Source: Candidatus Magasanikiibacteriota bacterium (GTDB taxonomy: Bacteria; Patescibacteriota; Patescibacteriia; Magasanikbacterales; UBA922). Taken from it: 64,000 bases of DNA. A program made the position numbers and the translations under genes. Below, piece by piece: positions 1 through 64,000 of this stretch. Where the stretch lies: NCBI GenBank assembly GCA_042218065.1, contig JBDGRL010000012.1, positions 4,244 through 68,243 on the forward strand. The letters run 5' to 3'. Position 1 is the stretch's first letter, and the number at the start of each line of letters is the position of its first letter. The notes beneath the pieces were generated by a model. The model worked only from the letters and a program-made list of their open reading frames with translations, was not told where the DNA came from and made no database searches.

Positions 1-1653
1 CCAGTTTAGATCTCGGCTGTCGGCACACAGATTCCAGCCTATGAACTTATGCATTTTTCTCTTTTCGTGTGTTGCCATAAATGTAAGGTGGTTGTTATTC
101 GATCCCACCGGTTTTACCGATTGTACTTCCAGCTCTTCTGCTAGGTACTTCGGCTTTCTGTTTCCTTTTCCAAAGGGTTTGAACTGTTGTAGTATATCAT
201 AAAGTTCCCAGTCTACGTGCTTCATTTTTATCTTTGAATCAATTACTATTTTTTTCTTTAGATCTTCCTTGTCGGTTTCTTGTTTGAATTTATCTATTAA
301 ATCTTCTTTGAAATCTTCAAGTGTATCGTTTTCAGATAAGGTAAAGCCGCAAGCCATAGGATGGCCCCCGAAAGTAGAGAAGTAATGGTCCATATCTTGA
401 AGTGCTTCTACTATATTAAACCCCTCTATGCTTCTGCCCGAGCCGGTGTATTCCCCTGATTTGTAGGTTACAGCTATTGTCGGCTTGTGATGTTTTTCCT
501 TTATCTTGCTGGCGATAAGCCCGGTAAGCCCCTTTTTCCAACCCTCGCCTCGGACAAATAGTAACGGCTGATCTTGTTGTTCTTCTATCTGCCTTTCGAC
601 TTCTTGCATATTTTCCTTTACCATCTGTTGTCGGTCTCTGTTATTTTGGTTTAGCTCATCAGCCAAATCTATCGCTTCTATCTCATCGTCCGTGACCATC
701 AGCCTGTAAGCTACATTGGCGTGGTTTATGCGTCCGGCTGCGTTTATCCTGGGGGCAATTTGGAAAGCTATAGTGCCGCTGTCTATCTCTTGTTTCATGT
801 TGCCGTCCTCTTCCATAATACTGGCTTCGAGCAATAGTTTTTGCAGACCTATTCTTTTGGTTTTATTTAGTACTATAAACCCGTGCTTGGTCAGTGTTCT
901 AGCTTCGCCTTTCAGCGGCACCATATCAGCTACATTGGCGATAGCTACGAGATCCAAAAGCCACTTCTCAAATCCCTCATGAGAGTGCTCACTTTCCAGT
1001 CTATCGTCTTGTTGTTTGTCTTTTCTTAGCAGACCTTGGGCTAGCTTGAAGGCTACTGCGCCGCCGCTTAGGGTCTGGTCCGGATAGTTTTCTTCTTCTA
1101 TCTTTGGGTGTAGAGTTGCAAAGGAGTCGGGGGTTTGCTCTGGAATGGAGTGGTGGTCGGTAATGATTACATCCATATCGTGTTCATTTGCGACTTCTAC
1201 CTCTTCTTTATCACTGATGCCACAATCGCAGGTGATGATAAGATCAACATTGTCATCTGCAAAAACCTCGATTGCACCTTTGTTTAGCCCGTATCCTTCT
1301 GTCTCGCGATTGGGTAGGTAGACATCCAGGTTTTCTGCTCCTAATGCTTCGAGTGTTTCATCTAGTATTGCAGCTGCGGAGACACCATCTGCATCATAGT
1401 CTCCGAATATCATTATGCTTTCATCTTCGTCTATAGCAGAGAAGATTCGCTCTACCGCGGTTTCCATCTCGCCAAATAAAAAAGGATCATGAATATCTTC
1501 GCTATAGTCGGGGTTTAAAAACTCATCTATTTCTTCTTGGCTGCGAATACCTCTGTGATAGAGAAGACGGGCTACCACTTCTGGTAGCTCAGGGTGTTCA
1601 TCGTAAAATTCTTGAGGAGGTTCATCTTTAAGTTCCCAAATTTTTTCAGACAT
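1..1653 (-). CDS. recJ: single-stranded-DNA-specific exonuclease RecJ (DHH/DHHA1 family); start codon at 1653, C-terminal part runs off the window start
   Basis: The reverse-strand frame is open from the ATG at 1653 to the window edge. My translation begins MSEKIWELKDEPP and contains the DHH-family motif (..VIITDHHS.. near position 1150). Length in the window is about 550 aa. It is not in the ORF track because it has no stop inside the window. Confidence 0.75.
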   Translation of the reverse strand, partial: MSEKIWELKDEPPQEFYDEHPELPEVVARLLYHRGIRSQEEIDEFLNPDYSEDIHDPFLFGEMETAVERIFSAIDEDESIMIFGDYDADGVSAAAILDETLEALGAENLDVYLPNRETEGYGLNKGAIEVFADDNVDLIITCDCGISDKEEVEVANEHDMDVIITDHHSIPEQTPDSFATLHPKIEEENYPDQTLSGGAVAFKLAQGLLRKDKQQDDRLESEHSHEGFEKWLLDLVAIANVADMVPLKGEARTLTKHGFIVLNKTKRIGLQKLLLEASIMEEDGNMKQEIDSGTIAFQIAPRINAAGRINHANVAYRLMVTDDEIEAIDLADELNQNNRDRQQMVKENMQEVERQIEEQQDQPLLFVRGEGWKKGLTGLIASKIKEKHHKPTIAVTYKSGEYTGSGRSIEGFNIVEALQDMDHYFSTFGGHPMACGFTLSENDTLEDFKEDLIDKFKQETDKEDLKKKIVIDSKIKMKHVDWELYDILQQFKPFGKGNRKPKYLAEELEVQSVKPVGSNNNHLTFMATHEKRKMHKFIGWNLCADSRDLNW

Positions 1654-1794
1654 AGCTGTTAATATCTAAGTGCCGGCAAGATAGTAAAGAAGAGCATACC
1701 GAGCACTCCTATGACCGTCATAATTATTGTGAGAATTCGTTTATTTTTCTTTTTCATAGAGATTTAGTTACAATTTGATTATATCTTAAAAATT

Positions 1795-3588
1795 TTATCG
1801 CTTCAACACGGACATATACGCCTCCTTGGGTATATCGACGCTGCCGTGCTGTTGCATTTTCTTTTTTTGTTCTTTTTGCCGCTCCAGCAGCTTTCTCTTT
1901 CTAGTCACATCACCGCCGTAGAGGTCTTCCGTGACATTTTTTCTTCTGGCGGATAGATGTTCGGCTGCCACTATATCACCACCTACTGCTGCTTGTATCT
2001 TAAGTTTAAACTGTTGTCGCGGCAGAGTATCCGCCAGAGATTCCACCACCTTTCTTCCAACTTGTTGAGCTTGGTCCTCCCATACCAGCAGTGATAGTGA
2101 GTCTACTTTTTCTTCTGCCACTAGTACATCCATTCGTACTACATCAGCTTCTCGGTACTCATCAAATTCATAGCTGAGGGATGCGTACCCTTTGGAGGCA
2201 GATTTTAGCTTATCGTAAAAGTCTGTAATCAGTGCAGCTAAAGGCATTTTATATGTCAGTATCACCCGTTGTGTATCATCAGTATTTAAATGCTCTCTAG
2301 TATGGTAGTTTCCTTTTTTATTTTCCAACAGTTGCATCACATCACCGATATATTTTTCCGGGGTCAGTATTTCTACATCCATCCAGGGTTCTTTAATGGT
2401 GTCAATTTTTGGTCTCTCCGGTAGGTCCTCAGGACTTTTGACATTTATCTGTTCACCGTCGGTTTTTGTGACTTTGTATTCCACCGAAGGGACTGTAGCA
2501 ACGATATTTAGATCGAACTCGCGCTCCAGACGTTCTTGGAAAATCTCTAAGTGCAGCATACCTAAAAAACCGCACCTAAAGCCATAACCCAAAGCAGGCG
2601 AGTGGTCCGGCCGATAAGTAAGTGCAGAGTCACTAAGCTTGAGCTTTTCTATTGCTTTTCTCAGATCTTTTGATTCATCGCCCTCTTGTGGAAAGATACC
2701 GGCAAAAACTCTTGGTTTTACTTCTTTGTACCCGGGTAGAGGCTTATCAACGGGACTTCCTTGATTAGTGATTGTGTCTCCGACTTGTACTTTGTTTATA
2801 TCTTTCAAATCGGTGACTAAGTATCCTATTTGTCCTGTTTCTAGCTTTTCTTTTTCTTGCATTTTAGGGGAGTGGTAACCAGCTGCCAGTACTTTTGTCT
2901 CAGCTCCTGAGCGCATTAGCTCAATCTCTTCGTCTGTTTCAGCTTGACCCTGCATAACTCGTACTGAGGCGACTACACCTCGGTAATCATCATAGTGAGA
3001 GTCAAAAATAAGCGCCTTCAGCTTGTCCGAGTCGGGGCTTATATCCGGCGGAGGTGTTCTATCTACTACAGCATCTAAAACCTCTTCTACACCTTCTCCT
3101 GTTTTGGCGGAGCAAGTTAAGATATCATCTATGTCACAGTTGAGAAGTTCAGCCAGCTCGATTTTTCGTTTGTCTAAATCAATATTATCCAAATCTATCT
3201 TGTTCAACACCGGTATGACCTCTAAGCCTTGCTCTTGGGCAAGGTACAGATTAGCGATAGTCTGGGCTTGGACGCCCTGAGAAGCATCGACCAGCAAGAT
3301 TACACTCTCTACAGCTGCAAGAGATCGGGACACTTCATAGTTAAAATCGACATGGCCCGGTGTGTCTATCAGGTTTAAGGTGTGGTCTCTGTATTTCATA
3401 CGGACAGGCTGCAGCTTGATAGTAATACCCCGTTCTTGTTCTAGATCCATAGTGTCTAGGTGCTGGTCCGACATTTCATCATCTCTGATGGTTTTGGTCA
3501 TCTCCAAAAATCGGTCTGCCAGAGTAGATTTGCCGTGATCTATGTGAGCTATTATTGAGAAGTTTTTTATTTTATTTTCTTTGCTCAT
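1795..3588 (-). CDS. lepA: elongation factor 4 (LepA), translational GTPase
   Basis: 597 aa. The N-terminus NFSIIAHIDHGKSTLADR is the classic LepA/EF-G family G1 motif and the length matches LepA. Confidence 0.93.
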   Translation of the reverse strand: MSKENKIKNFSIIAHIDHGKSTLADRFLEMTKTIRDDEMSDQHLDTMDLEQERGITIKLQPVRMKYRDHTLNLIDTPGHVDFNYEVSRSLAAVESVILLVDASQGVQAQTIANLYLAQEQGLEVIPVLNKIDLDNIDLDKRKIELAELLNCDIDDILTCSAKTGEGVEEVLDAVVDRTPPPDISPDSDKLKALIFDSHYDDYRGVVASVRVMQGQAETDEEIELMRSGAETKVLAAGYHSPKMQEKEKLETGQIGYLVTDLKDINKVQVGDTITNQGSPVDKPLPGYKEVKPRVFAGIFPQEGDESKDLRKAIEKLKLSDSALTYRPDHSPALGYGFRCGFLGMLHLEIFQERLEREFDLNIVATVPSVEYKVTKTDGEQINVKSPEDLPERPKIDTIKEPWMDVEILTPEKYIGDVMQLLENKKGNYHTREHLNTDDTQRVILTYKMPLAALITDFYDKLKSASKGYASLSYEFDEYREADVVRMDVLVAEEKVDSLSLLVWEDQAQQVGRKVVESLADTLPRQQFKLKIQAAVGGDIVAAEHLSARRKNVTEDLYGGDVTRKRKLLERQKEQKKKMQQHGSVDIPKEAYMSVLKR

Positions 3589-3670
3589 TTTTATTTGTTT
3601 GGCGGTTAGTTTAGCAATTTTTTGAATTTTAGTAAAGATAAGATTCTTGCGTATTTATAAGGTTTATTTT

Positions 3671-5284
3671 TTATATTTCATCCGGCTCGTCAACTTCTGC
3701 TTCAATGTCAGTCCAACTTAAGTATTTTCGCTTTGCGCTAGATTGTAGCTGTTGTAGCTCTTTCGTTTTTAGTAGATACGAGATTAGGATATAAACCATC
3801 AGTCCCAATCCTCCTAAAATTAGACCATAGAAGAAAGTGAGAATCATACCTTCAAAGTTTGTTAATCGATTAAGATAAGGTTCAGCTAGATACATTGTCA
3901 GCCACATGAAGATGCTAGCAGGTGTGATTTTAGCTATGAGCTTGAGGAGTTTGCTCTCGCGTATTGATCCTAATTTGTTTCTCAACAAAAGCCAAAGCAG
4001 TGCGAACTGGCATATCATAGAAATCGAAAACGCCATCGCTAGACCGCTGATCCCAAAGCTGTCCTTTAGCAACAGTGCGGCCACCAAATTTATAATCATT
4101 CCTATTGTTGCAACTACAAATGGACCCCATGTATCCTTCAGTGCAAAAAAGCCTCGGATAAGCACAGGGATCAAACTCTGAGCAAAGAGAGATACTGAAA
4201 AGAAGGCAAGTGCTGATGCGGTCTGCTTTATAGACTGCCGGTCAAATTTACCGGAACCAAAAACCACTTCTACTATCTCGACTCTAAGCAGAATAAAGAG
4301 AATTGTTATTGGTATGATCAAAAATAATACCTTTCGGATGGTGCTGACTAGAAGCTCAGTCATATCTTCCGCTTTTTCTTTTGCTATCAGCTCGGAGAGA
4401 GCAGGAAAAGAGGCAAGAGCAAATGAGTAACCTATAATTCCTACAGGAAAGTACTGTATATTTTTTGCAAAATTAAAGATAGTTAGGCTTCCTGCAGCCA
4501 AGGTTGAGGCGAGGATTGTCATAATCAAAAAATTCATCTGATTTGCTGCCAGACCCAGAGTTCTGGGGATCATCATTTTACCTATTTTTTTCAGATGCGG
4601 ATTGTGCCAGGGAAGAATAAATTTATACTCAAAACCGAGATGAAACAAAGTGGGAACTTGTATTGCTAGATGCAGGAAAGCGCCTAAAATTACACCCCAA
4701 GCAAGACCAATTTCTCCAAAGTGAGGAACGAAAAATAATGCTCCTGCGATAATCCCTAGGTTATACACTACAGGAGTAAAGGAGTAAACTATGAATGATT
4801 TAAATGACTGCAGTACACCGCTGGCGATGCTACTAAGCCCCAACAAGATTGGGCTTAAAAACATCACTCGGGTCATTTTTATTGTTAGATCTAATTTTTT
4901 TCCGCTATAACCCGGAACCACCCACTGCATTAATTGTGGGGTGAAGATGAATAAAATAGTACATATGACAATGAGTGATATTCCCAATATATTCAACACC
5001 CCGTTAGTGACCTTCCAGGCCTCGTCCGTATCATCTTCTAGAAGCTCTTTAAACACCGGGATAAAACCGGCAGATAAAGCTCCGACGACCAGCATATTAT
5101 ATACCAAATCCGGCACACGAAAGGCTGCAAAATAAGCATCCAAAGTATTCCCAGCTCCGAACTGGTGGGCAAAAATTTTATCCCGCGCTAAACCGATAAA
5201 ACGGGAGACTAAAGAAGCTGCCCCTACTGCAATAGCGGCTCCGGTAGTGCTTTTAATTTTACTTTTAATCAGTTTCTTTATCAT
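3671..5284 (-). CDS. murJ: lipid II flippase MurJ (MviN family) polytopic membrane protein
   Basis: 537 aa with about 14 predicted TM segments. The N-terminal region (..FGAGNTLDAYFAAFRVPD..) is typical of MurJ/MviN. Confidence 0.8.
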   Translation of the reverse strand: MIKKLIKSKIKSTTGAAIAVGAASLVSRFIGLARDKIFAHQFGAGNTLDAYFAAFRVPDLVYNMLVVGALSAGFIPVFKELLEDDTDEAWKVTNGVLNILGISLIVICTILFIFTPQLMQWVVPGYSGKKLDLTIKMTRVMFLSPILLGLSSIASGVLQSFKSFIVYSFTPVVYNLGIIAGALFFVPHFGEIGLAWGVILGAFLHLAIQVPTLFHLGFEYKFILPWHNPHLKKIGKMMIPRTLGLAANQMNFLIMTILASTLAAGSLTIFNFAKNIQYFPVGIIGYSFALASFPALSELIAKEKAEDMTELLVSTIRKVLFLIIPITILFILLRVEIVEVVFGSGKFDRQSIKQTASALAFFSVSLFAQSLIPVLIRGFFALKDTWGPFVVATIGMIINLVAALLLKDSFGISGLAMAFSISMICQFALLWLLLRNKLGSIRESKLLKLIAKITPASIFMWLTMYLAEPYLNRLTNFEGMILTFFYGLILGGLGLMVYILISYLLKTKELQQLQSSAKRKYLSWTDIEAEVDEPDEI

Positions 5285-5982
5285 TTATTCGGGATAACTA
5301 TATCCAGAGAACCAATCTCTGTGCCGGGTTGTTCCGGGTTGTTTTCCAGATACAGACTTCCCACTATCCCCCCCTTACTAAAGCCGATTTGTTTAATATC
5401 TTTTTTGTCAGCTGTGCTATTTACCGTAAAGCCGTTCTTTTTTAGCTCGGTAGTATAAAAATCTTTTACGAAGTCTGGCTCGGCTGATATATTTCTCCAT
5501 TCAATCACGATCTTGTTTTGCCTTTTTTTGGTCGGCTGATTCATTAAATAGAGAAACTCCGAAAATATATTCTTTTTCTCGGTCGAATCTTTTGCGTTCA
5601 GGTAGTTTTTAAGCTCAACCGGGGAGTCTTCTTGTAGTATCACGTGAGCAGAGACCAGGAAGAATTTAGGCACTATATCTGAGACTTTCGCTAGAAAGGT
5701 TTTGTTATTCTGAGAAGCCACTGCTATTCTGCTGATGCTGTCTTGTTCATATACCGGTACTCCTTCGGGTAGGCTTTTTGGTACTTTTTTTACCTCTTTT
5801 AGGTGTGGTGAAGAAGCAAATTTAATCAACCCCAAAAAGCTAATAATCAGTAGAATAATAAAGAAACAACCCTTACCGCAGCTTCTCTTTAGGCAAGAAC
5901 CTTTCTCTTCTAGCTCTTGTACTGCTGGCCCTTTTACCTGAACATCATTGTCTTCCTTGCGCATAGATATAGTTAAAAGCAA
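5281..5982 (-). CDS. hypothetical membrane-anchored protein (one TM, Cys-rich N-terminus)
   Basis: 233-aa ORF overlapping the murJ start by 4 nt (ATGA-type coupling). It has a single hydrophobic segment FFIILLIISFLGLI. No family recognised. Confidence 0.45.
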   Translation of the reverse strand: MLLTISMRKEDNDVQVKGPAVQELEEKGSCLKRSCGKGCFFIILLIISFLGLIKFASSPHLKEVKKVPKSLPEGVPVYEQDSISRIAVASQNNKTFLAKVSDIVPKFFLVSAHVILQEDSPVELKNYLNAKDSTEKKNIFSEFLYLMNQPTKKRQNKIVIEWRNISAEPDFVKDFYTTELKKNGFTVNSTADKKDIKQIGFSKGGIVGSLYLENNPEQPGTEIGSLDIVIPNK

Positions 5983-6111
5983 TAATTAGGATATCAGAAA
6001 TAGGGGTTATTGTACAGATCATCTCCTCCTTAATTACAACTGTATAATTAGACTTATTATTTCTTAGTTAGTTTGCTATACTTCAAATGATAAATAAATA
6101 AAATTAATTTT

Positions 6112-7473
6112 ATGCAGCTACAATTTTGCGGGGCCGCAAGAGAGGTCACGGGATCTTGTCATTTGTTGGAGACGGAAGATAAAAAGATCTTATTAGACTG
6201 CGGGATGTTCCAAGGTGGCAAATATGCAGATAAGAAAAACTGGGATGATTTCCCTTTTGAGCCTAAAGAGCTAGATGCAGTTTTAGTTAGTCACGCTCAC
6301 TTGGACCATGTAGGAAGACTGCCCAAGCTAGTCAAAGAGGGTTATTCGGGCCCGATCTATATGACCGAAGGCACTGTCGCGCTGACAAAGATCGTATTGG
6401 AGGATGCTCAAAAAATAATGGAGCACGATAAGGATCAAAAAGATGATCCTGTACTTTACAGTAAAGAGGATGTAAATAAAGTAATGGAGCTGGCCAAAGA
6501 CGTAGTATATGATAAGGAGGTTAGATTATTTGATGATATAACAGCTAGATGGAAAGATGCCGGTCATATTTTAGGCTCCGCTTTTATAGAAATTGAAGCT
6601 CAGGATAAGAATATAGTGTTCTCGGGTGATATCGGTAATACGGATGTGCCTATTCTCAGAGAAACCAGAGAGATGGGGGAGGTCGATGTATTAATTACAG
6701 AGTCTACCTATGGTGATGAAAAACATGAACCTAGAGATAAATCTACCGAGGTAATGCTTGATTTGATAAAAAAAGCCTGCAAAAACGATGGCACGATAAT
6801 GATCCCGGCTTTTTCAATAGAGAGGACACAAGAGCTGCTGTATGCACTACATCAAATTTCCGAACACTCAAACAATGATCTTTTGGACGGGCTGCCGGTA
6901 TATCTAGACAGCCCGATGGCGATCGATGTAACTGAGGTGTTTGAGGATTATCCTAAGTATTATGACGAAGAGGCTTATCAGCATTATGTAAAAGAGAATG
7001 ATATAATGGATTTGCCGAACTTAGAGTTTACTTATGATCGTAAAGCTTCCAAAAAAATAAACAGCAAACAACCGCCCAAACTGATCATTGCAGGTGCTGG
7101 TATGATGAACGGCGGTAGGATATTACACCATGCAATCAGGTATCTACCTGATCACGACTCTATTTTGCTTATAGTCGGTTATCAAGCTGAAGGAACTACT
7201 GGCAGGAGATTATATGAGGGTTGTGAAAAAATAGAAATATTCGGCAGTGAGGTAGAGGTTAATGCCCAGATAGAAGCGGTAGGCGGGATGTCTGCTCATG
7301 GAGATAAGAATAAGCTCTTAGATTGGATAGGAAGCGGGGAATCTGCGCCGGATAAGATGTATTGTGTACACGGTGAACCTAAATCGGCCACAAAGCTGGC
7401 ACATAGAGCAGAGGAGAAATATGATGGCATGGATGCTTTCGTGCCGGCTTATGGTGAGAAGGTGGAGGTATAA
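6112..7473 (+). CDS. MBL-fold beta-CASP family ribonuclease (RNA-metabolising metallo-beta-lactamase)
   Basis: 453 aa with an HAHLDHVGRLP (HxHxDH) metallo-beta-lactamase motif. Its length and downstream conserved D/H residues are consistent with beta-CASP/RMMBL enzymes. Confidence 0.7.
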   Translation: MQLQFCGAAREVTGSCHLLETEDKKILLDCGMFQGGKYADKKNWDDFPFEPKELDAVLVSHAHLDHVGRLPKLVKEGYSGPIYMTEGTVALTKIVLEDAQKIMEHDKDQKDDPVLYSKEDVNKVMELAKDVVYDKEVRLFDDITARWKDAGHILGSAFIEIEAQDKNIVFSGDIGNTDVPILRETREMGEVDVLITESTYGDEKHEPRDKSTEVMLDLIKKACKNDGTIMIPAFSIERTQELLYALHQISEHSNNDLLDGLPVYLDSPMAIDVTEVFEDYPKYYDEEAYQHYVKENDIMDLPNLEFTYDRKASKKINSKQPPKLIIAGAGMMNGGRILHHAIRYLPDHDSILLIVGYQAEGTTGRRLYEGCEKIEIFGSEVEVNAQIEAVGGMSAHGDKNKLLDWIGSGESAPDKMYCVHGEPKSATKLAHRAEEKYDGMDAFVPAYGEKVEV

Positions 7474-7526
7474 ATAAAAATGCACTCTGCAAATACAGAT
7501 TTTGTCATCAATAAAATTTAAGATTA

Positions 7527-9623
7527 ATGAGTAAAAAGTTCAACCTACAATCAGAATTCGATCCAGCTGGAGACCAACCTAAAGCTATTGAAAAGTTGAC
7601 TGAAGGAGTTGATGAGGGATATGACAAACAAACTTTACTTGGAGTCACCGGCTCCGGGAAAACATTTACTATGGCTAACGTGATAGAAAATGTACAGATG
7701 CCGACCTTGGTTATTGCTCACAACAAGACTCTGGCAGCTCAGCTGTGTAATGAGTTTAGAGAGTTTTTTCCCGATAATGCGGTGCAATATTTTGTTAGCT
7801 ATTATGACTATTATCAACCGGAAGCCTATGTGCCCGGCAGTGATACATATATTGAAAAAGAGGCACAGATAAATGATGAGATAGAGAGGCTTCGCCATGC
7901 TACTACTCAGTCTATCTTGACCAGAAAAGATGTGATTATTGTCGCTTCCGTCTCCGCTATCTATGGGTTGGGCTCACCTGACAAGTACGAAAAAACAGTT
8001 TTAAAGCTAAATAAAGGGCAAGAGCTGGATCGAAGGGGCATGATGGAGCATCTGGTGGAGATGCAGTTTGACCGCACCAAAGATAATCTTGAGCGAGGCA
8101 CCTTCAAGGTTCGGGGCAGGGTATTTGAGATTATGCCGATTCACAAGGAAAGGATTTATCGGTTTGAGATCTCAGATCAGATTGAGCGGATAGAGGTGAT
8201 AGATCCTGTGACACGCAATGTAATTGAGGAAGTCGAACAGGCATGGTTTTTTCCGGCGGAACACTATGTAACTTCTGAGAGCAACAGAGAACAGGCTATA
8301 AAACAGATTCAGCAAGAACTTCAGGAAAGATTGGAATATTTTGAAAAGCAGGATAAAATGCTGGAGTATGAACGACTAAAACGTAGAGTAAATCACGATA
8401 TTGAGATGATCAGAGAAGTCGGGTACTGCAATGGAATTGAAAATTATTCACGTTATTTTGATAATCGTGAGCCGGGAGAAGCCCCATTTACATTAATTGA
8501 TTATTTCAAACATACTCATGATAACTTTTTGACTATTATAGATGAATCCCATGTCACTATACCCCAGATTGGCGGCATGTACGCCGGAGACAAGTCAAGA
8601 AAGGAAACGCTGATTGAGCATGGATTCCGGCTGCCCTCGGCAAAAGATAACAGACCATTGAAGTTTTACGAGTTTGAGGAAAGAATAGAGCAGACGATAT
8701 TTACTTCCGCTACACCTGATGATTATGAACTGGAGGAGTCCGGCCAGGTAGTAGAGCAGATTGTTCGTCCGACCGGTTTGGTCGATCCAGAGGTGTTGGT
8801 GCGCCCTATTACACCTATAAGTCAGGATAAGAGCGGAAATATTCATCAAAATGAAGAGCTGTATACACAAGATGAGATTGCAAGCAAAGACAAATCTCAA
8901 GTAGATGATTTAATTGATAGAATTAAAGATCGGATTGAGTCCGACGAGCGAACACTGGTTACGACTTTAACCAAAAAAATGGCAGAAGACCTAACTGATC
9001 ATCTAAAGAAAGAAAATATCTCCGTGAAGTATCTACACAGTGATATCGATACATTGGATCGAGTAGATATTATTCATGATCTACGCAAGGGAAACATCGA
9101 CGTTATTGTGGGAGTTAATCTACTGCGTGAAGGGTTGGATATACCCGAGGTCTCTCTGGTAGCTATTTTAGATGCTGACAAAGAAGGGTTCTTGCGCAGT
9201 GAGACCACCTTGGTTCAAACTATGGGTAGAGCTGCCAGAAACGTCAATGGACAGGTAGTGCTTTATGCTGATGAGCTCACCGGATCACTTGAAAACGCCA
9301 TTGAAGAGACACAAAGAAGAAGAAAAATTCAGCTGGAGTACAATGAAAAACATGACATTACTCCTGAAACTATTGAAAAGAGAATCAAGAATATTTTAGA
9401 TGAGTTCGGTATTATTAGAAGAAACACATCGGGCAAGAAGGTACCTGATTCAGAAGAAACCCTGGACCTAGAGCTGAAGGGGGACGATAGGGATCTGGAG
9501 GAGATTATAAAAGAGAAAGAAGAAAAAATGGAGCAGGCGGCCGAAGATCTGGACTTTGAGACTGCTGCAGTACTTCGAGATGAGATTAAGGAACTCAGGA
9601 TGAGATTAAAAGCTGAAAGTTAA
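7527..9623 (+). CDS. uvrB: excinuclease ABC subunit B (UvrB)
   Basis: 698 aa with Walker A LLGVTGSGKTF, helicase motifs and a C-terminal UVR domain (ETAAVLRDEIKELRMRL). Confidence 0.95.
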   Translation: MSKKFNLQSEFDPAGDQPKAIEKLTEGVDEGYDKQTLLGVTGSGKTFTMANVIENVQMPTLVIAHNKTLAAQLCNEFREFFPDNAVQYFVSYYDYYQPEAYVPGSDTYIEKEAQINDEIERLRHATTQSILTRKDVIIVASVSAIYGLGSPDKYEKTVLKLNKGQELDRRGMMEHLVEMQFDRTKDNLERGTFKVRGRVFEIMPIHKERIYRFEISDQIERIEVIDPVTRNVIEEVEQAWFFPAEHYVTSESNREQAIKQIQQELQERLEYFEKQDKMLEYERLKRRVNHDIEMIREVGYCNGIENYSRYFDNREPGEAPFTLIDYFKHTHDNFLTIIDESHVTIPQIGGMYAGDKSRKETLIEHGFRLPSAKDNRPLKFYEFEERIEQTIFTSATPDDYELEESGQVVEQIVRPTGLVDPEVLVRPITPISQDKSGNIHQNEELYTQDEIASKDKSQVDDLIDRIKDRIESDERTLVTTLTKKMAEDLTDHLKKENISVKYLHSDIDTLDRVDIIHDLRKGNIDVIVGVNLLREGLDIPEVSLVAILDADKEGFLRSETTLVQTMGRAARNVNGQVVLYADELTGSLENAIEETQRRRKIQLEYNEKHDITPETIEKRIKNILDEFGIIRRNTSGKKVPDSEETLDLELKGDDRDLEEIIKEKEEKMEQAAEDLDFETAAVLRDEIKELRMRLKAES

Positions 9624-9718
9624 GCAAATAAAATTATAAAAATAGCTCTGATAAGCATAATGAAGGGCCCAATAAACCTCTTTGTTGTATTTGATATAAT
9701 TTTAAAAAGTTTTGAGCT

Positions 9719-11131
9719 ATGACATATAATCCTACTAAAAATAGAGAAGCATCGGAACCGAACCATAATCAGACTAATTTAGAAAGATTTAAAGAAATTG
9801 CTGAGGAGAACCGTCATGAAGCCCACGAGAAGGCCCCTATTTTGGGGGAAGATTATCTACAGGCTCTCAATGAAGGATTTGAGTCGCAAGCAGATAGGGA
9901 GAGATTGGAACAACATATTGTAGTAAAATTGGGCAAGTGGTTTAAAAAAAGGGCCGAGGAGATGGAAAAAGATAATGAGGTGCCATTGTATTTTAGTCGT
10001 TTGTTAGAATCTGATCACCTTAAAAGATTTTTAGAAGAATCAGAAGATTATGAGAAGGGTGTGGATGCTGATGCTGCTTCAGAACTTTTTTCTCATTGTG
10101 TAGACTTGTTTTCGGGCTGTGGATATGATGATTCTATGGATGGTATACCTAATGATTTGTTAGAAGCTTTATTGCGAGCAAATAAGCAATATAAAACTGA
10201 GTTAAAAAAATATTTTGATGTGGGGGTGGATCAAGAAGCTAAAGATGATTTTCGTAACTTTTTCATCTCTCAAATTACAAAATTATCAGATAAGATAAAT
10301 TTAGCCGAACCTGTTCTACAAAAAATTAGAGAACGTCTTGAAGATATTATTTTTGATTTAGTGGGGGGATTAAGTGGAAGAAATGCCAGAGGGGCATCAT
10401 TTCGTTACTATCCAGAAGAGGATAGGGTAAAATTAACTCTAGATCAATTTAAGGGAGAGCACGACCCCCAAGAACAATGTGATTTAATTAAAAAAATAGC
10501 TGTACACGAAACCCTACATGCCGTGAGCTGTTTTTCTGCCAATAAAGAGAAGACAGACATAGAAAGTTTGGGTTCATGCAAGCTGGGTTTATTGTTTGAG
10601 AGTGATTGGCCGTCCGGAGGTCATAATCTGAATGAGGGGGTTACTGACTATCTTGCTATTCAATTTTTAGGACATGAAAGTAAAAGCATAAGATATTCAC
10701 CCGGTGATTATAAGGTTGGAATATATCAACCACAGATAGCAGCTGTTGAGGCAATTTTAGATGACATCCCTGAGGAAATTTTATTTGGTGCTTATTTTGA
10801 ATCTTATCAGAAATCGCAAGAAAATACAGCCGTAAAAACTAAAGAACTGTTAAGTCTGATGGAAGAAAAATATGGAGATAAAGATTTCTTCTTTGTGTTA
10901 GATGAATCTTTGAGGTATTTGGATCCGCAACATTTTAACCAAAAGAAGCAAGCAAAGAAACTTATAGCAGCTCTAAAAAAGGAAATTCAAAGGAATCAAG
11001 GAGTTTCCGATATACTAGACTCCCATAAGCTCAATAAAGATATGATAGCCAAAGTTCTAGAAAAACATGTTTCATCTCAGGGTGAAGGGTCTGTGAAGAG
11101 TTGGTTTTACAGTGCTGAGAATATAGACTAA
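9719..11131 (+). CDS. hypothetical cytoplasmic protein with gluzincin-like zinc-metallopeptidase signature (HETLH ... NEGVTD)
   Basis: 470 aa with no signal peptide. HExxH (VHETLHAVS) is followed about 40 aa later by NEGVTDY, resembling the thermolysin-type HExxH + NExxSD arrangement. Confidence 0.4.
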   Translation: MTYNPTKNREASEPNHNQTNLERFKEIAEENRHEAHEKAPILGEDYLQALNEGFESQADRERLEQHIVVKLGKWFKKRAEEMEKDNEVPLYFSRLLESDHLKRFLEESEDYEKGVDADAASELFSHCVDLFSGCGYDDSMDGIPNDLLEALLRANKQYKTELKKYFDVGVDQEAKDDFRNFFISQITKLSDKINLAEPVLQKIRERLEDIIFDLVGGLSGRNARGASFRYYPEEDRVKLTLDQFKGEHDPQEQCDLIKKIAVHETLHAVSCFSANKEKTDIESLGSCKLGLLFESDWPSGGHNLNEGVTDYLAIQFLGHESKSIRYSPGDYKVGIYQPQIAAVEAILDDIPEEILFGAYFESYQKSQENTAVKTKELLSLMEEKYGDKDFFFVLDESLRYLDPQHFNQKKQAKKLIAALKKEIQRNQGVSDILDSHKLNKDMIAKVLEKHVSSQGEGSVKSWFYSAENID

Positions 11132-11347
11132 TACGTTGATGTAATTAATTTATAAGTAGAGAAAAAGCACTAATTAGAAAAGACAATAATTAATCATGCC
11201 ATCGAATTTTTGAATTATCGCACCCCTAAGTTTTTTGCTACCACCTCTTCATCAGAAATAATCGATCATCTTACTGGACGACAATATACTCATATATTTT
11301 AGAGTTTATTTTTTAATATGATAATATAAGAATATAACTTTTTATCA

Positions 11348-11716
11348 ATGAAACAAGCAACCTTAATTTACGATGGTGATTGTGGTTTTTGTGAGTATTG
11401 GGTGCAAAGATGGAAGCAAACTACGGGAGATGAGGTAGAGTATAAAGCTTATCAGCAATCTCTATCCGAGTTTGAAAATCTATCTAAAGAAGAATGTGAG
11501 CGCGCTGTACAGCTTATAACCTCAGGTGGAGAAAAATTTAGTGCGGCCGAAGCCGTGTTTGAGACCCTGGCAATTGGCGGTAATACTAAATGGAGGTGGG
11601 TCTATAATAACATACCTTTTGTTAGTTATTTATTTGAGTTTAGCTATAAAATAATAGCACATAATAGGTCTTTCTTTTTTAAGTTGACAAAGATATTTTT
11701 TGATGAAAACGATTAA
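11348..11716 (+). CDS. DCC1-like thiol-disulfide oxidoreductase family protein (DUF393)
   Basis: 122 aa. The N-terminal LIYDGDCGFCEYWV is the hallmark CxxC motif of DUF393. Confidence 0.7.
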   Translation: MKQATLIYDGDCGFCEYWVQRWKQTTGDEVEYKAYQQSLSEFENLSKEECERAVQLITSGGEKFSAAEAVFETLAIGGNTKWRWVYNNIPFVSYLFEFSYKIIAHNRSFFFKLTKIFFDEND

Positions 11717-12365
11717 AAACTTTTTTACAACTTATCGCAAGGAAATACTTCTGCTTTTGTTGTTTTTATCCTTAAATTTGCTTGCTTTCATTTTTTACAG
11801 CAATGTACATATACTCCAATTTGAACAAAATATAGTACAAGCTAATCAAGAGAATCTTGGTAATATAACCACTGTGACAATATTTGCCGGTGGTATGAAA
11901 AAAAGAGGAGTGATGACCGAACACCAACGAGACAGGGTAATAAAAGGGGTCAGGGTCTATAAGAGTATAGATGATGTAAAACAGATCTTAATTACAGGTG
12001 ATGATGGAAAAAGGAGGATAAATGAAGTCGATGCCATGAAGGCTCTGGCTAAAAAAATGGGCGTAAAATCAGAAGATATTATCGTCGATCCCCACGGATA
12101 TGGTACTTATGAAAGTTGTCATAGAGCTAATAATGTCTTTGGAATAGATAAGATGGCCGCAGTATCACAAAACTACCACCTTTCTCGTATAGCTTATATT
12201 TGTTCTAATTTTGGTATTAAAACCTTAGGAGTATCAGCAAACTTAAGCGATTATGAAACTACAGGTGGTATTAGAGAAGTGTTAGCTAGAGCTAAAGCAG
12301 TATGGCAGACTGAAGTTACTAGACCTCATCCGAGGTATATGTGGGAGGTTTCTTTTGGATATTAA
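11700..12365 (+). CDS. SanA/YdcF-like DUF218 family protein with N-terminal TM anchor
   Basis: 221 aa with one TM segment, then ..ILITGDDGKRR..YESCHRANNVF..SQNYHLSRIAY.. resembling the DUF218 (ElyC/SanA/YdcF) core. It overlaps the upstream gene by 17 nt. Confidence 0.55.
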   Translation: MMKTIKNFFTTYRKEILLLLLFLSLNLLAFIFYSNVHILQFEQNIVQANQENLGNITTVTIFAGGMKKRGVMTEHQRDRVIKGVRVYKSIDDVKQILITGDDGKRRINEVDAMKALAKKMGVKSEDIIVDPHGYGTYESCHRANNVFGIDKMAAVSQNYHLSRIAYICSNFGIKTLGVSANLSDYETTGGIREVLARAKAVWQTEVTRPHPRYMWEVSFGY

Positions 12366-12374
12366 TTTGAGCAC

Positions 12375-12815
12375 TTAAAAGTATTCTTTATCTTCTATAT
12401 CTTCTTTTCTTATACTGTGATTGCCCATTAGAACTACAAAACTTGATGCTAGTTTTGGGTTAAATTCAGTTATTACTTGGTCTAGTAGTTCAATAGCCTC
12501 TAGAACCTTACGACTTCTTTGTTTGCTGAATCCACTCCTTTTTTCTCTCCTGTCTTCTGTTGCATCTTTGAAACCCTTCAGTTCTCCAAAGAGCTCACTT
12601 TCATCCAGATCTATATCCCCCTTAAAGAACTCACGAAAATTAGCATTCCAAATATTTGGATGGATTGAAGCCCCTTTTTTGATCATGTCTTTTAGTTTGC
12701 TTTCTTTTTCTTGGCTTAGCTCTAAATCTTTAAAAAAATCTTGTACGCCTTCGCTCTCTAAATTGACAAATTCTGTCTTTTTATCTACTTCGTCTCTTCG
12801 TTCTCTTTCTATCAT
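12375..12815 (-). CDS. hypothetical charged protein
   Basis: 146-aa ORF with varied composition. The overlapping plus-strand ORF 12421..12831 is Ser/Leu-rich and low-complexity, as expected for the antisense of a Glu/Lys-rich gene. It lies 16 nt downstream of the lipoprotein gene on the same strand. Confidence 0.5.
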   Translation of the reverse strand: MIERERRDEVDKKTEFVNLESEGVQDFFKDLELSQEKESKLKDMIKKGASIHPNIWNANFREFFKGDIDLDESELFGELKGFKDATEDRREKRSGFSKQRSRKVLEAIELLDQVITEFNPKLASSFVVLMGNHSIRKEDIEDKEYF

Positions 12816-12831
12816 GATCCATCTTGGTTAG

Positions 12832-13293
12832 TTATTTTACTTTCACTTTCACATCATTACTATACTCAGTACATTCATTATTTTCTAGGATACAAATCCG
12901 AAAATGATAAGTTCCACTAGGGATGTTGATCCAAGTTATGCTTCGACGTGATCCAGGTTGTCTGAACCAATAGTTTTTTCCGTTGTGTACTGGATTTTTA
13001 TTTTCGTCTCTCACTATTACAAAACGATCAACCTCTTTTTCATCTCTTAACTTCCATTCAAAATGAACCTTACCTTCTCCGCGTGGTTCAGCTTCCAGTG
13101 ATAATTCGTGTTTCTTATCTTTGTCTTTATTCTTTTCCGTAGCTTTTTCAATATCTTTTTTAATTTGTTCTTCTACTTTAGAAACTTCTCTTTGGTTGTT
13201 TTGGTTTTGTTCTGTTCCGCAAGCTGCTCCCAAAAAAATCAAAGAAGAGGCTATTAAGGAACAAAAGAATACTTTTTTATCAAAAGAAGGCAT
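12832..13293 (-). CDS. hypothetical lipoprotein (signal peptide with LGAAC lipobox)
   Basis: 153 aa. The N-terminus MPSFDKKVFFCSLIASSLIFLGAAC G fits a lipoprotein signal. The mature part is Lys/Glu-rich plus a beta-rich C-terminus. Confidence 0.55.
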   Translation of the reverse strand: MPSFDKKVFFCSLIASSLIFLGAACGTEQNQNNQREVSKVEEQIKKDIEKATEKNKDKDKKHELSLEAEPRGEGKVHFEWKLRDEKEVDRFVIVRDENKNPVHNGKNYWFRQPGSRRSITWINIPSGTYHFRICILENNECTEYSNDVKVKVK

Positions 13294-13355
13294 ATATAAT
13301 TGTTAAAAGTTATCTTTAAAAATTATAACATTTACTTATATGTAGTACAAATTGA

Positions 13356-13384
13356 TTGACAGTACATTGATTTTGAGATATAAT
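13356..13384 (+). promoter_or_regulatory. sigma70-type promoter upstream of uvrA (TTGACA - 17 nt - TATAAT)
   Basis: Exact consensus -35 TTGACA (13356-13361) and -10 TATAAT (13379-13384) with a 17-nt spacer, about 80 nt upstream of the uvrA ATG. Confidence 0.6.
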
Positions 13385-13461
13385 TCTTATTGGTTATTTG
13401 AACTTATCCACCCCACCTAAAATCTTGGTGGGGAAGACTATATTATGTAAATCAAAAAAAT

Positions 13462-16020
13462 ATGAAAAAAAAGATAAAAGTTGAAGGCGCAAATGAGCAT
13501 AACTTAAAAGATATAGATTTGGAGATCCCCAGAAACAAAATGATAGTAGTGACTGGCTTGTCTGGTTCAGGTAAGACATCTCTAGCTTTTGATACTATCT
13601 TTGCTGAAGGACAGAGAAGATATGTGGAGAGTTTGTCTGCTTATGCTAGGCAGTTTTTGGGTAGCATGCAGAAGCCGGATGTGGAAGAAATTAAGGGGTT
13701 GTCACCTGGTATATCTATAGACCAGAAATCCAGAGGAGCAAACCCTCGCTCTACTGTTGCAACTATAACCGATATTTATGATTATCTTCGAGTTTTGTTT
13801 GCTCGAGTAGGCACTCCTTATTCCCCGGAATCAGGTAAAGAACTGAAGAAGATGACGACGGATGAGATAACAGAAACTATTTTTGATAATATAGAAAAAA
13901 AGGAGGGGGAGCTGGTAGTATTAGCTCCTATTATCCAAGGTAGAAAGGGCGAGTATTATCAACTCATGTATGATTTATACAACGACGGCTTTTTGGAAGT
14001 GCGTGTAGACGATGAGTTTAGAAGTCTGAGAGAAAAAATAGTACTTGAAAAAAATAAAAAACACACGATTGAAGTAGTAATGGACCGAATCCAGATAGAT
14101 CCGGACCAGGATAAGGATAGTTATATAGAAAGAATAGCAGAAGCGGTAGAAGAAGGTGTGGACTTAGCAGAAGGAACTGTAAGTGTAATTTATAATAATG
14201 GAGAAGAGGAGAAATATAGTACAGAATATGTTTTACCAGAGCAAGGTACAGCATTTCCAGAGATAGAACCAAGACTTTTTAGTTTTAATAGCCCTTATGG
14301 TTATTGTGAAGCTTGTAGTGGTTTAGGTGTGAAACATAAAAAAAGTGAAAAGCTTTGTGAAAAATGTGAAGGCAAAAGATTAAATAAGTATTCTCTAAGC
14401 GTAAAGATAAAAGACAAAAATATTCATGAGCTGACTAAAATGCATATCGGTGACGCTTACGACTTTTTTGAAGATCTAGAAGAGAATTTGACTGAGAAAG
14501 AACTAGAGATTTCCAAAGCCGCACTTAGAGAAACCCGAAACCGTTTGAAGTTTATGAATGATGTCGGACTTCATTATTTAACTTTAGATAGAAAAGCAGG
14601 AACTCTCTCTGGTGGTGAGTCGCAAAGAATTAGGTTAGCATCTCAGGTAGGTCAGCAGTTAGTGGGAGCAATGTATGTGCTGGATGAGCCTACCATTGGT
14701 TTACATCAGAGAGATAATGCAAATTTGATCAAAACCTTAAGGGATCTGTGTGACGATGGTAATACTATAATTATCGTAGAGCATGATCAGGAAACTATTA
14801 CTAGCAGTGACTGGGTGGTGGACTTAGGTCCAGAAGCAGGAAAAAACGGAGGTGAAATAATGTTTTCTGGCCGAAAAGAGAAGCTGCTAAATCCAGGAAA
14901 AGAGGATTTGGATAATTTTGACTGTGAAACTCAGGGTAATCCGGATGAGTCTCTCACTGGAAAGTATTTACGAGGAGAAAAAGAGATTGAAAACCCCACC
15001 AATCAAAGAAAAGTGGACAGCGCTACTAATAAATTAACTATAAAAGGAGCAAAAGAAAATAATCTTAAAAATATTGATATAGAGATTCCACTGAGAAGAT
15101 TTGTTGGGCTTACGGGAGTTTCTGGCTCAGGAAAATCAACAGTAATGGAAAATATACTTCACCGAGCAGCAGCAAATGAACTACATGGGGCGGAACATAA
15201 AGTAGGGGGGCATGATGATATTATTGGTTTGGATCATGTCAGTAAAGTAAAAATGATTGATCAATCCGGCATAGGAAGAACACCTAGAAGTACTCCCGCA
15301 ACTTATACCAAAGCGTTTGATTATATAAGAGATTTATACGCCTCAATGACTGAGTCCAAAGTAAGAGGATATGATAAAGGTAGATTTAGTTTCAATAAAG
15401 AAGGTGGTAGATGTGAGAACTGTGGCGGTAAAGGACAAATTAAAGTGGAAATGCATTTTCTGCCCAGTGTAAGTATTACTTGTGATGTTTGTGGTGGTAC
15501 CAGATACAATAAAGAAACTCGACAAGTGCATTATAAGGATAAAAATATTGCTGAAGTGCTGGATATGACTGTAGCTGAGGCAGAGCAGTTTTTTAAAGAT
15601 ATACCAAAAATTAATGATCGGCTTAGTATCTTGAATGATGTAGGTCTTGATTATCTTACTCTTGGCCAGCCTTCACCCACACTTTCCGGTGGTGAGGCAC
15701 AAAGAATTAAATTAGCAAAAGAGTTAGCTAAAAGAAGAACTACTAAGGCACTTTATCTGTTGGATGAACCTACGACAGGACTTCACTACGAAGATGTAAA
15801 GAAGCTGATAAAAGTTTTACAGCAGTTAGTTTCTAAAGGGAATACGGTCATGGTTATTGAGCACAATTTGGAACTTATAAAGTGTACTGATTGGATTATA
15901 GATCTTGGTCCGGAAGGGGGTGAGAATGGTGGAGAAATAGTAAAAGCGGGTCCACCTGAGCGAATAGCTAGTTATGCTGATAGTTATACTGGTAATTATT
16001 TGCGGAAGCATATAAAATAA
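13462..16020 (+). CDS. uvrA: excinuclease ABC subunit A (UvrA), short form
   Basis: 852 aa with two ABC ATPase modules (GLSGSGKTSLAFDTIFAEGQRRYVESLSAYARQF; second Walker A GVSGSGKST), Cys-rich zinc modules and signature LSGGE motifs. Confidence 0.93.
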   Translation: MKKKIKVEGANEHNLKDIDLEIPRNKMIVVTGLSGSGKTSLAFDTIFAEGQRRYVESLSAYARQFLGSMQKPDVEEIKGLSPGISIDQKSRGANPRSTVATITDIYDYLRVLFARVGTPYSPESGKELKKMTTDEITETIFDNIEKKEGELVVLAPIIQGRKGEYYQLMYDLYNDGFLEVRVDDEFRSLREKIVLEKNKKHTIEVVMDRIQIDPDQDKDSYIERIAEAVEEGVDLAEGTVSVIYNNGEEEKYSTEYVLPEQGTAFPEIEPRLFSFNSPYGYCEACSGLGVKHKKSEKLCEKCEGKRLNKYSLSVKIKDKNIHELTKMHIGDAYDFFEDLEENLTEKELEISKAALRETRNRLKFMNDVGLHYLTLDRKAGTLSGGESQRIRLASQVGQQLVGAMYVLDEPTIGLHQRDNANLIKTLRDLCDDGNTIIIVEHDQETITSSDWVVDLGPEAGKNGGEIMFSGRKEKLLNPGKEDLDNFDCETQGNPDESLTGKYLRGEKEIENPTNQRKVDSATNKLTIKGAKENNLKNIDIEIPLRRFVGLTGVSGSGKSTVMENILHRAAANELHGAEHKVGGHDDIIGLDHVSKVKMIDQSGIGRTPRSTPATYTKAFDYIRDLYASMTESKVRGYDKGRFSFNKEGGRCENCGGKGQIKVEMHFLPSVSITCDVCGGTRYNKETRQVHYKDKNIAEVLDMTVAEAEQFFKDIPKINDRLSILNDVGLDYLTLGQPSPTLSGGEAQRIKLAKELAKRRTTKALYLLDEPTTGLHYEDVKKLIKVLQQLVSKGNTVMVIEHNLELIKCTDWIIDLGPEGGENGGEIVKAGPPERIASYADSYTGNYLRKHIK

Positions 16021-16113
16021 AATTTTATAGGGTTGACTTTTGTTTTGTTTTATGATTAAATAGTACGATCCTTTTTAGGATCATCAGTCGACTCGAACCA
16101 AAGGAGGGAACAA

Positions 16114-16707
16114 GTGACCAGGTGCTGCTTTTCTTCGTCGGTCTTAGAAAAAGCCAGTGAACTGTTGTCAATCAGTGAAAACGAGACAGTAGAGAAGCTT
16201 CTTGATTTACTACAAAAAGATGATTGTCTGTTATACGATTTAGAAGTTGATGATAATAGTACCTTGAAGTTTTATCAGCTTATGGATACTAACCATGTTT
16301 TAGTTCATAATGTAAGCGAGAATAGAGCAGATAGAGTATTGGAAAATTATTTGGGAAAGAGAAATGGGAATTATTTCTTTTTGAGTCTTCATGCAGTAGA
16401 AAGGTTTGAGCAGAGAATGCCCAGTGACTATTATGATGAAGATAACATTGTAGTTTCTTGCAAAGAGGCTTTTCAGGATTCTAGACTATATGTTAAAGAA
16501 AGGACTGAAGACTATGGAGGAGATGAGTATTGCTTTTATTCTGAAGGTGAGCCTGAATATATCTTCTTTGCTATTCCGGAGAAAGAGTACAAAGACTATT
16601 GTGGATTATGGGTAGTGACTACATTCATCCCAGAAGGGCTTTATGAGGAAAATTGTCTGAGGACTCGTAGAATTCCACTCAACAAGGAAGTAGCACTGTT
16701 TTGTTAA
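16114..16707 (+). CDS. hypothetical protein inserted between uvrA and uvrC
   Basis: 197-aa ORF with a GTG start 6 nt after GGAGGG. It contains HAVERFEQR, loosely reminiscent of DUF4258/RelE-like toxin motifs; this assignment is weak. Confidence 0.4.
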   Translation: MTRCCFSSSVLEKASELLSISENETVEKLLDLLQKDDCLLYDLEVDDNSTLKFYQLMDTNHVLVHNVSENRADRVLENYLGKRNGNYFFLSLHAVERFEQRMPSDYYDEDNIVVSCKEAFQDSRLYVKERTEDYGGDEYCFYSEGEPEYIFFAIPEKEYKDYCGLWVVTTFIPEGLYEENCLRTRRIPLNKEVALFC

Positions 16708-16722
16708 GGAGTTGCTAGCATA

Positions 16723-16744
16723 GGCCGAGGTCGACCCCTCGGCC
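16723..16744 (+). terminator. GC-rich hairpin (GGCCGAGG-tcgacc-CCTCGGCC) after the 197-aa ORF
   Basis: Perfect 8-bp GC stem followed by a weak T-tract. Confidence 0.5.
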
Positions 16745-16757
16745 TAAATTATTTATA

Positions 16758-18065
16758 ATGAAAAATAATATGAAGAATAAAAAGGAAGAAATTAAAAATT
16801 TACCAAATAAACCGGGAATTTATTTATTCTACAGTGATGGTGAGCTAATTTATGTGGGGAAAGCCTCTTCGTTGAAAAATAGGGTAAAAAGTTATTTTCA
16901 GCAATCAGACAAGAAAGAAAAAACGGCACGAGAGGTGATTAGACCAATCGAGGAGATGATAGAGCAAGTTGATGATATTGAATTTAAAGAAACGGATTCA
17001 GCCTTAGAAGCTATCATCTTGGAAGCTGAATATATTAAAAAGCATCAACCTAAATATAATGTATTGGGCAAAGATAATAAAAGCTGGAATTATATAGCAA
17101 TTACTGCGCATAAGTACCCTTCTGTAGATACGGTGAGACAGCATCAGTACAAAAACATGGAACCGGAGGAAAGAGAACAAAAATTTGAAGAGGTATTCGG
17201 GCCTTATCCAAAATTAAATACAAAAGCTACTTTAAAAATATTAAGAAAACTTTTTAATTATTCTACCTGCCAAACTAAAGATAGACCGGAAGGGAAACCC
17301 TGCCTTTATTATCAGATGGGAAAGTGTTTGGGTGTTTGCACCAATGAGATTTCACCGAAAGAATACCGGAATAAAGTGATTAAGCCCTTAAAGAAGTTTT
17401 TATCCGGGGAAAAGGATGAATTGATTGACCAGCTTAAGGAAACAATGAACAAAGCTTCCGAAAATAAGGATTATGAAGAGGCAGCTAGAATCAGAGATCA
17501 GATAGAGGCTTTAAATCATATTCATGACGTAGCCTTATTAAATGAAAGTTTTGTCGAAGATGCCTTATCAATAAATAAATTGAAAATTGGTAGAATTGAA
17601 GGGTATGATATTTCCAATCTGGGCAAAACGGGAGTAGTCGGCAGTTTGGTAGCATTTAAAAATGGTGAAGCTCAAAAAAATCAATATAGAAAGTTTAAAA
17701 TTAGGGATGTGGAAGGGCAAAGTGATGTAGATAGCCTCAAAGAAGTAATTTCCAGAAGAGTAAAATATCTGGGAGAGAAGACGGACTTTGCAAAAGAAGA
17801 TCCTGATTTAATATTAGTAGACGGAGGAAAAGCTCAGGTAAATGCGACTCGTGAAGTTTTAGCTCAAAAAGAGATAGAAATTCCGGTGTTGGGAATAGCT
17901 AAAGGTGAAAACCGAGATAAGAATGAATTAATAATCCATGATCTAAAACCGGAGCTTATAAAGTGGATTAAAGAAAACAAACAAACTCTGGTAGAAGTTA
18001 GAGATGAGGCGCATAGATTTGCTTTAAAATATCAGAAGAAAATAAGAGAGGATAAACTTGACTAA
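16758..18065 (+). CDS. uvrC: excinuclease ABC subunit C (UvrC), short variant lacking C-terminal (HhH)2 domain
   Basis: 435 aa. It has an N-terminal GIY-YIG (PGIYLFYSDGELIYVGKASSLKNR), a UVR domain (DYEEAARIRDQIEAL) and an RNase H-like endonuclease region (GYDISNLGKTGVVGSLVAF). It ends about 150 aa short of canonical UvrC. Confidence 0.8.
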   Translation: MKNNMKNKKEEIKNLPNKPGIYLFYSDGELIYVGKASSLKNRVKSYFQQSDKKEKTAREVIRPIEEMIEQVDDIEFKETDSALEAIILEAEYIKKHQPKYNVLGKDNKSWNYIAITAHKYPSVDTVRQHQYKNMEPEEREQKFEEVFGPYPKLNTKATLKILRKLFNYSTCQTKDRPEGKPCLYYQMGKCLGVCTNEISPKEYRNKVIKPLKKFLSGEKDELIDQLKETMNKASENKDYEEAARIRDQIEALNHIHDVALLNESFVEDALSINKLKIGRIEGYDISNLGKTGVVGSLVAFKNGEAQKNQYRKFKIRDVEGQSDVDSLKEVISRRVKYLGEKTDFAKEDPDLILVDGGKAQVNATREVLAQKEIEIPVLGIAKGENRDKNELIIHDLKPELIKWIKENKQTLVEVRDEAHRFALKYQKKIREDKLD

Positions 18066-18152
18066 TATTTGACAAAGAATAAATATTATGCTAAGTTGTG
18101 GTGTCATTGCAAAAATCAATGACGCGCTCTTTGTTAATCATAACTCTATACC

Positions 18153-18907
18153 GGAGGTTTGAAATGAATAAACCTTCGACGAGAAACCTAGAATCAGATC
18201 AGTTAATTTTAGAAAAACTGAAAATAGCGGAGCAAATTGCAAAAAGAGAAGGTGAGGACTTCGGAGAAATAAATAGCTTGATGAGCTGGGTTGAAAATGA
18301 ATATGCTCAAGAACTTACAAGGAGACTGCAGGTAAAAAAAGAAAGCATAAAAACCAGGCTGGAAAACGAAACCCCAGAAATTCGTCGGCAACTGGAAGAT
18401 TTTGAAAGAAGCATAAAAACAGACGAGTCAGTCAGTCAAGAAGTTGAAGACAAAGTTGATGCTATTGAGTGGAAATATGATATTAATGTTCCGGAATGGA
18501 TGAGAAATTCAGTGACCAGAGGAATACCAAGAACAGATTGGATCCGGGTATTCCTAATCTTTCTGTTCGGACGTAAGAGAAGCTTGCAGTCGGCGAAAAA
18601 AGAACTCCGTAGTGAAAGTCACAAGAAAGCAGTTGAAATGGCCGTCAAAAAAATATCTCTGGTTGATCGCTTGATTAATGCAAGTAAAGAGTTATACAAG
18701 TTCTATACAGGTTCTGATTTTGCCTACGGAGAGTTAAGACAAGAAAAAGACCGAGTTTGGAGTGAATTTATGTGGAGGGTGAAAAACTCGGAGGAAGAAT
18801 CACTCAAGAGACTACCCTCCAATAATGAATTTGTGAAATCTTTGATCGATGAGGCTGATTTGCCGGTTTATAAAGTAGATAAGCTACTGGAAGTCATGAG
18901 TAAATGA
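18153..18907 (+). CDS. hypothetical protein
   Basis: ORF track gives 18098..18907. The ATG at 18153 is preceded by GGAGGT, so I prefer it as the start. Charged helical protein of unknown family. Confidence 0.45.
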
Positions 18908-18925
18908 CACTAATTATAGGGGGGA

Positions 18926-18960
18926 GCGGAGCGGCGTCAGCTGCTCCGTCTTTTTATTTT
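18926..18960 (+). terminator. rho-independent terminator (CGGAGC-loop-GCTCCG + T-tract)
   Basis: 6-7 bp GC stem followed by TCTTTTTATTTT. Confidence 0.6.
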
Positions 18961-18994
18961 TCTGCCGAGTTGTGGATAACTTGGGAAATTATAG

Positions 18995-19068
18995 TTTGCA
19001 TTGAATATAAATGTGGTATATAATGGAATCAAGTGGGTTAAAGTGGGAGATTTTAAAGTATGAGTGCG
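18995..19068 (+). promoter_or_regulatory. mraZ promoter (TTGCAT-17-TATAAT) with MraZ-box-like GTGGG direct repeats and a 7-bp inverted repeat in the leader
   Basis: -35 TTGCAT (18996-19001) and -10 TATAAT (19019-19024). GTGGG sits at 19033-19037 and 19043-19047, 10 nt start-to-start. Inverted repeat ATGAGTG...CACTCAT lies at 19059-19083. Confidence 0.5.
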
Positions 19069-19109
19069 GTGCTTGTCCACTCATGCCTTTAATCCGCTAG
19101 TTATTTTCA

Positions 19110-19541
19110 ATGTTTATAGGAGAGTACACCCACAAGTTAGATGATAAAGGTCGTCTCCTTATACCAAAAAAATTTAGAGATGACCTTAAAGATGGGGCGG
19201 TAGTGACCCGAGGATTAGATGATTGTTTGTTTATGTATACAAAAAATGAATGGGGGCAGTTGGCTGAAGAGTTAGCTGACTTGCCATTCGCTCAATCTAA
19301 TTCTCGGGCTTTCACTCGCCTCATGCTTGCGGGTGCTATGGATGTTGATATTGATTCAAAGGGGAGGATAGTAGTTCCGGATTATTTGCGAGAATTTGCG
19401 GATTTAGACAAAGAAGTGATTATAGCCGGCCTCTATAGTCGTCTCGAACTATGGGATAAAGAAAAATGGGCTGAGTACAAACAAAAGACTGAAGATAATA
19501 GTGGGGAGATTGCCGAAAAGATGTCTGATTTAGGAATATAA
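19110..19541 (+). CDS. mraZ: transcriptional regulator MraZ
   Basis: 143 aa. MFIGEYTHKLDDKGRLLIPKKFRD and a second KGRIVVP repeat match the duplicated MraZ fold. Confidence 0.9.
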   Translation: MFIGEYTHKLDDKGRLLIPKKFRDDLKDGAVVTRGLDDCLFMYTKNEWGQLAEELADLPFAQSNSRAFTRLMLAGAMDVDIDSKGRIVVPDYLREFADLDKEVIIAGLYSRLELWDKEKWAEYKQKTEDNSGEIAEKMSDLGI

Positions 19542-19544
19542 GCT

Positions 19545-20441
19545 ATGGACAGACATAAACCTGTACTTGTTAAAGAAGTGATAGAAAATTTGAACCTATC
19601 TGCTGGTGACAATGCTATAGATTGCACTGTAGGAGATGGTGGTCACAGTGAAAGAATCTTGCAAGAAACTGGCCCAGATGGAAGGTTATTAGCTTTAGAT
19701 GCCGACCCTGAGTCTTTACAAAGATCCAAAGAATTTTTAGAAAATTTTTCAGAGAGGATTATTTTTGTTCGAGAAAATTTTAAGAATTTAGAGCAATTAG
19801 TAAAAAAAGAGGATTTTGAGCATATAAAAGCAGTTTTGTTTGATTTAGGTTGGTCTACAGACCAGCTAGAGAGAGGAAAGGGCTTTAGTTTTGATAAAGA
19901 CGAGCCTCTGGATATGCGTTATGATAACGAAGGAAGAACAGCAGCAGATATAGTCAATAATTTTGACAAGACAAAATTAGAGTTTATATTTCGCAGATTA
20001 GGCGAGGAAGATTTTAGTGAGCAAATCTCTGCTTCGATAGTAGAGAAAAGAGAGGAGGAGCAAATACAAACTACAGAAGACTTAAGGAAGCTAGTTTTAG
20101 AAGTGTACAGAAAGCAATTGAACTCTGATAAAGAGGTGCCCTGGGTAGGCGGTAAGCATCCTGCAACAAATGTATTTCAGGCTTTAAGGATAGCTGTAAA
20201 TAAAGAACTAAAAACACTCAGAAGCGCCCTTCCACAAGCATTAGAAGTTTTAGATTCAGGAGGAAGTATGGCTGTTATTAGTTTCCATTCTTTAGAAGAT
20301 AGAATAGTAAAGCACTTTTTCAAAGATAATAAGGGTAATTTAAAGATTATAACTTCCAGTCCTATAACACCTACTTCAGAGGAAATAGAATCCAATCCTA
20401 GTTCTCGTTCTGCTAAATTAAGAGTAGCACAAAAACTATGA
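19545..20441 (+). CDS. rsmH: 16S rRNA (cytosine1402-N4)-methyltransferase RsmH (MraW)
   Basis: 298 aa with the SAM-binding motif IDCTVGDGGHS, in the conserved position after mraZ. Confidence 0.9.
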   Translation: MDRHKPVLVKEVIENLNLSAGDNAIDCTVGDGGHSERILQETGPDGRLLALDADPESLQRSKEFLENFSERIIFVRENFKNLEQLVKKEDFEHIKAVLFDLGWSTDQLERGKGFSFDKDEPLDMRYDNEGRTAADIVNNFDKTKLEFIFRRLGEEDFSEQISASIVEKREEEQIQTTEDLRKLVLEVYRKQLNSDKEVPWVGGKHPATNVFQALRIAVNKELKTLRSALPQALEVLDSGGSMAVISFHSLEDRIVKHFFKDNKGNLKIITSSPITPTSEEIESNPSSRSAKLRVAQKL

Positions 20442-20779
20442 GAGAATATTCTACTAAAAACTCAAGAAAAGCAAAAAGAAAAAAATGGAAGAGGTTTTTT
20501 CTTGGCACAACCTTTCGATTAATTTTAATTGGTTTGATATTGCTGTTTTCAACTATGTATATTATAGAAACCAGCTCCATTGCTGCTAGTGGTTATAAAA
20601 TCTCTAGTTTAAAGCAAAAGATAGAAAAATTAGAAAATAAAAATCAAAGATTAAAGGTCAAAATTGCACGTAAAAGCTCTATTAACAGCATTACAGATCG
20701 GATCGATCAAGAAGAATATGTGCCGATAAAAAATGCAGAGTATATCTCACTAGAAGGCACCTCTGTAGTGAAGAAATAA
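20438..20779 (+). CDS. ftsL: FtsL-like cell division protein (basic N-terminus, one TM, coiled coil)
   Basis: 113 aa. It overlaps rsmH by 4 nt and has the architecture and position of FtsL in dcw clusters. Confidence 0.5.
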   Translation: MREYSTKNSRKAKRKKWKRFFLGTTFRLILIGLILLFSTMYIIETSSIAASGYKISSLKQKIEKLENKNQRLKVKIARKSSINSITDRIDQEEYVPIKNAEYISLEGTSVVKK

Positions 20780-20806
20780 AAATTAAATAAACACACAAAT
20801 GTACTT

Positions 20807-20830
20807 AGCCGTCTTGGACGGCTTTTTTAT
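20807..20830 (+). terminator. rho-independent terminator AGCCGTC-ttg-GACGGCT + TTTTTTA
   Basis: Perfect 7-bp stem, 3-nt loop and a T-run. Confidence 0.7.
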
Positions 20831-20885
20831 TTATTAGATATTCAACATTATGCTAAAATAATAACTAGAAATATGATTCAAAAAT

Positions 20886-21233
20886 ATGTTTTATCAGAAA
20901 CTAATAGGTAGATTTTTTTTCAGTTTTGTTTATACACCTTTCTGGTGGTATACAAGAGGTCTTGTCAGAGCTTTTTATTTTTGCAAAAGATTATTAAAAA
21001 TTGGAAATAAAAACTTAGTACCGATGCTTTGGTTGAGGAATATTTTTGTCCCTATGTTTGGTCAAAGAGATTGGCAGGGCAGAATTGTTAGTTTTTTTAT
21101 GCGGCTAGCGAATGTTTTTGGTAGGAGCTTAGCTTTATTTTTGTGGTTTATAATCGTATCTCTTGTATTTTTTGTATGGGTATCTTTGCCTGTCTTTGTT
21201 TTGACTATGCTTTTATTTTCTTTATTTAATTGA
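20886..21233 (+). CDS. small hypothetical membrane protein (2-3 TM)
   Basis: 115 aa. It overlaps the start of the downstream ClpC-like gene by 4 nt. Confidence 0.4.
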   Translation: MFYQKLIGRFFFSFVYTPFWWYTRGLVRAFYFCKRLLKIGNKNLVPMLWLRNIFVPMFGQRDWQGRIVSFFMRLANVFGRSLALFLWFIIVSLVFFVWVSLPVFVLTMLLFSLFN

Positions 21234-23917
21234 AGGTTATGGATTTTTCAGAGACAGAAAAATTACCACTTCAGAGGCAAGATGGACAGGTGTACTTTCA
21301 GGAGGGTAAGAATGCTTGGTATTTCGGCCAGAAATTAGATCATAATGAGATTCAATATCGTAGGTATAAGGGTTTAGTAGATAAATTACAGATCGGTTTA
21401 TTGACATTGTTTGCTTTATTTTGCTTCGTTTTATTTTATTTGTTTTTACCAGAATCTTCTTTATTATTCTCTTTTAAGTTTTGGTTGAACCCCGATCCTC
21501 TTCTGGCTTGGTTTTGGTTGGGGGTATTAAGTATTTTATATGTTTGGGCTAGAGTTCTGATTTTAAACCATAAGGACTTAAAGGTATTTGATTACCAGGA
21601 GAAAGATTTTAAGCAGAAAAATCCCTCTGGATCTGATTTATCAAAATCTGGAGCTGAAAATTTATCTAAAAAGAGCAATAAAGATTTAACTAAATATTTC
21701 ACAAAAGACTGTAGGAAAATTATAGATAGAGCTTATAGACTAGCTGATAAGAATAATATAAAAGAGGTAAGTCCAGAAGTTATTTTTTATTCACTTTTAT
21801 TTAATGAAAGAATTTCTAGTATTTTTGTAAGATTGAATTTACCAGTAGATCAGATTAAAGAGAAGTTTTCTGAAATTATTTCGGGAAGTACTCAATTAGA
21901 ACCTAAACTAAAAGACGGTTTTTATCAGACAATTTTTCTTGCATATAAGATAGCACGAAAAGAGAAACAAGAACATATTGATGTTACAGAACTTATCTTA
22001 GCTACAGTGCAAAATTCAAATCAGCTTCAAGAATTTCTTTATGATTTAAAAGTAGATATGGAAAAGTTACAGAAAGTAGTAGAATGGGTTCGTATTAGAT
22101 CTAGATTAAGAAAAAGGTATAGAAGGAGACAAAAAGAGGCTGCTTACAGAAGTGAAGCAGGTATTGATAGAGCAATGACCTCAGTAGCTACCCCTTATTT
22201 AAACAAATTTAGCCAAGATCTTACATTTTTGGCTCAGAAATCTCAACTAGAATCCTGTGTGGCTAGAAAAAAAGAGATTGATGAGATCTTTCGAGTAATA
22301 GAAACAGGAAGACAAAGTGTATTGTTAACTGGAGAAATAGGTGTTGGGAAAAGCACTTTAGTTAATGGTATAGCTCAAAGAATGATAGGCAAAAATATTC
22401 CTAAAGAGTTGGAAGAAAAAAGGCTGGTAAAGCTTTCAATTTCTAAATTACTAGCGGGTACTAGTGTAAGCGGTGCTCAACAAAGGTTAATAAATATAAT
22501 GCAAGAAGTAGCAAAAGCCGGGAATGTCGTGCTATTTATAGATGGCATAGATAAATTGATGGGAGCTCAGACGGATAAAGGTTCCAGTTTAGATGTAGCA
22601 GGAACTTTGGCTGAATACCTAAGTTCTGGTAGATTTTTGACTATCGCAGTTACCACAAATAAAGGGTACAATAGACAGATAGTCAACACTCAGCTGGATA
22701 CGATTTTCTCTCGGGTAAACATAGAAGAGATGGATTTGGACCAAACTATAAAGGTTTTGGAGTCGAAAGCAGGCCTAATTGAACACCAACAAAATATATT
22801 TTTCTCTTATAAGGGACTTGAGCAGTCTGCGGAATTAGCAGAAAAATTTATTCAGCAAAAAAATCTACCAGAGAGTGCTATTGAAATAATGACTCAAGCA
22901 GCTAGCTATAGTAGAAGCCAGAAAGGTGAGAAGTCTTTGGTACTAGAAGAAGATGTATCAGAGGTGGTGAGTGATAAGACCGGCATTCCTACTACTTCGT
23001 TGACGGAAGAGGAGTCAGAGAAACTAATGAAACTGGAAGAAAAAATGCATGAAAGAATTATTGGTCAAGATGAGGCGGTGGAAATGGTATCAAACGCGCT
23101 TCGTAGAGCCAGGACAGAGGTTCGATCTGAGGACAAGCCAATCTCTACTTTTCTCTTCTTGGGACCAACCGGGGTGGGTAAGACTGAGCTAGCAAAAACA
23201 ATTTCTTCGACTTATTTTGGTGGAGAAGAGAAAATGATCCGCATAGATATGAGTGAATACCAAGACAAACAATCTGTTTATAGATTAATAGGTCAACCTA
23301 ATGAGCAAGGTACCGGCCTTCTTACTCAGCAAGTCCGCGAAAATCCATTTTCGTTGTTGTTGTTAGATGAGTTGGAAAAATCAAGTCAGGATGTACAAAA
23401 TCTATTCTTACAAGCCTTTGATGACGGGAAGTTGACTGATAGCGTAGGTAGAGAGGTTGATTTTACCAACACCATCATTATTGCTACCTCTAATGCAGGT
23501 ACTGAGTATGTGCAGAAAGAACTAGAAAAAGGAAAAGAACTAGAAGATATAAAAGAAAAACTCATACGAGGAAAGCTGCAAGAATATTATCCCCCTGAGT
23601 TTTTAAACAGATTTGATGGAATAGTGCTGTTTAAATCTTTGAAAAAAGAAGAAGTAAAGCAAATTGCTGATCTGATGCTGGAGCGAGTACGAGAAGATAT
23701 GGAAGATAAGGGTATAAAACTAGAAATTACCGAAGGTGCACTTGAGTCTCTAGTAGAAGAAGGCTATGACCCTCAGTTTGGAGCTAGACCGATGCAGAGA
23801 GCTATTCAGGATAATATAGAAAATAAACTAGCAGAACTAGTACTAGAGGATGATTTAGATCGTAGAGATGAGGTAACTATTAAAAAAGATTTTGAGGTAG
23901 ATGTAAAAAGAAAATAA
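21230..23917 (+). CDS. ClpA/ClpC-like double AAA+ ATPase with N-terminal transmembrane anchor
   Basis: 895 aa. Two TM helices in the first about 110 aa, a Clp-N-like segment, D1 Walker A GEIGVGKST, D2 Walker A GPTGVGKTELAK, and a sensor region. Confidence 0.7.
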   Translation: MKVMDFSETEKLPLQRQDGQVYFQEGKNAWYFGQKLDHNEIQYRRYKGLVDKLQIGLLTLFALFCFVLFYLFLPESSLLFSFKFWLNPDPLLAWFWLGVLSILYVWARVLILNHKDLKVFDYQEKDFKQKNPSGSDLSKSGAENLSKKSNKDLTKYFTKDCRKIIDRAYRLADKNNIKEVSPEVIFYSLLFNERISSIFVRLNLPVDQIKEKFSEIISGSTQLEPKLKDGFYQTIFLAYKIARKEKQEHIDVTELILATVQNSNQLQEFLYDLKVDMEKLQKVVEWVRIRSRLRKRYRRRQKEAAYRSEAGIDRAMTSVATPYLNKFSQDLTFLAQKSQLESCVARKKEIDEIFRVIETGRQSVLLTGEIGVGKSTLVNGIAQRMIGKNIPKELEEKRLVKLSISKLLAGTSVSGAQQRLINIMQEVAKAGNVVLFIDGIDKLMGAQTDKGSSLDVAGTLAEYLSSGRFLTIAVTTNKGYNRQIVNTQLDTIFSRVNIEEMDLDQTIKVLESKAGLIEHQQNIFFSYKGLEQSAELAEKFIQQKNLPESAIEIMTQAASYSRSQKGEKSLVLEEDVSEVVSDKTGIPTTSLTEEESEKLMKLEEKMHERIIGQDEAVEMVSNALRRARTEVRSEDKPISTFLFLGPTGVGKTELAKTISSTYFGGEEKMIRIDMSEYQDKQSVYRLIGQPNEQGTGLLTQQVRENPFSLLLLDELEKSSQDVQNLFLQAFDDGKLTDSVGREVDFTNTIIIATSNAGTEYVQKELEKGKELEDIKEKLIRGKLQEYYPPEFLNRFDGIVLFKSLKKEEVKQIADLMLERVREDMEDKGIKLEITEGALESLVEEGYDPQFGARPMQRAIQDNIENKLAELVLEDDLDRRDEVTIKKDFEVDVKRK

Positions 23918-23933
23918 TTTCATAAATAAAAAT

Positions 23934-23955
23934 AGCCCAGGATTAATTCTGGGCT
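23934..23955 (-). terminator. hairpin AGCCCAG-8nt-CTGGGCT, T-tract on minus strand
   Basis: 7-bp stem. The reverse-strand reading is followed by ATTTTTATTT. Confidence 0.5.
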
Positions 23956-24007
23956 GTAAATGGAGATTTTTACTATCACCACTTACCACAAACCTTCCTC
24001 GACAGCT

Positions 24008-24044
24008 GGCTTGTCGATGCCGCCCCCCTTTTTTATCTCTGGTT
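24008..24044 (+). terminator. hairpin TCGACA-gctggct-TGTCGA followed by GC-rich spacer and T7 run (probable terminator of ClpC-like gene)
   Basis: 6-bp stem in a short GC-rich patch, then TTTTTTT at 24038-24044. This explains the spurious small reverse ORF 23983..24093. Confidence 0.45.
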
Positions 24045-24251
24045 CAGATTCACCACCATTTTTCTTTTTAAATTCTTTTTCTGTTTTTATCATTATATTT
24101 GTCCAATGATTATAATTTGAGCTATCTTTAATTCGACAATTGCATTTTAAAAATAGTATAAAAATTGTAAAATAAAAGTACCCAGCAGCTTTAGCCACTG
24201 GGTGTGGTGTGACCGTGCCCGTAGAGTCGGCGGGGGTAGGTCGGAATACCC

Positions 24252-24617
24252 TCAATCCTTGAGGTAGACGTCGACGATGATCGGTGGATTTTTGTCATCG
24301 TTGACTACGGTGATTTCGGCTCGGAACCGCTCGTCTTCGAGAGCGAGTTTGTTGAGATCCGTTTCGACCACTTCTTTCATTTCGGCGAGAGCTTCCTCTA
24401 GTGAACTGTAACTTTTATTTGTGGACCATTTCAACCTTTGATTGTAAATCTGTGCGTGTCCCTGCAACCGGGCGCAGTTTGCCGTGTTGGCGATCAGCTG
24501 CCCGTATTGTGAACTGAAATTGTGCGGTACGCACGAATTCGTTGCAAGCACTGTCGGCTTCTTTTTCAGAGCGAGTGTTTGGGCGATCTGGAGCTGTCCT
24601 TGGTCTTCGAACGACAT
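24252..24617 (-). CDS. hypothetical 121-aa protein encoded in an anomalously GC-rich block (foreign-looking)
   Basis: Reverse-strand ATG (plus-strand 24615-24617) is preceded by GAGGT 5 nt upstream. The translation is MSFEDQGQLQIAQTLALKKK...IIVDVYLKD. Local GC is about 50% against about 33% background, with many G/C-ending codons. The ORF track's longer 24252..24686 extends into the AT-rich promoter. Confidence 0.5.
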   Translation of the reverse strand: MSFEDQGQLQIAQTLALKKKPTVLATNSCVPHNFSSQYGQLIANTANCARLQGHAQIYNQRLKWSTNKSYSSLEEALAEMKEVVETDLNKLALEDERFRAEITVVNDDKNPPIIVDVYLKD

Positions 24618-24684
24618 GGTGTACCTCGATTGCTTTGGGAGCGAAAAGAGCGAAACAATTCCCCAGCAACGGGAAATCAAGTGC

Positions 24685-24711
24685 AACTTATCATATATAT
24701 ATTGATGTCAA
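24685..24711 (-). promoter_or_regulatory. putative promoter for the GC-rich-block gene (TTGACA - 15 nt - TAAGTT on minus strand)
   Basis: The reverse complement of 24706-24711 is TTGACA and of 24685-24690 is TAAGTT. The spacer is suboptimal at 15 nt. Confidence 0.3.
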
Positions 24712-24715
24712 GTAA

Positions 24716-25780
24716 ATGACTTTATTTTTTTACTTTTTAACAACTTTTCTGCTAAGTTTAGTTATAACTTGGGCAATTAAACTATATATGAAACAGCAGG
24801 AGATAGTAGACAAAGCCAAAAGCATACAAAGAAAGATACACGATGAGGATAAGCCACTAGGTGGCGGGGCAGCTATTTATTTATCTTTTTTTATACCAAC
24901 AGCTATAGCTTTTTATTTATCGGATATCGGAACCACTATAAATGGTGGCTATTTATTAGCTATAGCTACCAGTGGAGCAATAATTGTTTTAGGTGGGTTA
25001 TTGGATGATATTTATAATCTTAAATACTATTGGCAGTTTATAGCACCCGTGCTGGCTGTGGTCATAATTATTTTTTTTGGTATAGGACCAGAAGTTATTA
25101 CAAACCCGTTCGGAGGAGTTTTTCGTTTGAATAACTTAGTTTTGAGCTTCGGATCCGTTAAATGGGTATTGCTGAGTGATATTATAGTGTTTTTTTGGTT
25201 GATGGGTATGATGTTTACCACTAAACTTTTGGACGGGCTGGACGGATTGGTAGCAGGTTTGGTGGCTATTGGCGGCTTGATGATTTTCTTTTTATCGCTT
25301 CAGCCACAATGGTATCAACCCGAGATGTCGGTTATATCAATCATTTTCGCTGCTAGTTGTCTTGGTTTTTTGTTCTGGAATTGGCATCCAGCAAGTATAT
25401 TCTTGGGGGAGTCTGGCAGTCTGTTGGTTGGATTTATATTAGGTACTTTAGCTATCATATCGGGGGGTAAAATAGCGACTGCATTGTTGGTGATGGGGAT
25501 TCCCATTTTGGATGTTGTCAGGGTTGTGTTTATGCGTGTCAAAAAGGGTAAGTCTGTTTTTAGGGGTGATAAAGAGCATTTACATTTCAGGCTGATAAGT
25601 AATGGGTTGAATCAAAGACAAGCTGTACTTTTATTTTACGCGATATCTTTTTTGTTTGGTATAACTACTTTATTTTTGCAGAGTAAACAGAAACTGATTG
25701 CTTTGCTGTTTTTAGCTGTTTTGATGCTGTTAGTTGGTATATGGTTTTTAAAGCAAGATTCTAATAATACAAGTACTTAA
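24716..25780 (+). CDS. glycosyltransferase family 4 polyprenyl-phosphate HexNAc-1-phosphate transferase (MraY/WecA family)
   Basis: 354 aa with about 10 TM segments and a ..KLLDGLDGLVAGL.. motif (the DGLDGL signature of MraY/WecA). Confidence 0.7.
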   Translation: MTLFFYFLTTFLLSLVITWAIKLYMKQQEIVDKAKSIQRKIHDEDKPLGGGAAIYLSFFIPTAIAFYLSDIGTTINGGYLLAIATSGAIIVLGGLLDDIYNLKYYWQFIAPVLAVVIIIFFGIGPEVITNPFGGVFRLNNLVLSFGSVKWVLLSDIIVFFWLMGMMFTTKLLDGLDGLVAGLVAIGGLMIFFLSLQPQWYQPEMSVISIIFAASCLGFLFWNWHPASIFLGESGSLLVGFILGTLAIISGGKIATALLVMGIPILDVVRVVFMRVKKGKSVFRGDKEHLHFRLISNGLNQRQAVLLFYAISFLFGITTLFLQSKQKLIALLFLAVLMLLVGIWFLKQDSNNTST

Positions 25781-25789
25781 TATTTTTTT

Positions 25790-26245
25790 ATGAAATTCCG
25801 GTTTAAATACTTATTTGTAGCTGTTTTTTTGGTTTCTGCTGTATTTTTGTATTTCACTTATGATGATTTTGACACAGCTCGGATTAAACTTGGTGGCGAG
25901 CAATTAAGAGTTTTGGTGGCAGAAACTAGATATCAAAAATATAAGGGTTTAGGTGGCAGGAGAGGGTTAGATGAGTATGATGGTATGTTATTTAAGTATT
26001 TTCCTCCAAGAAAAGTCGGGATTGTAATGCGGGATATGAAATTTCCTATTGATATAGTCTGGTTGAATGATGGTAAAGTAGTGGATATAGCTCCAAATGT
26101 TCAACCTCAACCAGATACTACAGAGGAAAAGCTTAAAGTGTATCGTCCTAGAAAAAAGGCTAATTTAGTAGTAGAGCTACCTGCTGGTTGGAGTAAAAAA
26201 CATAGTTTAGAAATAGGAAATAAAATTAAAATTTTAAAACAGTGA
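25790..26245 (+). CDS. DUF192 (COG1430) family protein with N-terminal signal/TM
   Basis: 151 aa. ..GLGGRRGLDEYDGMLFKYFPPR...FPIDIVWLNDGKVVDI.. matches the DUF192 pattern. Confidence 0.6.
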   Translation: MKFRFKYLFVAVFLVSAVFLYFTYDDFDTARIKLGGEQLRVLVAETRYQKYKGLGGRRGLDEYDGMLFKYFPPRKVGIVMRDMKFPIDIVWLNDGKVVDIAPNVQPQPDTTEEKLKVYRPRKKANLVVELPAGWSKKHSLEIGNKIKILKQ

Positions 26246-26258
26246 TTTAAAATAAAAA

Positions 26259-26283
26259 AAGGCTATTCCCCCCAAATAGCCTT
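26259..26283 (-). terminator. hairpin AAGGCTATT-ccccccA-AATAGCCTT with T-run on minus strand (terminator for 26292..27143 gene, possibly bidirectional)
   Basis: 9-bp perfect stem. An A8 run precedes it on the plus strand, which is a T8 run for the minus-strand transcript. Confidence 0.65.
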
Positions 26284-26291
26284 ATTGTCCT

Positions 26292-27143
26292 TCATTTGGT
26301 TTTAATCTTCGGAATTTGTGCAAAGCTTAAGTTTATTTTCAAAGTGCTAAGTTCGACTTTATGATTTAGTCTCTCTATAGGTAGGCTCATCAAAGAAAAC
26401 GCAGCTCTCTTTAGTTCGGGGTACTGGTTTGTCAACACTTGTAAATAAATGATGGCAGATGTCATTTTCTTACATTCTTTCCATCTCTTTACTTCCGGAC
26501 CATTAATCATTTCTTTCGGTATATGGTATTTTTTCGCTTTTTCCAACAGTTTTTGGAGGCTTTTAACATACTCGATTCCAGCCTGTATTCTTTTTTGCTG
26601 TTCGGATAGGAGTTCTTTTATTTCTTTCTCTTTTTTCTCTATTCTTCTAACAGCTTCTTCAATTTCTGGGTCTTCACTATTAATTTTGGATATTTTCTGA
26701 TTTACTTTGTTCAGTTCCTTCTTAAGTTTATTTTTATCCTTCTTCAAACTTTTTCGAAAACCTTTCATCAAATCCATATAATCCTGAAGCTTGCTTTTGA
26801 TCATACTTTCGTGTTCTTCCATGTATTTCTGAACCCACTTGTTACCTTTAGAGCAGATCTTTAGTACTTGTTCTTTTTTTATGCTTTTGCAAGTAGGTGC
26901 TTTACTACTGGTTAACAAGTCGAACCCTTCTTCAGTGATTTTGTTGAGATACTTTCTTGATTTGCTCTTACTGCTCGTTTTTTTGAGGACTTTTTTAGCC
27001 TTACCAATGTTCCAAAAGAATGCCTGCAACTGAGCGCTCTTTTCACAACTCCATTTGTTGTTTTTTTCTGCGAAAGCTTGACAGCAGAAAATAGTGATCA
27101 TAGAAAAGATGGCAACACCGATCGTGTAAGCACTTCTTTTCAT
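26292..27143 (-). CDS. hypothetical secreted Lys-rich coiled-coil protein
   Basis: 283 aa with an N-terminal signal peptide (MKRSAYTIGVAIFSMITIFCCQAFA), long K/E-rich helical regions and several Cys. Confidence 0.5.
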   Translation of the reverse strand: MKRSAYTIGVAIFSMITIFCCQAFAEKNNKWSCEKSAQLQAFFWNIGKAKKVLKKTSSKSKSRKYLNKITEEGFDLLTSSKAPTCKSIKKEQVLKICSKGNKWVQKYMEEHESMIKSKLQDYMDLMKGFRKSLKKDKNKLKKELNKVNQKISKINSEDPEIEEAVRRIEKKEKEIKELLSEQQKRIQAGIEYVKSLQKLLEKAKKYHIPKEMINGPEVKRWKECKKMTSAIIYLQVLTNQYPELKRAAFSLMSLPIERLNHKVELSTLKINLSFAQIPKIKTK

Positions 27144-27400
27144 TGTTACCTCCTGAAGCTGTGCTTGGAAGGAGCGAACTTTAGCTCAAGCCTTATAATA
27201 TAAGAAAACTTTAATTTTGTCAATGTAGATACACTAAACTTAAAAATTCGTATTTGTAGAATATAAGACCGTTGTTAACTTAGAGCGTTTAACCTATCTC
27301 TCGATTTAGCATACTTGTCTGAATAGTGAATTTCAAAAGTATTCCAAATCTGCTTAAAGCATTCTTTCAGTGGTTCTTATCTCTGAAAATACTTGCATTC

Positions 27401-27429
27401 TTGACAGAAAGACAAATTTTAGATAAAAT
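27401..27429 (+). promoter_or_regulatory. sigma70-type promoter of rplU (TTGACA - 17 nt - TAAAAT)
   Basis: TTGACA at 27401-27406 and TAAAAT at 27424-27429, about 30 nt before the rplU ATG. Confidence 0.5.
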
Positions 27430-27457
27430 ACTTGCGCTGAAAATAAGTAAAATAAAT

Positions 27458-27766
27458 ATGTTTGCAGTAATAGAAACAGGAGGGAAACAATACCAAGTCC
27501 AGGAAGGCGATAAAATAAAAGTAGAAAAATTAGAAGCAGATGAGGGTGAGGAAGTAGAGTTTGATCAAGTGTTGTTAATGTCTGATGAAGAAGGGGAAGA
27601 AACCGAGATCGGAACTCCTTATTTAGAAGAAACTGTGACTGCTGAAGTCACAGAACAAGATCGTCACGATAAAGTTGAGGTAGTAAAATTTAAACGAAAG
27701 AATAGATATAAGAAAACTTACGGACACAAGCAGCCTTACACTGAAGTTAAGATTAAGTCCTTGTAG
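27458..27766 (+). CDS. rplU: 50S ribosomal protein L21 (bL21)
   Basis: MFAVIETGGKQYQVQEGDKIKVEKL is the conserved L21 N-terminus. The track ORF 27326..27766 carries an unlikely 44-aa N-terminal extension. No rpmA follows. Confidence 0.85.
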   Translation: MFAVIETGGKQYQVQEGDKIKVEKLEADEGEEVEFDQVLLMSDEEGEETEIGTPYLEETVTAEVTEQDRHDKVEVVKFKRKNRYKKTYGHKQPYTEVKIKSL

Positions 27767-27814
27767 TTAGAGTTGACTTTTAGGTAGTCTGATTTGCCTA
27801 CTTTCCAAAAAGTG

Positions 27815-28429
27815 TTAACCTTCCTTATTTTTTTTAATTCTATTTTTTAAAGCACTTCCTAAAGTTACCTCATCAGCATATTGTAAGCTGCTGCCCATAG
27901 GTAAGCCCCGAGCTAATCTGGAGATAGTAATATCGGGGTTTATTTTTTTTATCTTCTTTTCTATGTACATCATAGTAGTTTCACCGCTCATATCATGGTT
28001 TAAAGCTAAAATAACTTCTTCTACATCTTGGTTTTTAATTCTCTTTAACAATTCTTTTACTTTTAGGTACTTTATATTCTCCTCTTTGTCAGATTCAATT
28101 GTGCCTCGTAGAATGTGGTAGACACCCTGGAAATCTTCTACTTTTTCTATTGCTTGTTTTTGTTGAGGCTGGGCTACTACACAGATAGTAGATTTATCTC
28201 TATTGGAGTTTTTACAAACTTTACAAGGAGATTGATCAGAGAAGTCCCAGCAAACTTCGCAACTTTCTATTTCTTTTAGCAGCTCTTTTAAAGCTACTGC
28301 AAGTTCACCGGCTTCTTTTTTTCCTGATTTTAAGATATGAAAGATATACCTTTCGGCGGTTTTATTACCTACTCCAGGTAAATTCTTAAAAGACTCTTTT
28401 AATTTTTTGATTGGTTCAGGATAAGCCAT
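27815..28429 (-). CDS. recR: recombination protein RecR
   Basis: 204 aa with HhH NLPGVGNKTAERYIFHIL, a C4 zinc finger (CEVC...CKVC) and a Toprim domain. Confidence 0.9.
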   Translation of the reverse strand: MAYPEPIKKLKESFKNLPGVGNKTAERYIFHILKSGKKEAGELAVALKELLKEIESCEVCWDFSDQSPCKVCKNSNRDKSTICVVAQPQQKQAIEKVEDFQGVYHILRGTIESDKEENIKYLKVKELLKRIKNQDVEEVILALNHDMSGETTMMYIEKKIKKINPDITISRLARGLPMGSSLQYADEVTLGSALKNRIKKNKEG

Positions 28430-28531
28430 ATTTGTGAAAATCCCCGCATTTTTTGCGGGGATAGTATTTATTCATGAATTTTTGAGATAATTTTTAGCTG
28501 TTAGTAAATATTTTGAGAAGAAAATTACTTT

Positions 28532-28840
28532 TTACATTCCAGGAATATCAGGCATCCCACCCATATCTTTCATTTGCTTGGCCATTTTTTTCTGCATTTT
28601 CTTGCTAGCCTTATCATGAGCCTTTTTAATGTATTTTTCTAGTGCACCCTTGTTACTTGGGTCTAGTAAATCTTCGTCTATATCTATATCTACAATATCC
28701 ATATTTCCATTCATCGTAATTTCCACGTTTCCACCTGTTAAGCCTCCTTTAGAAACAGTAATTTCTTCATCCTCTAGTTCACTTTGCATTTCTTTAGCCT
28801 TATCGCGAGCTTCTTTGAATTGTTTTAGTTTGTTGAACAT
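28532..28840 (-). CDS. ybaB: YbaB/EbfC family nucleoid-associated protein
   Basis: 102 aa. MFNKLKQFKEARDKAKEMQSELEDEEITVSKGGLTGGNVEITMNGNMDIVDIDIDEDL is a typical YbaB. The recR-ybaB adjacency is conserved. Confidence 0.85.
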   Translation of the reverse strand: MFNKLKQFKEARDKAKEMQSELEDEEITVSKGGLTGGNVEITMNGNMDIVDIDIDEDLLDPSNKGALEKYIKKAHDKASKKMQKKMAKQMKDMGGMPDIPGM

Positions 28841-28898
28841 AAAATTAAATTATTTATAAACCTCTATTTATTATATCTAATTCTAGCTTATTTTTCAA

Positions 28899-30335
28899 TT
28901 AAACAGGAATATCTTCCTCTTTTACCGGTTCTTGCTGTGATTCTTCAGGAATTTGCTCTTCGTCGTGTGTAGTATCTAAGGATTTGAAGCTAGCAATAGA
29001 CTCATCAAAGAATGTTTTTACCATGCCGGTCGGTCCATTTCTATGTTTTGCTATATGAACTTGAGCTAAGTTTCTTTCGTCCGGGGGAATATCTTCGATT
29101 CGGTAGTTTCTATCGGCAGCTTTTCTATAGATAAACATAACTACATCGGCATCTTGTTCAATGCTACCAGAATCTCTCAAGTGGGATAGCTTAGGGATAG
29201 CTGGTTTATTTTTTTCTACAGCTCGAGACAACTGGGACAAAGCTAATACAGGTACATCTACTTCACGAGCTAGAGCTTTTAGGTTTCTGCTCATCTGGGA
29301 GACTTCTTGAACTCTGTTTCTAGACCCTGATTTTTTATGTGGCTCCATTAATTGCAGGTAGTCTACGATAATCATACCTAGATTATGTTCTGCCTTTAGT
29401 CTTCTGGCTTTAGTTCTTATCTCCATTGCTGTACTTCCAGCAGTATCGTCGATATATATAGGGGCTTCAGATAGTATACCCATAGCATTTCCTATTTTAG
29501 AAAAATCATTACTTTCTGGTTTATCAGATAAATTCCCGGTTCTTAGCTTCCATAGATTTACCTCAGCTTGAGCGCATAATAGTCTATCTACTAGTTGTTC
29601 TTTGCTCATTTCTAGAGAAAACATTCCCACAGGTACATCAGCTTCTACAGCAGCATGTCGAGCAAAATCAAGCGCTAGCGAGGTTTTACCTACTGATGGT
29701 CTAGCGGCTAGGATGATTAAATCTGAACTTTGGAAGCCGGCTAAAATATTGTCGATCTTTTCAAATCCGGTAGGTATACCTCTAAGCTCACCTTTATTAT
29801 CATGTAAGTCGTCTATCCTTTCAAAAGCTTGGTCTAGGACAGACCTAATGTCTGTAAAGTCTTCTTGCAAGTGTCTTTTTCCAACTGAAAAAACTCTTTC
29901 TTGAGCTACATCTAATAATTCATCCAAATCTTGTGATTCTTCATCGTAACTAAGCTTAGAAATTTCGTGTGCAGCCTCAAGCAGCTCTCTAATGATAGAT
30001 TTCTTTTGAACTATATTAGCGTACTCTTCGATATGTGCTGCGGTAGGTACTGAGTTTGATAGTTCAGCCAAATAGCTTTTTCCTCCAATATTTTCAAGTT
30101 TATCCACCTCTTCTAATCTGTTACTAAGGGTGAGCACATCGATCTGCTCGTTGTTGGAATAGAGATCCATCATTGCTTCATAAATTTGCTGATGTTTAAG
30201 TTTGTAGAAATCATTAGCTTCCATTTCATCAGCAATTTTAAACACTGCATCCTCTTCGATAAGGATTGAGCCAAGTAAGCTTTTTTCAGCCTCTATATTG
30301 TGTGGAGGAACTTTTTCTAATTCTTCTTCTGGCAT
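28899..30335 (-). CDS. dnaB: replicative DNA helicase DnaB
   Basis: 478 aa with an N-terminal DnaB domain (PHNIEAEKSLLGSIL), Walker A AARPSVGKTSLALD and a RecA-like C-terminal domain. Confidence 0.93.
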   Translation of the reverse strand: MPEEELEKVPPHNIEAEKSLLGSILIEEDAVFKIADEMEANDFYKLKHQQIYEAMMDLYSNNEQIDVLTLSNRLEEVDKLENIGGKSYLAELSNSVPTAAHIEEYANIVQKKSIIRELLEAAHEISKLSYDEESQDLDELLDVAQERVFSVGKRHLQEDFTDIRSVLDQAFERIDDLHDNKGELRGIPTGFEKIDNILAGFQSSDLIILAARPSVGKTSLALDFARHAAVEADVPVGMFSLEMSKEQLVDRLLCAQAEVNLWKLRTGNLSDKPESNDFSKIGNAMGILSEAPIYIDDTAGSTAMEIRTKARRLKAEHNLGMIIVDYLQLMEPHKKSGSRNRVQEVSQMSRNLKALAREVDVPVLALSQLSRAVEKNKPAIPKLSHLRDSGSIEQDADVVMFIYRKAADRNYRIEDIPPDERNLAQVHIAKHRNGPTGMVKTFFDESIASFKSLDTTHDEEQIPEESQQEPVKEEDIPV

Positions 30336-30459
30336 GAAATTTATTTATAGTTCTATCTTATATTAATTTGCTATTTTAATCAACAATTTGACATTCATTG
30401 TATTATTATATTTAATTAAATCAAGTAGAAGCCAGTCGACCTTTACAACGGAGGTAGTC

Positions 30460-31500
30460 ATGAAGATCTCAACAGAAGAAAAAGGAGAGTTTTTAGAAAT
30501 AAAGCATTACCGTCTAGTAAATAAGGGCTGGGAAGTATTTGTTGCTATTTACAATACTGTTTATAATCCAGTTCTAGATTTAGAAACTTCATTGGGTGGA
30601 GCTCGCATAAGAGATTATGAAAATTCTAAAGATGCTCTTAGGGATGTGAAGAGGTTAGCAAAAGGTATGGCATATAAGAATGCTATTCATAATTGTAACT
30701 TTGGGGGAGCTAAGGCAGTCATCAATGCTAATCCAGAGGATAAATCAGAGAGATTGTTCCTGGAATTTGGACAAATCGTAGAAGACTTGGGTGGTATGTA
30801 TATCACTGCTGAAGATATTGGAACCACTGTGGAGGATATGAAGGTTGTTAATCGTAAAACAGAACATGTCTGTGGGCTTGCAGGTGATCCATCGCCGGTT
30901 ACTGCTCAAGGAGTTATTTACGGATTGAAAGCTTGTTTGGATAATAAATATGAAGATGCTTCTTTGGAAGGATTAGAGACCTTGATTCAAGGTGTTGGTA
31001 AAGTTGGTTCTGTTTTAGCAGAAAAACTTGACGAGAAAGGAGCCATAGTTAAGATTTCCGATGTTGATAACAAAAAAATAGAACGAGTGCGTGAAGAGGT
31101 CCCTTCCGTGGAGGTTGTCGATCTTGATAAGGTGTTTGGAACGAAATTTGATATATTTATCCCCTGTGCTGTTGGGGGTGTAATTAATGACAGAACGATC
31201 GATAAACTTAACTGTGATATTGTTGCAGGTGCTGCCAATAATCCTCTGCAAGATCAAAAACGCCATGCTGAAGAATTAAGACAAAAAGATATTCTTTATG
31301 CTCCTGATTACGTTATCAATGGTGGGGGCTTGATAGCGGTTGTAAAGGAGCTTCAGAGCCAGAGTGGCATAGAAGCTGCTATGGAAGAAGTAAAAGAAAT
31401 CAGGCCCAGGCTGGAGCGTGTTTTTGAAATATCTGAAAGAAGAGGTATCCCTACACAAAAAGCTGCAGATAAGTTAGCAGAAAAGAAGGGGGGATTATAA
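30460..31500 (+). CDS. Leu/Phe/Val-type amino-acid dehydrogenase (Glu/Leu/Phe/Val dehydrogenase family)
   Basis: The ATG at 30460 is preceded by GGAGGT. About 346 aa with a GGAK motif (NFGGAKAVI) and a Rossmann fold GVGKVGS. The size fits LeuDH/ValDH rather than GDH. The track ORF starts at an upstream in-frame codon. Confidence 0.7.
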   Translation: MKISTEEKGEFLEIKHYRLVNKGWEVFVAIYNTVYNPVLDLETSLGGARIRDYENSKDALRDVKRLAKGMAYKNAIHNCNFGGAKAVINANPEDKSERLFLEFGQIVEDLGGMYITAEDIGTTVEDMKVVNRKTEHVCGLAGDPSPVTAQGVIYGLKACLDNKYEDASLEGLETLIQGVGKVGSVLAEKLDEKGAIVKISDVDNKKIERVREEVPSVEVVDLDKVFGTKFDIFIPCAVGGVINDRTIDKLNCDIVAGAANNPLQDQKRHAEELRQKDILYAPDYVINGGGLIAVVKELQSQSGIEAAMEEVKEIRPRLERVFEISERRGIPTQKAADKLAEKKGGL

Positions 31501-31515
31501 TAATTTTCATATTTA

Positions 31516-31549
31516 AGCCTGTTCGGCAAGGCCGGACAGGCTTTATTTA
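31516..31549 (+). terminator. strong rho-independent terminator (12-bp stem AGCCTGTTCGGC/GCCGGACAGGCT with one G-U, then TTATTTATT)
   Basis: Long stem with a 3-nt loop and a T-rich tail, immediately after the dehydrogenase stop. Confidence 0.7.
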
Positions 31550-31587
31550 TTGCAAAATAATAAAGTATTTCTTATATTACACCTAAT

Positions 31588-33193
31588 TATGAAAATTTGC
31601 TTTATCCACAATTTATATAAGCCATTTTCTAGAGGTGGAGCAGAGGGATTTGTAGAGAATAAGGCTAAAACATTAAAATCTGAAGGCAAGGAGCCCGTTA
31701 TTATTACAACTAAGCCATGGAGCGGTTGGGGCTGTTGGGATCCGGAAATACAAAAAGAGGATGGGGTTAAAATTTATAGGTTCTGGGTACCAAATTTATG
31801 TTGGTATGGTGACTTAAATAAATATGGAGTTATTTTTAAACTGTTCTGGCATTTTTTTGATATCTTTAATATCTTTAGCGCCTTTATAATCAAGAAAATA
31901 ATAAGAAAAGAAGAGCCAAAAATAGTAAATACTCATAATTTGACCGGAATTGGTTTTTTGCTGCCACGAGTTATAAATCATTTGGATACTATTTTTGTTC
32001 ATACTTTACATGATGTTCAGTTAGTGGAGCCGAGTGGTATATTACACTGGGATCATAAACAAGATAATCTTTTTCAGAAAATATATTCTGGTTTGATGAA
32101 GAATTTATTCGGTTCTCCAGATAAGGTAAACTCTCCTTCTTATTTTCTTAAAGATTTCCATCGAGATAGGGGTTTTTTTAAAGATAGTGAGTGGCAAGTA
32201 AAAGAGTTTGCTCTAAAAAAGAGAAGGAACATAAAACCAAAAAATATAAGTTACTCTCGTATAATTAAATTTTTGTTTGCTGGATCTTTAGAACCACATA
32301 AAGGACTAGGTTCATTAATGAAATCTTGGGATGATTATATTTCGGCAGGGAAAGAGCTTCATATAGCGGGGGATGGTTCAATGAAAGAAAAAATCAGGGA
32401 GTGGTCCAATTATCGCCAAGGAGTAAAAATGTATGGTAGAGTTTCAAAGCAGAAGCTTGATAAGATTTATAATGAGTCTGATGTACTTATTTTTCCTTCA
32501 GTTTGTATAGAAAATAGCCCGGAAGTTATAAAAGAAGCTCTGAATCGTGATTTGTTTGTAGTAGCAGCAGCCACTGGTGGGGTTGTAGAATTTAAAGATT
32601 ACAATGTTTGGTTGTTTGAACCTGGAAATATAGATGAAATGAAGCAAAAGATAGCTGAGGTTAGTGTTAAGGTGCTAATCAAAAGAGGTTTGAGTACCGA
32701 GAAGGAGGATCAGGATATTTTTGAGATTAGATGGGCTAAATATTTCGTTGATTATATAAATGAGAAATTGAACCGAGATTATAGCGTGGAAAATAATAAG
32801 GACCAAAACTCTGATATAGATGTATTTGCGGTATCCAAAAACGAAGATTTTGATACTTTGAATTTGCAATTAACTCAAGTGCATCCTGAGTTTTTTTATG
32901 AAAAAGCTGGGGGTAGATTTGAATTTAAGGATAATTTAGAGAATGAGGAAGATAAAATAGAGATTATGAAAATAAAATATCTGCTTGAAGATGCTATTGA
33001 AAGGAAAAAGAAGGAGTATGCAAAGACTGAAGATATTATACTACTACTTCAGGGTTATTTTCAGGTTAATAAGGTTAAGAGAGCAATAGATTACATGAAT
33101 AAAAAATTTATACAAGATAATAATTTTTCAGGTATATATTATGTATTTCCGGGAATTAACCGAGGTGGTGTTGAGGAGATTAAGGCAATTTAG
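31588..33193 (+). CDS. glycosyltransferase family 4 (GT-B) with C-terminal extension
   Basis: MKICFIHNLYKPFSRGGAEGFVEN is a GT4 N-terminal motif, followed by GT-B C-domain features and about 150 extra C-terminal residues. I prefer the ATG at 31588 over the track start 31550, which abuts the terminator. Confidence 0.6.
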
Positions 33194-33207
33194 TAAAAAA
33201 ACTCTTT

Positions 33208-35325
33208 TTATTTTTTATACTCAAAAACCCAAACTTTATTTTCAAAATTCCAGAACCTGTCTGCATACTTTTTTGCTTCATCTCTGATCTTGGCTGCCGG
33301 ATACCAGTAATCTGTATGAACAAAATATGCTTTATCTGTACCAGCAAAGTTCATAGCCTGTTTCATCCATTTTCTTTTCGGCTTTTTGTAAACCATTTTA
33401 CTAAAGAATTTTTTGTACAAAGCTCCTCCTGTTGGTATTGAGTAAAAATAGTGTTTAGATCCGTTTTTTAGTTTAATATACTTAGCAAACCCAAATTTCT
33501 TTAGAGCCGCTGCTCCTATCATTTGGTTGGTAATGACTATGTAATCTTTCTTGTTGTTAATTTTATCTATAAATTCTACTGCTTTTAGGTCTGCAGTTCT
33601 TACGTTATATCCTGTATATTTGGATACTGCGTCTCTGGTCGGGTAAGTAAAATATAGGGATAGAGCTAATATTGCAGCAGAAACTAGCGAAATAACTACT
33701 TTTTTTTGGTTCTTATTTATTCTTTTGCTTGCATAGTTTAGAATTTTCTCTATTGAGATGATTAATCCTGGGGTTAGAGTTAGTAGAGACAAATCCAGTA
33801 ACCTTTGAGCAAAAACTGTTTCTTCATAGGAGATTATCTTTGAGAAATTCATGCTAGTGGCTAACAAGAAACTAGAGCAGAACAACCCTACAGCAGTAGA
33901 TAAATAAAATTTAGATTTTTTGTCTTTTACAAAAATAAAGCCAGTTATTGCTAAAAAAACTAACAAATACTTCCAAAAATAAACCTTAATATAATATACA
34001 GCCTGCCAATACCACTCAGCTCCACCAAATAGGTACCAATGAGGTTTATCAAATATATTTAAAAAAGATTGATATTGGTAGAGTGGATTGGTTACCTGAC
34101 CGGAATTAGTGAATAAAATGTACAAGGCCATGATTAAGGGTAGACTTAAAATGATAGCAGAAATATATAGGAGCCAACTGATTCTATTTTTAAAAGAAGT
34201 GTATCTGAAAAATAAAGACCCAAAATAAAAAACAGAGGTGGGAATTCCTATAAAGGGGTGGACAGCTAAAGTTGTTAAAGTTAGGATTATACCAAACAAG
34301 TGGTATCCTATTTTTTCTTTACCCCACTCAAACCAGGTCCAAAACAATAGTATTACTGAAAATAATAATGCAAGATTGTTGGGTGTGGTAACTATGAATT
34401 GATTGAGAAGCAAGACTGGCAGTAGGGCTACACTTACAGTTGTAAGCTTCTTATTTTGTTTTTGCATGCAGAAAAATACAGTAAAAGGGATCAAAATAGT
34501 AGCCGCTACAGGCACCAAAGCTGAATCTACAAGGTGTATTGAAATATTAGTGGCAAAATGGGCAAATAATACTAGCATGTATTGTCCTATATAGAAGGGT
34601 CTTTTAGGGGTTATATAGCCATTTTCAGCTATCCATTTTTCTGTGGCTTGATGGATAAATGGATCAAAGCCGAATCCATGTTTATACAGGATTAAAGCAA
34701 TTAGGAAGAAAATTCCAAAATGAAATATAAGTAGTATATAACTCGATATCCTTTCTTTATAGATTTGTAGAAAATATAAAAGTAGGGAAGTGGTAAAAAA
34801 GAATAATATAAAGAACCTCCAGGTCAAAGGTATCCATGGGGATATTATGGTGTCTCCACTTCTATGAAGAAAGAGTAACACAAACAAACCTGCGTACCCT
34901 ACAGTAATCAGTAAAAAAAATAATAATTTTTTGTAGTTTAAATTTTTAATTGGATTTCGTAAGAATTTAGGTTTTTTTAATTTTATAGTAGTGTTAAGAT
35001 AAGCTATCAATGCAGTCAATACTATGATTGAAGCGGAAACTATTACTTTGTTTATTTGAAAAAACCAGTAAATACCTGATAGAATAATGGTTAAGATGCC
35101 ATATATAGCTACTACTCCAAAAATAGTCCTTGAGACTATATCTAAATCTGATAGTAAGTATTTTCCGGAAGTATACCCTATAGATAGTGAAAATAGAAAA
35201 AAGATTATCAGTCCAATAATTTCAGGAAAATTAAACCAAACGGAAAGTAGGATTCCTAGAGACAATATAACCGTGGTAATATTAAGTGTAGTAGTATTAA
35301 ATTTTGTAAGACTTTTTTTATTCAT
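33208..35325 (-). CDS. large polytopic membrane protein (about 14 TM + C-terminal soluble domain), GT-C-like architecture, function unknown
   Basis: 705 aa and extremely hydrophobic, with a soluble region of about 200 aa at the C-terminus. No motif securely recognised. Confidence 0.4.
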   Translation of the reverse strand: MNKKSLTKFNTTTLNITTVILSLGILLSVWFNFPEIIGLIIFFLFSLSIGYTSGKYLLSDLDIVSRTIFGVVAIYGILTIILSGIYWFFQINKVIVSASIIVLTALIAYLNTTIKLKKPKFLRNPIKNLNYKKLLFFLLITVGYAGLFVLLFLHRSGDTIISPWIPLTWRFFILFFFTTSLLLYFLQIYKERISSYILLIFHFGIFFLIALILYKHGFGFDPFIHQATEKWIAENGYITPKRPFYIGQYMLVLFAHFATNISIHLVDSALVPVAATILIPFTVFFCMQKQNKKLTTVSVALLPVLLLNQFIVTTPNNLALLFSVILLFWTWFEWGKEKIGYHLFGIILTLTTLAVHPFIGIPTSVFYFGSLFFRYTSFKNRISWLLYISAIILSLPLIMALYILFTNSGQVTNPLYQYQSFLNIFDKPHWYLFGGAEWYWQAVYYIKVYFWKYLLVFLAITGFIFVKDKKSKFYLSTAVGLFCSSFLLATSMNFSKIISYEETVFAQRLLDLSLLTLTPGLIISIEKILNYASKRINKNQKKVVISLVSAAILALSLYFTYPTRDAVSKYTGYNVRTADLKAVEFIDKINNKKDYIVITNQMIGAAALKKFGFAKYIKLKNGSKHYFYSIPTGGALYKKFFSKMVYKKPKRKWMKQAMNFAGTDKAYFVHTDYWYPAAKIRDEAKKYADRFWNFENKVWVFEYKK

Positions 35326-35345
35326 ATAGTCCTCATTTTAGCATA

Positions 35346-35972
35346 ATGCAAGAAATATCCAACCGCCTTTCTGAAGAAAAAACAGACCTGTTCGAGTTCT
35401 TACAATCTGACAAAGTTCATCCTCATGATAAGCTTTTAGATAAGACTTTCTTAAGGCTTATACCATCTTTCATAACACCTAATTTTCTAACAACTGTAAG
35501 GGTTTTCTTGACCCCTGTAGTATTTTTTTTGATCTCTAGTCAGTATTATAATGTAGGGATTATCTTATTTCTGCTAGCAGCTTTTACTGATGCTATGGAT
35601 GGATCATTAGCAAGAACAAGAGATCAAATCACTAAATTTGGAATGATGTTTGACCCTTTAGCTGATAAGCTTTTGATAGGTTCATTAGTTATTCTGATAG
35701 TTTTTGATATATATAACTTTTGGTTAGCTATGGCTGTTTTGGGTCTAGAGATCGTTTTTATAGTTGTAGCTACAGTAGGTAAAGTAAAGTTTAAAACGAC
35801 AAGAATGGCAAATATCTGGGGGAAAATTAAAATGATATTACAAGTGATAGCTGTATTTGTGACTTTAGCCGGACTTCTACTTCATGCTCCTGAGTTTTTT
35901 ACTTTTGGGGCATGGATTTTTGGTTTAGCCATAGGTTTTGCTATAGTTAGCCTATTTGCTCATGGAATATGA
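35346..35972 (+). CDS. CDP-alcohol phosphatidyltransferase family protein
   Basis: 208 aa. DAMDGSLARTRDQITKFGMMFDPLADK matches the D-G-x2-A-R-x8-G-x3-D-x3-D signature. Confidence 0.8.
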   Translation: MQEISNRLSEEKTDLFEFLQSDKVHPHDKLLDKTFLRLIPSFITPNFLTTVRVFLTPVVFFLISSQYYNVGIILFLLAAFTDAMDGSLARTRDQITKFGMMFDPLADKLLIGSLVILIVFDIYNFWLAMAVLGLEIVFIVVATVGKVKFKTTRMANIWGKIKMILQVIAVFVTLAGLLLHAPEFFTFGAWIFGLAIGFAIVSLFAHGI

Positions 35973-38281
35973 AATTTTTTATGAAGAATATTTTACAAAT
36001 ACCTAAAACTAAGTTAAATTTTGTTATTTTATCTGCCTTGATTACTTTGTCTGTTTTGTCTTTTTTACAGATCAGTTTTTTGCAAGAAATGTGGTTTGGA
36101 TTGATTATAGTAATAATATTAACTGTAGGTTTAGGTAAACTTTGGCATGATATTTTATCTAAAGTTTTTCGTATCAAAAGAGGAAAATACACTACTTACA
36201 TTTTAGGTGGACTTGCGGGTATTATTTTTTGGGGTTTTATATTATCTTTTTTTGTTATTACTTATAAGTTGGCAGATTGGGTAGTTCCAATTAGTATACT
36301 AATAGTCTCTGTTGCTACTTATTATTTGAATAAATATTCTGTTCAAAACAAAGTTCGTCTAAAACCCGGGCATTCTGATATTCATATTAGAAATTTTCTA
36401 TTTTTTACCAACCACAATATCTTATTAGCTTTGTACTTCATGTTTTGGGTGTTGTCTGCTTATTTACTTTTTAACTCAAAAAGTACTGCTTCTTTAATGT
36501 CGCCTTGGATGAATATAGAAAGTGGTTTTGTTTATTCTTTTTTAATTTCAACATTAATACTTGCAGCGATACTTTTATCTAAGCATAAAACAAAGACTAT
36601 CTTATTTGTGATTCTTGCTCACTCCTTACTTTTACATTCATACCTTCCATTATCTCACGTACAACCTTGGGGTGGTGATGTATGGAGACATATAAGCTAT
36701 GAAAAGATATTAATTCAAGAAGAGCCTATTAGACCGATTTTATTTGATTCAAGTTTTAATGTAGTAAATATAGGATTTTTAGAGATACCTCAGCTCTTTA
36801 CTCACTTTCAAAAACTTTCATATTCATTTTTATGGGGTTTAATTTCTACTTTAGCACAATTACTTCAAGCTCCACTTACTGTATTACATAAGTGGCTGGT
36901 ACCTCTGTTGTGGTCTGTGACAGTACCTATAATTTTTTTTCAGATTGGTATAGTTTTATTTAAATCACCTCAGAAATCTCTCTGGTTTTCCTTGCTTAGT
37001 CTTGTACCCTTTAGTTTACAAGCCTTGGGTTCTATAACCTCTCCTGTGTCCTTTGGATATTTAATTTTCTTTTTTAGTGTACTGCTGGGGCTGTTATATT
37101 TACAAGATAGATTTAAGTGGCAGAGAAGAATATTTTTCGGTTTAGCAGTGTTGATGTTTTTTGGTTATTTATTACATAGTTTATTGATATGGCTATTGGT
37201 AGTACTTTTGTTTTTGTGGTTCAGTTTTGACGATATAAAGAATAAAATAATTAGAGTCATCTCTAAAACTTCTACTGTTGTAGTTGCAGTAATTTCTATC
37301 CCTACAATAGAGGTAGTGTACGGAGTAAGTAACTTTGATAATTTTAAACCTTTTTATAGCTTTTTAGACTTTATTAAGTTAATAAGCGGTTGGAAGTATA
37401 CAAAAATTATACAAGCTAATAATTCTTTGATAGGTAACATTTTAATAAATCACACCCCAAACTACGCCTTTAAATCCACTTTAATCACTGATTACAGGTA
37501 TCATGTTTTTATTTTTTCTTCCTTAGTATTAATTGCAGCTATTGTAGGTCTAAGAAATATAATCAAAAACAACAAATCTACCTGGAAAGCAATAGGTTTT
37601 TTATTTTTGGTTAGTTTTTCTGGGTATTTCTTTAGTTGGTACTTTTTGAGTGGTGATCATTTATTAGCTAGAAGACTTAATGGGATGATAGCATTTAGTT
37701 TGCTACTTATTTCTTTGCTTGGAGTATGGAGAGTTATTACATACTTTAGTAAGAATTTATCAAAAAACTCTATTAAGTTAATTTTAGCAGGTATTTTGGC
37801 TTTAACCTCTTTGTTTGCCGCGACCTCTTATATGTCCGGTCCCGATATGCGTGTATTAGCACAGAGTGAGGATGAAAGTGCTGGTTATGTTTGGAGTAAT
37901 ATTTCTGAAAGAAATCTAGATTCAAAGAATCATTGCATTTTGGCAAATACTTGGATCTTATTAAGATTGAGGGCATATTCATCCAACAAGATAATAGGTG
38001 GCGGTTACCCAATCGGAAAACAATTTGCTCAACCCGAACGTATAAAATTACTTAATGAGATAAAAAATAAACCAAGTAGAGACATATTACAGAAATCTCA
38101 TGATATTACTGACTCAGATTTTTGTTGGATAATTTTACCGATAGAGAACTTTTCAGATAAAAAAATAAATGATATAAATCGCATTACGGGTAGTAAACCG
38201 AAATATATGAGAGAGTTTGCAATATGGAAAGAGCAAAAAGAGTTGAAAAAAAGTAGTAAAATAGATAACATAAAAGAGTAA
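35969..38281 (+). CDS. large polytopic membrane protein (GT-C/polymerase-like architecture), function unknown
   Basis: 770 aa with more than 15 TM segments and C-terminal soluble parts. It overlaps the upstream gene by 4 nt. Confidence 0.4.
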   Translation: MKFFMKNILQIPKTKLNFVILSALITLSVLSFLQISFLQEMWFGLIIVIILTVGLGKLWHDILSKVFRIKRGKYTTYILGGLAGIIFWGFILSFFVITYKLADWVVPISILIVSVATYYLNKYSVQNKVRLKPGHSDIHIRNFLFFTNHNILLALYFMFWVLSAYLLFNSKSTASLMSPWMNIESGFVYSFLISTLILAAILLSKHKTKTILFVILAHSLLLHSYLPLSHVQPWGGDVWRHISYEKILIQEEPIRPILFDSSFNVVNIGFLEIPQLFTHFQKLSYSFLWGLISTLAQLLQAPLTVLHKWLVPLLWSVTVPIIFFQIGIVLFKSPQKSLWFSLLSLVPFSLQALGSITSPVSFGYLIFFFSVLLGLLYLQDRFKWQRRIFFGLAVLMFFGYLLHSLLIWLLVVLLFLWFSFDDIKNKIIRVISKTSTVVVAVISIPTIEVVYGVSNFDNFKPFYSFLDFIKLISGWKYTKIIQANNSLIGNILINHTPNYAFKSTLITDYRYHVFIFSSLVLIAAIVGLRNIIKNNKSTWKAIGFLFLVSFSGYFFSWYFLSGDHLLARRLNGMIAFSLLLISLLGVWRVITYFSKNLSKNSIKLILAGILALTSLFAATSYMSGPDMRVLAQSEDESAGYVWSNISERNLDSKNHCILANTWILLRLRAYSSNKIIGGGYPIGKQFAQPERIKLLNEIKNKPSRDILQKSHDITDSDFCWIILPIENFSDKKINDINRITGSKPKYMREFAIWKEQKELKKSSKIDNIKE

Positions 38282-38296
38282 AATTAATAAAATAAC

Positions 38297-38701
38297 ATGC
38301 AAGAATGTGATTTTTGTAAAATTGTAGATGGAGAAATCCCTAACCATACAGTGTATGAAGATAACCACTCGCTAGCATTTTTGGATATAAACCCTCAGGC
38401 AAAAGGTCATACGATAGTGATTCCCAAAGTGCATGCAGAAACTTATTTTGATTTGAATGAAGAGCTTGTAAAAGAACTATTTAAGGCAGTGCAAAGAGCT
38501 ATGGAGAATATAGATTCTAAGATTAACCCAGACGGGTACAATGTAGGCTGGAACCAAGGAAAAGCTGGTGGCCAGGTTGTACCGCACCTGCATGTGCACA
38601 TTATGCCCCGATGGGAAGACGACGGCGGAGGCAATATGCACTCTATAGTAGACAGCCCAGGTGATATGAAAGTGGAGGAGGTAGCTGAATTGTTTAATTA
38701 A
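38297..38701 (+). CDS. HIT family hydrolase (histidine triad)
   Basis: 134 aa with an HLHVHIMP histidine triad motif. Confidence 0.85.
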   Translation: MQECDFCKIVDGEIPNHTVYEDNHSLAFLDINPQAKGHTIVIPKVHAETYFDLNEELVKELFKAVQRAMENIDSKINPDGYNVGWNQGKAGGQVVPHLHVHIMPRWEDDGGGNMHSIVDSPGDMKVEEVAELFN

Positions 38702-38709
38702 TAAATGGT

Positions 38710-39309
38710 ATGGCGAATAGGCCCGAGAAGATATCAGAAGAAGAAATACACGAAAACCCCTGGTGGAGCTACAAGCACGATAAATATAAATTGCCAAGCG
38801 GAGAAGAGGGTGACTATTATTATGCTGATACAGAAGGTGGAGTAATGGTAGTGCCGGTACTCCCAGACGGGAAACTGGGACTGATTCGGCAGTACAGATA
38901 CCTTGCAGACAAAAAGGGGATAGAGTTCCCCGGAGGTCAAATACTGGAAAATAAGAGCCCTGAAGAGTCAGCCAGGGTTGAGCTGAGAGAAGAAACGGGG
39001 TTTATAGCTGATGGATTTACTCAGGTAGCTACATTTGAAGTAGCTCCCGGCTTTGCCAAAGACAAAGCACACTTATTTTTAGCTCAAGTTGAAGAGCAAA
39101 AACAGCAGCAACTAGACAGCTCTGAAAATATAGAGGTTTTATCGAGGAGAGTAGATGAATTTCAGGAAATGATTACACGTGGGGATATTTTCCACGGTAT
39201 GACTCTCGCCGCTTGGAGCTTGGTGTCTCCATATTTTGAACGTCTACATGAAGAACCGAGAGAAAAATCGCCAAAAGTAAAGCAGATTCTAGATAAAATA
39301 TTTCGTTAA
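38710..39309 (+). CDS. NUDIX hydrolase (paralog 1)
   Basis: 199 aa with Nudix box GGQILENKSPEESARVELREETGF. Confidence 0.8.
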   Translation: MANRPEKISEEEIHENPWWSYKHDKYKLPSGEEGDYYYADTEGGVMVVPVLPDGKLGLIRQYRYLADKKGIEFPGGQILENKSPEESARVELREETGFIADGFTQVATFEVAPGFAKDKAHLFLAQVEEQKQQQLDSSENIEVLSRRVDEFQEMITRGDIFHGMTLAAWSLVSPYFERLHEEPREKSPKVKQILDKIFR

Positions 39310-39866
39310 TGACAGCTAAATTTAATAAAAAGTCTGAAGAGGTCGTAGCTAAAAATCCTTATTGGGTTTATAAGCATGATAAATATGAGCTACCTAATGG
39401 AGAGGATAGTGACTATTATTATGCCGATATTAATGATTTTGTAATGATTGTGCCTGTCTTAGATAGTGAAACCTTAGTTGCTATTAAAGAGTTTAGGTAT
39501 TTACTTCAGGATTATAGCATAGAACTGCCGGGTGGTTATTGTGAGGATGACAAAACTATAAAAGATTCAGCTAAGAGCGAGCTTAAAGAAGAAACAGGAT
39601 ATGGTGTAGATAAGTTGGAGAAAGTTGGTAGTTTCGGGTCTTCGCCGGGGGTTATGAAAAACACCACCCATGTTTTTTGGGCTTCTGTATCAAAAAAAGA
39701 TAAACAAAAACTTGATGAGTCTGAGGAGATAGAAGTGCTTGAGATGTCAATAAAAAAATTTCAAAGGTTAATAAAAGAGGATAAGGTCAAACATGGAGAA
39801 ACATTGGGGGCATGGACACTAGTTTCTGCAAAAATACAAAGGGAAGTTGATAGTTTTAATATATAA
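39309..39866 (+). CDS. NUDIX hydrolase (paralog 2, tandem duplicate)
   Basis: 185 aa with Nudix box GGYCEDDKTIKDSAKSELKEETGY. Its N-terminus PYWVYKHDKYELPNGEDSDYYYAD parallels PWWSYKHDKYKLPSGEEGDYYYAD in paralog 1. Confidence 0.8.
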   Translation: MTAKFNKKSEEVVAKNPYWVYKHDKYELPNGEDSDYYYADINDFVMIVPVLDSETLVAIKEFRYLLQDYSIELPGGYCEDDKTIKDSAKSELKEETGYGVDKLEKVGSFGSSPGVMKNTTHVFWASVSKKDKQKLDESEEIEVLEMSIKKFQRLIKEDKVKHGETLGAWTLVSAKIQREVDSFNI

Positions 39867-39868
39867 AC

Positions 39869-40879
39869 ATGAATTTACTAGTAACTGGAGGTGCTGGTTT
39901 TATCGGTAGTAACTTCATCCATTATTGGCTGGATGAAAACCCTGAGGATGAGGTTGTAAACCTTGATCTTCTTACTTATGCCGGTAATTTAGAGAATTTA
40001 AAAGATGTGGAGAACAACCCAAACTACTCTTTTATTAAGGGTGATATAACTAACAAAGAGTTAGTGGAGGATGTCATCAGAGAGCATGAAATCGACACTA
40101 TCGTACATTTTGCAGCTGAAAGTCATGTAGACCGATCCATAATGAATTGTGAGGATTTTGTGCACACAAATGTAGTTGGCACTTACTCTTTGTTAGAGCA
40201 AGCTAGAGATTTTAACCTAAATTTTCATCATGTCTCTACTGATGAGGTCTTTGGAGAGCTGGATCCGGAAGACCCGCCTTTTGATGAAAATACCGACTAT
40301 GACCCGCAAAGCCCGTATGCGGCCTCAAAAGCAGGGTCTGATCATCTGGTTCGTTCTTATCATAATACTTACGATTTAGAGGTGACTATCTCCAACTGTT
40401 CTAATAACTATGGACCATACCAATTTCCGGAAAAAATTATTCCTTTGTTTATTTCGAATCTAATGACTGATGAAAAGGTTCCGGTCTATGGTGATGGAAA
40501 ACAGCGTAGAGACTGGATACATGTAGATGATCACAGCCGAGGAGTTGAAAAGATTATAAAAGATGGGGAGTCGGGAGAAACATATTGTTTGGGAGGTGAC
40601 AGTGAAATGACAAACTTAGAGCTTACTAAAACTTTGCTGGAGTTGATGGACAAGGATGAGTCATATATAAAACACGTAAAAGACAGGCCCGGCCACGATA
40701 GAAGGTATGCTATAGATTTCTCTAAGGCTAAAGAGAAGCTCGGTTGGGAGCCACAAATTGAGTTTAGACAAGGACTTAAAAATACCATTGAGTGGTACGA
40801 ACAAAACCAGGAGTGGGTGAAAAGATGTAAAAGCGGCGAGTACAGAGATTACTATAAGCAGCAATATAAAAAAAGATAA
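39869..40879 (+). CDS. rfbB: dTDP-glucose 4,6-dehydratase (RmlB)
   Basis: 336 aa. MNLLVTGGAGFIGSNF and a YAASKAGSD (YxxxK) motif are typical of RmlB. Confidence 0.85.
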   Translation: MNLLVTGGAGFIGSNFIHYWLDENPEDEVVNLDLLTYAGNLENLKDVENNPNYSFIKGDITNKELVEDVIREHEIDTIVHFAAESHVDRSIMNCEDFVHTNVVGTYSLLEQARDFNLNFHHVSTDEVFGELDPEDPPFDENTDYDPQSPYAASKAGSDHLVRSYHNTYDLEVTISNCSNNYGPYQFPEKIIPLFISNLMTDEKVPVYGDGKQRRDWIHVDDHSRGVEKIIKDGESGETYCLGGDSEMTNLELTKTLLELMDKDESYIKHVKDRPGHDRRYAIDFSKAKEKLGWEPQIEFRQGLKNTIEWYEQNQEWVKRCKSGEYRDYYKQQYKKR

Positions 40880-40888
40880 TTAAATTTT

Positions 40889-41740
40889 ATGAAAATATTA
40901 ATTATCGGTGATGGCTTCATTGGGAACAGATGTGCAAATTCCTGGGAAGATGAAGCTGTAATTTCAGACAAAAGGATAAACTCTACTGAAGATATAGTTT
41001 CTGAGATTGAAAAATACAAACCTGATGCCGTACTCAATGCGGCTGGGCGTACAGGAAGACCAAATGTAGACTGGTGCGAAGATAATCAGCTGGAAACTAT
41101 TGTAGGAAATACAAAGCTTCCGATAATACTAGCAGAAGGGTGTCATGAAACTGATACTTATTTGCTTCATGTTGGGTCCGGTTGTATCTTCTATGGTGAG
41201 TCACATCATGAGGACGGAAAGTGGAGAGAAGATGATCACGGCAACCCTGAACCAGTATATTCACGTACAAAGTGGGCTGCCGATCTTACTCTTTCAACTC
41301 TGGAAAATGTAGGTATTGCTCGGATCAGGATGCCGATTGATCATGTTCCCAGCCCCAGAAATCTGATTGATAAGCTAATAAATTATGAGAAGGTAATAGA
41401 TGTAGAAAACAGTGTTACTATCGTAGAAGATATGATAGACGTTTTTTATCAACTATTAGAGCAAAAAGGAGAAGAGATTTATCATGTAACCAATCCCGGC
41501 ACTTTAAAGCACAGGGATATCATAAGCCACTATAAGGAATATGTAGACCCCGACCATGATAATGAGTGGATTACCGAAGAGGAGTTAGTTGAACTGGGAT
41601 TAGCCGATAAAGAGAGATCAAACAATTTTCTTCACTCTAGTAACTTAGAAGATTTGGGGATAGAAATGAGGCACATTCAAGATGCTATCGAAGATACGAT
41701 GAAAAAATATGCAGAATTAAAGAAGATAAATAATGACTAA
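40889..41740 (+). CDS. NAD(P)-dependent sugar-nucleotide reductase, probable dTDP-4-dehydrorhamnose reductase (RmlD-like)
   Basis: 283 aa. GDGFIG Rossmann motif, YSRTK (YxxxK), size and position next to rmlB. Confidence 0.5.
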   Translation: MKILIIGDGFIGNRCANSWEDEAVISDKRINSTEDIVSEIEKYKPDAVLNAAGRTGRPNVDWCEDNQLETIVGNTKLPIILAEGCHETDTYLLHVGSGCIFYGESHHEDGKWREDDHGNPEPVYSRTKWAADLTLSTLENVGIARIRMPIDHVPSPRNLIDKLINYEKVIDVENSVTIVEDMIDVFYQLLEQKGEEIYHVTNPGTLKHRDIISHYKEYVDPDHDNEWITEEELVELGLADKERSNNFLHSSNLEDLGIEMRHIQDAIEDTMKKYAELKKINND

Positions 41741-42476
41741 TACACATCAACCTAAAAGTTACGATGAATTCGATAAACGCGAATGGTGGAATGAAGCTGA
41801 AAAAGAAATATTTAAAAAAGTTACCGCCGAAAAATTACCGGAATCTGTTCCAGATGCTGTAGTCTGGATCGAAGGGGATGCAAGGGATAGAGTAGATAAG
41901 ACTATGGAAGTATTGGAATATTATAACCATAAACCAAAGCTAATTTTATCCGGTGGGCTAGAAGGAAACCCATATCGACCAGACTCTGATTTGCGACCCG
42001 ACGGTGGAAATATCCCTTCCTGGGAGATAAAAGAAGAATTCCTCGAGCGAGGAGTAGATAAGGAAAATATAATTTTAGAAGATGAATCTCGCAACGGTTT
42101 AGAGCAAGCAATCAATGATGTCGAGATTGCAAAGAAACGAGACTATGACAGCTTAGTCTTGGTTGCTTCAACTTGGCATCAGCCGAGGTTATTTTTGACT
42201 TTTGTCAATCAGCTACATGAACAAGATGCTTTGGATATTGAGCTGATTAACCAACCGGAGACCAGCTATCCACTAGATAGAAAAATTCCTGGCCGAGGAA
42301 AAGATACATTGGAGATGCTACAAGAGGATCTCTGGAAAATAACTGAATACAATGAAAATGGAACTGTTGCTAAAGCTGAAGTTGAGCTGGAGTATTTGGA
42401 AAGGTTTGAGAAAGAGTATGAAGAAGTCAGTGAAAAGATTGAAGAAATTGTCGAAGAAATTGAGTTAAAAAAGTAG
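41733..42476 (+). CDS. YdcF/ElyC-like DUF218 family protein
   Basis: 247 aa. ..LILSGG...EDESRNGLEQA...LVLVASTWHQPR.. resembles the DUF218 core (E-S-R-N-T-x-E-N pattern). Confidence 0.45.
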   Translation: MTNTHQPKSYDEFDKREWWNEAEKEIFKKVTAEKLPESVPDAVVWIEGDARDRVDKTMEVLEYYNHKPKLILSGGLEGNPYRPDSDLRPDGGNIPSWEIKEEFLERGVDKENIILEDESRNGLEQAINDVEIAKKRDYDSLVLVASTWHQPRLFLTFVNQLHEQDALDIELINQPETSYPLDRKIPGRGKDTLEMLQEDLWKITEYNENGTVAKAEVELEYLERFEKEYEEVSEKIEEIVEEIELKK

Positions 42477-42477
42477 T

Positions 42478-44010
42478 ATGTCACCCCCAAACCGAGGAGA
42501 TAATAATAGAGATCCTGGAAAATTAGGCGATGAAAATTCTGTAAATAACCCAGAACAAGAACCTGGAGAAGAGTTTTTAGACCCTAATCAAAAACCTGAA
42601 AGATATTATGGTGAGCCTGGTAGTTTGTCTGAAAAGTTAGAGTTAATAGATAAAGTTATTCTAAGAAGAGATGCTGATTTGTTAGTTGAGGAAGACTTAA
42701 TGACTGATGATCAATTGATGGAGTATTTAGTATTGGTTGAGGGTGAGCAGTCAGAGCAGATAGTTCGTATGATTAGAAGTTTTAACGTTTTAGTTGAAGA
42801 CTTTACTTCGCAAGATGAAGATCCTTTTTCAGTTGAGGGAATTAGAAAAATAGCTAATAGAACTGGCTTGGATCGTCCTAGTTTTTTTACCAAGATAGCC
42901 AAAGCATATTTTCACATGGGCCAATTTGATCCCTCTTTTTTTCTTACAAGTGAAAGATTGACAAAAGCGGTACTTGATCTAAAAGAGGGAGAAATTTCTC
43001 CGATAGAAAAAGCTGATGCGGTTGAAACCTTAGGTTCTATTCAGGATAAATTTGGAGATCAAGCCAGTGCTTATAAACTAAAAGAAAGCGGATTACAAGT
43101 TTTAAATCATTCAGATATGCAAGATGTAAATCAAGCATGGTTAAAAGCAAAGTGTCTCCACGGAATGGCTGACTATCAAATAGATGATGAGAGAGTTCCT
43201 AATGAAAAGATAGAAGATAGATTTGAAGAGGTAGAACAGATCCTCCGTGATATTCAAGATGAAGCTCATGTAGCTAGAACAAAACTAGATATAGCAAAGT
43301 TTCATATTCAAAATGAGGATTATAAAAAAGCTCACCAATATGCAAGCCAGGCTTATGAAGAATTACACGAAACTGGTTATATTAGGAAATTGCCGGACGC
43401 AGCTGAGATTATGAGGGATAGTCAAGAACAACTTAGTTCGGATGCACAAATTGTAAGAAGAATAGAACAAATCCAAACGCAAGACAGAGAAGCAATACAA
43501 CCTAAAAGAGAAGATTTAGTTGAACTTAAAGAAACAGAAGAAAAGTTAAAACCAGCTAGAGTTTTATTAAAACTCCCAAGCTCTTCTGGAGAAACTGTGT
43601 ATTTTGTTAAAAAAGATTCTGATGGAAGTTATGAGCTGCCAGAAATTGAAGGTTTGGAGAGTGGGGAGGGTTTTTCTAAGTTTGAAATGTTAAAAAATTT
43701 AGAAAGAATGCTAGCAGAGAATTTATCTGAGTCAGAAGATGCAGAATTAGAAAAAATTACATCTAATCATCCAGTCATTCCTACAGGTGAGGAAAAAAGA
43801 AGTGAAGATCGAGAGGTGCAATTATATAAAATAGATCTAACATCAGGACCACAAGATAAAATACCAGAGGTGAAACCTGGTGAGCTTGAAAAAAAAGAAA
43901 AATTTTGCTATGTTGCTATGAAATATGAAGAATTAAAGAGTAATCAAGAAAATTTTGATTCTGAATCGCAAAAATTGATTGAAGGAGAAATTGAATATCA
44001 AGGAGAGTAA
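42478..44010 (+). CDS. hypothetical acidic protein
   Basis: 510 aa, highly acidic and helical. No recognisable domain. Confidence 0.45.
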   Translation: MSPPNRGDNNRDPGKLGDENSVNNPEQEPGEEFLDPNQKPERYYGEPGSLSEKLELIDKVILRRDADLLVEEDLMTDDQLMEYLVLVEGEQSEQIVRMIRSFNVLVEDFTSQDEDPFSVEGIRKIANRTGLDRPSFFTKIAKAYFHMGQFDPSFFLTSERLTKAVLDLKEGEISPIEKADAVETLGSIQDKFGDQASAYKLKESGLQVLNHSDMQDVNQAWLKAKCLHGMADYQIDDERVPNEKIEDRFEEVEQILRDIQDEAHVARTKLDIAKFHIQNEDYKKAHQYASQAYEELHETGYIRKLPDAAEIMRDSQEQLSSDAQIVRRIEQIQTQDREAIQPKREDLVELKETEEKLKPARVLLKLPSSSGETVYFVKKDSDGSYELPEIEGLESGEGFSKFEMLKNLERMLAENLSESEDAELEKITSNHPVIPTGEEKRSEDREVQLYKIDLTSGPQDKIPEVKPGELEKKEKFCYVAMKYEELKSNQENFDSESQKLIEGEIEYQGE

Positions 44011-44176
44011 AAATATTACGACTAAATCGAAACAACTGCAGGCATAGCTAGCTGGATTTTTTTAATTTAGCTAGGTGTGCCTGCCTCGCTGAGGAGGACA
44101 CCCGCCAAAACTTCCCGCTGGGAATAAGTGGCGTCGTTATAGTCCGTAAACCTTTCCGCGAATGCGGAGGTTTGTG

Positions 44177-44791
44177 ATGAGTAACGAGCAACGGAGAGTC
44201 GTCTCGCTGGACGAAGTCCGCGAGACGCTCGCCGACGAATTTGGGGAAAAGGTCTTGATTGACCTGATTCCACAGATCGACGAGTCCCAGTGGGTCCTCG
44301 ACCTCTGGGCCGAGCTCGATGGGGCACAACCTCATGATGAGTGGGTCGCTGGTCGTCGAGATCGGCGATTCTTCGATGTGGGGGTTCGTAACCCCTATCT
44401 CGATCCCCCTCAAGGAGCGCCATGGGGGCAACTCGAGATCAGGGAGGAGCCGACGATTCAGCCGGACCAGTCCGGCAACCGGATCGTCGGGTACGTCCTC
44501 ATCGAGTCGCTTCGGCTCGAATACGGATCGGCCGTGCGTGTCACGGCCAGCTCCGTCTCGAACGATGAGGCGGAGATCTGCGTCGACGACCAGCCGGCGA
44601 TCGAGTCGGAGGACGAGGTCCACGGGATGTTTCGCACAAACGGCCCCCGAATCAACGGGGACGTGTTGGTGATCGAACGCCCGGTCGAATCCGCTGAGGG
44701 CGATGGGTGGGGAACCCCCAATGCCCTCATCAAGCAGGCCGAAGATCAAAAAGTCGGTCAAGGTCTGCGTCAAGCGGGCCTCGTCGAGTAA
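44177..44791 (+). CDS. hypothetical 204-aa acidic protein encoded within a about 60% GC foreign-looking block
   Basis: GGAGG at 44166-44170, then 6 nt, then ATG at 44177. There is a strong G/C third-codon-position bias (gag gtc tcg ctg gac ...) unlike all neighbouring genes. The track ORF 44162..44791 uses an upstream ATG without an RBS. The overlapping antisense ORFs are typical high-GC artefacts. Confidence 0.55.
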   Translation: MSNEQRRVVSLDEVRETLADEFGEKVLIDLIPQIDESQWVLDLWAELDGAQPHDEWVAGRRDRRFFDVGVRNPYLDPPQGAPWGQLEIREEPTIQPDQSGNRIVGYVLIESLRLEYGSAVRVTASSVSNDEAEICVDDQPAIESEDEVHGMFRTNGPRINGDVLVIERPVESAEGDGWGTPNALIKQAEDQKVGQGLRQAGLVE

Positions 44792-44938
44792 TTGAACACC
44801 AACACCCCGAGTCGCGAACCCACGGACTTCACGGCCCGTGCTGAAGCGGCTCGGGGTTGAGCCCCAGGAAAGGTAAGCCTGAGAATGGCGGAGCCGAATT
44901 TCCGAGAGGAGGGAGCCTAGCGTGTTAACGTGAGGCTA

Positions 44939-44963
44939 GCAGGTTCGAATCCTGCCCGGGGCA
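44939..44963 (+). other. tRNA/tmRNA-like 3' fragment: T-stem-loop GCAGG-TTCGAAT-CCTGC plus acceptor 3' strand CCGGGGC and discriminator A; no complete cloverleaf found
   Basis: Canonical GGTTCGAATCC T-loop context followed by a 7-nt acceptor strand and then TTTT. I could not find a complementary 5' acceptor strand, D arm or anticodon arm upstream. Confidence 0.45.
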
Positions 44964-45001
44964 TTTTGCACGATTGTTCGATCTTTGTAGAATTTGGGGG
45001 A

Positions 45002-45057
45002 GCCTAGAACAGTTTGTTCTAGGCAATACAAAAGCTCACCAAATCTGGTGAGTTTTT
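45002..45057 (+). terminator. two consecutive hairpins: GCCTAGAAC-agttt-GTTCTAGGC (9 bp) and CTCACC-aaatct-GGTGAG + TTTTT (terminator)
   Basis: Perfect stems at 45002-45024 and 45035-45052 with a T-run at 45053-45057. Confidence 0.55.
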
Positions 45058-45091
45058 GTATTTTTTGCTATAGTTTGAAAAAATAATTTTT

Positions 45092-46312
45092 GTGAAGGAA
45101 AAATTAGCTCGCAACCCAAAACTACTATTCTGGATTAATGCTTTGAAAAATGTGAAAGTTTTAAGCATTGTAATTTCTTTATTTTATCTTCACCGTGGTT
45201 TGAGTTTATCACAGATTTTTTATTTATCGATCGTCTGGGCGGTGACAAATTTACTATTTGAAATCCCTTCTAGCTACATGGCCGATAAGTGGGGCAGGAA
45301 GAAAACTTTATTTGTCGGTGCAGTCTCTTTTTTATTCTACTGGATTGTTTTGTTGGTTGGTGCTAGCTTTTGGGTATTTGCTTTTGCTATTTTTTTGTAT
45401 GCCTTTTCTTTTGCTTGTTTTTCTGGAACAGATGATGCTTTACTTTATGATACCAAAAAAGAGTTAGGCAAAGAGGCAGAAACTTTAGGTTCATTTGGTA
45501 AATATTACTCAGCCAAAAGGATTTTCAAAATTGCTGCTCCAATTTTAGGAGCAGTTATTGCTAAGGATTTACTTGAATGGCAATTTCAGCTAATCATCAG
45601 TATAGATATATTTGCTTCTCTGTTGGCTGTTATTATGACATTGTTTTTAGTTGAGCCCACTCACTACAAGGAAGTAAAACAAGAAGAGGCGGATATATTG
45701 TTAGATGCCTGGAATTTACTCAGCTCGAATAAAAATCTACTCAAAGCCATCTTAAATAAAACTCTGATTTTTATAGCTGGTTTTATAACTTTCCGCTATT
45801 ATCAAAAATTATTTGTCGATCTTGGTATGGCAGTAATAGCGATCGGTATCGGTTGGTCTATGTTTCAGGTAATAATGTTTTGGGGTAATCAAAAAATTAC
45901 TGAAGTCTTCAAAAATTATCCTTTGCCTCAAAGGATAGATTTCCTAAACTATATTTTTGCTGGTGTAATGAGTAGTTTTGTCGCTATTTATTTTATCGCT
46001 TCGGAGAGGTTTTATCTTCTATTTATTTTGTTTGTAGTGGCTCATATAGCCGAGACGCTTAGATATACTTTATTCTCCGAGATGTTCAACAAAAACTTCA
46101 AATCTTTCAATCGTTCGACAGCTTTATCTTTGTCAAATTTTCTTAAAAGTGTGCTAGATATTCCGTTGATATTTTTTGCCGGCTGGTTAGTTAGCCTCGA
46201 TATTATCTACCCTTATGTATTTGCTGCTATTTTAGCTGTTGTAGTTAGTTTGGTTGTTAGTCTCCACGGGTTAGGTTTATATGTTCAGAAAAAGCCAGTT
46301 AAAGCTTCCTAA
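45092..46312 (+). CDS. MFS transporter
   Basis: 406 aa with about 12 TM segments and MFS motif A MADKWGRKKTLFVGA between TM2 and TM3. GTG start, no clear RBS. Confidence 0.7.
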   Translation: MKEKLARNPKLLFWINALKNVKVLSIVISLFYLHRGLSLSQIFYLSIVWAVTNLLFEIPSSYMADKWGRKKTLFVGAVSFLFYWIVLLVGASFWVFAFAIFLYAFSFACFSGTDDALLYDTKKELGKEAETLGSFGKYYSAKRIFKIAAPILGAVIAKDLLEWQFQLIISIDIFASLLAVIMTLFLVEPTHYKEVKQEEADILLDAWNLLSSNKNLLKAILNKTLIFIAGFITFRYYQKLFVDLGMAVIAIGIGWSMFQVIMFWGNQKITEVFKNYPLPQRIDFLNYIFAGVMSSFVAIYFIASERFYLLFILFVVAHIAETLRYTLFSEMFNKNFKSFNRSTALSLSNFLKSVLDIPLIFFAGWLVSLDIIYPYVFAAILAVVVSLVVSLHGLGLYVQKKPVKAS

Positions 46313-46350
46313 TTTTTTTCAAAGTTTAAATATAATAATATGCCAAAAAA

Positions 46351-46995
46351 ATGAATACCAGAAGTACACAAAAAACAAATGTAAACAAAAAATTTAGCCC
46401 TGGTCACTACGGATTTGTATTGAAGCCAGATTCCAAAATAAGAGAAAAAGTTGAGAAAATCCAGCAGGAATTTTGTCCGAATGTAGAATTTAAGGCTGGA
46501 GCAGATGGGGATATTCACCTTACTTTATATCATGCTCCAATAAGTACTGTTTCCAAGCCAAAAATAGATAAAATTATCAAAACCGTCGAAGCTACAGGAA
46601 TATTAGATGAAAGATTACAACTTAGAGAGTTAGAAATTTATGGAGAAACATTTCTATTTTGGAGTGTCTCAACTATTCCAGAAGTGTTGACTGAAGCTCA
46701 TAAAAAAGCTTTAAATTTGGCTAACTTTTTACAGAAAGAGGCTTCTGAAAGTAAAGAAAATTTAGCAGGTTTAAGCGAGAAAGAACAAGAAAATATCAAA
46801 AAATATAATCATCCGCTGGTAAAAGATTTATACAAGCCTCATATTACTATTGCTTATAACTCGACAGGAATAGAAGTTGAATCTAAAAAAATTGAAAATT
46901 TCTCTCATTCTGCTTCTATTGACATTGAAGAAATAAGTTTTGCTCGTATAGGTGATAATGGTCGGGTAGAAGAAAATTTACTTACAATTTCTTAA
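46351..46995 (+). CDS. 2H phosphoesterase superfamily protein (LigT-like, two HxTx motifs)
   Basis: 214 aa with DIHLTLYHAP and KPHITIAYNS about 108 aa apart, the hallmark tandem H-x-T/S-x motifs of 2H phosphoesterases. Confidence 0.6.
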   Translation: MNTRSTQKTNVNKKFSPGHYGFVLKPDSKIREKVEKIQQEFCPNVEFKAGADGDIHLTLYHAPISTVSKPKIDKIIKTVEATGILDERLQLRELEIYGETFLFWSVSTIPEVLTEAHKKALNLANFLQKEASESKENLAGLSEKEQENIKKYNHPLVKDLYKPHITIAYNSTGIEVESKKIENFSHSASIDIEEISFARIGDNGRVEENLLTIS

Positions 46996-46997
46996 TT

Positions 46998-47927
46998 ATG
47001 AAAAACACATCTATACTGGAGAAAAATCAAGAAGAGCTAGAAAAAATTATTCAAATATTAGAAGATGCAATTGGCCATAATGCACGAGTTGCCGGAATTA
47101 TTCAAATAGGAAGTTATGCTAATGGTGAGTCGGTACCAGGACTCTCGGATATAGATACAAGAGTGTATGTCGAATCTGATGAAGTATATATCTGGAATGT
47201 AGCTGGACACAAAACCAGCGAAGAAATTTATCAAGAGAATAAACTTGATGATTTTGTTGATGAATATGGAGAAAAGCCGATAGAAGATTTAACGTGGAAT
47301 AATTTTAATCTTCCTATGTGGGACCAACTAGAAGAAGAGTTTGGAGTCCAAATCGAGTTTGGACTTACTGATAAGAGGTATGCTGATTATGCATTGCAAA
47401 ATATTAAGAGTTCACCTACTAATGAGCATTCTTTCTTGATGAAACGAAGTATTATTTATGATCCGGATAATTTTTTATCACAATGGAAACAGAAGCTTTC
47501 CGGAGAAGTTTTTCCTACAATGGTAGAGTTTTACAAGGACCAATACCTCAGCGGTCTGTCAGATAAACTTTATAATAGCACAGAAATAACTGAAGGTGAC
47601 TTAGAAGAAATTGAGAGAAGAAATAAAATCCAATGGATCAAACGAGCAATTCGGCACATTAGAGAAGCTGTTACAACTAAAGTTTATGCCGCTACTGGAG
47701 AAATAGTTCATAAAAAAGACGATATCCTTGCTTTTTATAAAAAACACTTACCTGAAAGATACGATTTTGTAAAAAAATTATATCGCTGGAAGACAGACTA
47801 CGAAACAAGAAAAGAAATGATCAAAGATTGTCTAGAAAATCCTAAAAAATATTCTGAGAAGTTTGAAGAGTTGACTCCAAAGTTGGAGGAAGTTGTTAAA
47901 GAAGTCAGTAATTTGCGACTTAATTAG
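46998..47927 (+). CDS. Pol-beta superfamily nucleotidyltransferase domain protein with about 230-aa C-terminal helical extension (ANT/Lnu-like architecture)
   Basis: 309 aa. IGSYANGESVPGLSDIDTRVYVE is a GS-x9-13-DxD nucleotidyltransferase motif. It starts 3 nt after the 2H phosphoesterase stop. Confidence 0.6.
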   Translation: MKNTSILEKNQEELEKIIQILEDAIGHNARVAGIIQIGSYANGESVPGLSDIDTRVYVESDEVYIWNVAGHKTSEEIYQENKLDDFVDEYGEKPIEDLTWNNFNLPMWDQLEEEFGVQIEFGLTDKRYADYALQNIKSSPTNEHSFLMKRSIIYDPDNFLSQWKQKLSGEVFPTMVEFYKDQYLSGLSDKLYNSTEITEGDLEEIERRNKIQWIKRAIRHIREAVTTKVYAATGEIVHKKDDILAFYKKHLPERYDFVKKLYRWKTDYETRKEMIKDCLENPKKYSEKFEELTPKLEEVVKEVSNLRLN

Positions 47928-48196
47928 TAATTAAAATCTTGGCTTTCGTAAATAAGTAAGATAAAATTAAATTACAAGAAATTAAAATTAAGTTTACTTA
48001 TGAAAAACCGAAAAACAAGCACAGAAGAAGATTTTTTTGATCTTGCTGGATCAGTCGATCATGAAGGTGGAGAAAAAGATTTTGATGAGTTAAGAAAAAA
48101 ACTACTAAACAGGTAGCTGAATCTGTCATTAAAGACATACATAAATTAGAATCATAGTTTGCTATTTACTACTCCATCCATTAAAATATCAGCAGT

Positions 48197-49048
48197 ATGA
48201 ATCTATCAGTAATTACCGTAACTTGGAACAATGAAGATGAAATAGCCGAGCAGATACGCTCGGTAAGATCTGCATGTAATGATATCGAATTCGAGCAGAT
48301 TATAGTAGATAATGACTCACCAGATGATACCGTAAAAGTTATTGAAAAAAATTTTCCTGAGGTGAAATTGATAGCTAATAAGGAAAATAAAGGCTTTGGT
48401 ACAGCAAATAATCAAGGAGTTGAACAAGCAGAAGGTGAATTTTTGTTGTTTTTAAATCCGGATATGAAACTAAAAGAGGGAAGCTTAGATAAGATAGTAA
48501 AATGGATGAGAGACAATGAAGATGTAGGAATTGCTTGTCCAAAGCTTATTAACGAAGACGGTAGTTTCAACGAGCATGCCAGTCCACGCAGTTTCCCTAC
48601 AGTTCTAGAGCAGCTAGCGATTATTTTCAAGATCCCTCACATTTTTCCATCTGTATTAGATAGATATTTAATGACAGATTTTGATCCAAGTAAGGAGCGA
48701 GAAGTCGATAGTGTCCGCGGATCTTTTATGCTGATGCGAAGAGAAATTGTAGAAGAACTAGGCTGGGCTTTCGATCCAAGATACTTCATCTGGTATGAAG
48801 ATGTAGATATCTGTCGTGAAGTAAAAAGCCTAGGCTACAAAGTAATGTATACTCCGGTAATTGAAGCAGTTGATTATGTCGGTAAGAGCTTCGGCCAGAG
48901 AAGAGGTCTATGGAAGCAAAAGAACTTTACTGAAAGTATGCTAAAATATTTCAAAAAATGGGAGCCATTCTATAAATGGATCTGGATCGCTATGGCTCGT
49001 CCGATTGGAATTTTTATGGTTTGGTTGCAAGAAAAAATTATAAATTAA
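48197..49048 (+). CDS. glycosyltransferase family 2
   Basis: 283 aa. LSVITVTWNNEDEI...IVDNDSPDDT..., a DxD-like motif and C-terminal amphipathic helices are typical of GT2 rhamnosyl/glucosyltransferases. Confidence 0.8.
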   Translation: MNLSVITVTWNNEDEIAEQIRSVRSACNDIEFEQIIVDNDSPDDTVKVIEKNFPEVKLIANKENKGFGTANNQGVEQAEGEFLLFLNPDMKLKEGSLDKIVKWMRDNEDVGIACPKLINEDGSFNEHASPRSFPTVLEQLAIIFKIPHIFPSVLDRYLMTDFDPSKEREVDSVRGSFMLMRREIVEELGWAFDPRYFIWYEDVDICREVKSLGYKVMYTPVIEAVDYVGKSFGQRRGLWKQKNFTESMLKYFKKWEPFYKWIWIAMARPIGIFMVWLQEKIIN

Positions 49049-49054
49049 GAAACT

Positions 49055-50584
49055 ATGCCTAAAACACCAGAGGAGAGAAAAAAAGAGCTGAAGCACAACC
49101 TCTCCCTAAAAATAAAAAAGTGGGTAAAAAACTCCAAAAAAAGCCTGAAGGAGCTAGCTACTACCTTATGGCCCAAAGCAAAAGAGGATAAATATTACAA
49201 AAAGAAGAAAGGAGGTTTAGTATTTGATGCTGAGGCATTTTTAAATGACTGGGCTGAAAATATATTGCAAGAAGAACGGGCGGAGCCGAATGATATCTCT
49301 TTTGTAGATAGACCGATTATAGAAACGGATGAAGGGGAAATAACTCCCGGGGAGGAGGAGTTTGAAAGTAAAAAAACAATTCCGAGAACACAATATCTAC
49401 AAGAAGTACTGCAAGAATTCGGTTATGATTTTTCTATTGTCGTAGGTAGCGATAGACCGGAGATGTTCAGAGAAGAACCTTATCAGGCTTATATGGTTCA
49501 AGATATAGACAGGATTGTGTTGGTAAACAACCAAGAAGAAGAAGCGACCTTCGTGATATTCGACAGTGATACGGAAGATCTATTTGACAGGCCTCAGCTA
49601 AAAGATGATCTTAAAAGTAGACCGGATGTAAAACGTATAAAATATGAAGGTAAAGAAAGCTGGCAAAATAAACTAAGGGAGTTATTGGAGGAAGACTATA
49701 ATTTAAAAGAGACTGAAGGACGTTTTCTCAGTTTCGATGAATTGAAAAAAGAAGTACAAGCAGCAGGGGTAGAAAGCAGTAGCGAATATCAAGAAGAACA
49801 AAAAGAACACGACAATTGGCCCAGCACCCCTAATAGAGCTTACTCCAAACAATGGTCAAGCTGGTACGACTTTTTAGGCAAGGAAAAGCCTAAAGAAAGA
49901 TTTCTCGGTTTCAATGAATTACAAAAAGAAATACAGGCAGCAGATATAATGAATCGGTCAGAATATAGAAAAGAACAAAAAGAACACGACAATTGGCCTA
50001 GCCAACCTTATAGAACATACTCCGAACAATGGATCGATTGGTATGACTTTCTAGAAAAGGAAAAACCTGAATATATTAGTTTCAATGAGTTAAAAAAAGA
50101 AGTACAATCTGCAGGAATAGAAAGTCGAAGAGAATATAGAGAAGAACAAAAAGAGCACAATAGATGGCCGTCTAATCCTGTTAAATATTATCAAAATAAA
50201 TGGAAAAATTGGTACGATTTTTTAGGTAAAGAGAAATCTGAATATCTTAATTTTAGTGAATTAAAAAAAGAAGTTCAAGCAACAGGTATAGAAAGTCATA
50301 TAGAATATATAGAAGAACAAAAAAAGCACGACAGTTGGCCCAGTACCCCAGATAGAATTTATTCAGAACAGTGGACTAACTGGTATGATTTTCTGGACAA
50401 AGAAAAACCCGAAGAAAAATTAAGCTTTAATGAGCTAAAGAAAGAAGTACAAGCAGCAAATATAAATACACAAAGAGAATATAGAGAAGAACAAAAAGAG
50501 CATAATAGATGGCCCTCTAAGCCTGAAGGATTTTATCAAAATAAATGGAAAAATTGGTACGACTTTCTAGGTAAAGAAAAATAA
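49055..50584 (+). CDS. hypothetical protein with unique N-terminal domain and about five tandem 57-59-aa repeats (consensus F-x-S-F-x-E-L-K-K-E-V-Q-A-A-G-I-E-S..EY.EEQKEH..WPS.P...Y...W..WYDFLGKEK)
   Basis: 509 aa. The repeats are directly visible in the translation, for example ...FNELKKEVQAAGIESRREYREEQKEHNRWPSNPVKYYQNKWKNWYDFLGKEK.... It sits between GT2 genes. Confidence 0.6.
   Translation: MPKTPEERKKELKHNLSLKIKKWVKNSKKSLKELATTLWPKAKEDKYYKKKKGGLVFDAEAFLNDWAENILQEERAEPNDISFVDRPIIETDEGEITPGEEEFESKKTIPRTQYLQEVLQEFGYDFSIVVGSDRPEMFREEPYQAYMVQDIDRIVLVNNQEEEATFVIFDSDTEDLFDRPQLKDDLKSRPDVKRIKYEGKESWQNKLRELLEEDYNLKETEGRFLSFDELKKEVQAAGVESSSEYQEEQKEHDNWPSTPNRAYSKQWSSWYDFLGKEKPKERFLGFNELQKEIQAADIMNRSEYRKEQKEHDNWPSQPYRTYSEQWIDWYDFLEKEKPEYISFNELKKEVQSAGIESRREYREEQKEHNRWPSNPVKYYQNKWKNWYDFLGKEKSEYLNFSELKKEVQATGIESHIEYIEEQKKHDSWPSTPDRIYSEQWTNWYDFLDKEKPEEKLSFNELKKEVQAANINTQREYREEQKEHNRWPSKPEGFYQNKWKNWYDFLGKEK
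49724..50581 (+). repeat. in-frame tandem DNA repeat array, about 5 copies of 171-177 bp (coding repeats of 49055..50584)
   Basis: Repeat starts at about 49724, 49901, 50072, 50243 and 50416. Exact 29-mers recur, for example gaagaacaaaaagaacacgacaattggcc at about 49793 and 49973. Confidence 0.8.
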
Positions 50585-50585
50585 A

Positions 50586-51647
50586 ATGCGAAAACTATCA
50601 GTACAACTAGTAACTTGGAATGGAGAGGATTATATCCCATATCTGTTTGATTCTCTACGAGATCAAACCTTTGACGATTGGAAGCTGAACATTTTAGATA
50701 ATAATTCTGATGATAATACTTTAGAAGCACTAGAGAAGGAGCTGGAAGACTTTGAAGTTAATTATCACTTCCAACAAAATGATACAAATGTCGGCTTTGC
50801 TCCGGGTCATAATAAGCTTTTTAGGGAAACAAACTCCGAGTATTTTTTAATGCTGAACCAGGATATGTACTTGCAGCCGGATTGCTTAGAAAAGTTGGTT
50901 GATTTTTTAGATAAAAATCAGGAAGCTGCAGGGGTAACACCGCGTTTAATGAGATGGAAATTTGATCTACTAAAAGATAAAAATGTGGAAGAAAATGATC
51001 TGCTTAAGCAAAGCTTTACCGATCAGGTGGACTCTTTGGGTATGAAAATTTTTAAAAATCGCAGAGTTATAGAGCAATATACCCAAAAAAAATGGAGCAA
51101 GATTAAGGATAAATTTGATTCAGATACCCGAGAAGTCTTCGGTGTGTCAGGTGCTTTTCCTATGTTCCGCAGGAGCTCCATAGAAGAAATTACTTTCGAT
51201 AATGGTAATTATCTGGACGAAGATTATCATTCTTACAAGGAGGATGTGGATCTAGCTTATCGTTTGCAGTCCAGCGGCAACAAAGCTTATGTCATATTAG
51301 ATACAGTAGCTTATCATGATCGTTCCGCTGCCGGTCCGGAAAACCCTGGAATTATAGCTACTATAAAGAATAAACTTGATCAGAGTGAGTGGGTGAAAAA
51401 ACACAGCTACAAAAACCATCTGATGACGTTGTATAAGAATGAATATTGGCAGAATTTTTTGCTTGATTTTCCATTTATATTTTGGTATGAATTAAAGAAG
51501 TTCATCTGGTATCTACTATTTGATCCGAAAGTGCTGAAAAGCCTGGCTACAGCATGGAGTCTAAGAGATAGAATGAAAGAAAAAAGAGAACAAATTAAAA
51601 AAGGGCGTGTCAAGAATTATAAAGAAATGAGAGAAAACTGGTTGTAA
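50586..51647 (+). CDS. glycosyltransferase family 2
   Basis: 353 aa. LSVQLVTWNGEDYIPYLFDSL...LDNNSDDNT and DxD features. The start overlaps the previous stop region. Confidence 0.8.
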   Translation: MRKLSVQLVTWNGEDYIPYLFDSLRDQTFDDWKLNILDNNSDDNTLEALEKELEDFEVNYHFQQNDTNVGFAPGHNKLFRETNSEYFLMLNQDMYLQPDCLEKLVDFLDKNQEAAGVTPRLMRWKFDLLKDKNVEENDLLKQSFTDQVDSLGMKIFKNRRVIEQYTQKKWSKIKDKFDSDTREVFGVSGAFPMFRRSSIEEITFDNGNYLDEDYHSYKEDVDLAYRLQSSGNKAYVILDTVAYHDRSAAGPENPGIIATIKNKLDQSEWVKKHSYKNHLMTLYKNEYWQNFLLDFPFIFWYELKKFIWYLLFDPKVLKSLATAWSLRDRMKEKREQIKKGRVKNYKEMRENWL

Positions 51648-51659
51648 ATTCCAATGATA

Positions 51660-51838
51660 ATATTAATTTTCCACTATATCGAGCATTTGAGCATGAGCGT
51701 ATAAAATTTTAGCTATGAAGAGCGATTTCTTTGTTTCAATGTTTGACGCCGAGTCGGCGGTGAGTTTTGAAACAAAAGCGATGAATAGTAAAAATTTAGT
51801 GAAAGCTCAACCAGCGAGAGATAGTGGAAAATTAATAT
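51660..51838. repeat. intergenic long inverted-repeat element: 18-bp perfect outer arms (ATATTAATTTTCCACTAT / ATAGTGGAAAATTAATAT) enclosing a 10-bp inner IR (TTTGTTTCAA/TTGAAACAAA) and a GC hairpin
   Basis: Arms at 51660-51677 and 51821-51838. Inner IR at 51730-51739 and 51767-51776. CGCCGA/TCGGCG at 51747-51760. No T-tract. Confidence 0.7.
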
Positions 51839-51845
51839 CAAACAG

Positions 51846-52691
51846 ATGAAAGACTTAACAATTGCATTCGTCAACTACAAGATGAAAGACGACGTCATTA
51901 AAGCAATAGACTCCATATTGGATGACATCGAGGGGTGCGATTATGATATTCAGATAAATGTAGCTGATAATTCACAAAATGAGGACGGATTGAAAGATGA
52001 AATGGAGGAAAAATTTCCTCAGGATAATGTAAAATATATAGATTCGGGTGGTAATGTCGGATTTGGAGCTGGTAATAACATAGCATTTCAAGAAACACCG
52101 GCTAGGTACTATTTTGCTCTCAATTGTGACACTGTAATACCGAAAGACTCCAACACTATTGAAAGAATTATAGAATTTATGGACGATAATCCTAAGATCG
52201 GTTGTATCGGGCCTAGATTGGAGAATATGGATGGAAGTTTGCAGTATTCTTGTTTTCGCTTTGATCTGCCCTCCATTTTGATCAAACCTCTCAAGAAAGC
52301 AGGCTTACACAAAAAATGGGATTGGGTTAAAAAATACACTGACAATCTACTGATGAAAGATTTTGACCACTCTGAAACCATGCCTGTAGACTGGGTACTG
52401 GGGGCAGCTATGGTAGTACGCAAAGAGGCAGTCGATGATGTAGGCTGGTTCGATGAGCGGTATTTTATGTATATAGAGGATGCAGATTGGTGCCATGAAA
52501 TGTGGGAAGCTGGTTGGCCAGTTTATTATGTTCCTGATATAGTAATAAGGCACAGACATGAGAGGGGTTCAGACAAAGTTCCGGGAATCATAAAAGCTTT
52601 AGTAAAAAATAAATTAGCAAGAATCCACTTGGCCAGTTGGTTAAAATACCTCTGGAAGTGGAGAGGTAATCATAAATATTATGCTAGATAA
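51846..52691 (+). CDS. glycosyltransferase family 2
   Basis: 281 aa. LTIAFVNYKMKDDVIKAIDSI...VADNSQNEDG and a GT2 DxD region. Confidence 0.8.
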   Translation: MKDLTIAFVNYKMKDDVIKAIDSILDDIEGCDYDIQINVADNSQNEDGLKDEMEEKFPQDNVKYIDSGGNVGFGAGNNIAFQETPARYYFALNCDTVIPKDSNTIERIIEFMDDNPKIGCIGPRLENMDGSLQYSCFRFDLPSILIKPLKKAGLHKKWDWVKKYTDNLLMKDFDHSETMPVDWVLGAAMVVRKEAVDDVGWFDERYFMYIEDADWCHEMWEAGWPVYYVPDIVIRHRHERGSDKVPGIIKALVKNKLARIHLASWLKYLWKWRGNHKYYAR

Positions 52692-52698
52692 TTTTCAT

Positions 52699-52815
52699 TC
52701 ATTCTTGTCCGCTCATTCTCACTATGTTCCGAGGTAATTACCTGCATGACTTTAGGTAATTAAATCCGCGGACAAGAATGAGTGAAATTTTAGATCTATG
52801 ATGATTGAAACATTG
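52699..52815. repeat. intergenic inverted-repeat element: 14-bp arms TCATTCTTGTCCGC / GCGGACAAGAATGA around a 55-nt loop containing palindrome GGTAATTACC; followed by motif AAATTTTAGATCTATGATG shared with element at 51703-51720
   Basis: Arms at 52699-52712 and 52768-52781. GGTAATTACC at 52733-52742. Shared motif AAATTTTAG(C/AT)CTATGA(A/T)G. Confidence 0.65.
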
Positions 52816-52862
52816 TATAAGATTTATTGCATGGATATTTGAATTAAATAATTATCACCAAT

Positions 52863-53984
52863 ATGAAGAAAGAGGCAGAAAATTTAGACGAATATCCAAA
52901 GATAGCGATTGTTTATCTTTCCTTTCATTGTGAGCCCTATATTGATGATGTAGTTTCAGCTCTTAAAAATGTAACTTATCCAAAGGACAAGTTAGAGCTG
53001 GTCATAGTAGATAATCCCCATCCTGATCATGGCTCTTCTGTCCGTTATCTAGAAGAGAATGTCATGCCGATGTCGGGAGAAGAACTGCCTCATATTACAT
53101 TATTACCTCAAGAGGAGAACTTAGGCTTTGCTGGCGGCAACAACAAAGGTGCTGAGTGGGCACTGGAGAATGATTATGATTATGTATTTTTTCATAATGA
53201 TGATGGGTTTGTAGCGACTAATTGTTTTGAACCACTGGTAGAATTAATGGAGCAAAATGAGGGTGTAGGCATGGCTCAGTCATTAATGCTTCTACACCCG
53301 GATACTGATAAAATAAACAATACGGGAAACTCCTTTCATTACTTAGGTTTTGGGTTCGGGAATAATTATAGAATGCCTGTCAAAGATTATGAGAAAGAAG
53401 AACCTCAAGAAATAGGGTATGCAAGTGGAGCAGCTCTTATGGTACCAACTGATCTGATTGAAAAGCATGGAGCCTGGGATGAGGATTACTTTCTGTATCA
53501 TGAAGATATGGAATGGTGTTTTCGGTTGAGATCACTCGGGTATGAAATTAAGATGGTCCCAAACTCTATCTTTTATCATAAATATCAGTTTAGCCGCAGT
53601 ATTACCAAATTCTATTATATGGAAAGAAATAGATATGGAACCTGGCTCAGATTCTTTAGCTGGCCAACTCTTCTTATGTTATTACCCATGGAATTAGTGC
53701 TAGAAATTGGTTTGTTAATCTATTCTATTAAAAATAGCTGGTTTGATAAGAGGTTAAAATTGTATAAGTATTGGCTTAAACCAAAGAATTGGAAAATGTG
53801 GCTTGAAAAAAGAAGAGAAACTAGAAAAAACAAGAAAGTCAGTGATAGAGAATTGCTTGCCAAAGCTAATCCGATAATAGAATTTCAAGAAAAATCGATG
53901 CAAGATCCTTTATTGAAGAAAGTTGGTAATCCGATTATGAAGTTGTATTATTACATAGTAGTTCGTGGTTTGATTTGGTGGTAA
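52863..53984 (+). CDS. glycosyltransferase family 2 (rhamnosyltransferase-like)
   Basis: 373 aa. IAIVYLSFHCEPYIDDVVSAL..VIVDNPHPD.. plus GT2 features and a C-terminal membrane-associating region. Confidence 0.75.
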   Translation: MKKEAENLDEYPKIAIVYLSFHCEPYIDDVVSALKNVTYPKDKLELVIVDNPHPDHGSSVRYLEENVMPMSGEELPHITLLPQEENLGFAGGNNKGAEWALENDYDYVFFHNDDGFVATNCFEPLVELMEQNEGVGMAQSLMLLHPDTDKINNTGNSFHYLGFGFGNNYRMPVKDYEKEEPQEIGYASGAALMVPTDLIEKHGAWDEDYFLYHEDMEWCFRLRSLGYEIKMVPNSIFYHKYQFSRSITKFYYMERNRYGTWLRFFSWPTLLMLLPMELVLEIGLLIYSIKNSWFDKRLKLYKYWLKPKNWKMWLEKRRETRKNKKVSDRELLAKANPIIEFQEKSMQDPLLKKVGNPIMKLYYYIVVRGLIWW

Positions 53985-54056
53985 CTTTTGTTAAAATCTT
54001 TTTAGATTCTAATTACGTATTTAAGTTGGAAAGGTTTTAAATTAAATCTCTAATAT

Positions 54057-55154
54057 ATGAGAGTAACAACAGCAATTTTAACCGGAGGAGGTGAAGGAAC
54101 TAGGTTGCATCCTATTACCCAAAATCGAAATAAGCATATGGTGCCGGTAGGTAATCAACCTATGATATTTCATGCAATTGAAACTGCAGTAGAGGCGGGC
54201 ATAAACACTATATACATTAATCTTAACCCCGGAGAAACTGAGTTGCAAAAACATATCGGAGACGGGGGTCACTGGGGAATTGATATAGAGTATTTTCAAC
54301 AAGAAGGTGGGCCACAAGGTTTGGCTCATGTCGTAAAGCAAGGTGAAGATTTGGTTAAGAATGAGCCTTTCCTTTTCTATTTATCTGATAATATTTTTTT
54401 GGATGGGATAGAGGAACTGGTAGAGGAGTTCGAGTCGGGAAAATATGATTGTATGCTGGCCCTGTCTGAAGTAGAAGAGCCGGAAAGATATGGTGTCCCC
54501 AAATTTCATCCAGAAAAAGAGGATCAGCTTGCTGATGTTCTGGAAAAACCAGATGAGCCGCCTAATAATTTTGCTGTAACGGGTGCATATGTATATGGTC
54601 CGGAAATATTTTTTGATGCATTTGAAGAGATAGAAAAAAGTGAAAGAGGTGAGTATGAAATATCTGATATCCATTCTCGCTTCATTGATAAGGGTAAAAA
54701 AGTAGGATATAAAGAGGTTACAGGATGGTGGACTGATACAGGAAAACCACCGGCATTACTCGAAGCAAACAAAATGGTATTAGACGATATGGAGGAGGAA
54801 AAATTTCCTAAAAACGGATTAATTGATGAGGGGGCTACAATAAAAGGAAATGTTCACATCGGTGTAGGAACGAAAGTAGGCCCAAATGTTCGTATTGATG
54901 GTCCAGTAATTATTGGAGAAAATTGTCAGCTGAAGGACTGCCGAATCGGTCCTTACGTAACTGTTGGGACGGGAGTAGAAATAGAAGAAGCGTCCGTTAC
55001 AAATAGTGTGGTTTTGAGTAACTCAGAACTGAAAATTGACATGGATATTACCAGCAGTTTAGTTGGAGAGAAGGTGAGTGTTAAACACAAAAAACAGGAG
55101 CGGGAAAAAGCTAGAAAAATGCTCTTGGGTGACAAAACAGAGATTGAGATATAA
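54057..55154 (+). CDS. NDP-sugar pyrophosphorylase, long-form glucose-1-phosphate thymidylyltransferase-like (RmlA-like N-terminal domain + C-terminal left-handed beta-helix)
   Basis: 365 aa. ILTGGGEGTRLHPIT is a G-x-G-T-R-L nucleotidyltransferase motif. The C-terminal hexapeptide repeats (..IGVGTKVGPNVRIDGPVIIGENC..) indicate an LbH domain. Confidence 0.7.
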   Translation: MRVTTAILTGGGEGTRLHPITQNRNKHMVPVGNQPMIFHAIETAVEAGINTIYINLNPGETELQKHIGDGGHWGIDIEYFQQEGGPQGLAHVVKQGEDLVKNEPFLFYLSDNIFLDGIEELVEEFESGKYDCMLALSEVEEPERYGVPKFHPEKEDQLADVLEKPDEPPNNFAVTGAYVYGPEIFFDAFEEIEKSERGEYEISDIHSRFIDKGKKVGYKEVTGWWTDTGKPPALLEANKMVLDDMEEEKFPKNGLIDEGATIKGNVHIGVGTKVGPNVRIDGPVIIGENCQLKDCRIGPYVTVGTGVEIEEASVTNSVVLSNSELKIDMDITSSLVGEKVSVKHKKQEREKARKMLLGDKTEIEI

Positions 55155-55182
55155 TAAAAATTTAAAACCTGAAGCTAATACT

Positions 55183-56574
55183 CTAGTATTCTAATTTAAA
55201 TAGACCTGCTTGATTTCCTATTTCTCCCCAAATATAAATAGTTTCTCTTTCTTTATTTACTGAGGTTTTTTTGATCTTTCCGTTTGTAAATATTTTTTGT
55301 TTAACATAGTAGTGGAGGTTGAAAGACTTAAGTCCATCTTTGGTATGGATTAGTGCTAAATTTTGATCACTCATTTGTTTTATATCTTTTATATACTGCC
55401 CGGTTCTATTAATCAGGTTAGTATTTCCGTCCAAACCTATTATCCAGAACTGCCAAGGAGACCAAGCTATCCATCTAGAAGGCGAGTCAAATTCCGTAAC
55501 ATGATCTGCTGAAATTTCTGACACTTCAGTTATTTTATTTTGCAACTTCTTGAAGGTAGCTAATCCTGTATTGGTTTTGGCAATTATTAAGTTATCTTTA
55601 ATGACCTCAAAAGATTTTATATTTTCTTGCATTTGGTGCTTTACTGCCTTTGTAGAATTTAACTCTTTTTCTTCTATATCATAATAAAATACCTCATTTT
55701 GATGCACTTCCCAGGCTTGAGTTGACGTTGGTATATTTTCTAACATCTTTTCATCTCCTGGGCTAATTTCATAAATTTTATCTTTCTGTTTAAGAAAGAT
55801 ATGAGGCGAGAACGAATTTCTATTCCATTTAATATCTTCTTTTTTTACAACAGAGTCAAAATCCTTATTTATTAAAATCTCACTTGATTCTAGATTAAGG
55901 GTTTTTACATTAGTTTTATCTTTTTTGCTTATTATAGCAACGTGGTTGTAGTTATGTCTCCACTTAATCTTTGGTAATTTATTACTTTTTATTCGGTCGA
56001 TAACCTCAGTATCTTTTTGGTTTAGATTAATAAGATTTATTTCATATATGTCACTTTTTTTGTTAAGTGCAATGGCGTATTCTCCCTCAGGAGAAAAGCT
56101 AATCTTTTTTGTAGAGCTTGGATTAAACTCTCTTAATATCCTTACAGGAAGATTTTTTTCTAAGAGGCTTATGTTTTTAATATAAGTCGTTTTATTGCTT
56201 TCTACTTTTATATCTTTTTCCCAGTCCTTATAGCCCTGGTTTGTTATTTTTATATGATAAGTTCCCGGTGCTCGGTTCGACAACCGTAAGGGCATACTTT
56301 CATTAATTTTTACTCCGTTAAGGAAAACCTGAGCATTTTGAGGTTCAACATTGACATTAATTACACCTGTTTTTTTGATTTTCTGTTTTTCCCAGTCATA
56401 TCTATAGCCTGCAGTATATAATATTATTAAGGGAGACAATACAAAAAAAGCAACTACAAATGATATAAAAATTGCGACTCTATACTTGTGGGTTAATTTA
56501 ATCTTGGGATACATATATTTATGTCTAAATGCTGTTCTTTGTTGTAAATATTTGGCGAACCAAAAACTAAGCAC
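55183..56574 (-). CDS. hypothetical membrane-anchored protein with PEGA-like domain and beta-rich (propeller-like) C-terminal region
   Basis: 463 aa with an N-terminal TM. ..VNVEPQNAQVFLNGVKINESMPLRLSNRAPGTYHIKITNQGYKDWEKDIKV.. resembles PEGA domains. Confidence 0.45.
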   Translation of the reverse strand: MLSFWFAKYLQQRTAFRHKYMYPKIKLTHKYRVAIFISFVVAFFVLSPLIILYTAGYRYDWEKQKIKKTGVINVNVEPQNAQVFLNGVKINESMPLRLSNRAPGTYHIKITNQGYKDWEKDIKVESNKTTYIKNISLLEKNLPVRILREFNPSSTKKISFSPEGEYAIALNKKSDIYEINLINLNQKDTEVIDRIKSNKLPKIKWRHNYNHVAIISKKDKTNVKTLNLESSEILINKDFDSVVKKEDIKWNRNSFSPHIFLKQKDKIYEISPGDEKMLENIPTSTQAWEVHQNEVFYYDIEEKELNSTKAVKHQMQENIKSFEVIKDNLIIAKTNTGLATFKKLQNKITEVSEISADHVTEFDSPSRWIAWSPWQFWIIGLDGNTNLINRTGQYIKDIKQMSDQNLALIHTKDGLKSFNLHYYVKQKIFTNGKIKKTSVNKERETIYIWGEIGNQAGLFKLEY

Positions 56575-56724
56575 TCATCTTGGTCTTGTTTACAGCTTTC
56601 AAGTCTGTGATTTGGCCTCAAAGCGAAGTGGGAATAAGCTAACAAAGATAGGCGATTCCCCAGCTTGTAATAGTTATTTTTTTCTGTATAATAATACCGT
56701 ATATCATTACTTATTTCAACTGTT

Positions 56725-58032
56725 ATGGCTTATTACGAAATAGAAGGCCCAAACACGGTAGATGGAGATATATCCGTAAGTGCAGGTAAAAACTCTACTA
56801 TAGCTTTGATGTGTGCATCTGTATTAGTTGAAGGAGAGGTGATTTTAAATAACATGTCTCATGTAGAAGATGTAGATAGGATTATTGAGATTTTAAAGAG
56901 CATAGGGGCTGAAGTAGAGTGGTTGAGTGAGACTAAGCTGAGAATTGACACAAGTATGGAGTTGGATATCAGTTCAATAAACAAAGAGGCATGCAAAAAA
57001 ACTCGTGTTTCCTTGTTATTTATAGGCGCCTTAGCTAAAAGAAAAAATAACTTTAAAATTTATCGTTCTGGTGGTTGTAAACTGGGTGAGAGAACTACTC
57101 GACCTCACCGTTGGGCTATGGAGAAGCTCGGAGTAGAAATTGATAATAAAATGGATTGCTATGACATTGAGAGTAGTCAACTAAAAGGCGAGAAAATAGT
57201 AATGTATGAATCAAGTGATACAGCTACAGAAAATACGATAATGGCAGCTGTTCTAGCAGATGGAGTTACAGAGATCCGGATGGCCTCTGCTAATTATATG
57301 GTTCAGGATTTGTGTTACTTTTTGAATAAAGCAGGTGCAGATATATCAGGCATTGGCACTACAAGTTTAAATATAAATGGTGTTAGTTCACTGAAAGATA
57401 GAGTAGAATATACAATAATGCCAGACCCAATTGAAGCTATGACCTGGATCTCTTTAGCGGTGACGACTGATTCAAATCTAACAATAAAAAATTGCCCCTT
57501 ACAGTTTTTAGAGTTAGAGCTAGAGAAGCTGTCGGTGATGGGCTTGAATTTTAATATTGAAAATAAAAGAAAATCAGAAAGCGATAACTTTAAAATAGCG
57601 GACATAGTTATAAAACCATCAGAGCTAGAGGCGTTGCCGGACAAGCTTTCGGGTAGACCTTTTCCGGGGCTGAATATCGATGCAGTTCCTTTGTTTACAC
57701 CAATACTTACTCAAGCAAAAGGAAAAACATTAGTTCATGATTGGTGTTATGAAAACAGGGCAGTTTATTATCTTGAGTTACAGAAGTTGGGGGCTGATGT
57801 ATTATTGATGGATCCACACCGAGCTATGATTGAAGGACAGACTGAACTTTTAGGAAATGAAGTCATAGCTCCTCCTGCTATTAGACCTGCCATGGCTATT
57901 TTAAATGCTATGATTGCAGCAGAGGGCAGTTCTGTCTTGAGAAATATTTATCCTATTGAACGTGGTTATCAAGATTTAATTCCGAGACTTAAAGACTTGG
58001 GTATTAATATTAAGAAAATACAAGATGAGTAA
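56725..58032 (+). CDS. murA: UDP-N-acetylglucosamine 1-carboxyvinyltransferase (MurA)
   Basis: 435 aa. The N-terminus ..IEGPNTVDGDISVSAGKNSTIALMCASVL.. and active-site region RSGGCKLGERTTRP are typical MurA. Confidence 0.9.
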   Translation: MAYYEIEGPNTVDGDISVSAGKNSTIALMCASVLVEGEVILNNMSHVEDVDRIIEILKSIGAEVEWLSETKLRIDTSMELDISSINKEACKKTRVSLLFIGALAKRKNNFKIYRSGGCKLGERTTRPHRWAMEKLGVEIDNKMDCYDIESSQLKGEKIVMYESSDTATENTIMAAVLADGVTEIRMASANYMVQDLCYFLNKAGADISGIGTTSLNINGVSSLKDRVEYTIMPDPIEAMTWISLAVTTDSNLTIKNCPLQFLELELEKLSVMGLNFNIENKRKSESDNFKIADIVIKPSELEALPDKLSGRPFPGLNIDAVPLFTPILTQAKGKTLVHDWCYENRAVYYLELQKLGADVLLMDPHRAMIEGQTELLGNEVIAPPAIRPAMAILNAMIAAEGSSVLRNIYPIERGYQDLIPRLKDLGINIKKIQDE

Positions 58033-59263
58033 AAATTATATTAAAACGACCATAATTGCTATATTGGCGCTTGGTATTGGTTTTTTTGGTGGTATGTTTT
58101 ATGGAACTAAGGCGGCGGTTACAGGTGAAAATGGTCAGGTTGAGATTAGTAAAGTGATAAATCTTTATTCTAATTCAAGATCATCTTCGGTAAATTTTGA
58201 TCAGTATTGGAAGGTTTGGGATTATGTTAAAGAAAAATATGCTGGGGATGTAAATGAGGTTGATTTGTTTTACGGCTCTTTAAAAGGAATGGTGAAAGCA
58301 TTGGATGATCCTTACTCTAAGTACATGCCGCCAAAAGAATCAAAGGAGTTCTCCAAAAGTTTATCTGGAGAGTTTGAGGGTATAGGTGCAGAGATTGGAA
58401 TAAGAGATGAGCAACTTACTATCATAGCACCTCTAGAAGGGTCACCAGCTGAAAAAGCAGGAATTAAATCAGGTGATAAAGTTTTAGCTATAAATGGTGA
58501 GGACACTAAGGGAGTTACTTTGGAAAAGGCAGTACAGAAAATTAGAGGTGAAGGTGGTACAGAAGTAACGCTTACAGTTTTGCATGAAGGTAGTAGTGAA
58601 CCAACAGACATAACTATAACTAGGGGTAAAATTAATATACCTACCGTCAAGTGGGAGATGAAGGACCAAGGTATTGCATATCTTCAAATTAGATACTTCA
58701 ATCAGAATACCTGGTCTCAATTTGATGAAGCTGTAAAAAATATCAAAGAAAAATCAGCCAAAGGGATAATATTAGATCTACGAAGCAATCCAGGTGGTTT
58801 TCTAAAGACCTCCATTGATGTGGCAAGTGAGTGGGTTAGAGAAGGGGTTATTGTAGCTCAAGGTAATGGTGATATAGATAAAAGATTTAAGACCAATGGA
58901 GCTCATCGACTGGCAGGAATCCCGACTGTAGTTCTGGTGGATCAAGGTACAGCTTCAGGTGCTGAGATTGTAGCAGGAGCTTTACGTGATCATAATGCTG
59001 CTACAGTTATAGGCAAACAAACATTTGGTAAAGGTTCTGTGCAGGATCTAAAAGTGTTTCCTGATGGCTCCTCCTTAAAGCTTACAATCGCAAAATGGTA
59101 TACACCTAGCGGTGATTTAATTGCAGAGAAAGGCATAAAGCCAGATATTGTATTAGAAAAGATGTATAAAGAAACTAAGGACAAAGAAGGCAAAACTGAG
59201 GATGTAGAAGACCTTGGTATGAAAAAGGCGAAGGAAGTTCTGAAAAATAAGATTAGTAATTAA
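58025..59263 (+). CDS. ctpA: carboxyl-terminal processing protease (S41 family, PDZ domain)
   Basis: 412 aa with an N-terminal TM, PDZ (GIKSGDKVLAINGEDTKG) and S41 catalytic region (VVLVDQGTASGAEIVAGALRD ... GKGSVQ). It overlaps murA by 8 nt. Confidence 0.85.
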   Translation: MSKNYIKTTIIAILALGIGFFGGMFYGTKAAVTGENGQVEISKVINLYSNSRSSSVNFDQYWKVWDYVKEKYAGDVNEVDLFYGSLKGMVKALDDPYSKYMPPKESKEFSKSLSGEFEGIGAEIGIRDEQLTIIAPLEGSPAEKAGIKSGDKVLAINGEDTKGVTLEKAVQKIRGEGGTEVTLTVLHEGSSEPTDITITRGKINIPTVKWEMKDQGIAYLQIRYFNQNTWSQFDEAVKNIKEKSAKGIILDLRSNPGGFLKTSIDVASEWVREGVIVAQGNGDIDKRFKTNGAHRLAGIPTVVLVDQGTASGAEIVAGALRDHNAATVIGKQTFGKGSVQDLKVFPDGSSLKLTIAKWYTPSGDLIAEKGIKPDIVLEKMYKETKDKEGKTEDVEDLGMKKAKEVLKNKISN

Positions 59264-59273
59264 GCTATGTTAC

Positions 59274-60209
59274 ATGGAGGTCTATAAAAAAATTTTTAAA
59301 CAATCTTTATTTAACTTATATAGCGATGGTGCAATCAGCTATAGCGCTGCTATATCTTTTTATGTAATTCTGGCTTTGCCCGCATTTTTATTAATAGTAG
59401 TGTCTTTAGGTGGTTTGATTTTAGATAAGCCTACTGTTCAACAGCAGATTCTATTTGCTATCTCTGATTTTTCTGGATTGAAAGATGTCACTATAATAGA
59501 AAATTTACTTAACAATGCTTTTAATTTTAATGCCAGAATTACTACTGTATACAGCATAATTTTACTTATTATTACCTCTGGTGCTATTTTTACCCAACTT
59601 CAACAGTCTTTAAACTCAATTTATGAAATTAAAATTATTCACGATAGTTTAATACAAAATTTTTTACTTCGGAGAACTTTTGCCTTTTTAATGCTTGTAG
59701 GTTTGGGTTTATTATTTATTGTTAATTTAATTATCCAAGGAATATTGTCGATAGGGATAGGATATATTGAGCCTTACATATATTTTTCAGGGAGTGTGTT
59801 TTTGGGAATTAGCACAGGTATAGGGCTGATAGTTTTATTTATTATTTTTTTATTAGTTTTCAAAATTGTGCCAGATCTAAAATTTGCTTGGAAGGATGCG
59901 GCTATGGGAGCATTGGTAACTACTATTTTATTTGCTGTAGGTAATAATATTATAAGCTGGTATGTATCTGGAAATACCTTGACTACTGCTTATGGAGCGG
60001 CGGGATCACTAGTTGTTTTGTTGTTGTGGATATATTATTCATCTTTAATATTATTTTTCGGGGCTGAGTTTACAGAATATTATGCTATTGAGCTAGGAGA
60101 AGGTATAGAACCAAAAGAAAATGCCAGGTTTAGGCTGGAGAAGAGTAATGTTCATGGGTTCTTTGGTGGAATTTATAAGATGATTAAAAAATGGTATAAA
60201 AATAAATAA
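59274..60209 (+). CDS. YihY/BrkB family membrane protein
   Basis: 311 aa and 6 TM. ..YSAAISFYVILALPAFLL.. and ..SLILFFGAEFT.. are characteristic of YihY/virulence factor BrkB. Confidence 0.75.
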   Translation: MEVYKKIFKQSLFNLYSDGAISYSAAISFYVILALPAFLLIVVSLGGLILDKPTVQQQILFAISDFSGLKDVTIIENLLNNAFNFNARITTVYSIILLIITSGAIFTQLQQSLNSIYEIKIIHDSLIQNFLLRRTFAFLMLVGLGLLFIVNLIIQGILSIGIGYIEPYIYFSGSVFLGISTGIGLIVLFIIFLLVFKIVPDLKFAWKDAAMGALVTTILFAVGNNIISWYVSGNTLTTAYGAAGSLVVLLLWIYYSSLILFFGAEFTEYYAIELGEGIEPKENARFRLEKSNVHGFFGGIYKMIKKWYKNK

Positions 60210-60213
60210 TTTT

Positions 60214-61401
60214 ATGAAAAGAAGTTTATACACAAATACAAAAATATTTTTTGCATTTATTATGGTTCTTGCTTTGTTTGTACCACAGATCTCAAAAGCA
60301 GCTAATTTTAAACAAAGCAAGGTAATACAAATCAAACAAGATCAGGTTGAGACTGAAAACTGGTATTCACTGTCAAATTCTTTTAATCATTTTGGAACAA
60401 TAGAGTCAGATTTATTTGCAGCAGCTGAAGATATTGAGACATCCGGAACAACTACTGAGGATCAATTTTTAGCTGGGGTGAATCTAGAGCTAGAAGGGGT
60501 TATCGGAGATGATTTACGCTTGATTGGAAATGAGGTCAGTATTAACTCTGAAGTGTCTGGTGAAACGATTTTACTGGCACCAATAGTAGAAATAAATTCT
60601 CAATCAAGATTAGATGGTGAAACTGTTATAATAGCTGATAATGTTTTTTTAAGAGGGGAAGTAGGAGATAACTTGAGAGTAATTGCAAACAATCTTGTTG
60701 TAGACGGCAGGGTTGACGGAGATGTTGAGGCAAGAACCTTAAATGTAGAAGTAACAAAGAATGCAGTTGTAAATGGCGATCTTCATTATTCATCAAATGA
60801 AGAGATAGAAATACCGGATAAGGCTCAGATAGAAGGTGAAATTAAGTTTGAAAGTGCAGAAAATTGGCCATTTTTTTCTAAACAAGAAGATAAATCGACT
60901 TTAGGTTTGCTGCAGGAAAAATTTGATAGATTTTGGTGGCTTGGGCTTCTTTCGGAGCTAATTGCTGGTTTGTTTTTGTTTTGGCTGTTTAAAGAAAAGA
61001 TAAAGAATATGTGTTCATCTGCTTATTCTAATTTTGGTAGAAATATTTTAATCGGAGTAACTACATTTATAGCTGTGCCAATAATTACTATTGCTTTACT
61101 TGCCACTATGTTTGGTTTTTGGTTTGGTCTATCGGGTGGCTTATTGTTTGGTTTTTTGGTAGTGTTATCCCAGACAGGAGCTGGTATGTTAGTTGGTAGT
61201 TTATTGGAAAAACTTATTACAAAAGAAGAAAAGTTTACTTTGACTTGGAATAGCTTAGCTGCTGGCTTTATTGTTATTTCAGTCTTAGGTGTAGTACCAT
61301 TTTTGGGTGGTTTCTTTAAAACTTTATTCTCAGCAGCTGCTTTAGGTACGCTTGTTAGTTATCTCTATAGTTATTTGAGAAATGTGAGAAAAGAAGAGTA
61401 A
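60214..61401 (+). CDS. hypothetical secreted/membrane protein with bactofilin-like beta-helical repeats and C-terminal multi-TM domain
   Basis: 395 aa with a signal peptide. It has a repetitive (G/D)-x-V-x-(V/I)-x-G pattern (..LRLIGNEVSINSEVSGETILLAPIVEINSQSRLDGETVIIADNVFLRGEVGDNLRVIANNLVVDGRVDGDV..) and a C-terminal region with about 4 TM. Confidence 0.4.
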   Translation: MKRSLYTNTKIFFAFIMVLALFVPQISKAANFKQSKVIQIKQDQVETENWYSLSNSFNHFGTIESDLFAAAEDIETSGTTTEDQFLAGVNLELEGVIGDDLRLIGNEVSINSEVSGETILLAPIVEINSQSRLDGETVIIADNVFLRGEVGDNLRVIANNLVVDGRVDGDVEARTLNVEVTKNAVVNGDLHYSSNEEIEIPDKAQIEGEIKFESAENWPFFSKQEDKSTLGLLQEKFDRFWWLGLLSELIAGLFLFWLFKEKIKNMCSSAYSNFGRNILIGVTTFIAVPIITIALLATMFGFWFGLSGGLLFGFLVVLSQTGAGMLVGSLLEKLITKEEKFTLTWNSLAAGFIVISVLGVVPFLGGFFKTLFSAAALGTLVSYLYSYLRNVRKEE

Positions 61402-61408
61402 GATAAGC

Positions 61409-62086
61409 TTAGAAATACTCAAACAGACTTTTTAGTTTTCTCTTGGATGTTTCATACATATATAGAGTGATACTTACTTTAATAATATCTGCAATCATTT
61501 GCACTCGGCTAAAAAATCCTGATATAACTCCGTATTTTTTCTCCTTAGGAATATGATCTAATTTTTTAAGCACTGTAACCCCCATCTTTCTTCCGGTAAC
61601 TTTTGTAAAATAATTTAGTGCAATTTCGATCTGAAAGTCTTTTTTGTAAACTGGAGGAATATCATTCCAAAGTGATTTCTTCAATGTTCTTTGGCCACCT
61701 AGTACTGGTAGAAAAACAAGCAGCCTGCTTAACCTGTTTTTATCTCTCCCGCAAATACCTACAAACATATCATAGTTATCTTTATAAACAGGGTTAATTA
61801 AATCAGACAAGGATTCCTGATTAATATTTTTAAGGTCAGCGTCAAGAAAACACACAATTTCATTTTTAGCATTAGCTACACCATAATCGAGGGCAGTAGC
61901 TTTTCCTTCATTTTGGGGTAATTTTATGACTCGATTAGCTTCTTTTTCTGCCTCTTTCGATGTATTGTCTTCAGACCCGTCATCTACTACTATAACCTCT
62001 TTTATCAGCTCATGTTTTTTTGCTTCTCTTATAGTCTGTCTAATGTTATTTTCCTCGTTGTAGGCTGGGATTATAACTGAAACCAT
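61409..62086 (-). CDS. glycosyltransferase family 2, polyprenyl-phosphate sugar synthase-like (GtrB/DPM1-like)
   Basis: 225 aa. MVSVIIPAYNEENNI...VIVVDDGSEDNT is the classic GT2 N-terminus. It overlaps the DedA gene by 16 nt. Confidence 0.8.
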   Translation of the reverse strand: MVSVIIPAYNEENNIRQTIREAKKHELIKEVIVVDDGSEDNTSKEAEKEANRVIKLPQNEGKATALDYGVANAKNEIVCFLDADLKNINQESLSDLINPVYKDNYDMFVGICGRDKNRLSRLLVFLPVLGGQRTLKKSLWNDIPPVYKKDFQIEIALNYFTKVTGRKMGVTVLKKLDHIPKEKKYGVISGFFSRVQMIADIIKVSITLYMYETSKRKLKSLFEYF

Positions 62087-62640
62087 CTGTCTTTTGCTTT
62101 TTTACCGTATATAATTGAGATAATGACAACTATTATAAAGAAGGCTGCAAATACTCCCTCAAAAACTGCAACCGACAGCTTAAATTGCTCTAAGCCTTGC
62201 CTGAAAATAAAAGATAAACCGTATAATACTCCTACATAGGCAACTATCCCAAGTGAGTTTACTATAGCATATTTAATAGCCGAGATTTTATTGATTCCAC
62301 ATAATAATTGCATTATTGTTCTGGTTCCTACAACAAATTTTGATATAAATAGGAAGTAGAGTCCGTGCTTCTTAATAGTGTCTCCCGCATGATTAATTTC
62401 TTCTGTGTATTTGCTGAAAAATTTTGTATGTTTTAGTTTTTCAAACGGGACAAAACGACCTATTAAATACCAAATAGTATCAGCAATTAAGTTTCCTATG
62501 ACAGCAAGAAGCATTAATTTGGAGAAAGATATGAAACCGAAAAAAGAAAAGTAAATAGCAGGTACTAAGATACCTTCCCCACCTATCATTATTCCTATTG
62601 TGACTATAATCTCAAAAAGATATTTATAAATCAGTGACAT
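62071..62640 (-). CDS. DedA/VTT-domain family membrane protein
   Basis: 189 aa. ..LLAVIGNLIADTIWYLIGRF.. matches the DedA D-x3-WY-x-GR motif. Multi-TM. Confidence 0.7.
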   Translation of the reverse strand: MSLIYKYLFEIIVTIGIMIGGEGILVPAIYFSFFGFISFSKLMLLAVIGNLIADTIWYLIGRFVPFEKLKHTKFFSKYTEEINHAGDTIKKHGLYFLFISKFVVGTRTIMQLLCGINKISAIKYAIVNSLGIVAYVGVLYGLSFIFRQGLEQFKLSVAVFEGVFAAFFIIVVIISIIYGKKAKDRWFQL

Positions 62641-62748
62641 ATTTTTTGCAAGTATGATACTAAATTTTGATTAATAATAAAAGCTCTTAACTTTTGTAAA
62701 AAGATGTATTTATAATATACTAAAAGAAGTCAATTTATAATTAGTTCT

Positions 62749-64000
62749 ATGTCGATTAAACAATTTTTGTATACTTGTATATTTGGGGTTTTCATAAGCA
62801 GTTTTATTTTTTTGTCTCCTTTACCTTTGCAAGCAGAAGAAATTAATAATTATTCTGTAGATATAAAAATAAATAAAGACTCTTCAATTAATGTGTCTGA
62901 GAGTATTGAATATGATTTTGAAGAATCCTCCCGCCACGGAATTTTTAGAACCATACCACTAGATGCTTGGTCTGGTTTATTAGACAAAAAAATTGAAATC
63001 AGTGATATAAAAGTTACGGATAATAAAGGCAATGAAAGGCCATTTAAAATTCTTAGTAGTTTAAAAAAGAAAAAAATAAAAATCGGCGATCCTGATAAAA
63101 AAATATCAGGTATCCAGACTTACAATATTAGCTATAAAGTTGATTGGGTGTTGCGCTACCTAGCTGAGAAAGATGAGCTGTACTGGAATGCAATCGGTTC
63201 AGGCTGGGATGTCCCTATTAGAAAAGCAGAAGTTATAGTGAGGACTCCTAAGAAGATGGAAAGATCAAAGCTTACACTTAATTGTTTTGTGGGTAAGTCA
63301 GGAAGTAAGGAAAGCTGTGAGAATACTTATTTTGTTGGAAAAAATGGAAAAGTTACGCAAATTACATTTAAGCATAATAGTACAATTTCTGGTTCAGAGG
63401 CGTTTACTATAATTACAGCCTTCCCGAAAGAGATAGTACAAGAACCTAGCCAAGCTCAGTTAGCATTAAAATTAGTTAGCGATAATTGGACTCTAGCTTT
63501 ACCTATTTTGACAATAATAGTTATGTTATTTGTGTGGTATAAATGGGGTAGAGACAGAGCAGGTAGAGATAATGTTATAGCTCAATATGAACCACCTGAG
63601 GGGTTGACACCAATAGAAATTGGCATGTTAGTGGATGAAAAGATAGGTAATCACGATATATCAGCTCAAATAATTTACTTAGCTACTCAAGGTTACCTGG
63701 ATATAGGATACGAAAAAGAAGAGGGTATATTATTTGATGATAAGAAGTACATTCTAAAAAAGAAAAAAGATCTAAAAAAAGCCGAACCTGGATTTAATAA
63801 AAAATTATTGGGGATGTTGTTCAGTAGTAAAGATGAGGTTGGCTTGAGTGAGGTAAACTCAAACAAAATAAAGCTAGGGAGGATAAAAAAAGATATCTCT
63901 AAAAAATTAACTGATTCTGGGTACTACCGATTCAATCCAAATAAGATGCGCGGTATATTCATATTGATTGCAGTATTGCTTGCGTTTGGATCTTTTATCA
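62749..64000 (+). CDS. DUF2207-like membrane protein (signal peptide, large extracytoplasmic domain, TM region); runs off window end
   Basis: The ATG at 62749 opens a frame that stays open to the window end, about 417 aa. My translation reads MSIKQFLYTCIFGVFISSFIFLSPLPLQAEE... with a later TM (LALPILTIIVMLFVWYKWGRDR) typical of DUF2207. Not in the track because there is no stop in the window. Confidence 0.5.
   Translation, partial: MSIKQFLYTCIFGVFISSFIFLSPLPLQAEEINNYSVDIKINKDSSINVSESIEYDFEESSRHGIFRTIPLDAWSGLLDKKIEISDIKVTDNKGNERPFKILSSLKKKKIKIGDPDKKISGIQTYNISYKVDWVLRYLAEKDELYWNAIGSGWDVPIRKAEVIVRTPKKMERSKLTLNCFVGKSGSKESCENTYFVGKNGKVTQITFKHNSTISGSEAFTIITAFPKEIVQEPSQAQLALKLVSDNWTLALPILTIIVMLFVWYKWGRDRAGRDNVIAQYEPPEGLTPIEIGMLVDEKIGNHDISAQIIYLATQGYLDIGYEKEEGILFDDKKYILKKKKDLKKAEPGFNKKLLGMLFSSKDEVGLSEVNSNKIKLGRIKKDISKKLTDSGYYRFNPNKMRGIFILIAVLLAFGSFI

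Follow-up and report, generated by a model that had tools for sequence, protein, structure and literature searches.

A GC-rich orphan gene of probable horizontal origin in the clpC–wecA spacer of a Candidatus Magasanikbacteria genome

The spacer between the clpC and wecA genes of a Candidatus Magasanikbacteria genome probably holds a small piece of horizontally acquired DNA that was fixed there and that bears one real protein-coding gene, ORF121. In the window, i.e., the whole 64,000-nucleotide stretch of DNA that was analysed, the spacer is flanked upstream by a gene for a ClpC/ClpB-type AAA+ chaperone (21230..23917, plus strand) and downstream by a gene for a WecA/MraY-family glycosyl-phosphate transferase (Glycos_transf_4; 24716..25780, plus strand). 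Both assignments come from Pfam and agree with the flanks named in an earlier note on this DNA. The compositionally foreign core of the insert is a GC-rich tract of 505 nt with 51.7% GC (24180..24684). As an event this is of an ordinary kind, since orphan genes gained by horizontal transfer are common and a further one is in itself of limited interest. The site at which it occurred has a wider bearing, as described below.

Positions 24205–24660 of the tract have a GC content of 50.9%, compared with 36.0 ± 4.1% (maximum 46.5%) in 134 non-overlapping host windows of 456 nt (z = 3.6). This confirms the GC-rich stretch that the earlier note had delimited at 24181–24660 against its flanks. The dinucleotide signature is likewise displaced, with a distance (delta*) of 0.255 from the tract to the host, the host windows themselves lying at 0.115 ± 0.040.

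ORF121 is encoded on the minus strand (24252..24617, including the TGA stop; NCBI locus tag ABEJ24_01365), with an ATG start at 24617–24615 and a TGA stop at 24254–24252, and specifies 121 amino acids. It occupies 366 of the 505 nt of the tract, the remainder being made up of leader and terminator. A TTG-initiated extension of 144 aa is also present, and the gene caller behind the Logan records left ORF121 uncalled. The phase of its codons departs strongly from uniformity (chi-square p = 3.7e-5). Codon position 1 is rich in purines and position 2 is rich in A and poor in G, the same pattern as in clpC. The GC content at positions 1, 2, and 3 is 0.55, 0.34, and 0.60, respectively, with a host value of about 0.28 at position 3, where ORF121 uses C at 0.35 and G at 0.26 and the host uses C at 0.09 and G at 0.20. 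Correspondingly, relative synonymous codon usage (RSCU) correlates negatively with that of the host (−0.40), whereas 121-codon pieces of host genes correlate positively (+0.57, range 0.23–0.85). Because positions 1 and 2 look protein-like and only the silent position is shifted toward G and C, we read ORF121 as coding. Its length, too, exceeds chance expectation (P = 0.023 in shuffles of the tract), which favours a genuine gene over a chance ORF. On balance, a foreign protein-coding gene is the best reading of the tract, ahead of a structured RNA or an assembly chimera. The analysis supports the proposal of the earlier note that a compositionally foreign, reverse-oriented single gene, which brings a ribosome-binding site and a terminator of its own, is inserted between clpC and wecA. 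It does not support the description of the gene in that note as mosaic or partially ameliorated: an AT-rich dip in the middle of the ORF is present, but it is not significant in a codon shuffle (p = 0.09).

The signals around the gene form a compact unit. A Shine–Dalgarno sequence, GAGGT (24623..24627, minus strand), lies 5 nt upstream of the ATG, and ORF and ribosome-binding site are exactly as they had been quoted. An SD-like core is found at only 4 of the 35 starts of host ORFs within the window, and foreign genes that carry such sites in a genome mostly devoid of them raise the question of whether, and how well, imported genes are translated. Further upstream, in the AT-rich strip adjoining the wecA start codon, a promoter-like pair can be read from the sequence, with TTGACA (24711→24706) and TAAGTT (24690→24685) separated by 15 nt (24685..24711, minus strand). 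Both elements are present as previously described; the pair is nevertheless weak, as its spacer is short and its −10 hexamer agrees with TATAAT at 3 of 6 positions, which accounts for its being missed by the consensus scan. On the other side of the gene, the terminator scan recovered an intrinsic terminator (24170..24203, minus strand) that comprises a 10-pair hairpin (24203→24180) followed by ACTTTTATTT, with the T run at 24179→24170. This confirms the hairpin and T run noticed earlier after the stop codon. Folded as minus-strand RNA it reaches −17.5 kcal/mol (z −3.0); the plus-strand fold is weaker (−13.0 kcal/mol, z −0.9), and no T run follows it. The terminator is accordingly predicted to work on the minus strand only. 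Taken together, these features suggest that ORF121 would be transcribed independently from a weak promoter adjoining wecA, and that the one-way terminator would keep this transcription from running antisense into clpC.

The rest of the spacer carries further signals. An AT-rich ORF of 36 aa (MIKTEKEFKKKNGG...EEGLW; 23983..24093, minus strand) is annotated as a gene in the Logan contig, although its reality is uncertain, and no homologue of it was found in the relatives. A promoter-like site (24171→24144) precedes it. It is followed by a second minus-strand terminator (23924..23955; hairpin 23955→23934 plus T run), whose stem (CCCAG...CTGGG) and A-rich flank are similar to those of the ORF121 terminator. 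Promoter-like sites are also present on the plus strand, at 24087–24116 and 24146–24173. The terminator scan detected no T-run-backed hairpin on this strand between clpC and the island, so read-through from clpC to wecA may remain possible; inside the island, the plus strand offers only two terminator candidates, both weak, with 5–6 pairs.

Comparison with relatives shows that the spacer is highly variable in a conserved setting. The gene order orf115–clpC–wecA–orf151 is kept, and clpC and wecA are nearly contiguous in most relatives: the spacer is shorter than 200 bp in 32 of 52 unique relatives and measures just 1–2 bp in some. ORF121 is present at this locus in none of the 52. The comparison of the spacer that the earlier note had proposed therefore points to an originally empty site, inferred from distant relatives only, since no close relative of the metagenome-assembled genome (MAG) was found. 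In genome and metagenome scans, the best full-length WecA identity was 60%, and a partial contig reached 67%. A direct example of insertion is provided by two relatives' loci with about 80% DNA identity (L013 and L028), which differ by a clean presence/absence insertion of 702 bp; this GC-rich segment falls precisely between the terminator of clpC and the promoter of wecA. More generally, 9 of 51 clpC–wecA junctions have a GC-rich core within a spacer of 300 bp or more, in contrast to none of 42 orf115–clpC and none of 61 wecA–orf151 junctions. The inserts of the relatives show no similarity to one another or to either GC-rich island of the window by blastn and tblastx, and some carry several overlapping ORFs without a clear gene. 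Given unrelated GC-rich inserts at 9 of 51 junctions here and at 0 of 103 neighbouring ones, the clpC–wecA spacer is an insertion hot spot. A spacer between co-oriented core genes has thus independently gained unrelated GC-rich DNA in about one-sixth of the relatives while the neighbouring junctions never did, so that it offers a handy natural marker for studying how ultra-small Patescibacteria acquire and fix foreign DNA. One could go further and regard the spacer as a dedicated, integrase-free site at which these DNA-scavenging bacteria repeatedly capture GC-rich one- or two-gene cassettes from GC-richer neighbours or hosts. The cassettes would mostly oppose the flanking genes and be equipped with a Shine–Dalgarno site and a terminator, and their orphan products, ORF121 among them, would serve in host interaction or phage defence as a repertoire with fast turnover. 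We consider this quite improbable; it is compatible with the hot-spot statistics and the Shine–Dalgarno contrast, neither of which demonstrates a mechanism.

The edges of the tract give few hints as to how the DNA arrived. The tract is bracketed by the two copies of a 12-nt imperfect direct repeat (repeat family D7; left copy AAGTACCCAGCA at 24176–24187, right copy AATTCCCCAGCA at 24657..24668), within which the exact match spans 7 nt. This repeat may represent a target duplication or chance, 7-nt seeds being expected by chance here; as the sole candidate at the edges, it does not amount to a convincing target duplication. No integrase or transposase was matched by Pfam among the genes annotated in 21350–36245, and ARAGORN detected no tRNA at the island that could have served as an insertion target. 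Since neither an integrase nor an att core is present, entry probably occurred via DNA uptake and illegitimate recombination. The donor would have been an organism or mobile element with a GC content of about 50% or higher that uses Shine–Dalgarno sites.

Extensive searches with the ORF121 protein, as suggested in the earlier note, returned no credible homologue. None was found in a word-indexed set of 5.8 billion protein clusters or by full HMMER against 1.84 billion representatives, and no profile matched in Pfam, PHROGs, PADLOC, or NCBIfam; PADLOC and PHROGs in particular yielded no anti-phage defence or phage family. Credible matches were equally lacking among PDB sequences, in tblastn searches of phages and plasmids, in blastn searches of plasmids and phages, and in scans of viral and metagenome contigs. 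The five other frames of the island, concatenated with X spacers, matched nothing, which speaks against a piece of some foreign gene that is read in a different frame. Apart from its own record, ORF121 matched a single repeat-inflated protein (P0002), at an E-value of 7.7e-11 that arises only by summing over 8 near-identical repeats; single repeats score at most 29 bits against ORF121, at 25–32% identity. We rejected P0002 as a homologue, and with it an InlB B-repeat or Flg_new-type domain, in view of the repeat-summed score, the missing Pfam match, and a model that is helical rather than beta-stranded. Similarly, a putative HicB-like "SLEEAL" motif had no profile support in Pfam and was dropped. 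By all these searches, ORF121 qualifies as an ORFan. The literature contains no paper that mentions the sequencing run SRR28304479, the ORF121 protein accession, or the locus tag.

The predicted product has a mass of 13.6 kDa, a pI of 5.4, and a negative average hydropathy (GRAVY −0.47); inspection by eye revealed no N-terminal hydrophobic stretch or lipobox. It is weakly predicted to be all-helical. A single-sequence AlphaFold2 model is of low confidence (pLDDT 60.6), and Foldseek matched this model in the PDB solely to helical bundles of a generic or de novo kind, with E-values above 0.5, so any functional guess rests on analogy. Tentatively, ORF121 could be a small, mildly acidic, helical, and probably cytoplasmic protein-binding accessory factor from a mobile element rather than an enzyme; our best guess for its role, made with low confidence, would be an immunity, anti-defence, or regulatory protein.

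Several other explanations for the island have to be weighed against acquisition of a real gene. It could be captured junk, i.e., a random foreign fragment in a tolerant spacer, in which ORF121 is a by-product or a decaying remnant that gives no functional protein. The absence of homologues in all six frames would fit such a fragment, as would the weak promoter, the failure of the Logan gene caller to report the ORF, and the other unrelated pieces of GC-rich DNA in the same spacer of relatives, some without a clear gene. Long ORFs are, moreover, commoner in GC-rich DNA, and an ATG-initiated ORF of at least 121 aa arises in 2.3% of 5000 dinucleotide-preserving shuffles of the tract (P = 0.023). 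However, junk would hardly show strong codon periodicity with host-like positions 1 and 2, be filled by one ORF with its leader and terminator, carry an ideally spaced Shine–Dalgarno sequence where such sites are rare, and end in a strand-matched terminator directly after the stop codon. We therefore regard this explanation as unlikely. A native gene, either fast-evolving or arisen de novo in the lineage, or one whose GC richness is imposed by its amino acid sequence, is far less probable still. Orphan genes can arise natively and no donor could be identified, but the shift resides mainly at the silent third position, with codon usage anticorrelated to that of the host; the dinucleotide signature and the Shine–Dalgarno site are likewise atypical of the host, and the ancestral spacer was short.

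Very unlikely, too, is an explanation by RNA structure, in which the tract is a non-coding RNA gene, or a long wecA 5′ leader on the plus strand, that owes its GC content to folding. RNA genes do often form GC-rich islands in AT-rich genomes. Here, the plus-strand promoter-like sites lie upstream of the tract, and the two strongest hairpins (23934–23955 and 24180–24203) lack plus-strand T runs, so that a transcript from clpC or the spacer could reach wecA. Yet Rfam 15 returned nothing at the gathering score in the whole window or in the loci of nine relatives, and only noise at E ≤ 10 on both islands; ARAGORN, with default and relaxed settings, gave no credible tRNA or tmRNA in the ORF121 island. 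The tract folds no better than its shuffles (minimum free energy z-scores of −0.63 and −0.54 on the two strands), an RNA gene leaves the three-base periodicity and the open frame unexplained, and the inserts of relatives at the same site share no sequence, with no Rfam match in the six GC-rich-insert loci scanned (L003, L004, L010, L015, L017, and L028). The earlier note had reasoned that its proposal would fail if the ORF lacked conservation at any homologous locus and a structured RNA explained the GC enrichment. With no homologue anywhere in the searches, conservation is indeed lacking; the structured RNA, on the other hand, does not explain the enrichment. For genome scans, the case warns against taking every GC-rich island of an AT-rich genome for an RNA gene.

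Least probable of all is an assembly artefact, in which DNA from an organism of higher GC content entered the contig through a chimeric join or bubble. The contig does belong to a metagenome-assembled genome, no other record contains a counterpart of the island, and the Logan contig for the second GC-rich island of the window stops at the right edge of that island, a hint of graph branching there. Nevertheless, Logan contig SRR28304479_166432 (17.6 kb; L126), a separate assembly although probably of the reads that also gave the MAG, matches window positions 21350–36245 at 100% identity, including the ORF121 island and both junctions, which renders the chimeric join raised in the earlier note unlikely. 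Furthermore, both flanks are syntenic host genes, and the terminator, with its GC-rich stem and AT-rich T run, straddles a compositional boundary, as does the pair of promoter and ribosome-binding site, which is not expected of a random join. The junction repeats of 7 nt are also too short to mislead a k-mer assembler.

A small, horizontally acquired coding insert, the reading that we prefer, has several known counterparts. Genomic islands and individually transferred genes have been reported in Patescibacteria (PMC12455944). The ORF121 insert is a single gene of 0.5 kb and lacks a mobility gene, a tRNA, and an att site. ORFans on small horizontally acquired islets in variable spacers between core genes have been described for many bacteria, and the present case resembles them in its atypical composition and codon usage, in its short gene without homologues, in the absence of this gene from the syntenic site of relatives, and in the variability of the spacer. 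It differs from them in being so minimal and in bearing a Shine–Dalgarno site in a host largely without them; moreover, the classical ORFan is richer in AT than its host, whereas this insert is GC-rich in a very AT-rich one. Integron cassettes, including attC clusters or single attC sites without an integrase, similarly carry one mostly orphan ORF whose stop codon is directly followed by an imperfect hairpin, and unrelated units of a composition unlike the host occupy one genomic position across strains. Unlike in integrons, the 15 kb annotated around ORF121 (21350–36245) contain no attI, integrase, or other recombinase domain, the hairpin has a perfect stem and a T run, as a plain terminator does, and the unit brings a promoter-like site and a ribosome-binding site of its own; no attC core sequences (RYYYAAC/GTTRRRY) were seen by eye at the 3′ end of ORF121. 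The "moron" units of phages and mobile elements share the arrangement of promoter-like site, ribosome-binding site, one small ORF, and intrinsic terminator, as well as a composition unlike their surroundings. In contrast to morons, however, ORF121 lies outside any prophage, has core genes as neighbours, and matches no PHROG, phage, or viral contig.

The window contains a second GC-rich island at about 44040–44965 (54–63% GC), the only part that exceeds the ORF121 tract in GC content. The two islands are 20 kb apart with core genes between them; by annotation, the first 12 kb of the intervening DNA include genes for RecR, DnaB, and ribosomal protein L21. The islands show no similarity at the DNA or protein level, and no repeats link them to each other or to other parts of the window. 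A haloarchaeal donor, suggested by an acidic protein of the second island, is without support since this protein is an orphan as well; nothing specific was found in the literature on Magasanikbacteria in hypersaline sites. The islands also differ in GC content (51% for the ORF121 island and 61% for the second) and in GC3 (0.60 and 0.72). Given also the distance, the intervening core genes, and the lack of similarity, the suggestion that both are parts of one horizontally acquired function is not supported. Nor does codon usage favour the common donor that the earlier note had considered: the likelihood of each island's ORF under the codon table of the other is no better than under a uniform one, and their codon usage thus agrees only in a generic preference for codons ending in G or C.

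The gene ORF121 (ABEJ24_01365 in NCBI) occupies a GC-rich tract between a ClpC/ClpB-type AAA+ gene upstream and a Glycos_transf_4 (WecA/MraY) gene downstream, in a Candidatus Magasanikbacteria metagenome-assembled genome (MAG; 70.5-kb contig), and this island is best explained as an orphan gene that was acquired horizontally and became fixed in a spacer prone to insertions. Host DNA, with both GC-rich islands of the window left out, has a GC content of 36.0 ± 4.1% (maximum 46.5%; 134 non-overlapping 456-nt windows), while positions 24205–24660 reach 50.9% (z = 3.6 versus host windows) and 24180–24684 reach 51.7%, values exceeded only by the second island (about 44040–44965). The dinucleotide signature distance is 0.255 for the island versus 0.115 ± 0.040 in host windows, and synonymous codon usage of ORF121 is anticorrelated with that of the host (RSCU correlation −0.40, versus +0.57, range 0.23–0.85, for 121-codon pieces of host genes). 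The single-gene tract described in the earlier note, with its ORF, ribosome binding site, hairpin and flanking gene families, is real.

ORF121 extends on the minus strand from an ATG at 24617–24615 to a TGA at 24254–24252 and encodes 121 residues, with sequence and position exactly as first quoted. The reported GAGGT is present 5 nt before the ATG, and the hairpin proposed to follow the stop was recovered by a terminator scan: it starts 48 nt past the stop, forms 10 pairs (24203→24180) and runs into ACTTTTATTT. As minus-strand RNA it folds at −17.5 kcal/mol (z −3.0), as plus-strand RNA at −13.0 kcal/mol (z −0.9), and the plus strand is without a T run. The promoter-like pair named upstream, TTGACA (24711→24706) and TAAGTT (24690→24685) on the minus strand, does exist, but it is a weak candidate that the promoter scan does not list, because its spacer is 15 nt and its −10 element matches at only 3/6 positions. 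SD-like cores precede only 4 of 35 host ORF starts sampled across the window, most of which follow plain A/T-rich sequence, as opposed to GAGGT at −5 in ORF121 and GGAGGT at −6 in the second-island ORF; this contrast adds modest interest. The exceptions in the window include, besides both island ORFs, a lineage-specific 283-aa minus-strand ORF (26292–27143; AGGAGG). We also observed a 13-nt direct repeat with 12/13 matches (TTGAGGTAGATGT at 23892–23904 and TTGAGGTAGACGT at 24259–24271) that joins the last clpC codons to the antisense of the last ORF121 codons; it is probably a coincidence, as about 0.2 such repeats are expected by chance.

Two other origins of the tract were weighed, both of which the earlier note had allowed for. 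A chimeric double join could place foreign DNA in an AT-rich contig, but a 17.6-kb Logan contig assembled independently from run SRR28304479 is 100% identical to positions 21350–36245 and spans the whole island and both junctions. Moreover, the expression signals straddle the boundaries, which such a join would not produce: at one end GC-rich DNA holds the terminator stem and AT-rich DNA the T run, and at the other the promoter-like pair is in AT-rich and the ribosome binding site in GC-rich DNA. For GC-rich DNA in an AT-rich genome, a structured RNA gene would be the first alternative to consider, yet it fails every test run. Searching the whole window against Rfam gave no family at gathering score, and relaxing the cut-off to E ≤ 10 over the island region added only noise. 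ARAGORN detected no tRNA or tmRNA at the island, and the island folds no more stably than its dinucleotide shuffles, with minimum free energy z-scores of −0.63 and −0.54 for the two strands.

ORF121 is instead very probably a genuine protein-coding gene, judging from its periodicity, its length and its Shine–Dalgarno site together with the failure of the RNA tests. Its frame shows clear three-base periodicity (GC1/2/3 = 0.55/0.34/0.60; chi-square p = 3.7e-5), and when the tract is shuffled with its dinucleotides preserved, an ATG-initiated ORF as long arises in 2.3% of cases. Position 1 is purine-rich and position 2 A-rich and G-poor, resembling host proteins such as ClpC, while the third position differs (C 0.35 and G 0.26 in ORF121 versus C 0.09 and G 0.20 in clpC). 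Such a profile is what a real coding sequence would show had it evolved under another mutational bias.

A WecA-based search of genomes and metagenomes gave 124 related loci, in which the gene order orf115–clpC–wecA–orf151 is conserved. Of the 52 unique relatives with clpC beside wecA, 32 have a spacer of less than 200 bp, and none of the 52 carries anything similar to ORF121 or the island DNA. In several relatives the spacer is only 1–2 bp, so that the two genes are presumably co-transcribed there. The comparison suggested earlier for this region therefore found mostly short spacers and no ORF121, which indicates that the 798-bp spacer of this MAG is the derived state. Its nearest relative in the collections shares 60% WecA identity over the full length; since no closer one is available, the exact insert boundaries are unreadable from an empty site. 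What such an event looks like is illustrated by two relatives, L013 and L028 (about 80% DNA identity), which differ by a clean 702-bp GC-rich insertion in L028. The insertion lies precisely where the clpC terminator ends and the wecA promoter begins, and both of the minus-strand ORFs that it contains have a GGAGG-type SD.

Spacers of at least 300 bp occur at clpC–wecA in 18 of 51 unique relatives, compared with 4/42 and 3/61 at two neighbouring conserved junctions. Nine of these 18 have a GC-rich core (exceeding the flanks by 12 GC points or more, in a spacer of at least 300 bp), and none does at the two other junctions. The GC-rich inserts (0.4–1.2 kb; L003, L004, L010, L015, L017, L028, L049, L102 and L110) show no similarity to one another or to this island, whether as DNA or in translation, and several encode small minus-strand ORFs with SD sites. 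Pfam identified only a DUF559 endonuclease-like ORF (GC-rich insert of L010) and a VanW-like ORF (low-GC insert) among the insert ORFs scanned. On this comparative evidence, the clpC–wecA spacer is unusually variable and behaves as an insertion hot spot, and this behaviour lends modest interest to a well-known kind of event. No integrase, transposase or tRNA was found near the island. At the boundaries, the only feature seen is an imperfect direct repeat of 12 nt (AAGTACCCAGCA at 24176–24187 and AATTCCCCAGCA at 24657–24668), which brackets the GC-rich tract; seeds of 7 nt, as in this repeat, should arise by chance.

Closely similar ORFs of about 300 aa are found in five low-GC inserts of the clpC–wecA spacer; they represent a conserved plus-strand gene (L006, L011, L020, L026 and L048, also L052 and L059) that is VanW-like by Pfam in L006 (PF04294) and common to a Magasanikbacteria subgroup. 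GC-rich, non-homologous stretches also occur elsewhere in the relatives' loci. About 2 kb past wecA, in or near a variable region after a DUF192 gene, lie further segments (e.g., L001 8421–9060, L002 7971–8530, L007 7991–8960 and L029 8481–9590), mostly non-homologous to each other, suggesting that GC-rich islets occur generally in these genomes.

Sequence searches indicate that ORF121 is an orphan. The homology check proposed for the protein produced no credible homologue: a word-indexed search of 5.8 billion clusters matched only ORF121 itself, and HMMER against 1.84 billion representatives added a single 1625-aa repeat protein (E = 7.7e-11). The score of the latter sums eight near-identical repeats matching residues 20–66, each of at most 29 bits and 25–32% identity, and we consider it a repeat-inflated chance match, which is also without Pfam support. 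PHROGs, PADLOC, NCBIfam and PDB sequences gave nothing meaningful, nothing was found by tblastn/blastn on phage and plasmid collections or in scans of viral and metagenome contigs, and the other five frames of the island have no homologue. The protein (pI 5.4, GRAVY −0.47) shows by eye no N-terminal hydrophobic stretch or lipobox. Its single-sequence AlphaFold2 model is helical and of low confidence (pLDDT 60.6), matching generic helical bundles only (E > 0.5). If small orphan genes of variable islets are a guide, ORF121 might tentatively be a mobile-element-derived accessory protein that binds a partner.

Minus-strand transcription of the unit would probably begin in the AT-rich strip next to wecA, with translation starting at the unit's own SD. 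The one-way hairpin would end the transcript before it ran antisense into the remaining spacer and clpC. Read-through from clpC to wecA, implied by the ancestral tight arrangement, may still be possible, because the two strongest spacer hairpins are without T runs on the plus strand, and on that strand the terminator scan lists just two candidates, weak 5–6-pair stems inside the island. The remaining spacer (23918–24179) is AT-rich and contains a putative 36-aa minus-strand ORF (MIKTEKEFKKKNGGESEPEIKKGGGIDKPAVEEGLW; 23983–24093), itself AT-rich and called as a gene on the Logan contig. Beside it lies a promoter-like site (24144–24171; 10/12 matches) and on its other side a second minus-strand terminator (23924–23955), which is similar to the ORF121 terminator in its stem (CCCAG...CTGGG) and A-rich flank; a terminator duplication or a second mini-cassette may account for this.

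Two further proposals of the earlier note found no support. The AT-rich dip within ORF121, read as a mosaic or partial amelioration, is not significant (minimum 60-nt GC 0.33; codon-shuffle p 0.09) and coincides with an N/K/Y/S-rich peptide, thus giving no evidence of either. Likewise, the two islands, suggested to be parts of one acquired function, are 20 kb apart, with core genes between them and no common sequence, and differ in GC (51% versus 61%) and GC3 (0.60 versus 0.72). Comparing codon usage speaks neither for nor against a single donor: the RSCU correlation of +0.52 between the two island ORFs reflects only a common preference for G/C-ending codons, and neither ORF is more likely under the codon table of the other than under uniform codon usage.

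The second-island ORF (44177–44791, plus strand; 204 aa, very acidic with pI 4.3, 61% GC, GGAGGT 6 nt before the ATG) is also an orphan, matching itself only among the 5.8 billion clusters. Because it is overlapped by a codon-aligned antisense ORF of 241 aa, the choice of its coding strand depends on the SD and the G-richness of first positions. The 3′ part of this island (44792–44968) is a GC-rich non-coding tail, ending in a perfect tRNA-like T arm and 3′ acceptor strand (GCAGGTTCGAATCCTGC CCGGGGCA; about 44938–44963). Default ARAGORN and Rfam detected no tRNA at this tail; with introns allowed, ARAGORN returned a dubious tRNA-Ser(GGA) with a 582-nt intron and several mismatches (44284–44963). 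An independent Logan contig (L125), 100% identical to positions 42027–44968, stops 3–5 nt past the T-arm element, possibly a piece of a tRNA 3′ end that an integrative element left behind.

Follow-up and report, generated by a model that had tools for sequence, protein, structure and literature searches.

How did a short segment resembling the 3' end of a tRNA come to lie at the downstream edge of a GC-rich gene in the AT-rich genome of a member of the Patescibacteria? We addressed this question in a 64-kb stretch of DNA from a Candidatus Magasanikbacteria MAG (hereafter the window), in which the segment occupies positions 44939-44963 of the + strand. The original prediction had regarded it as a remnant of an attachment (att) site transferred together with the GC-rich block, or alternatively as a degenerate tmRNA 3' domain. 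Our analyses show that it is a fragment of a tRNA-Arg gene, neither a tRNA gene nor a tmRNA gene, and that the GC-rich block is an old resident gene of a dTDP-sugar cluster in Patescibacteria and not an import.

The segment is composed of a T-stem strand (GCAGG), a T-loop (TTCGAAT), the second T-stem strand (CCTGC), a 3' acceptor strand (CCGGGGC) and a discriminator A, its letters and position being exactly those given in the original prediction. No CCA follows it. An exact scan with this 25-mer over one genome per species retrieved at least 119 bacterial genome stretches in which the 3' end of a tRNA-Arg gene coincides with it at 25/25 bases. The genes carrying the 25-mer were typed by ARAGORN as tRNA-Arg with anticodon CCT or TCT among the matches listed, whose hosts include Gammaproteobacteria, Actinomycetes, Saccharibacteria and one Parcubacteria genome, CPR bacteria thus being included. 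Given this identity in at least 119 stretches, the fragment is certainly derived from a tRNA. The proposed tRNA 3'-part reading was therefore right and can be made more specific: the fragment is an exact copy of positions 49-73 of tRNA-Arg (CCT/TCT), comprising the T-arm, the 3' half of the acceptor stem and the discriminator base of an arginine isoacceptor, conserved at 25/25 bases.

We then delimited the likeness. In blastn comparisons it ends at the T-stem, with aligned spans of 25-28 nt and no longer. A profile of 32 tRNA-Arg sequences showed 25/25 identities from 44939 onwards versus about 10/21 upstream, with a sharp drop at 44938/44939. With nhmmer, the tRNA-Arg profile scored 29.6 bits at the fragment, and the weak likeness (about 10/21) reached into the anticodon and variable region at 44918-44938. 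Our own tRNA-Arg covariance model yielded 28 bits over 44877-44963, its sole match in the 64 kb at E<=1, compared with 48 bits for a real tRNA-Pro. In this alignment the acceptor stem (two pairs) and the D stem are broken, a 25-nt insertion is present and the anticodon loop is absent (3 nt deleted). No complete cloverleaf was found at the fragment by ARAGORN, which returned 0 genes in the 64 kb. Rfam gave no match at gathering thresholds, the tRNA family was absent near the fragment even at E<=10, and no family at all was matched at the 3' UTR site down to E = 10. The earlier statement that no full cloverleaf can be built thus holds, and the ARAGORN and Rfam checks proposed with it returned no full-length tRNA or tmRNA call over the region, which identifies a fragment and not a gene.

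Integrases usually target tRNA genes, and the fragment displaced in the process marks the integration event; under the Islander definition, a regenerated tRNA, an integrase and the displaced fragment characterize an island in such a gene (PMC4383910). The window does contain a displaced, same-orientation 3' fragment of a target tRNA (44939-44963, +). It resembles the tRNA-gene fragments found at island and prophage ends (attR/attL) that involve tyrosine integrases (PMC4383910) in that the 3' part is present in the same sense and the 5' part is absent. Unlike those fragments, however, it is accompanied by no regenerated tRNA, integrase or island, and the DNA upstream is core and syntenic. ARAGORN detected no regenerated intact tRNA in the 64-kb window, including the 44.9 kb upstream of the fragment, and no tRNA 5' half was found in the window either. 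A Pfam analysis revealed no integrase with foreign cargo, as there was no recombinase or transposase among the window ORFs, which include UvrA/B/C, MraZ/W, ClpB, DnaB, RecR, L21, HIT, NUDIX and sugar genes. The 45 kb upstream of the fragment consist of core genes (LepA, UvrABC, MraZ/W, ClpB, DnaB, RecR), and the gene order of the window is common to other Patescibacteria. The second copy of the fragment that the original prediction suggested looking for was not found in the 64 kb, and exact scans identified no viral contigs with either junction of the fragment. Because intact tRNA, integrase and second copy are all missing from the 64 kb and the upstream region is core and syntenic, the site is not the end of an island.

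Orphan tRNA fragments are ordinary, being left wherever integrases have used tRNA genes. Displaced fragments of this very tRNA-Arg, devoid of the 5' half, are frequent in other genomes (L006, L022, L038, L060, L063, L079, L082, L095, L102 and L118), and a short form that runs from the T-arm to the end is found in three actinomycete loci (L030, L067 and L080). Most tRNA-Arg remnants among the matches listed extend from the anticodon loop through CCA and include flanking sequence, and nearly all real tRNA-Arg genes and remnants among those matches encode CCA. The fragment of the window differs from these usual remnants: it is shorter, covering positions 49-73 only, and has neither CCA nor a shared flank. 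For annotators it is a case for caution, as no tRNA, tmRNA or island should be called at this site.

An independent assembly gave further information on this region. A Logan contig from run SRR28304479 reproduces 42027-44968 without mismatch, indicating that the left junction of the GC-rich block is real. Its right end falls at 44968, 5 nt beyond the fragment, where a 30-mer made of the 25-mer and TTTTG is complete. A k=31 graph would branch at this point if the sample contained another copy of 30 nt or more, an indirect hint at such a copy; low coverage could also account for the contig end. If a tRNA-Arg with the same 3' end followed by TTTTGCACG were present in the MAG, it would favour a duplication or an att-type origin.

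The high-GC block (44085-44965, +) comprises a 5' UTR, an ORF and a structured 3' UTR. The GC step noted in the original prediction is real, with 58-66% GC over about 44085-44965 versus about 35% around it, in a genome of about 36% GC. The ORF (44162-44791, +; 209 aa) displays coding periodicity, with GC1/2/3 values of 0.71/0.40/0.72; its annotated start is at 44177, which gives a 204-aa product (locus tag ABEJ24_01465). We found relatives of this product by an exhaustive HMMER search. The profile search collected 45 proteins of about 160-230 aa, and those carrying a source name, on which the taxonomy of the family rests, all belong to the Patescibacteria. No Pfam domain was found in the 45 proteins, and no PDB sequence matched the ORF product. 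A metagenome scan with a 5-sequence family alignment added two loci.

In every locus read, the gene is part of a dTDP-sugar cluster. Its neighbours include genes for an RfbB-type dehydratase, FdtA, RmlD, NTP_transferase, PEGA, EPSP synthase and S41 peptidase, and the order in the window is the same. At two loci (L127 and L128), the gene next to the family member codes for a hexose dehydratase (PF03559). A confident AlphaFold (AF2) model of the ORF product (pLDDT 86) adopts a predicted Nudix-like or sugar 2,3-dehydratase-like fold. The best PDB matches of the model, which are weak, are EvaA and Nudix sugar-nucleotide hydrolases, with a probability of 0.99, a TM of 0.39 and an E of 7e-3 for EvaA. 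The predicted structure would thus place the protein closest to EvaA-type dTDP-sugar 2,3-dehydratases and Nudix hydrolases, with which it also shares a dTDP-sugar gene context, and these weak matches fit the gene neighbourhood. However, the ORF product is half the size of EvaA.

The family ORF has 55-68% GC and a GC3 of 0.61-0.86 in 10/10 loci, whereas the remainder of the individual loci has 36-50% GC. Its GC-richness is therefore independent of host GC, as judged from ten loci read in different genomes. As the family is restricted to Patescibacteria, syntenic and GC-rich at all these loci, a co-transfer of the tRNA piece with the block is unsupported; the gene of the block is native, which contradicts the view of the fragment as an att remnant that travelled with it. 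The composition of the block is atypical, but the members of the family that carry a source name all belong to the Patescibacteria and the gene is syntenic, and horizontal transfer is accordingly not indicated. A distant blastn search of the block DNA against phage and plasmid records gave only a 31-nt, chance-level match to two Ralstonia phages (E = 7e-3), and a protein-profile scan of viral contigs revealed no member of the family; we therefore rejected a phage or plasmid origin. A haloarchaeal or other high-GC donor, suggested by the acidic character of the protein, was also rejected, since the 25-mer is that of a bacterial tRNA-Arg and the family is confined to Patescibacteria. The 510-aa protein encoded upstream by an AT-rich gene is equally acidic, showing that acidity is a property of the host. 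We also considered, and rejected, an overlapping antisense gene as the cause of the high GC. Across the gene, the antisense frame aligned with the codons is open in 6/9 loci and broken in 3/9, and a GC3-rich sense frame would generate such an open frame anyway.

The fragment lies in a region dense in repeats and hairpins. The 10-mer GGGAGCCTAG is present at 44911-44920 (+), where it overlaps the 5' strand of a hairpin (hairpin A, 44914-44937), and at 44998-45007 (+), where it overlaps the 5' strand of a perfect hairpin; there are no further copies of it in the 64-kb window. The two copies bracket the fragment as had been noticed, the second of them lying one nucleotide downstream of the predicted 44997-45006. 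In post hoc tests, bracketing of the 25-mer by a 10-mer was obtained in 19/5000 flank shuffles, and any 10-mer direct repeat within 150 nt in 94/2000 shuffles of 44800-45100. The GGGAGCCTAG repeat is thus real, yet it exceeds chance only modestly. By eye, the putative 77-nt insert between the 10-mers has no terminal inverted repeats. The perfect hairpin, GCCTAGAACA gtt TGTTCTAGGC (45002-45024, +), was identified both as an inverted repeat (I12) and in the folds. Its arms (45002-45011/45015-45024) are 10 nt long, not 9 bp as first described, and 100% complementary, with a 3-nt gap.

A long hairpin (44805-44857, +; inverted repeat I9, also present in the folds) begins 14 nt past the stop codon of the GC-rich ORF. 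It has a 12-bp outer stem, CCCCGAGTCGC and GCGGCTCGGGG, and an inner CACGG/CCGTG pairing. The outer stem contains the CCCCGAG/CTCGGGG pairing noted earlier, which is real but lies at 44805/44850, not at 44806/44860. The sequence GGGGttgagCCCC is found at 44853-44865. In the AT-rich spacer directly 3' of the tRNA-like end, a consensus scan picked up a promoter-like site, TTTGCA-17-TAGAAT (44965-44993, +), with 9/12 matches, which in itself is not evidence of function. A strong intrinsic terminator follows (45025-45068, +; inverted repeat I3), consisting of a 17-bp stem (45025-45062) preceded by an A-tract and followed by a T-run. The tracts on both sides of the stem suggest that it is likely bidirectional. 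This terminator marks the end of the GC-rich gene's transcription unit; the fragment, if transcribed at all, would be the last module of the gene's long, GC-rich and strongly folded 3' UTR, upstream of the terminator.

We next analysed the folding of this RNA. Both the MFE and centroid folds predict a tRNA-like multi-branch domain at 44861-44963 (+), in which the T-arm stacks with a closing stem, GCCCC(A)GG / CC-GGGGC. The interior of the predicted domain contains hairpin A and two further hairpins, none of them tRNA-like, and no anticodon arm. When the whole transcript (44085-45070) was folded, the closing stem had pair probabilities of 0.88-1.0 and the T-stem of 0.91-0.93, a strong thermodynamic preference for the domain; the 3' UTR alone has a folding z of -4.4. 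The 5' strand of the closing stem starts with the 7-mer GCCCCAG (44861-44867), which can pair with CCGGGGC, but 92% of shuffles offer a candidate for this pairing. We therefore rejected this putative 5' acceptor strand as a sign of a tRNA-like gene, as it is expected by chance.

The RNA of the ORF itself is unusually structured, with z = -8.2 relative to dinucleotide shuffles, whereas the values of 11 segments of the same length (630 nt), taken from other genes of the window, lie between +1.1 and -2.4. Relative to synonymous-codon permutation, the values are -5.4 for the ORF, -5.7 for its relative in L121 and -1.3 to -2.4 for the main-group homologues. The nearest relatives of the ORF product are those of L121 (45% protein identity) and L130 (40%). 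In both loci the gene is followed by 340 nt of GC-rich 3' sequence, which has no Rfam match and in which eight pairs differ between the two loci by compensatory changes. The first hairpin of this 3' RNA corresponds in sequence to the acceptor stem of tRNA-Arg, including U8 and A73. Such acceptor-like hairpins are the only non-tRNA matches of the tRNA-Arg model in 79 kb, at E about 0.5-1. Homology of the window 3' UTR to the 3' RNA of L121 and L130 was rejected, as they are not alignable. Main-group loci are compact, with a promoter, a 5' hairpin, the ORF and a terminator, and they contain no tRNA-like piece. At the other homologous loci we found neither a tRNA piece nor a tRNA adjoining the gene.

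Which explanation best accounts for these observations? We prefer to view the fragment as a tRNA-Arg-derived orphan, either a recombination scar or a secondary att-like site, or else as a short insertion flanked by the 10-mers, that now ends a structured 3' UTR; we give this explanation roughly an even chance of being correct. In such a scenario, a past recombination event would have left a piece of tRNA-Arg in the intergenic region 3' of a native gene, and its arrival would be separate from the history of the GC-rich block. The candidate source would be a displaced tRNA piece or a secondary att-type site of a tyrosine-integrase element; alternatively, a short stretch might have been duplicated or inserted, with the GGGAGCCTAG repeat as its mark. 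We infer that an old or orphan att-type scar, the origin that we prefer, is possible. The abrupt fall from 25/25 to about 10/21 identities is more in keeping with a recombination junction than with uniform decay, and the displaced fragments of this tRNA-Arg in other genomes, the end of the Logan contig and the bracketing 10-mer also speak for the scar. It counts against the scar that the partners which define an island endpoint are missing in the 64 kb, that no viral contig carries either junction and that most remnants of this tRNA are longer; perfect conservation in a genome of 36% GC, moreover, implies that the event was recent or that the piece is under selection. In addition, the ends of the fragment coincide with the boundaries of a structural module (49-73, no CCA), which would equally suit a selected tRNA-like module. 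The latter explanation, the main rival though a doubtful one, is that an exapted piece of tRNA-Arg, closed by GCCCC(A)GG, serves as a functional 3' module, with RNase P acting on the 5' side and RNase Z or exonucleases together with the CCA-adding enzyme (at A44963) defining or stabilizing the mRNA 3' end. The robust fold predicted for the closing stem and T-stem in the whole transcript, the marked folding of the 3' UTR, the perfectly conserved tRNA identity confined exactly to the structural module and the unusual structure of the transcript by both randomizations argue for it, as do the long 3' RNAs of L121 and L130 with their compensatory pairs and acceptor-like first hairpin. Conversely, the module is a single sequence with no relative harbouring the same element, its 5' closing strand does not exceed chance, the window 3' UTR cannot be aligned with those of L121 and L130, whose acceptor-like hairpins have marginal E values, and main-group homologues are devoid of it. 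A stronger version, in which the T-arm/acceptor module would function within a bacterial transcript of a new kind, namely a persistently GC-rich, hyper-paired CPR sugar-pathway mRNA with a tRNA-mimic 3' end, seems unlikely to us.

The other explanations are harder to reconcile with the data. A full tRNA-Arg gene located 3' of the GC-rich gene might have decayed, its 5' two-thirds having diverged or been overwritten. The end-to-end alignment of the covariance model over 44877-44963 and the weak nhmmer likeness in the anticodon and variable region are consistent with such a decay, and GCCCCAG at 44861 is identical to the 5' acceptor strand found in a real tRNA-Arg, that of L035. We nevertheless consider it improbable, as uniform decay cannot yield 25/25 identities beside near-random sequence, the span would be 87-103 nt instead of 74, the D and acceptor stems are broken, the anticodon loop is absent, and no homologous locus has a tRNA beside the gene. 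An att remnant brought in with a foreign high-GC block, as first proposed, would agree with the sharp GC step, with the location of the fragment at the 3' edge of the block, with the acidic protein and with a first word-indexed search that found only the protein itself. It becomes very improbable in view of the homologues, which are found only in Patescibacteria, in the same dTDP-sugar setting, and are GC-rich at 10/10 loci, including in hosts of 39-50% GC. Likewise, the lack of relatives in viral contigs, the single chance-level match in phage and plasmid records, the lack of a tRNA piece at the other homologous loci and the equally acidic upstream protein all go against it. Finally, a degenerate tmRNA 3' domain, or an assembly chimaera joined at a shared tRNA k-mer, is scarcely credible, even though the upstream region is highly structured and the Logan contig breaks at 44968. 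As in the tRNA-like domain of tmRNA, a T-arm and a 3' acceptor strand come after a long structured RNA. However, the fragment lacks both CCA and the G.U-bearing alanine-type acceptor, and the upstream ORF codes for a 209-aa enzyme-like protein and not for a tag peptide. tmRNAs carry the G3.U70 alanine identity pair. The 3' strand CCGGGGC, as read from the sequence, implies C3-G70 instead, the acceptor being that of a tRNA-Arg. The tmRNA alternative was thus abandoned, as neither the tmRNA mode of ARAGORN nor the Rfam tmRNA families gave any match. As for a chimaera, the left junction is confirmed by the independent assembly, and the flanking gene order is as in relatives, with RfbB, RmlD and DUF218 upstream and GT2, NTP_transferase, PEGA, EPSP synthase and S41 peptidase downstream, indicating that the join is correct at the gene scale.

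RNA 3' ends that resemble tRNAs and are processed by tRNA enzymes include MALAT1 mascRNA, plant mitochondrial t-elements, the tRNA-like structures (TLS) of plant viruses and the tRNA-like domain of the bacterial Y RNA YrlA. The predicted domain of the window would share with them an acceptor-like stem set on a canonical T-arm at a transcript 3' end, with no anticodon function. It differs from them by its bacterial mRNA context and by its lack of an Rfam match. We know of no precedent for a tRNA-like 3' module in a bacterial mRNA. If the module is genuine, tRNA-processing enzymes would recognize the mimic and thereby set the 3' end, the stability or the localization of the mRNA; L121 and L130 would then carry a different, also conserved structured 3' RNA whose first hairpin is tRNA-Arg-acceptor-like. 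Should both this tRNA-like end and the 3' RNAs of the relatives prove functional, this would be the first bacterial mRNA with a tRNA mimic at its 3' end.

The GC-richness and folding of the abutting gene family are more unusual than the fragment itself. The block represents a vertically kept family that maintains 55-68% GC, with GC3 up to 0.86, in AT-rich Patescibacteria across deep divergence, and in this lineage and L121 the base-pairing of the mRNA far exceeds what a permutation of synonymous codons would allow. Selection or biased conversion is needed to account for an anomaly of composition and structure sustained in this way.

A few other sequence features of the window deserve mention. 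We considered that the block might have been inserted in a tRNA gene, with TAGCT-AGCTGGAT (44045-44057) as the D-arm of the 5' half. This likeness was attributed to chance, since nhmmer with the tRNA-Arg alignment left the site unranked and equal partial matches were found at 7729, 1581, 22561 and 63168. The match at 22561 is located inside a ClpB-like ORF and was treated as chance, as was a 16-mer common to 44789-44804 and 22776-22791, the latter copy also being inside the ClpB-like ORF. The left edge of the GC-rich block is marked by an imperfect 21-nt inverted repeat (I1; 44038-44084, +), formed by GCAGGCATAGCTAGCTGGATT and AATTTAGCTAGGTGTGCCTGC.

The GC-rich gene next to the tRNA-Arg fragment (ORF at 44162-44791, plus strand) belongs to a family that is restricted to Patescibacteria, lacks any Pfam domain and is found in a dTDP-sugar cluster setting in every case. 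In all ten loci collected, namely the window and L121 (10001-10579), L122 (103-696), L123 (6001-6588), L125 (6001-6582), L128 (6001-6573), L129 (6001-6648), L130 (803-1468), L131 (776-1384) and L134 (632-1210), the ORF has a GC content of 55-68% and a GC3 of 0.61-0.86, in host genomes of 36-50% GC. Because this anomaly is kept among members with protein identities as low as 27-45%, recent transfer does not account for it. A codon-aligned antisense frame without stops spans the entire gene in six of nine loci, including the window (44051-44935, minus strand, 295 codons), and is interrupted in L128, L130 and L131; a GC3-rich sense frame alone would produce the same openness.

According to folding predictions, the coding RNA of the window gene (44162-44791) and of its relative in L121 (10001-10579) is base paired far above expectation. 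The window gene yielded z = -8.2 relative to dinucleotide shuffles, compared with +1.1 to -2.4 for 11 other genes of the window. With synonymous-codon permutation, the z scores were -5.4 and -5.7 for the window and L121 ORFs, respectively, and only -1.3 to -2.4 for the main-group homologues. The main-group homologues harbour a conserved unit of their own (L123 5950-6000, L125, L129, L134 540-631), with an upstream terminator, a TTGACA promoter and a 5' UTR hairpin (AGAAGCCAA..GGCTTCA) on the 5' side, and a conserved GGCCGCGGCCTGATCC motif directly past the stop codon on the 3' side.

In the two nearest relatives, the homologous ORF is separated from a terminator by a GC-rich RNA region of ~340 nt (L121 10580-10935; L130 about 1400-1765). 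The two regions are 82% identical, with eight compensatory pair changes, and have no match to an Rfam family; they may represent an undescribed structured RNA. Right after the stop codon, both loci carry a hairpin (L121 10605-10644; L130 1412-1445) whose stem, GCTCCGG-T...CCGGAGC-A and GCCCTGG-T...CCAGGGC-A, respectively, resembles the tRNA-Arg acceptor stem followed by A. These were the sole non-tRNA matches of our tRNA-Arg covariance model in 79 kb (E about 0.5-1). A similar position is occupied in L122 (about 726-770) by the hairpin GCCCGGC...GCCGGGC-A. The resemblance of the three hairpins to the tRNA-like end in the window could be a coincidence or reflect a common theme.

Immediately 3' of the tRNA fragment (44939-44963, a copy of tRNA-Arg positions 49-73) is a promoter-like site, TTTGCA-17-TAGAAT (44965-44993). 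A transcript starting there would be ~68 nt long and comprise a perfect hairpin and a terminator (45000-45068); it could be a small RNA or act as a leader for the MFS gene (45092). An independently assembled Logan contig from the same run (SRR28304479_281218) ends at window position 44968, 5 nt past the fragment. Such an end would result if the k=31 graph branched at a repeat 30 nt or more in length, or if the site varied within the population. Three genes, coding for an MFS transporter, a LigT/2'-5' RNA ligase-like protein and a nucleotidyltransferase-domain protein (45092-47927), separate the GC-rich gene from the first GT2 gene, which in L121 directly follows the homologue. This stretch adjoining the fragment may be a lineage-specific insertion.

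We also considered a 16-mer, TAATTGAACACCAACA, that occurs both around the stop codon of the GC-rich gene (44789-44804) and in a ClpB-like ORF (22776-22791), and a D-arm-like 21-mer located 200 nt upstream of the latter copy in the same ORF (22561-22581). As both lie in frame within coding sequence, they are probably chance occurrences.

Follow-up and report, generated by a model that had tools for sequence, protein, structure and literature searches.

An INT_rpt repeat array on an uncharacterised N-terminal domain, encoded within a GT2 operon of a Patescibacteria genome

Does a gene packed between glycosyltransferase genes share their function, and what are the tandem repeats that it encodes? 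These questions are raised by an ORF in a 64,000-nucleotide stretch (the window) of a Candidatus Magasanikiibacteriota genome. An initial annotation had described one ORF between GT2 glycosyltransferase genes, with about five in-frame tandem units preceded by an unrelated N-terminal part, and all of this was borne out: 6 and 1 nt separate it from the flanking GT2 genes, and the N-terminal domain (ND) is a separate domain (Table 1). The product is identical to NCBI MFB6181548.1, 'MAG: integrase repeat-containing protein [Candidatus Magasanikbacteria bacterium]', and a second assembly (Logan, SRR28304479) contains the gene without any difference. The array (DNA 49727-50581) consists of five tandem units in frame, each with a 54-aa core, at a spacing of 59/57/57/58 aa (177/171/171/174 bp). 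With TRF scores of 595-848 and E-values of 1e-22 to 1e-25 for each unit against the repeat HMM, the array far exceeds anything expected by chance. The W/Y-rich signature first reported, ..WPS.P...Y...W..WYDFL.KEK, is correct, and 26 of 54 positions are invariant over all five units; the variable positions are 14-19, 34-38 and 44-45. AlphaFold models the repeats with confidence (pLDDT >90) as a helix-helix-loop followed by two short helices. The protein lacks both a signal peptide and a membrane segment (maximum 19-aa Kyte-Doolittle hydropathy 0.44, with a highly charged N-terminus), and with them the export signal or membrane anchor of cell-wall-binding repeat proteins; it is thus predicted to be cytoplasmic and soluble.

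Table 1. Features of the ORF and its flanking genes (positions in the window).
Feature	Position	Strand	Residues	Remarks
Upstream GT2 glycosyltransferase	48197..49048	+		Context only
ORF	49055..50584	+	509 aa + stop	Intact reading frame
ND	49055..49726	+	1-224	No library match; AF2 model
ND helical head	49055..49279	+	1-75	First 45 aa basic (net +8); motif LL.sG..L.eIAelLGA
ND acidic alpha/beta core	49376..49699	+	108-215	Conserved; family motifs
INT_rpt unit 1	49727..49888	+	225-278	Net charge -4
INT_rpt unit 2	49904..50065	+	284-337	Net charge -4
INT_rpt unit 3	50075..50236	+	341-394	Net charge +3; closest to unit 5 (81% aa)
INT_rpt unit 4	50246..50407	+	398-451	Net charge -5
INT_rpt unit 5	50420..50581	+	456-509	Net charge +2; ends at stop codon
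Downstream GT2 glycosyltransferase	50586..51647	+		Context only; query of synteny scan

The repeats match the Pfam family PF14882, INT_rpt, over five stretches (54.7 bits, cutoff 26.5; E 1.2e-14), and residues Y21, P32, P35, Y39, W43, W46 and F49 are invariant or at least 90% conserved in an alignment that includes units from unrelated proteins. Although the repeat had at first been matched to no family, this assignment removes its novelty by the criterion that the initial annotation itself had set: judged by sequence, it belongs to a catalogued family, for which our literature search found neither a functional study nor direct evidence of DNA binding by any member protein. INT_rpt (formerly PHINT_rpt, 'Integrase repeat unit') has the same period of ~55 aa (57-59 aa here), the same tandem layout and the same Y/P/P/Y/W/W/F signature. 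Its name implies an integrase, but the ORF protein contains neither an integrase domain nor any other enzyme domain that was recognised; the name is historical, and most relatives among the matches listed also have no integrase domain. Searches of PDB chains by sequence and with the INT_rpt profile returned no solved structure of the repeat.

Elsewhere, the partner domains of INT_rpt come overwhelmingly from enzymes that act on DNA. Among the 120 relatives listed, with domain names checked by hmmscan, 18 combine INT_rpt with ResIII/DEAD/Helicase_C domains (most also with SWI2_SNF2), 6 with GIY-YIG, 4 with Integrase_2 (PF13009), 2 with Mrr_cat, and one each with DUF559 and LAGLIDADG_3. Like the ORF protein, these helicases and nucleases consist of a head and a C-terminal INT_rpt array, and the closest array by sequence among the matches listed is that of a helicase, P0002 (48% identity). 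Their heads are catalytic, however, whereas that of the ORF protein is uncharacterised and has no helicase or nuclease signature. The arrays also occur in GmtZ, the VPA1269-family integrases of Gamma-Mobile-Trio (GMT) islands (10 units in P0003, alongside PF13009), and plasmid INT_rpt arrays are annotated 'VPA1269 family protein', that is, GmtZ. GMT islands need GmtZ for their site-specific excision and insertion (bioRxiv 10.1101/2023.03.28.534373). Unlike GmtZ, which is found in Gammaproteobacteria, the ORF protein belongs to a patescibacterial host, has no PF13009 and carries its array C-terminal to an unrelated domain, and its gene neighbours GT2 genes rather than gmtY (tyrosine recombinase) or gmtX. 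Among phage records, only one holds an INT_rpt-like array. Because INT_rpt arrays elsewhere are fused to helicases, integrases and nucleases, nucleic-acid binding would, by analogy, be their likeliest role. The array had originally been read as a repeated binding module for either carbohydrate or nucleic acid; the repeated module stands, and of the two ligands nucleic acid fits best, whereas carbohydrate finds no matching binding family. A second ~55-aa helical tandem repeat on DNA enzymes, the homing-endonuclease-associated HNH_repeat (PF18780), has no detectable profile similarity to INT_rpt, and hhalign gave a probability of 7% for INT_rpt against the repeat type of P0121, an ND relative with a weak HNH_repeat match.

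The ORF thus places repeats of a known family in a domain architecture not described before, and the sole new part of its protein is the uncharacterised ND, found almost only in tiny candidate-phyla bacteria. The AF2 model of the ND has a pLDDT of 90.1 and a pTM of 0.85, and Foldseek matched it to nothing in the PDB or BFVD. Pfam, NCBIfam, PHROG and PADLOC models gave no meaningful match, and searches of PDB chains found no relatives of the whole protein or of the ND profile; the sole PDB sequence match of the head is a weak one to a designed helical repeat. With its motif and predicted helices the head looks HTH-like; among 32 members of the family, HTH matches in the ND were limited to one weak HTH_38, and there was no HTH fold match. 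The family motifs in the core are IPRT.YL, G.N.P.MMR..SY..F, NEEGNATF (here NQEEEATF), TKDELK (here LKDDLK) and Y.G...WK. We rejected readings of the protein as a phage protein or part of a defence system, since there is no meaningful PHROGs or PADLOC match and a scan of viral contigs was empty.

Exhaustive phmmer searching recovered relatives of the ND in 209 clusters (50% identity, E<=1e-3), where the domain is always N-terminal, at residues ~1-250; a word-indexed search had given no match with the ND alone and one with an ND alignment. The ND of the ORF scores 206 bits against the family profile, and the NDs are 30-40% identical to each other. The family is mostly patescibacterial: a genome scan with a 12-sequence alignment of the core yielded 21 loci, nearly all in Patescibacteria MAGs, and 2.9 M viral contigs contained none. 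What follows the ND varies. Of 149 members listed among the 209, 95 have a PEGW repeat (1-12 copies), 10 (~7%) have INT_rpt and 44 fall under other; arrays are present in 105. At least three unrelated repeat types are carried by the family, and a common origin for them was rejected by hhalign (probability <8%). By ND identity, the members with INT_rpt are interspersed among those with PEGW. The unnamed PEGW proteins of Patescibacteria (for example MBU0731440.1, a hypothetical protein, with 'PEGW...HPEWF...YSPEL' arrays) share a homologous ND (30-41% identity), the head and array layout and the clade with the ORF protein, but their repeat type is unrelated to INT_rpt; PEGW units give repeated sub-threshold matches to transposase-type HTH models. 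No conserved gene partner of the family emerged, even at relaxed BLAST thresholds. ND genes lie in different operons at gaps of 0-20 nt, with two loci in one MAG and also tandem paralogues, and most have unrelated neighbours (AdoHcy hydrolase, FtsJ, MnmA, Fic, P-type ATPase and amino-acid biosynthesis genes). A minority lie by envelope genes: three loci read FtsW-MurG-[ND]-MurC, one has an M23 peptidase and GT4, and the present one has GT2 genes.

We propose that this is a two-part accessory protein of CPR bacteria, in which a constant ND (an HTH-like basic head and an acidic alpha/beta core) precedes an array of small helical modules that can be exchanged. The five-unit INT_rpt array would act as a multivalent recognition track for nucleic acid, namely DNA, and we infer that the ND supplies a constant activity, which may be self-association or an enzymatic or partner-binding function. 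The gene is an insertion in the GT2 operon, and its product would stand outside the glycan pathway. As a whole, this proposal seems to us about evenly balanced between right and wrong. More tentatively, and with the chances against it, the ND may have a fold not seen before and mark out a class, specific to Patescibacteria, with a constant head and a swappable DNA-reading array. Such a class could be a lineage-specific chromosome-organising or regulatory system, or have a new catalytic head (for example a nuclease) whose target changes as INT_rpt, HTH-like and other arrays are exchanged. Within the window there are no other DNA tandem repeats of note that might serve as binding sites, and a nearby GC-rich island has no match in Rfam.

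Several observations count against this proposal. The full protein is acidic (net -22, pI 5.1), as are three of its five units, and across the family INT_rpt units carry just a slight positive charge (median +2); for neither domain did Foldseek match the fold of a known DNA-binding protein, the best hits (E 0.2-0.4) being C-terminal domains of the Integrator subunits IntS9/11; PDB sequences searched with profiles yielded nothing; and a minority of ND loci lie by envelope genes. The acidity and the missing DNA-binding fold for INT_rpt would also suit an array that serves protein-protein interaction or spacing, in a scaffold that has no nucleic-acid ligand and possibly dimerises through the ND. 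The only recurrent fold resemblance of the ND core, itself insignificant, is to the dimerisation domains at the C-termini of IntS9 and IntS11. We nonetheless consider a scaffold unlikely, given the DNA-acting partners of INT_rpt and the HTH-like appearance of the PEGW array, the commonest alternative on the ND.

How the gene came to lie where it does also bears on its function. The flanking GT2 genes are directly adjacent in 67 of 74 orthologous clusters that hold both, and the ORF gene is absent from all 80 orthologous GT2 loci. By synteny, therefore, it is a lineage-specific insertion in a conserved four-GT2 operon, present there by chance and probably co-transcribed with the operon. A selfish gene resembling a homing endonuclease, with the ND as an unrecognised nuclease and the exchangeable array setting its DNA target, would account for a gene turning up between conserved operon genes, at a junction that is empty in most related clusters. 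The scatter of ND genes over many closely spaced operons and the swapping of arrays among family members are consistent with such a gene, and both INT_rpt and the HNH_repeat weakly matched by P0121 are repeats that accompany homing endonucleases. Yet no nuclease family or motif could be detected in 32 NDs, the sole hint being one Hjc match (E 0.031), and Foldseek gave no nuclease fold. These operon junctions have also taken up other genes, but those are ones of ordinary metabolism rather than endonucleases, so presence or absence at the GT2 junction is not specific to homing. Nor does the ORF bear a compositional sign of recent transfer, as its GC (0.354; GT2 neighbours 0.36-0.385) and GC3 are like those of its neighbours; the family's absence from viral contigs and the low mutual identity of the NDs, which is not suggestive of recent spread, further argue against homing. 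We regard it as rather improbable.

Its position had also led the initial annotation to suggest a role in glycan synthesis, export or regulation. In this reading, a cytoplasmic scaffold or regulator would bind sugar-nucleotide or lipid-linked intermediates, or the GT2 enzymes themselves, through its aromatic-rich repeats. Tight packing and probable co-transcription with GT2 genes, the relatives found between murG and murC or by an M23 peptidase and GT4, and the 16% aromatic residues of the array all point in this direction. The suggestion does not hold up well against the synteny, as the GT2 genes typically adjoin each other and their orthologous clusters do without the ORF gene, while ND relatives occur in many unrelated contexts. 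Carbohydrate- and cell-wall-binding Pfam families (LysM, SH3b, CW_binding, ChW, SLH and similar) gave no match at E<=1, the partners of INT_rpt elsewhere are DNA enzymes, and the conserved aromatics would more simply form the hydrophobic core of a 54-aa domain. A tie to the glycan pathway or envelope is therefore decidedly improbable in our estimate.

The divergence of the units themselves is informative about the age of the array. The copies were at first read as near-identical, as recently homogenised in view of shared exact 29-mers and, by extension, as prone to changes in copy number. Pairwise identity between units is in fact 59-81% at the amino acid level and 69-83% at the nucleotide level. 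Exact words of about the claimed length are shared by two pairs only (28 nt between r1 and r2, 30 nt between r3 and r5), both within A-rich EEQKEH codons, and all other pairs share just 11-18 nt. Between units, pS is 0.45-0.75, dS ranges from 0.7 to >3 and dN/dS is 0.06-0.25. With synonymous sites near saturation and such low dN/dS, the copies are old and each is under purifying selection; recent homogenisation is contradicted, as is the instability deduced from it. Short reads can mis-assemble tandem repeats, but an artefact of repeat collapse or expansion is almost certainly not the explanation here, where units differ at 17-31% of nucleotides with a longest common word of 30 nt, the reading frame is unbroken, the second assembly agrees exactly and homologues have comparable arrays of 3-10 units.

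These results have implications for both parts of the protein. INT_rpt is found on helicases, on nucleases and on the integrases that belong to mobile defence islands, yet is functionally unstudied; a confident five-unit AlphaFold model, together with the variable positions, offers a concrete start for asking whether it reads DNA. The synteny result cautions against assigning function by position in operons of this kind, whose junctions repeatedly take up unrelated genes. The ND marks an unannotated, mainly patescibacterial family of ~200 clusters whose members swap repeat arrays of unrelated types, and lineage-specific modular proteins like these could be one source of the large share of 'hypothetical' genes in CPR genomes.

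The ORF between the two GT2 genes encodes a 509-aa protein in which an N-terminal domain (N-domain, aa 1–224) precedes five repeat cores separated by linkers of 3–5 aa. Tandem Repeats Finder returned a 171-bp period (4.9 copies, 71% matches) and a two-unit super-period of 345 bp, and protein segmentation bears out the unit length of 57–59 aa (171–177 bp) given in the initial annotation. That annotation had also described the copies as near-identical and, on the basis of shared exact 29-mers, recently homogenised. Pairwise identity is only 59–81% in protein and 69–83% in DNA; words of about that length do join units 1 and 2 (28 nt) and units 3 and 5 (30 nt), both in A-rich EEQKEH codons, but the remaining pairs share only 11–18 nt. 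By the Nei-Gojobori method the units differ with pS of 0.45–0.75 and dS of 0.7 to >3, which is near saturation, and dN/dS is 0.06–0.25. These values contradict recent homogenisation and indicate that the copies are old, each kept by purifying selection. Across the five units 26 of 54 positions are invariant, and the variable ones concentrate at positions 14–19, 34–38 and 44–45.

Positions of the features discussed in the text
Feature	Sequence	Position	Strand
Upstream GT2 gene (GT2a)	window	48197–49048	+
Single ORF, 509 aa	window	49055–50584	+
Array with 171-bp period	window	49730–50581	
Five 54-aa repeat cores	509-aa protein	aa 225–278, 284–337, 341–394, 398–451, 456–509	
Downstream GT2 gene (GT2b)	window	50586–51647	+
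GT2 cluster compared	window	48197–55154	
Highly acidic ORF, 510 aa	window	42478–44010	
GC-rich island	window	44000–45000	
Long ORF in island	window	44162–44791	+
Long ORF in island, overlapping	window	44048–44773	-
N-domain gene after FtsW and MurG	locus L004	7713–9132	
N-domain gene after FtsW and MurG, before MurC	locus L008	7701–9554	
N-domain gene after FtsW and MurG, before MurC	locus L013	4419–5936	
Tandem N-domain paralogues	locus L014	7737–9518, 9616–11190	
Tandem N-domain paralogues	locus L017	5345–7711, 7713–9815	
~95-aa tandem repeat of relative P0133	locus L006, 67–2349	aa ~290–760	
INT_rpt-like array	phage LR745208.1	217158–218012	

The initial annotation found no family for the repeat and noted that a database hit would remove its novelty. 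In hmmscan the array matches Pfam PF14882 (INT_rpt, 'Integrase repeat unit') over five stretches (E 1.2e-14; 54.7 bits vs a gathering score of 26.5), and the exact protein is NCBI MFB6181548.1, 'MAG: integrase repeat-containing protein [Candidatus Magasanikbacteria bacterium]'; by these matches the repeat is a known family, the protein is already annotated accordingly, and neither is new. A literature search found no functional study of INT_rpt, only mentions of it as an integrase marker or, as PHINT_rpt, among structure-less repeat families, and sequence and profile searches found no related PDB chain. AlphaFold2, applied to the whole protein (mean pLDDT 86.5, >90 in each repeat), predicts for every unit helices of 10 and 8 residues, then a long WPSxP loop and a pair of short helices; Foldseek gave no significant PDB match for this array-containing model.

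The best 120 relatives have only the array in common. By our own count of their Pfam annotations, with domain names confirmed on examples by hmmscan, the partners are ResIII/DEAD/Helicase_C (18 proteins, most with SWI2_SNF2 too), GIY-YIG (6), Integrase_2 PF13009 (4), Mrr_cat (2), DUF559 (1) and LAGLIDADG_3 (1). Plasmid-borne arrays occur in genes that carry the annotation 'VPA1269 family protein' or 'integrase repeat-containing protein'; VPA1269 is GmtZ, which together with two other proteins is required for Gamma-Mobile-Trio islands to excise and insert site-specifically (bioRxiv 10.1101/2023.03.28.534373). Because the arrays accompany GmtZ/VPA1269 and DNA-enzyme domains, this company points to a putative role of INT_rpt in nucleic-acid recognition. 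Among 50,697 phage records, an INT_rpt-like array occurs only in LR745208.1, an unannotated 485-kb uncultured jumbo phage with three such places.

No Pfam, NCBIfam, PHROGs or PADLOC model matches the N-domain. When 1.84 billion cluster representatives were searched exhaustively with phmmer, 209 relatives emerged at E<=1e-3, 75 of them at <=1e-10; among the 150 listed, proteins of roughly 170–1,190 aa, the domain is always N-terminal. The family consensus is LPPDEGEI.tGsGeGiEeK.iIPRT.YL.E.LsEL...Y....G.NtPnMMR..SY..F.iP...K.VLVNNEEGNATFV....lTKDELK...V..i.Y.G...WK, and G131, M137 and R139 are invariant in a 32-sequence alignment. The domain is consistently acidic, although in the 509-aa protein residues 1–45 are basic.

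Using HMMs built in this analysis, we assigned array types to 149 listed relatives. INT_rpt arrays of 1–6 units occur in 10, other C-terminal content or truncation in 44, and 95 bear 1–12 copies of a ~68-aa unit that we name PEGW from its motif (PEGW..LA.ELGVS...I.K.A..YR..HPEWFK.Y....REHYSPELV; for example relatives P0122, P0123, P0129 and P0140). PEGW gave recurrent sub-threshold matches to transposase-type HTH_29, HTH_23/28, paired-domain and Sleeping Beauty HTH models, and seems to represent a family of HTH-like repeats not described before. Within the group of 44, the repeat of relative P0121 weakly matches HNH_repeat, and P0133 carries a further type (...FxxWQxxPxxxRGxFxxxWL...) that no Pfam, PHROG or PADLOC model matched. 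INT_rpt, PEGW and P0121-type repeats show no detectable relationship (hhalign probability <8%). By N-domain identity, INT_rpt-bearing members form several groups interleaved with PEGW-bearing ones, and the closest N-domains to that of the 509-aa protein (41% identity) bear PEGW arrays. Because of this interleaving, the family looks like a constant head with swappable arrays.

Scanning a single genome for each GTDB species gave 21 N-domain loci (L002–L022), and the hosts are nearly all Patescibacteria MAGs (Magasanik-, Morani-, Doudna-, Uhr- and Saccharibacteria); a few loci come from TPA bins labelled Gammaproteobacteria or Bdellovibrionales, and none was found across 2.9 million viral contigs. 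Neighbours vary between loci, with no conserved partner: the Pfam-checked contexts include FtsW-MurG-[N-domain]-MurC-MurB, P-type ATPase, M23 peptidase with GT4 glycosyltransferase, AdoHcy hydrolase, FtsJ, MnmA, Fic and amino-acid biosynthesis genes. In three genomes (L004, L008 and L013) the N-domain gene falls within the cell-wall/division cluster and immediately follows FtsW and MurG; at L008 and L013 it also immediately precedes MurC. Tandem paralogues occur at two loci, and L004 and L005 are separate loci of a single Magasanikbacteria MAG, JACRFU01.

Scanning metagenome contigs with the downstream GT2 yielded 80 orthologous clusters (L023–L102; 48–61% identity) that keep the order GT2-GT2-GT2-GT2-NTP_transferase-(PEGA)-.... 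The two flanking genes are directly adjacent (gap <=97 bp) in 67 of the 74 clusters with both; the other seven hold a HAD hydrolase, NUDIX, cupin, PNPOx or unknowns, and no cluster (0/80) has an N-domain or INT_rpt gene. Gene order thus marks the 509-aa gene as a lineage-specific insertion at a junction repeatedly open to unrelated accessory genes. Such genes recur at GT2a|GT2b, GT2b|GT2c and GT2d|NTP_transferase, including also aldo-keto reductase, B12-radical SAM and asparaginase. GC and GC3 of the gene match its neighbours', the nearest terminator-like site lies downstream of the downstream GT2, and gaps of only 6 and 1 nt to the flanking genes suggest co-transcription. Farther upstream, the highly acidic ORF has no Pfam match; in L052 a 521-aa relative precedes the GT2 cluster. 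The neighbouring GC-rich island (0.53–0.63 GC in 400-nt windows vs 0.36 window average), whose + ORF has no Pfam match and whose region has no Rfam match, may represent either a chimeric join or DNA of foreign origin.

With 19-aa hydropathy peaking at 0.44, the 509-aa protein lacks any hydrophobic segment, which indicates a cytoplasmic location. The reading with the most support, to which we give roughly even chances, is a cytoplasmic modular protein in which the INT_rpt array would serve as a multivalent nucleic-acid-binding track and the conserved N-domain would supply a constant function (self-association, partner binding or catalysis, for example). Weighing against nucleic-acid binding, the protein is acidic (pI 5.1), as are three of its five units, and no match to a DNA-binding fold was found. 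A protein–protein scaffold seems unlikely. More doubtful is a selfish, homing-endonuclease-like gene whose head would be a cryptic nuclease: the polymorphic insertion and the swapping of arrays would suit it, but no nuclease signature was detected in the N-domain and sibling junctions hold ordinary genes. The link to glycan or cell-envelope synthesis suggested by the initial annotation is less probable again, since the gene's absence from the orthologous GT2 clusters outweighs the few N-domain loci in envelope contexts. An assembly artefact, raised there too, is very unlikely as the source of the array, because the units have diverged and a 2,898-bp Logan contig from a second assembly (run SRR28304479) matches window 48828–51725 with three mismatches confined to the upstream gene, and codes for the same 509 aa.

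On these searches, the undescribed part is the N-domain and its family of heads with swappable arrays. This family, one among many unannotated CPR families, is relevant to CPR biology and to DNA-binding repeat modules.
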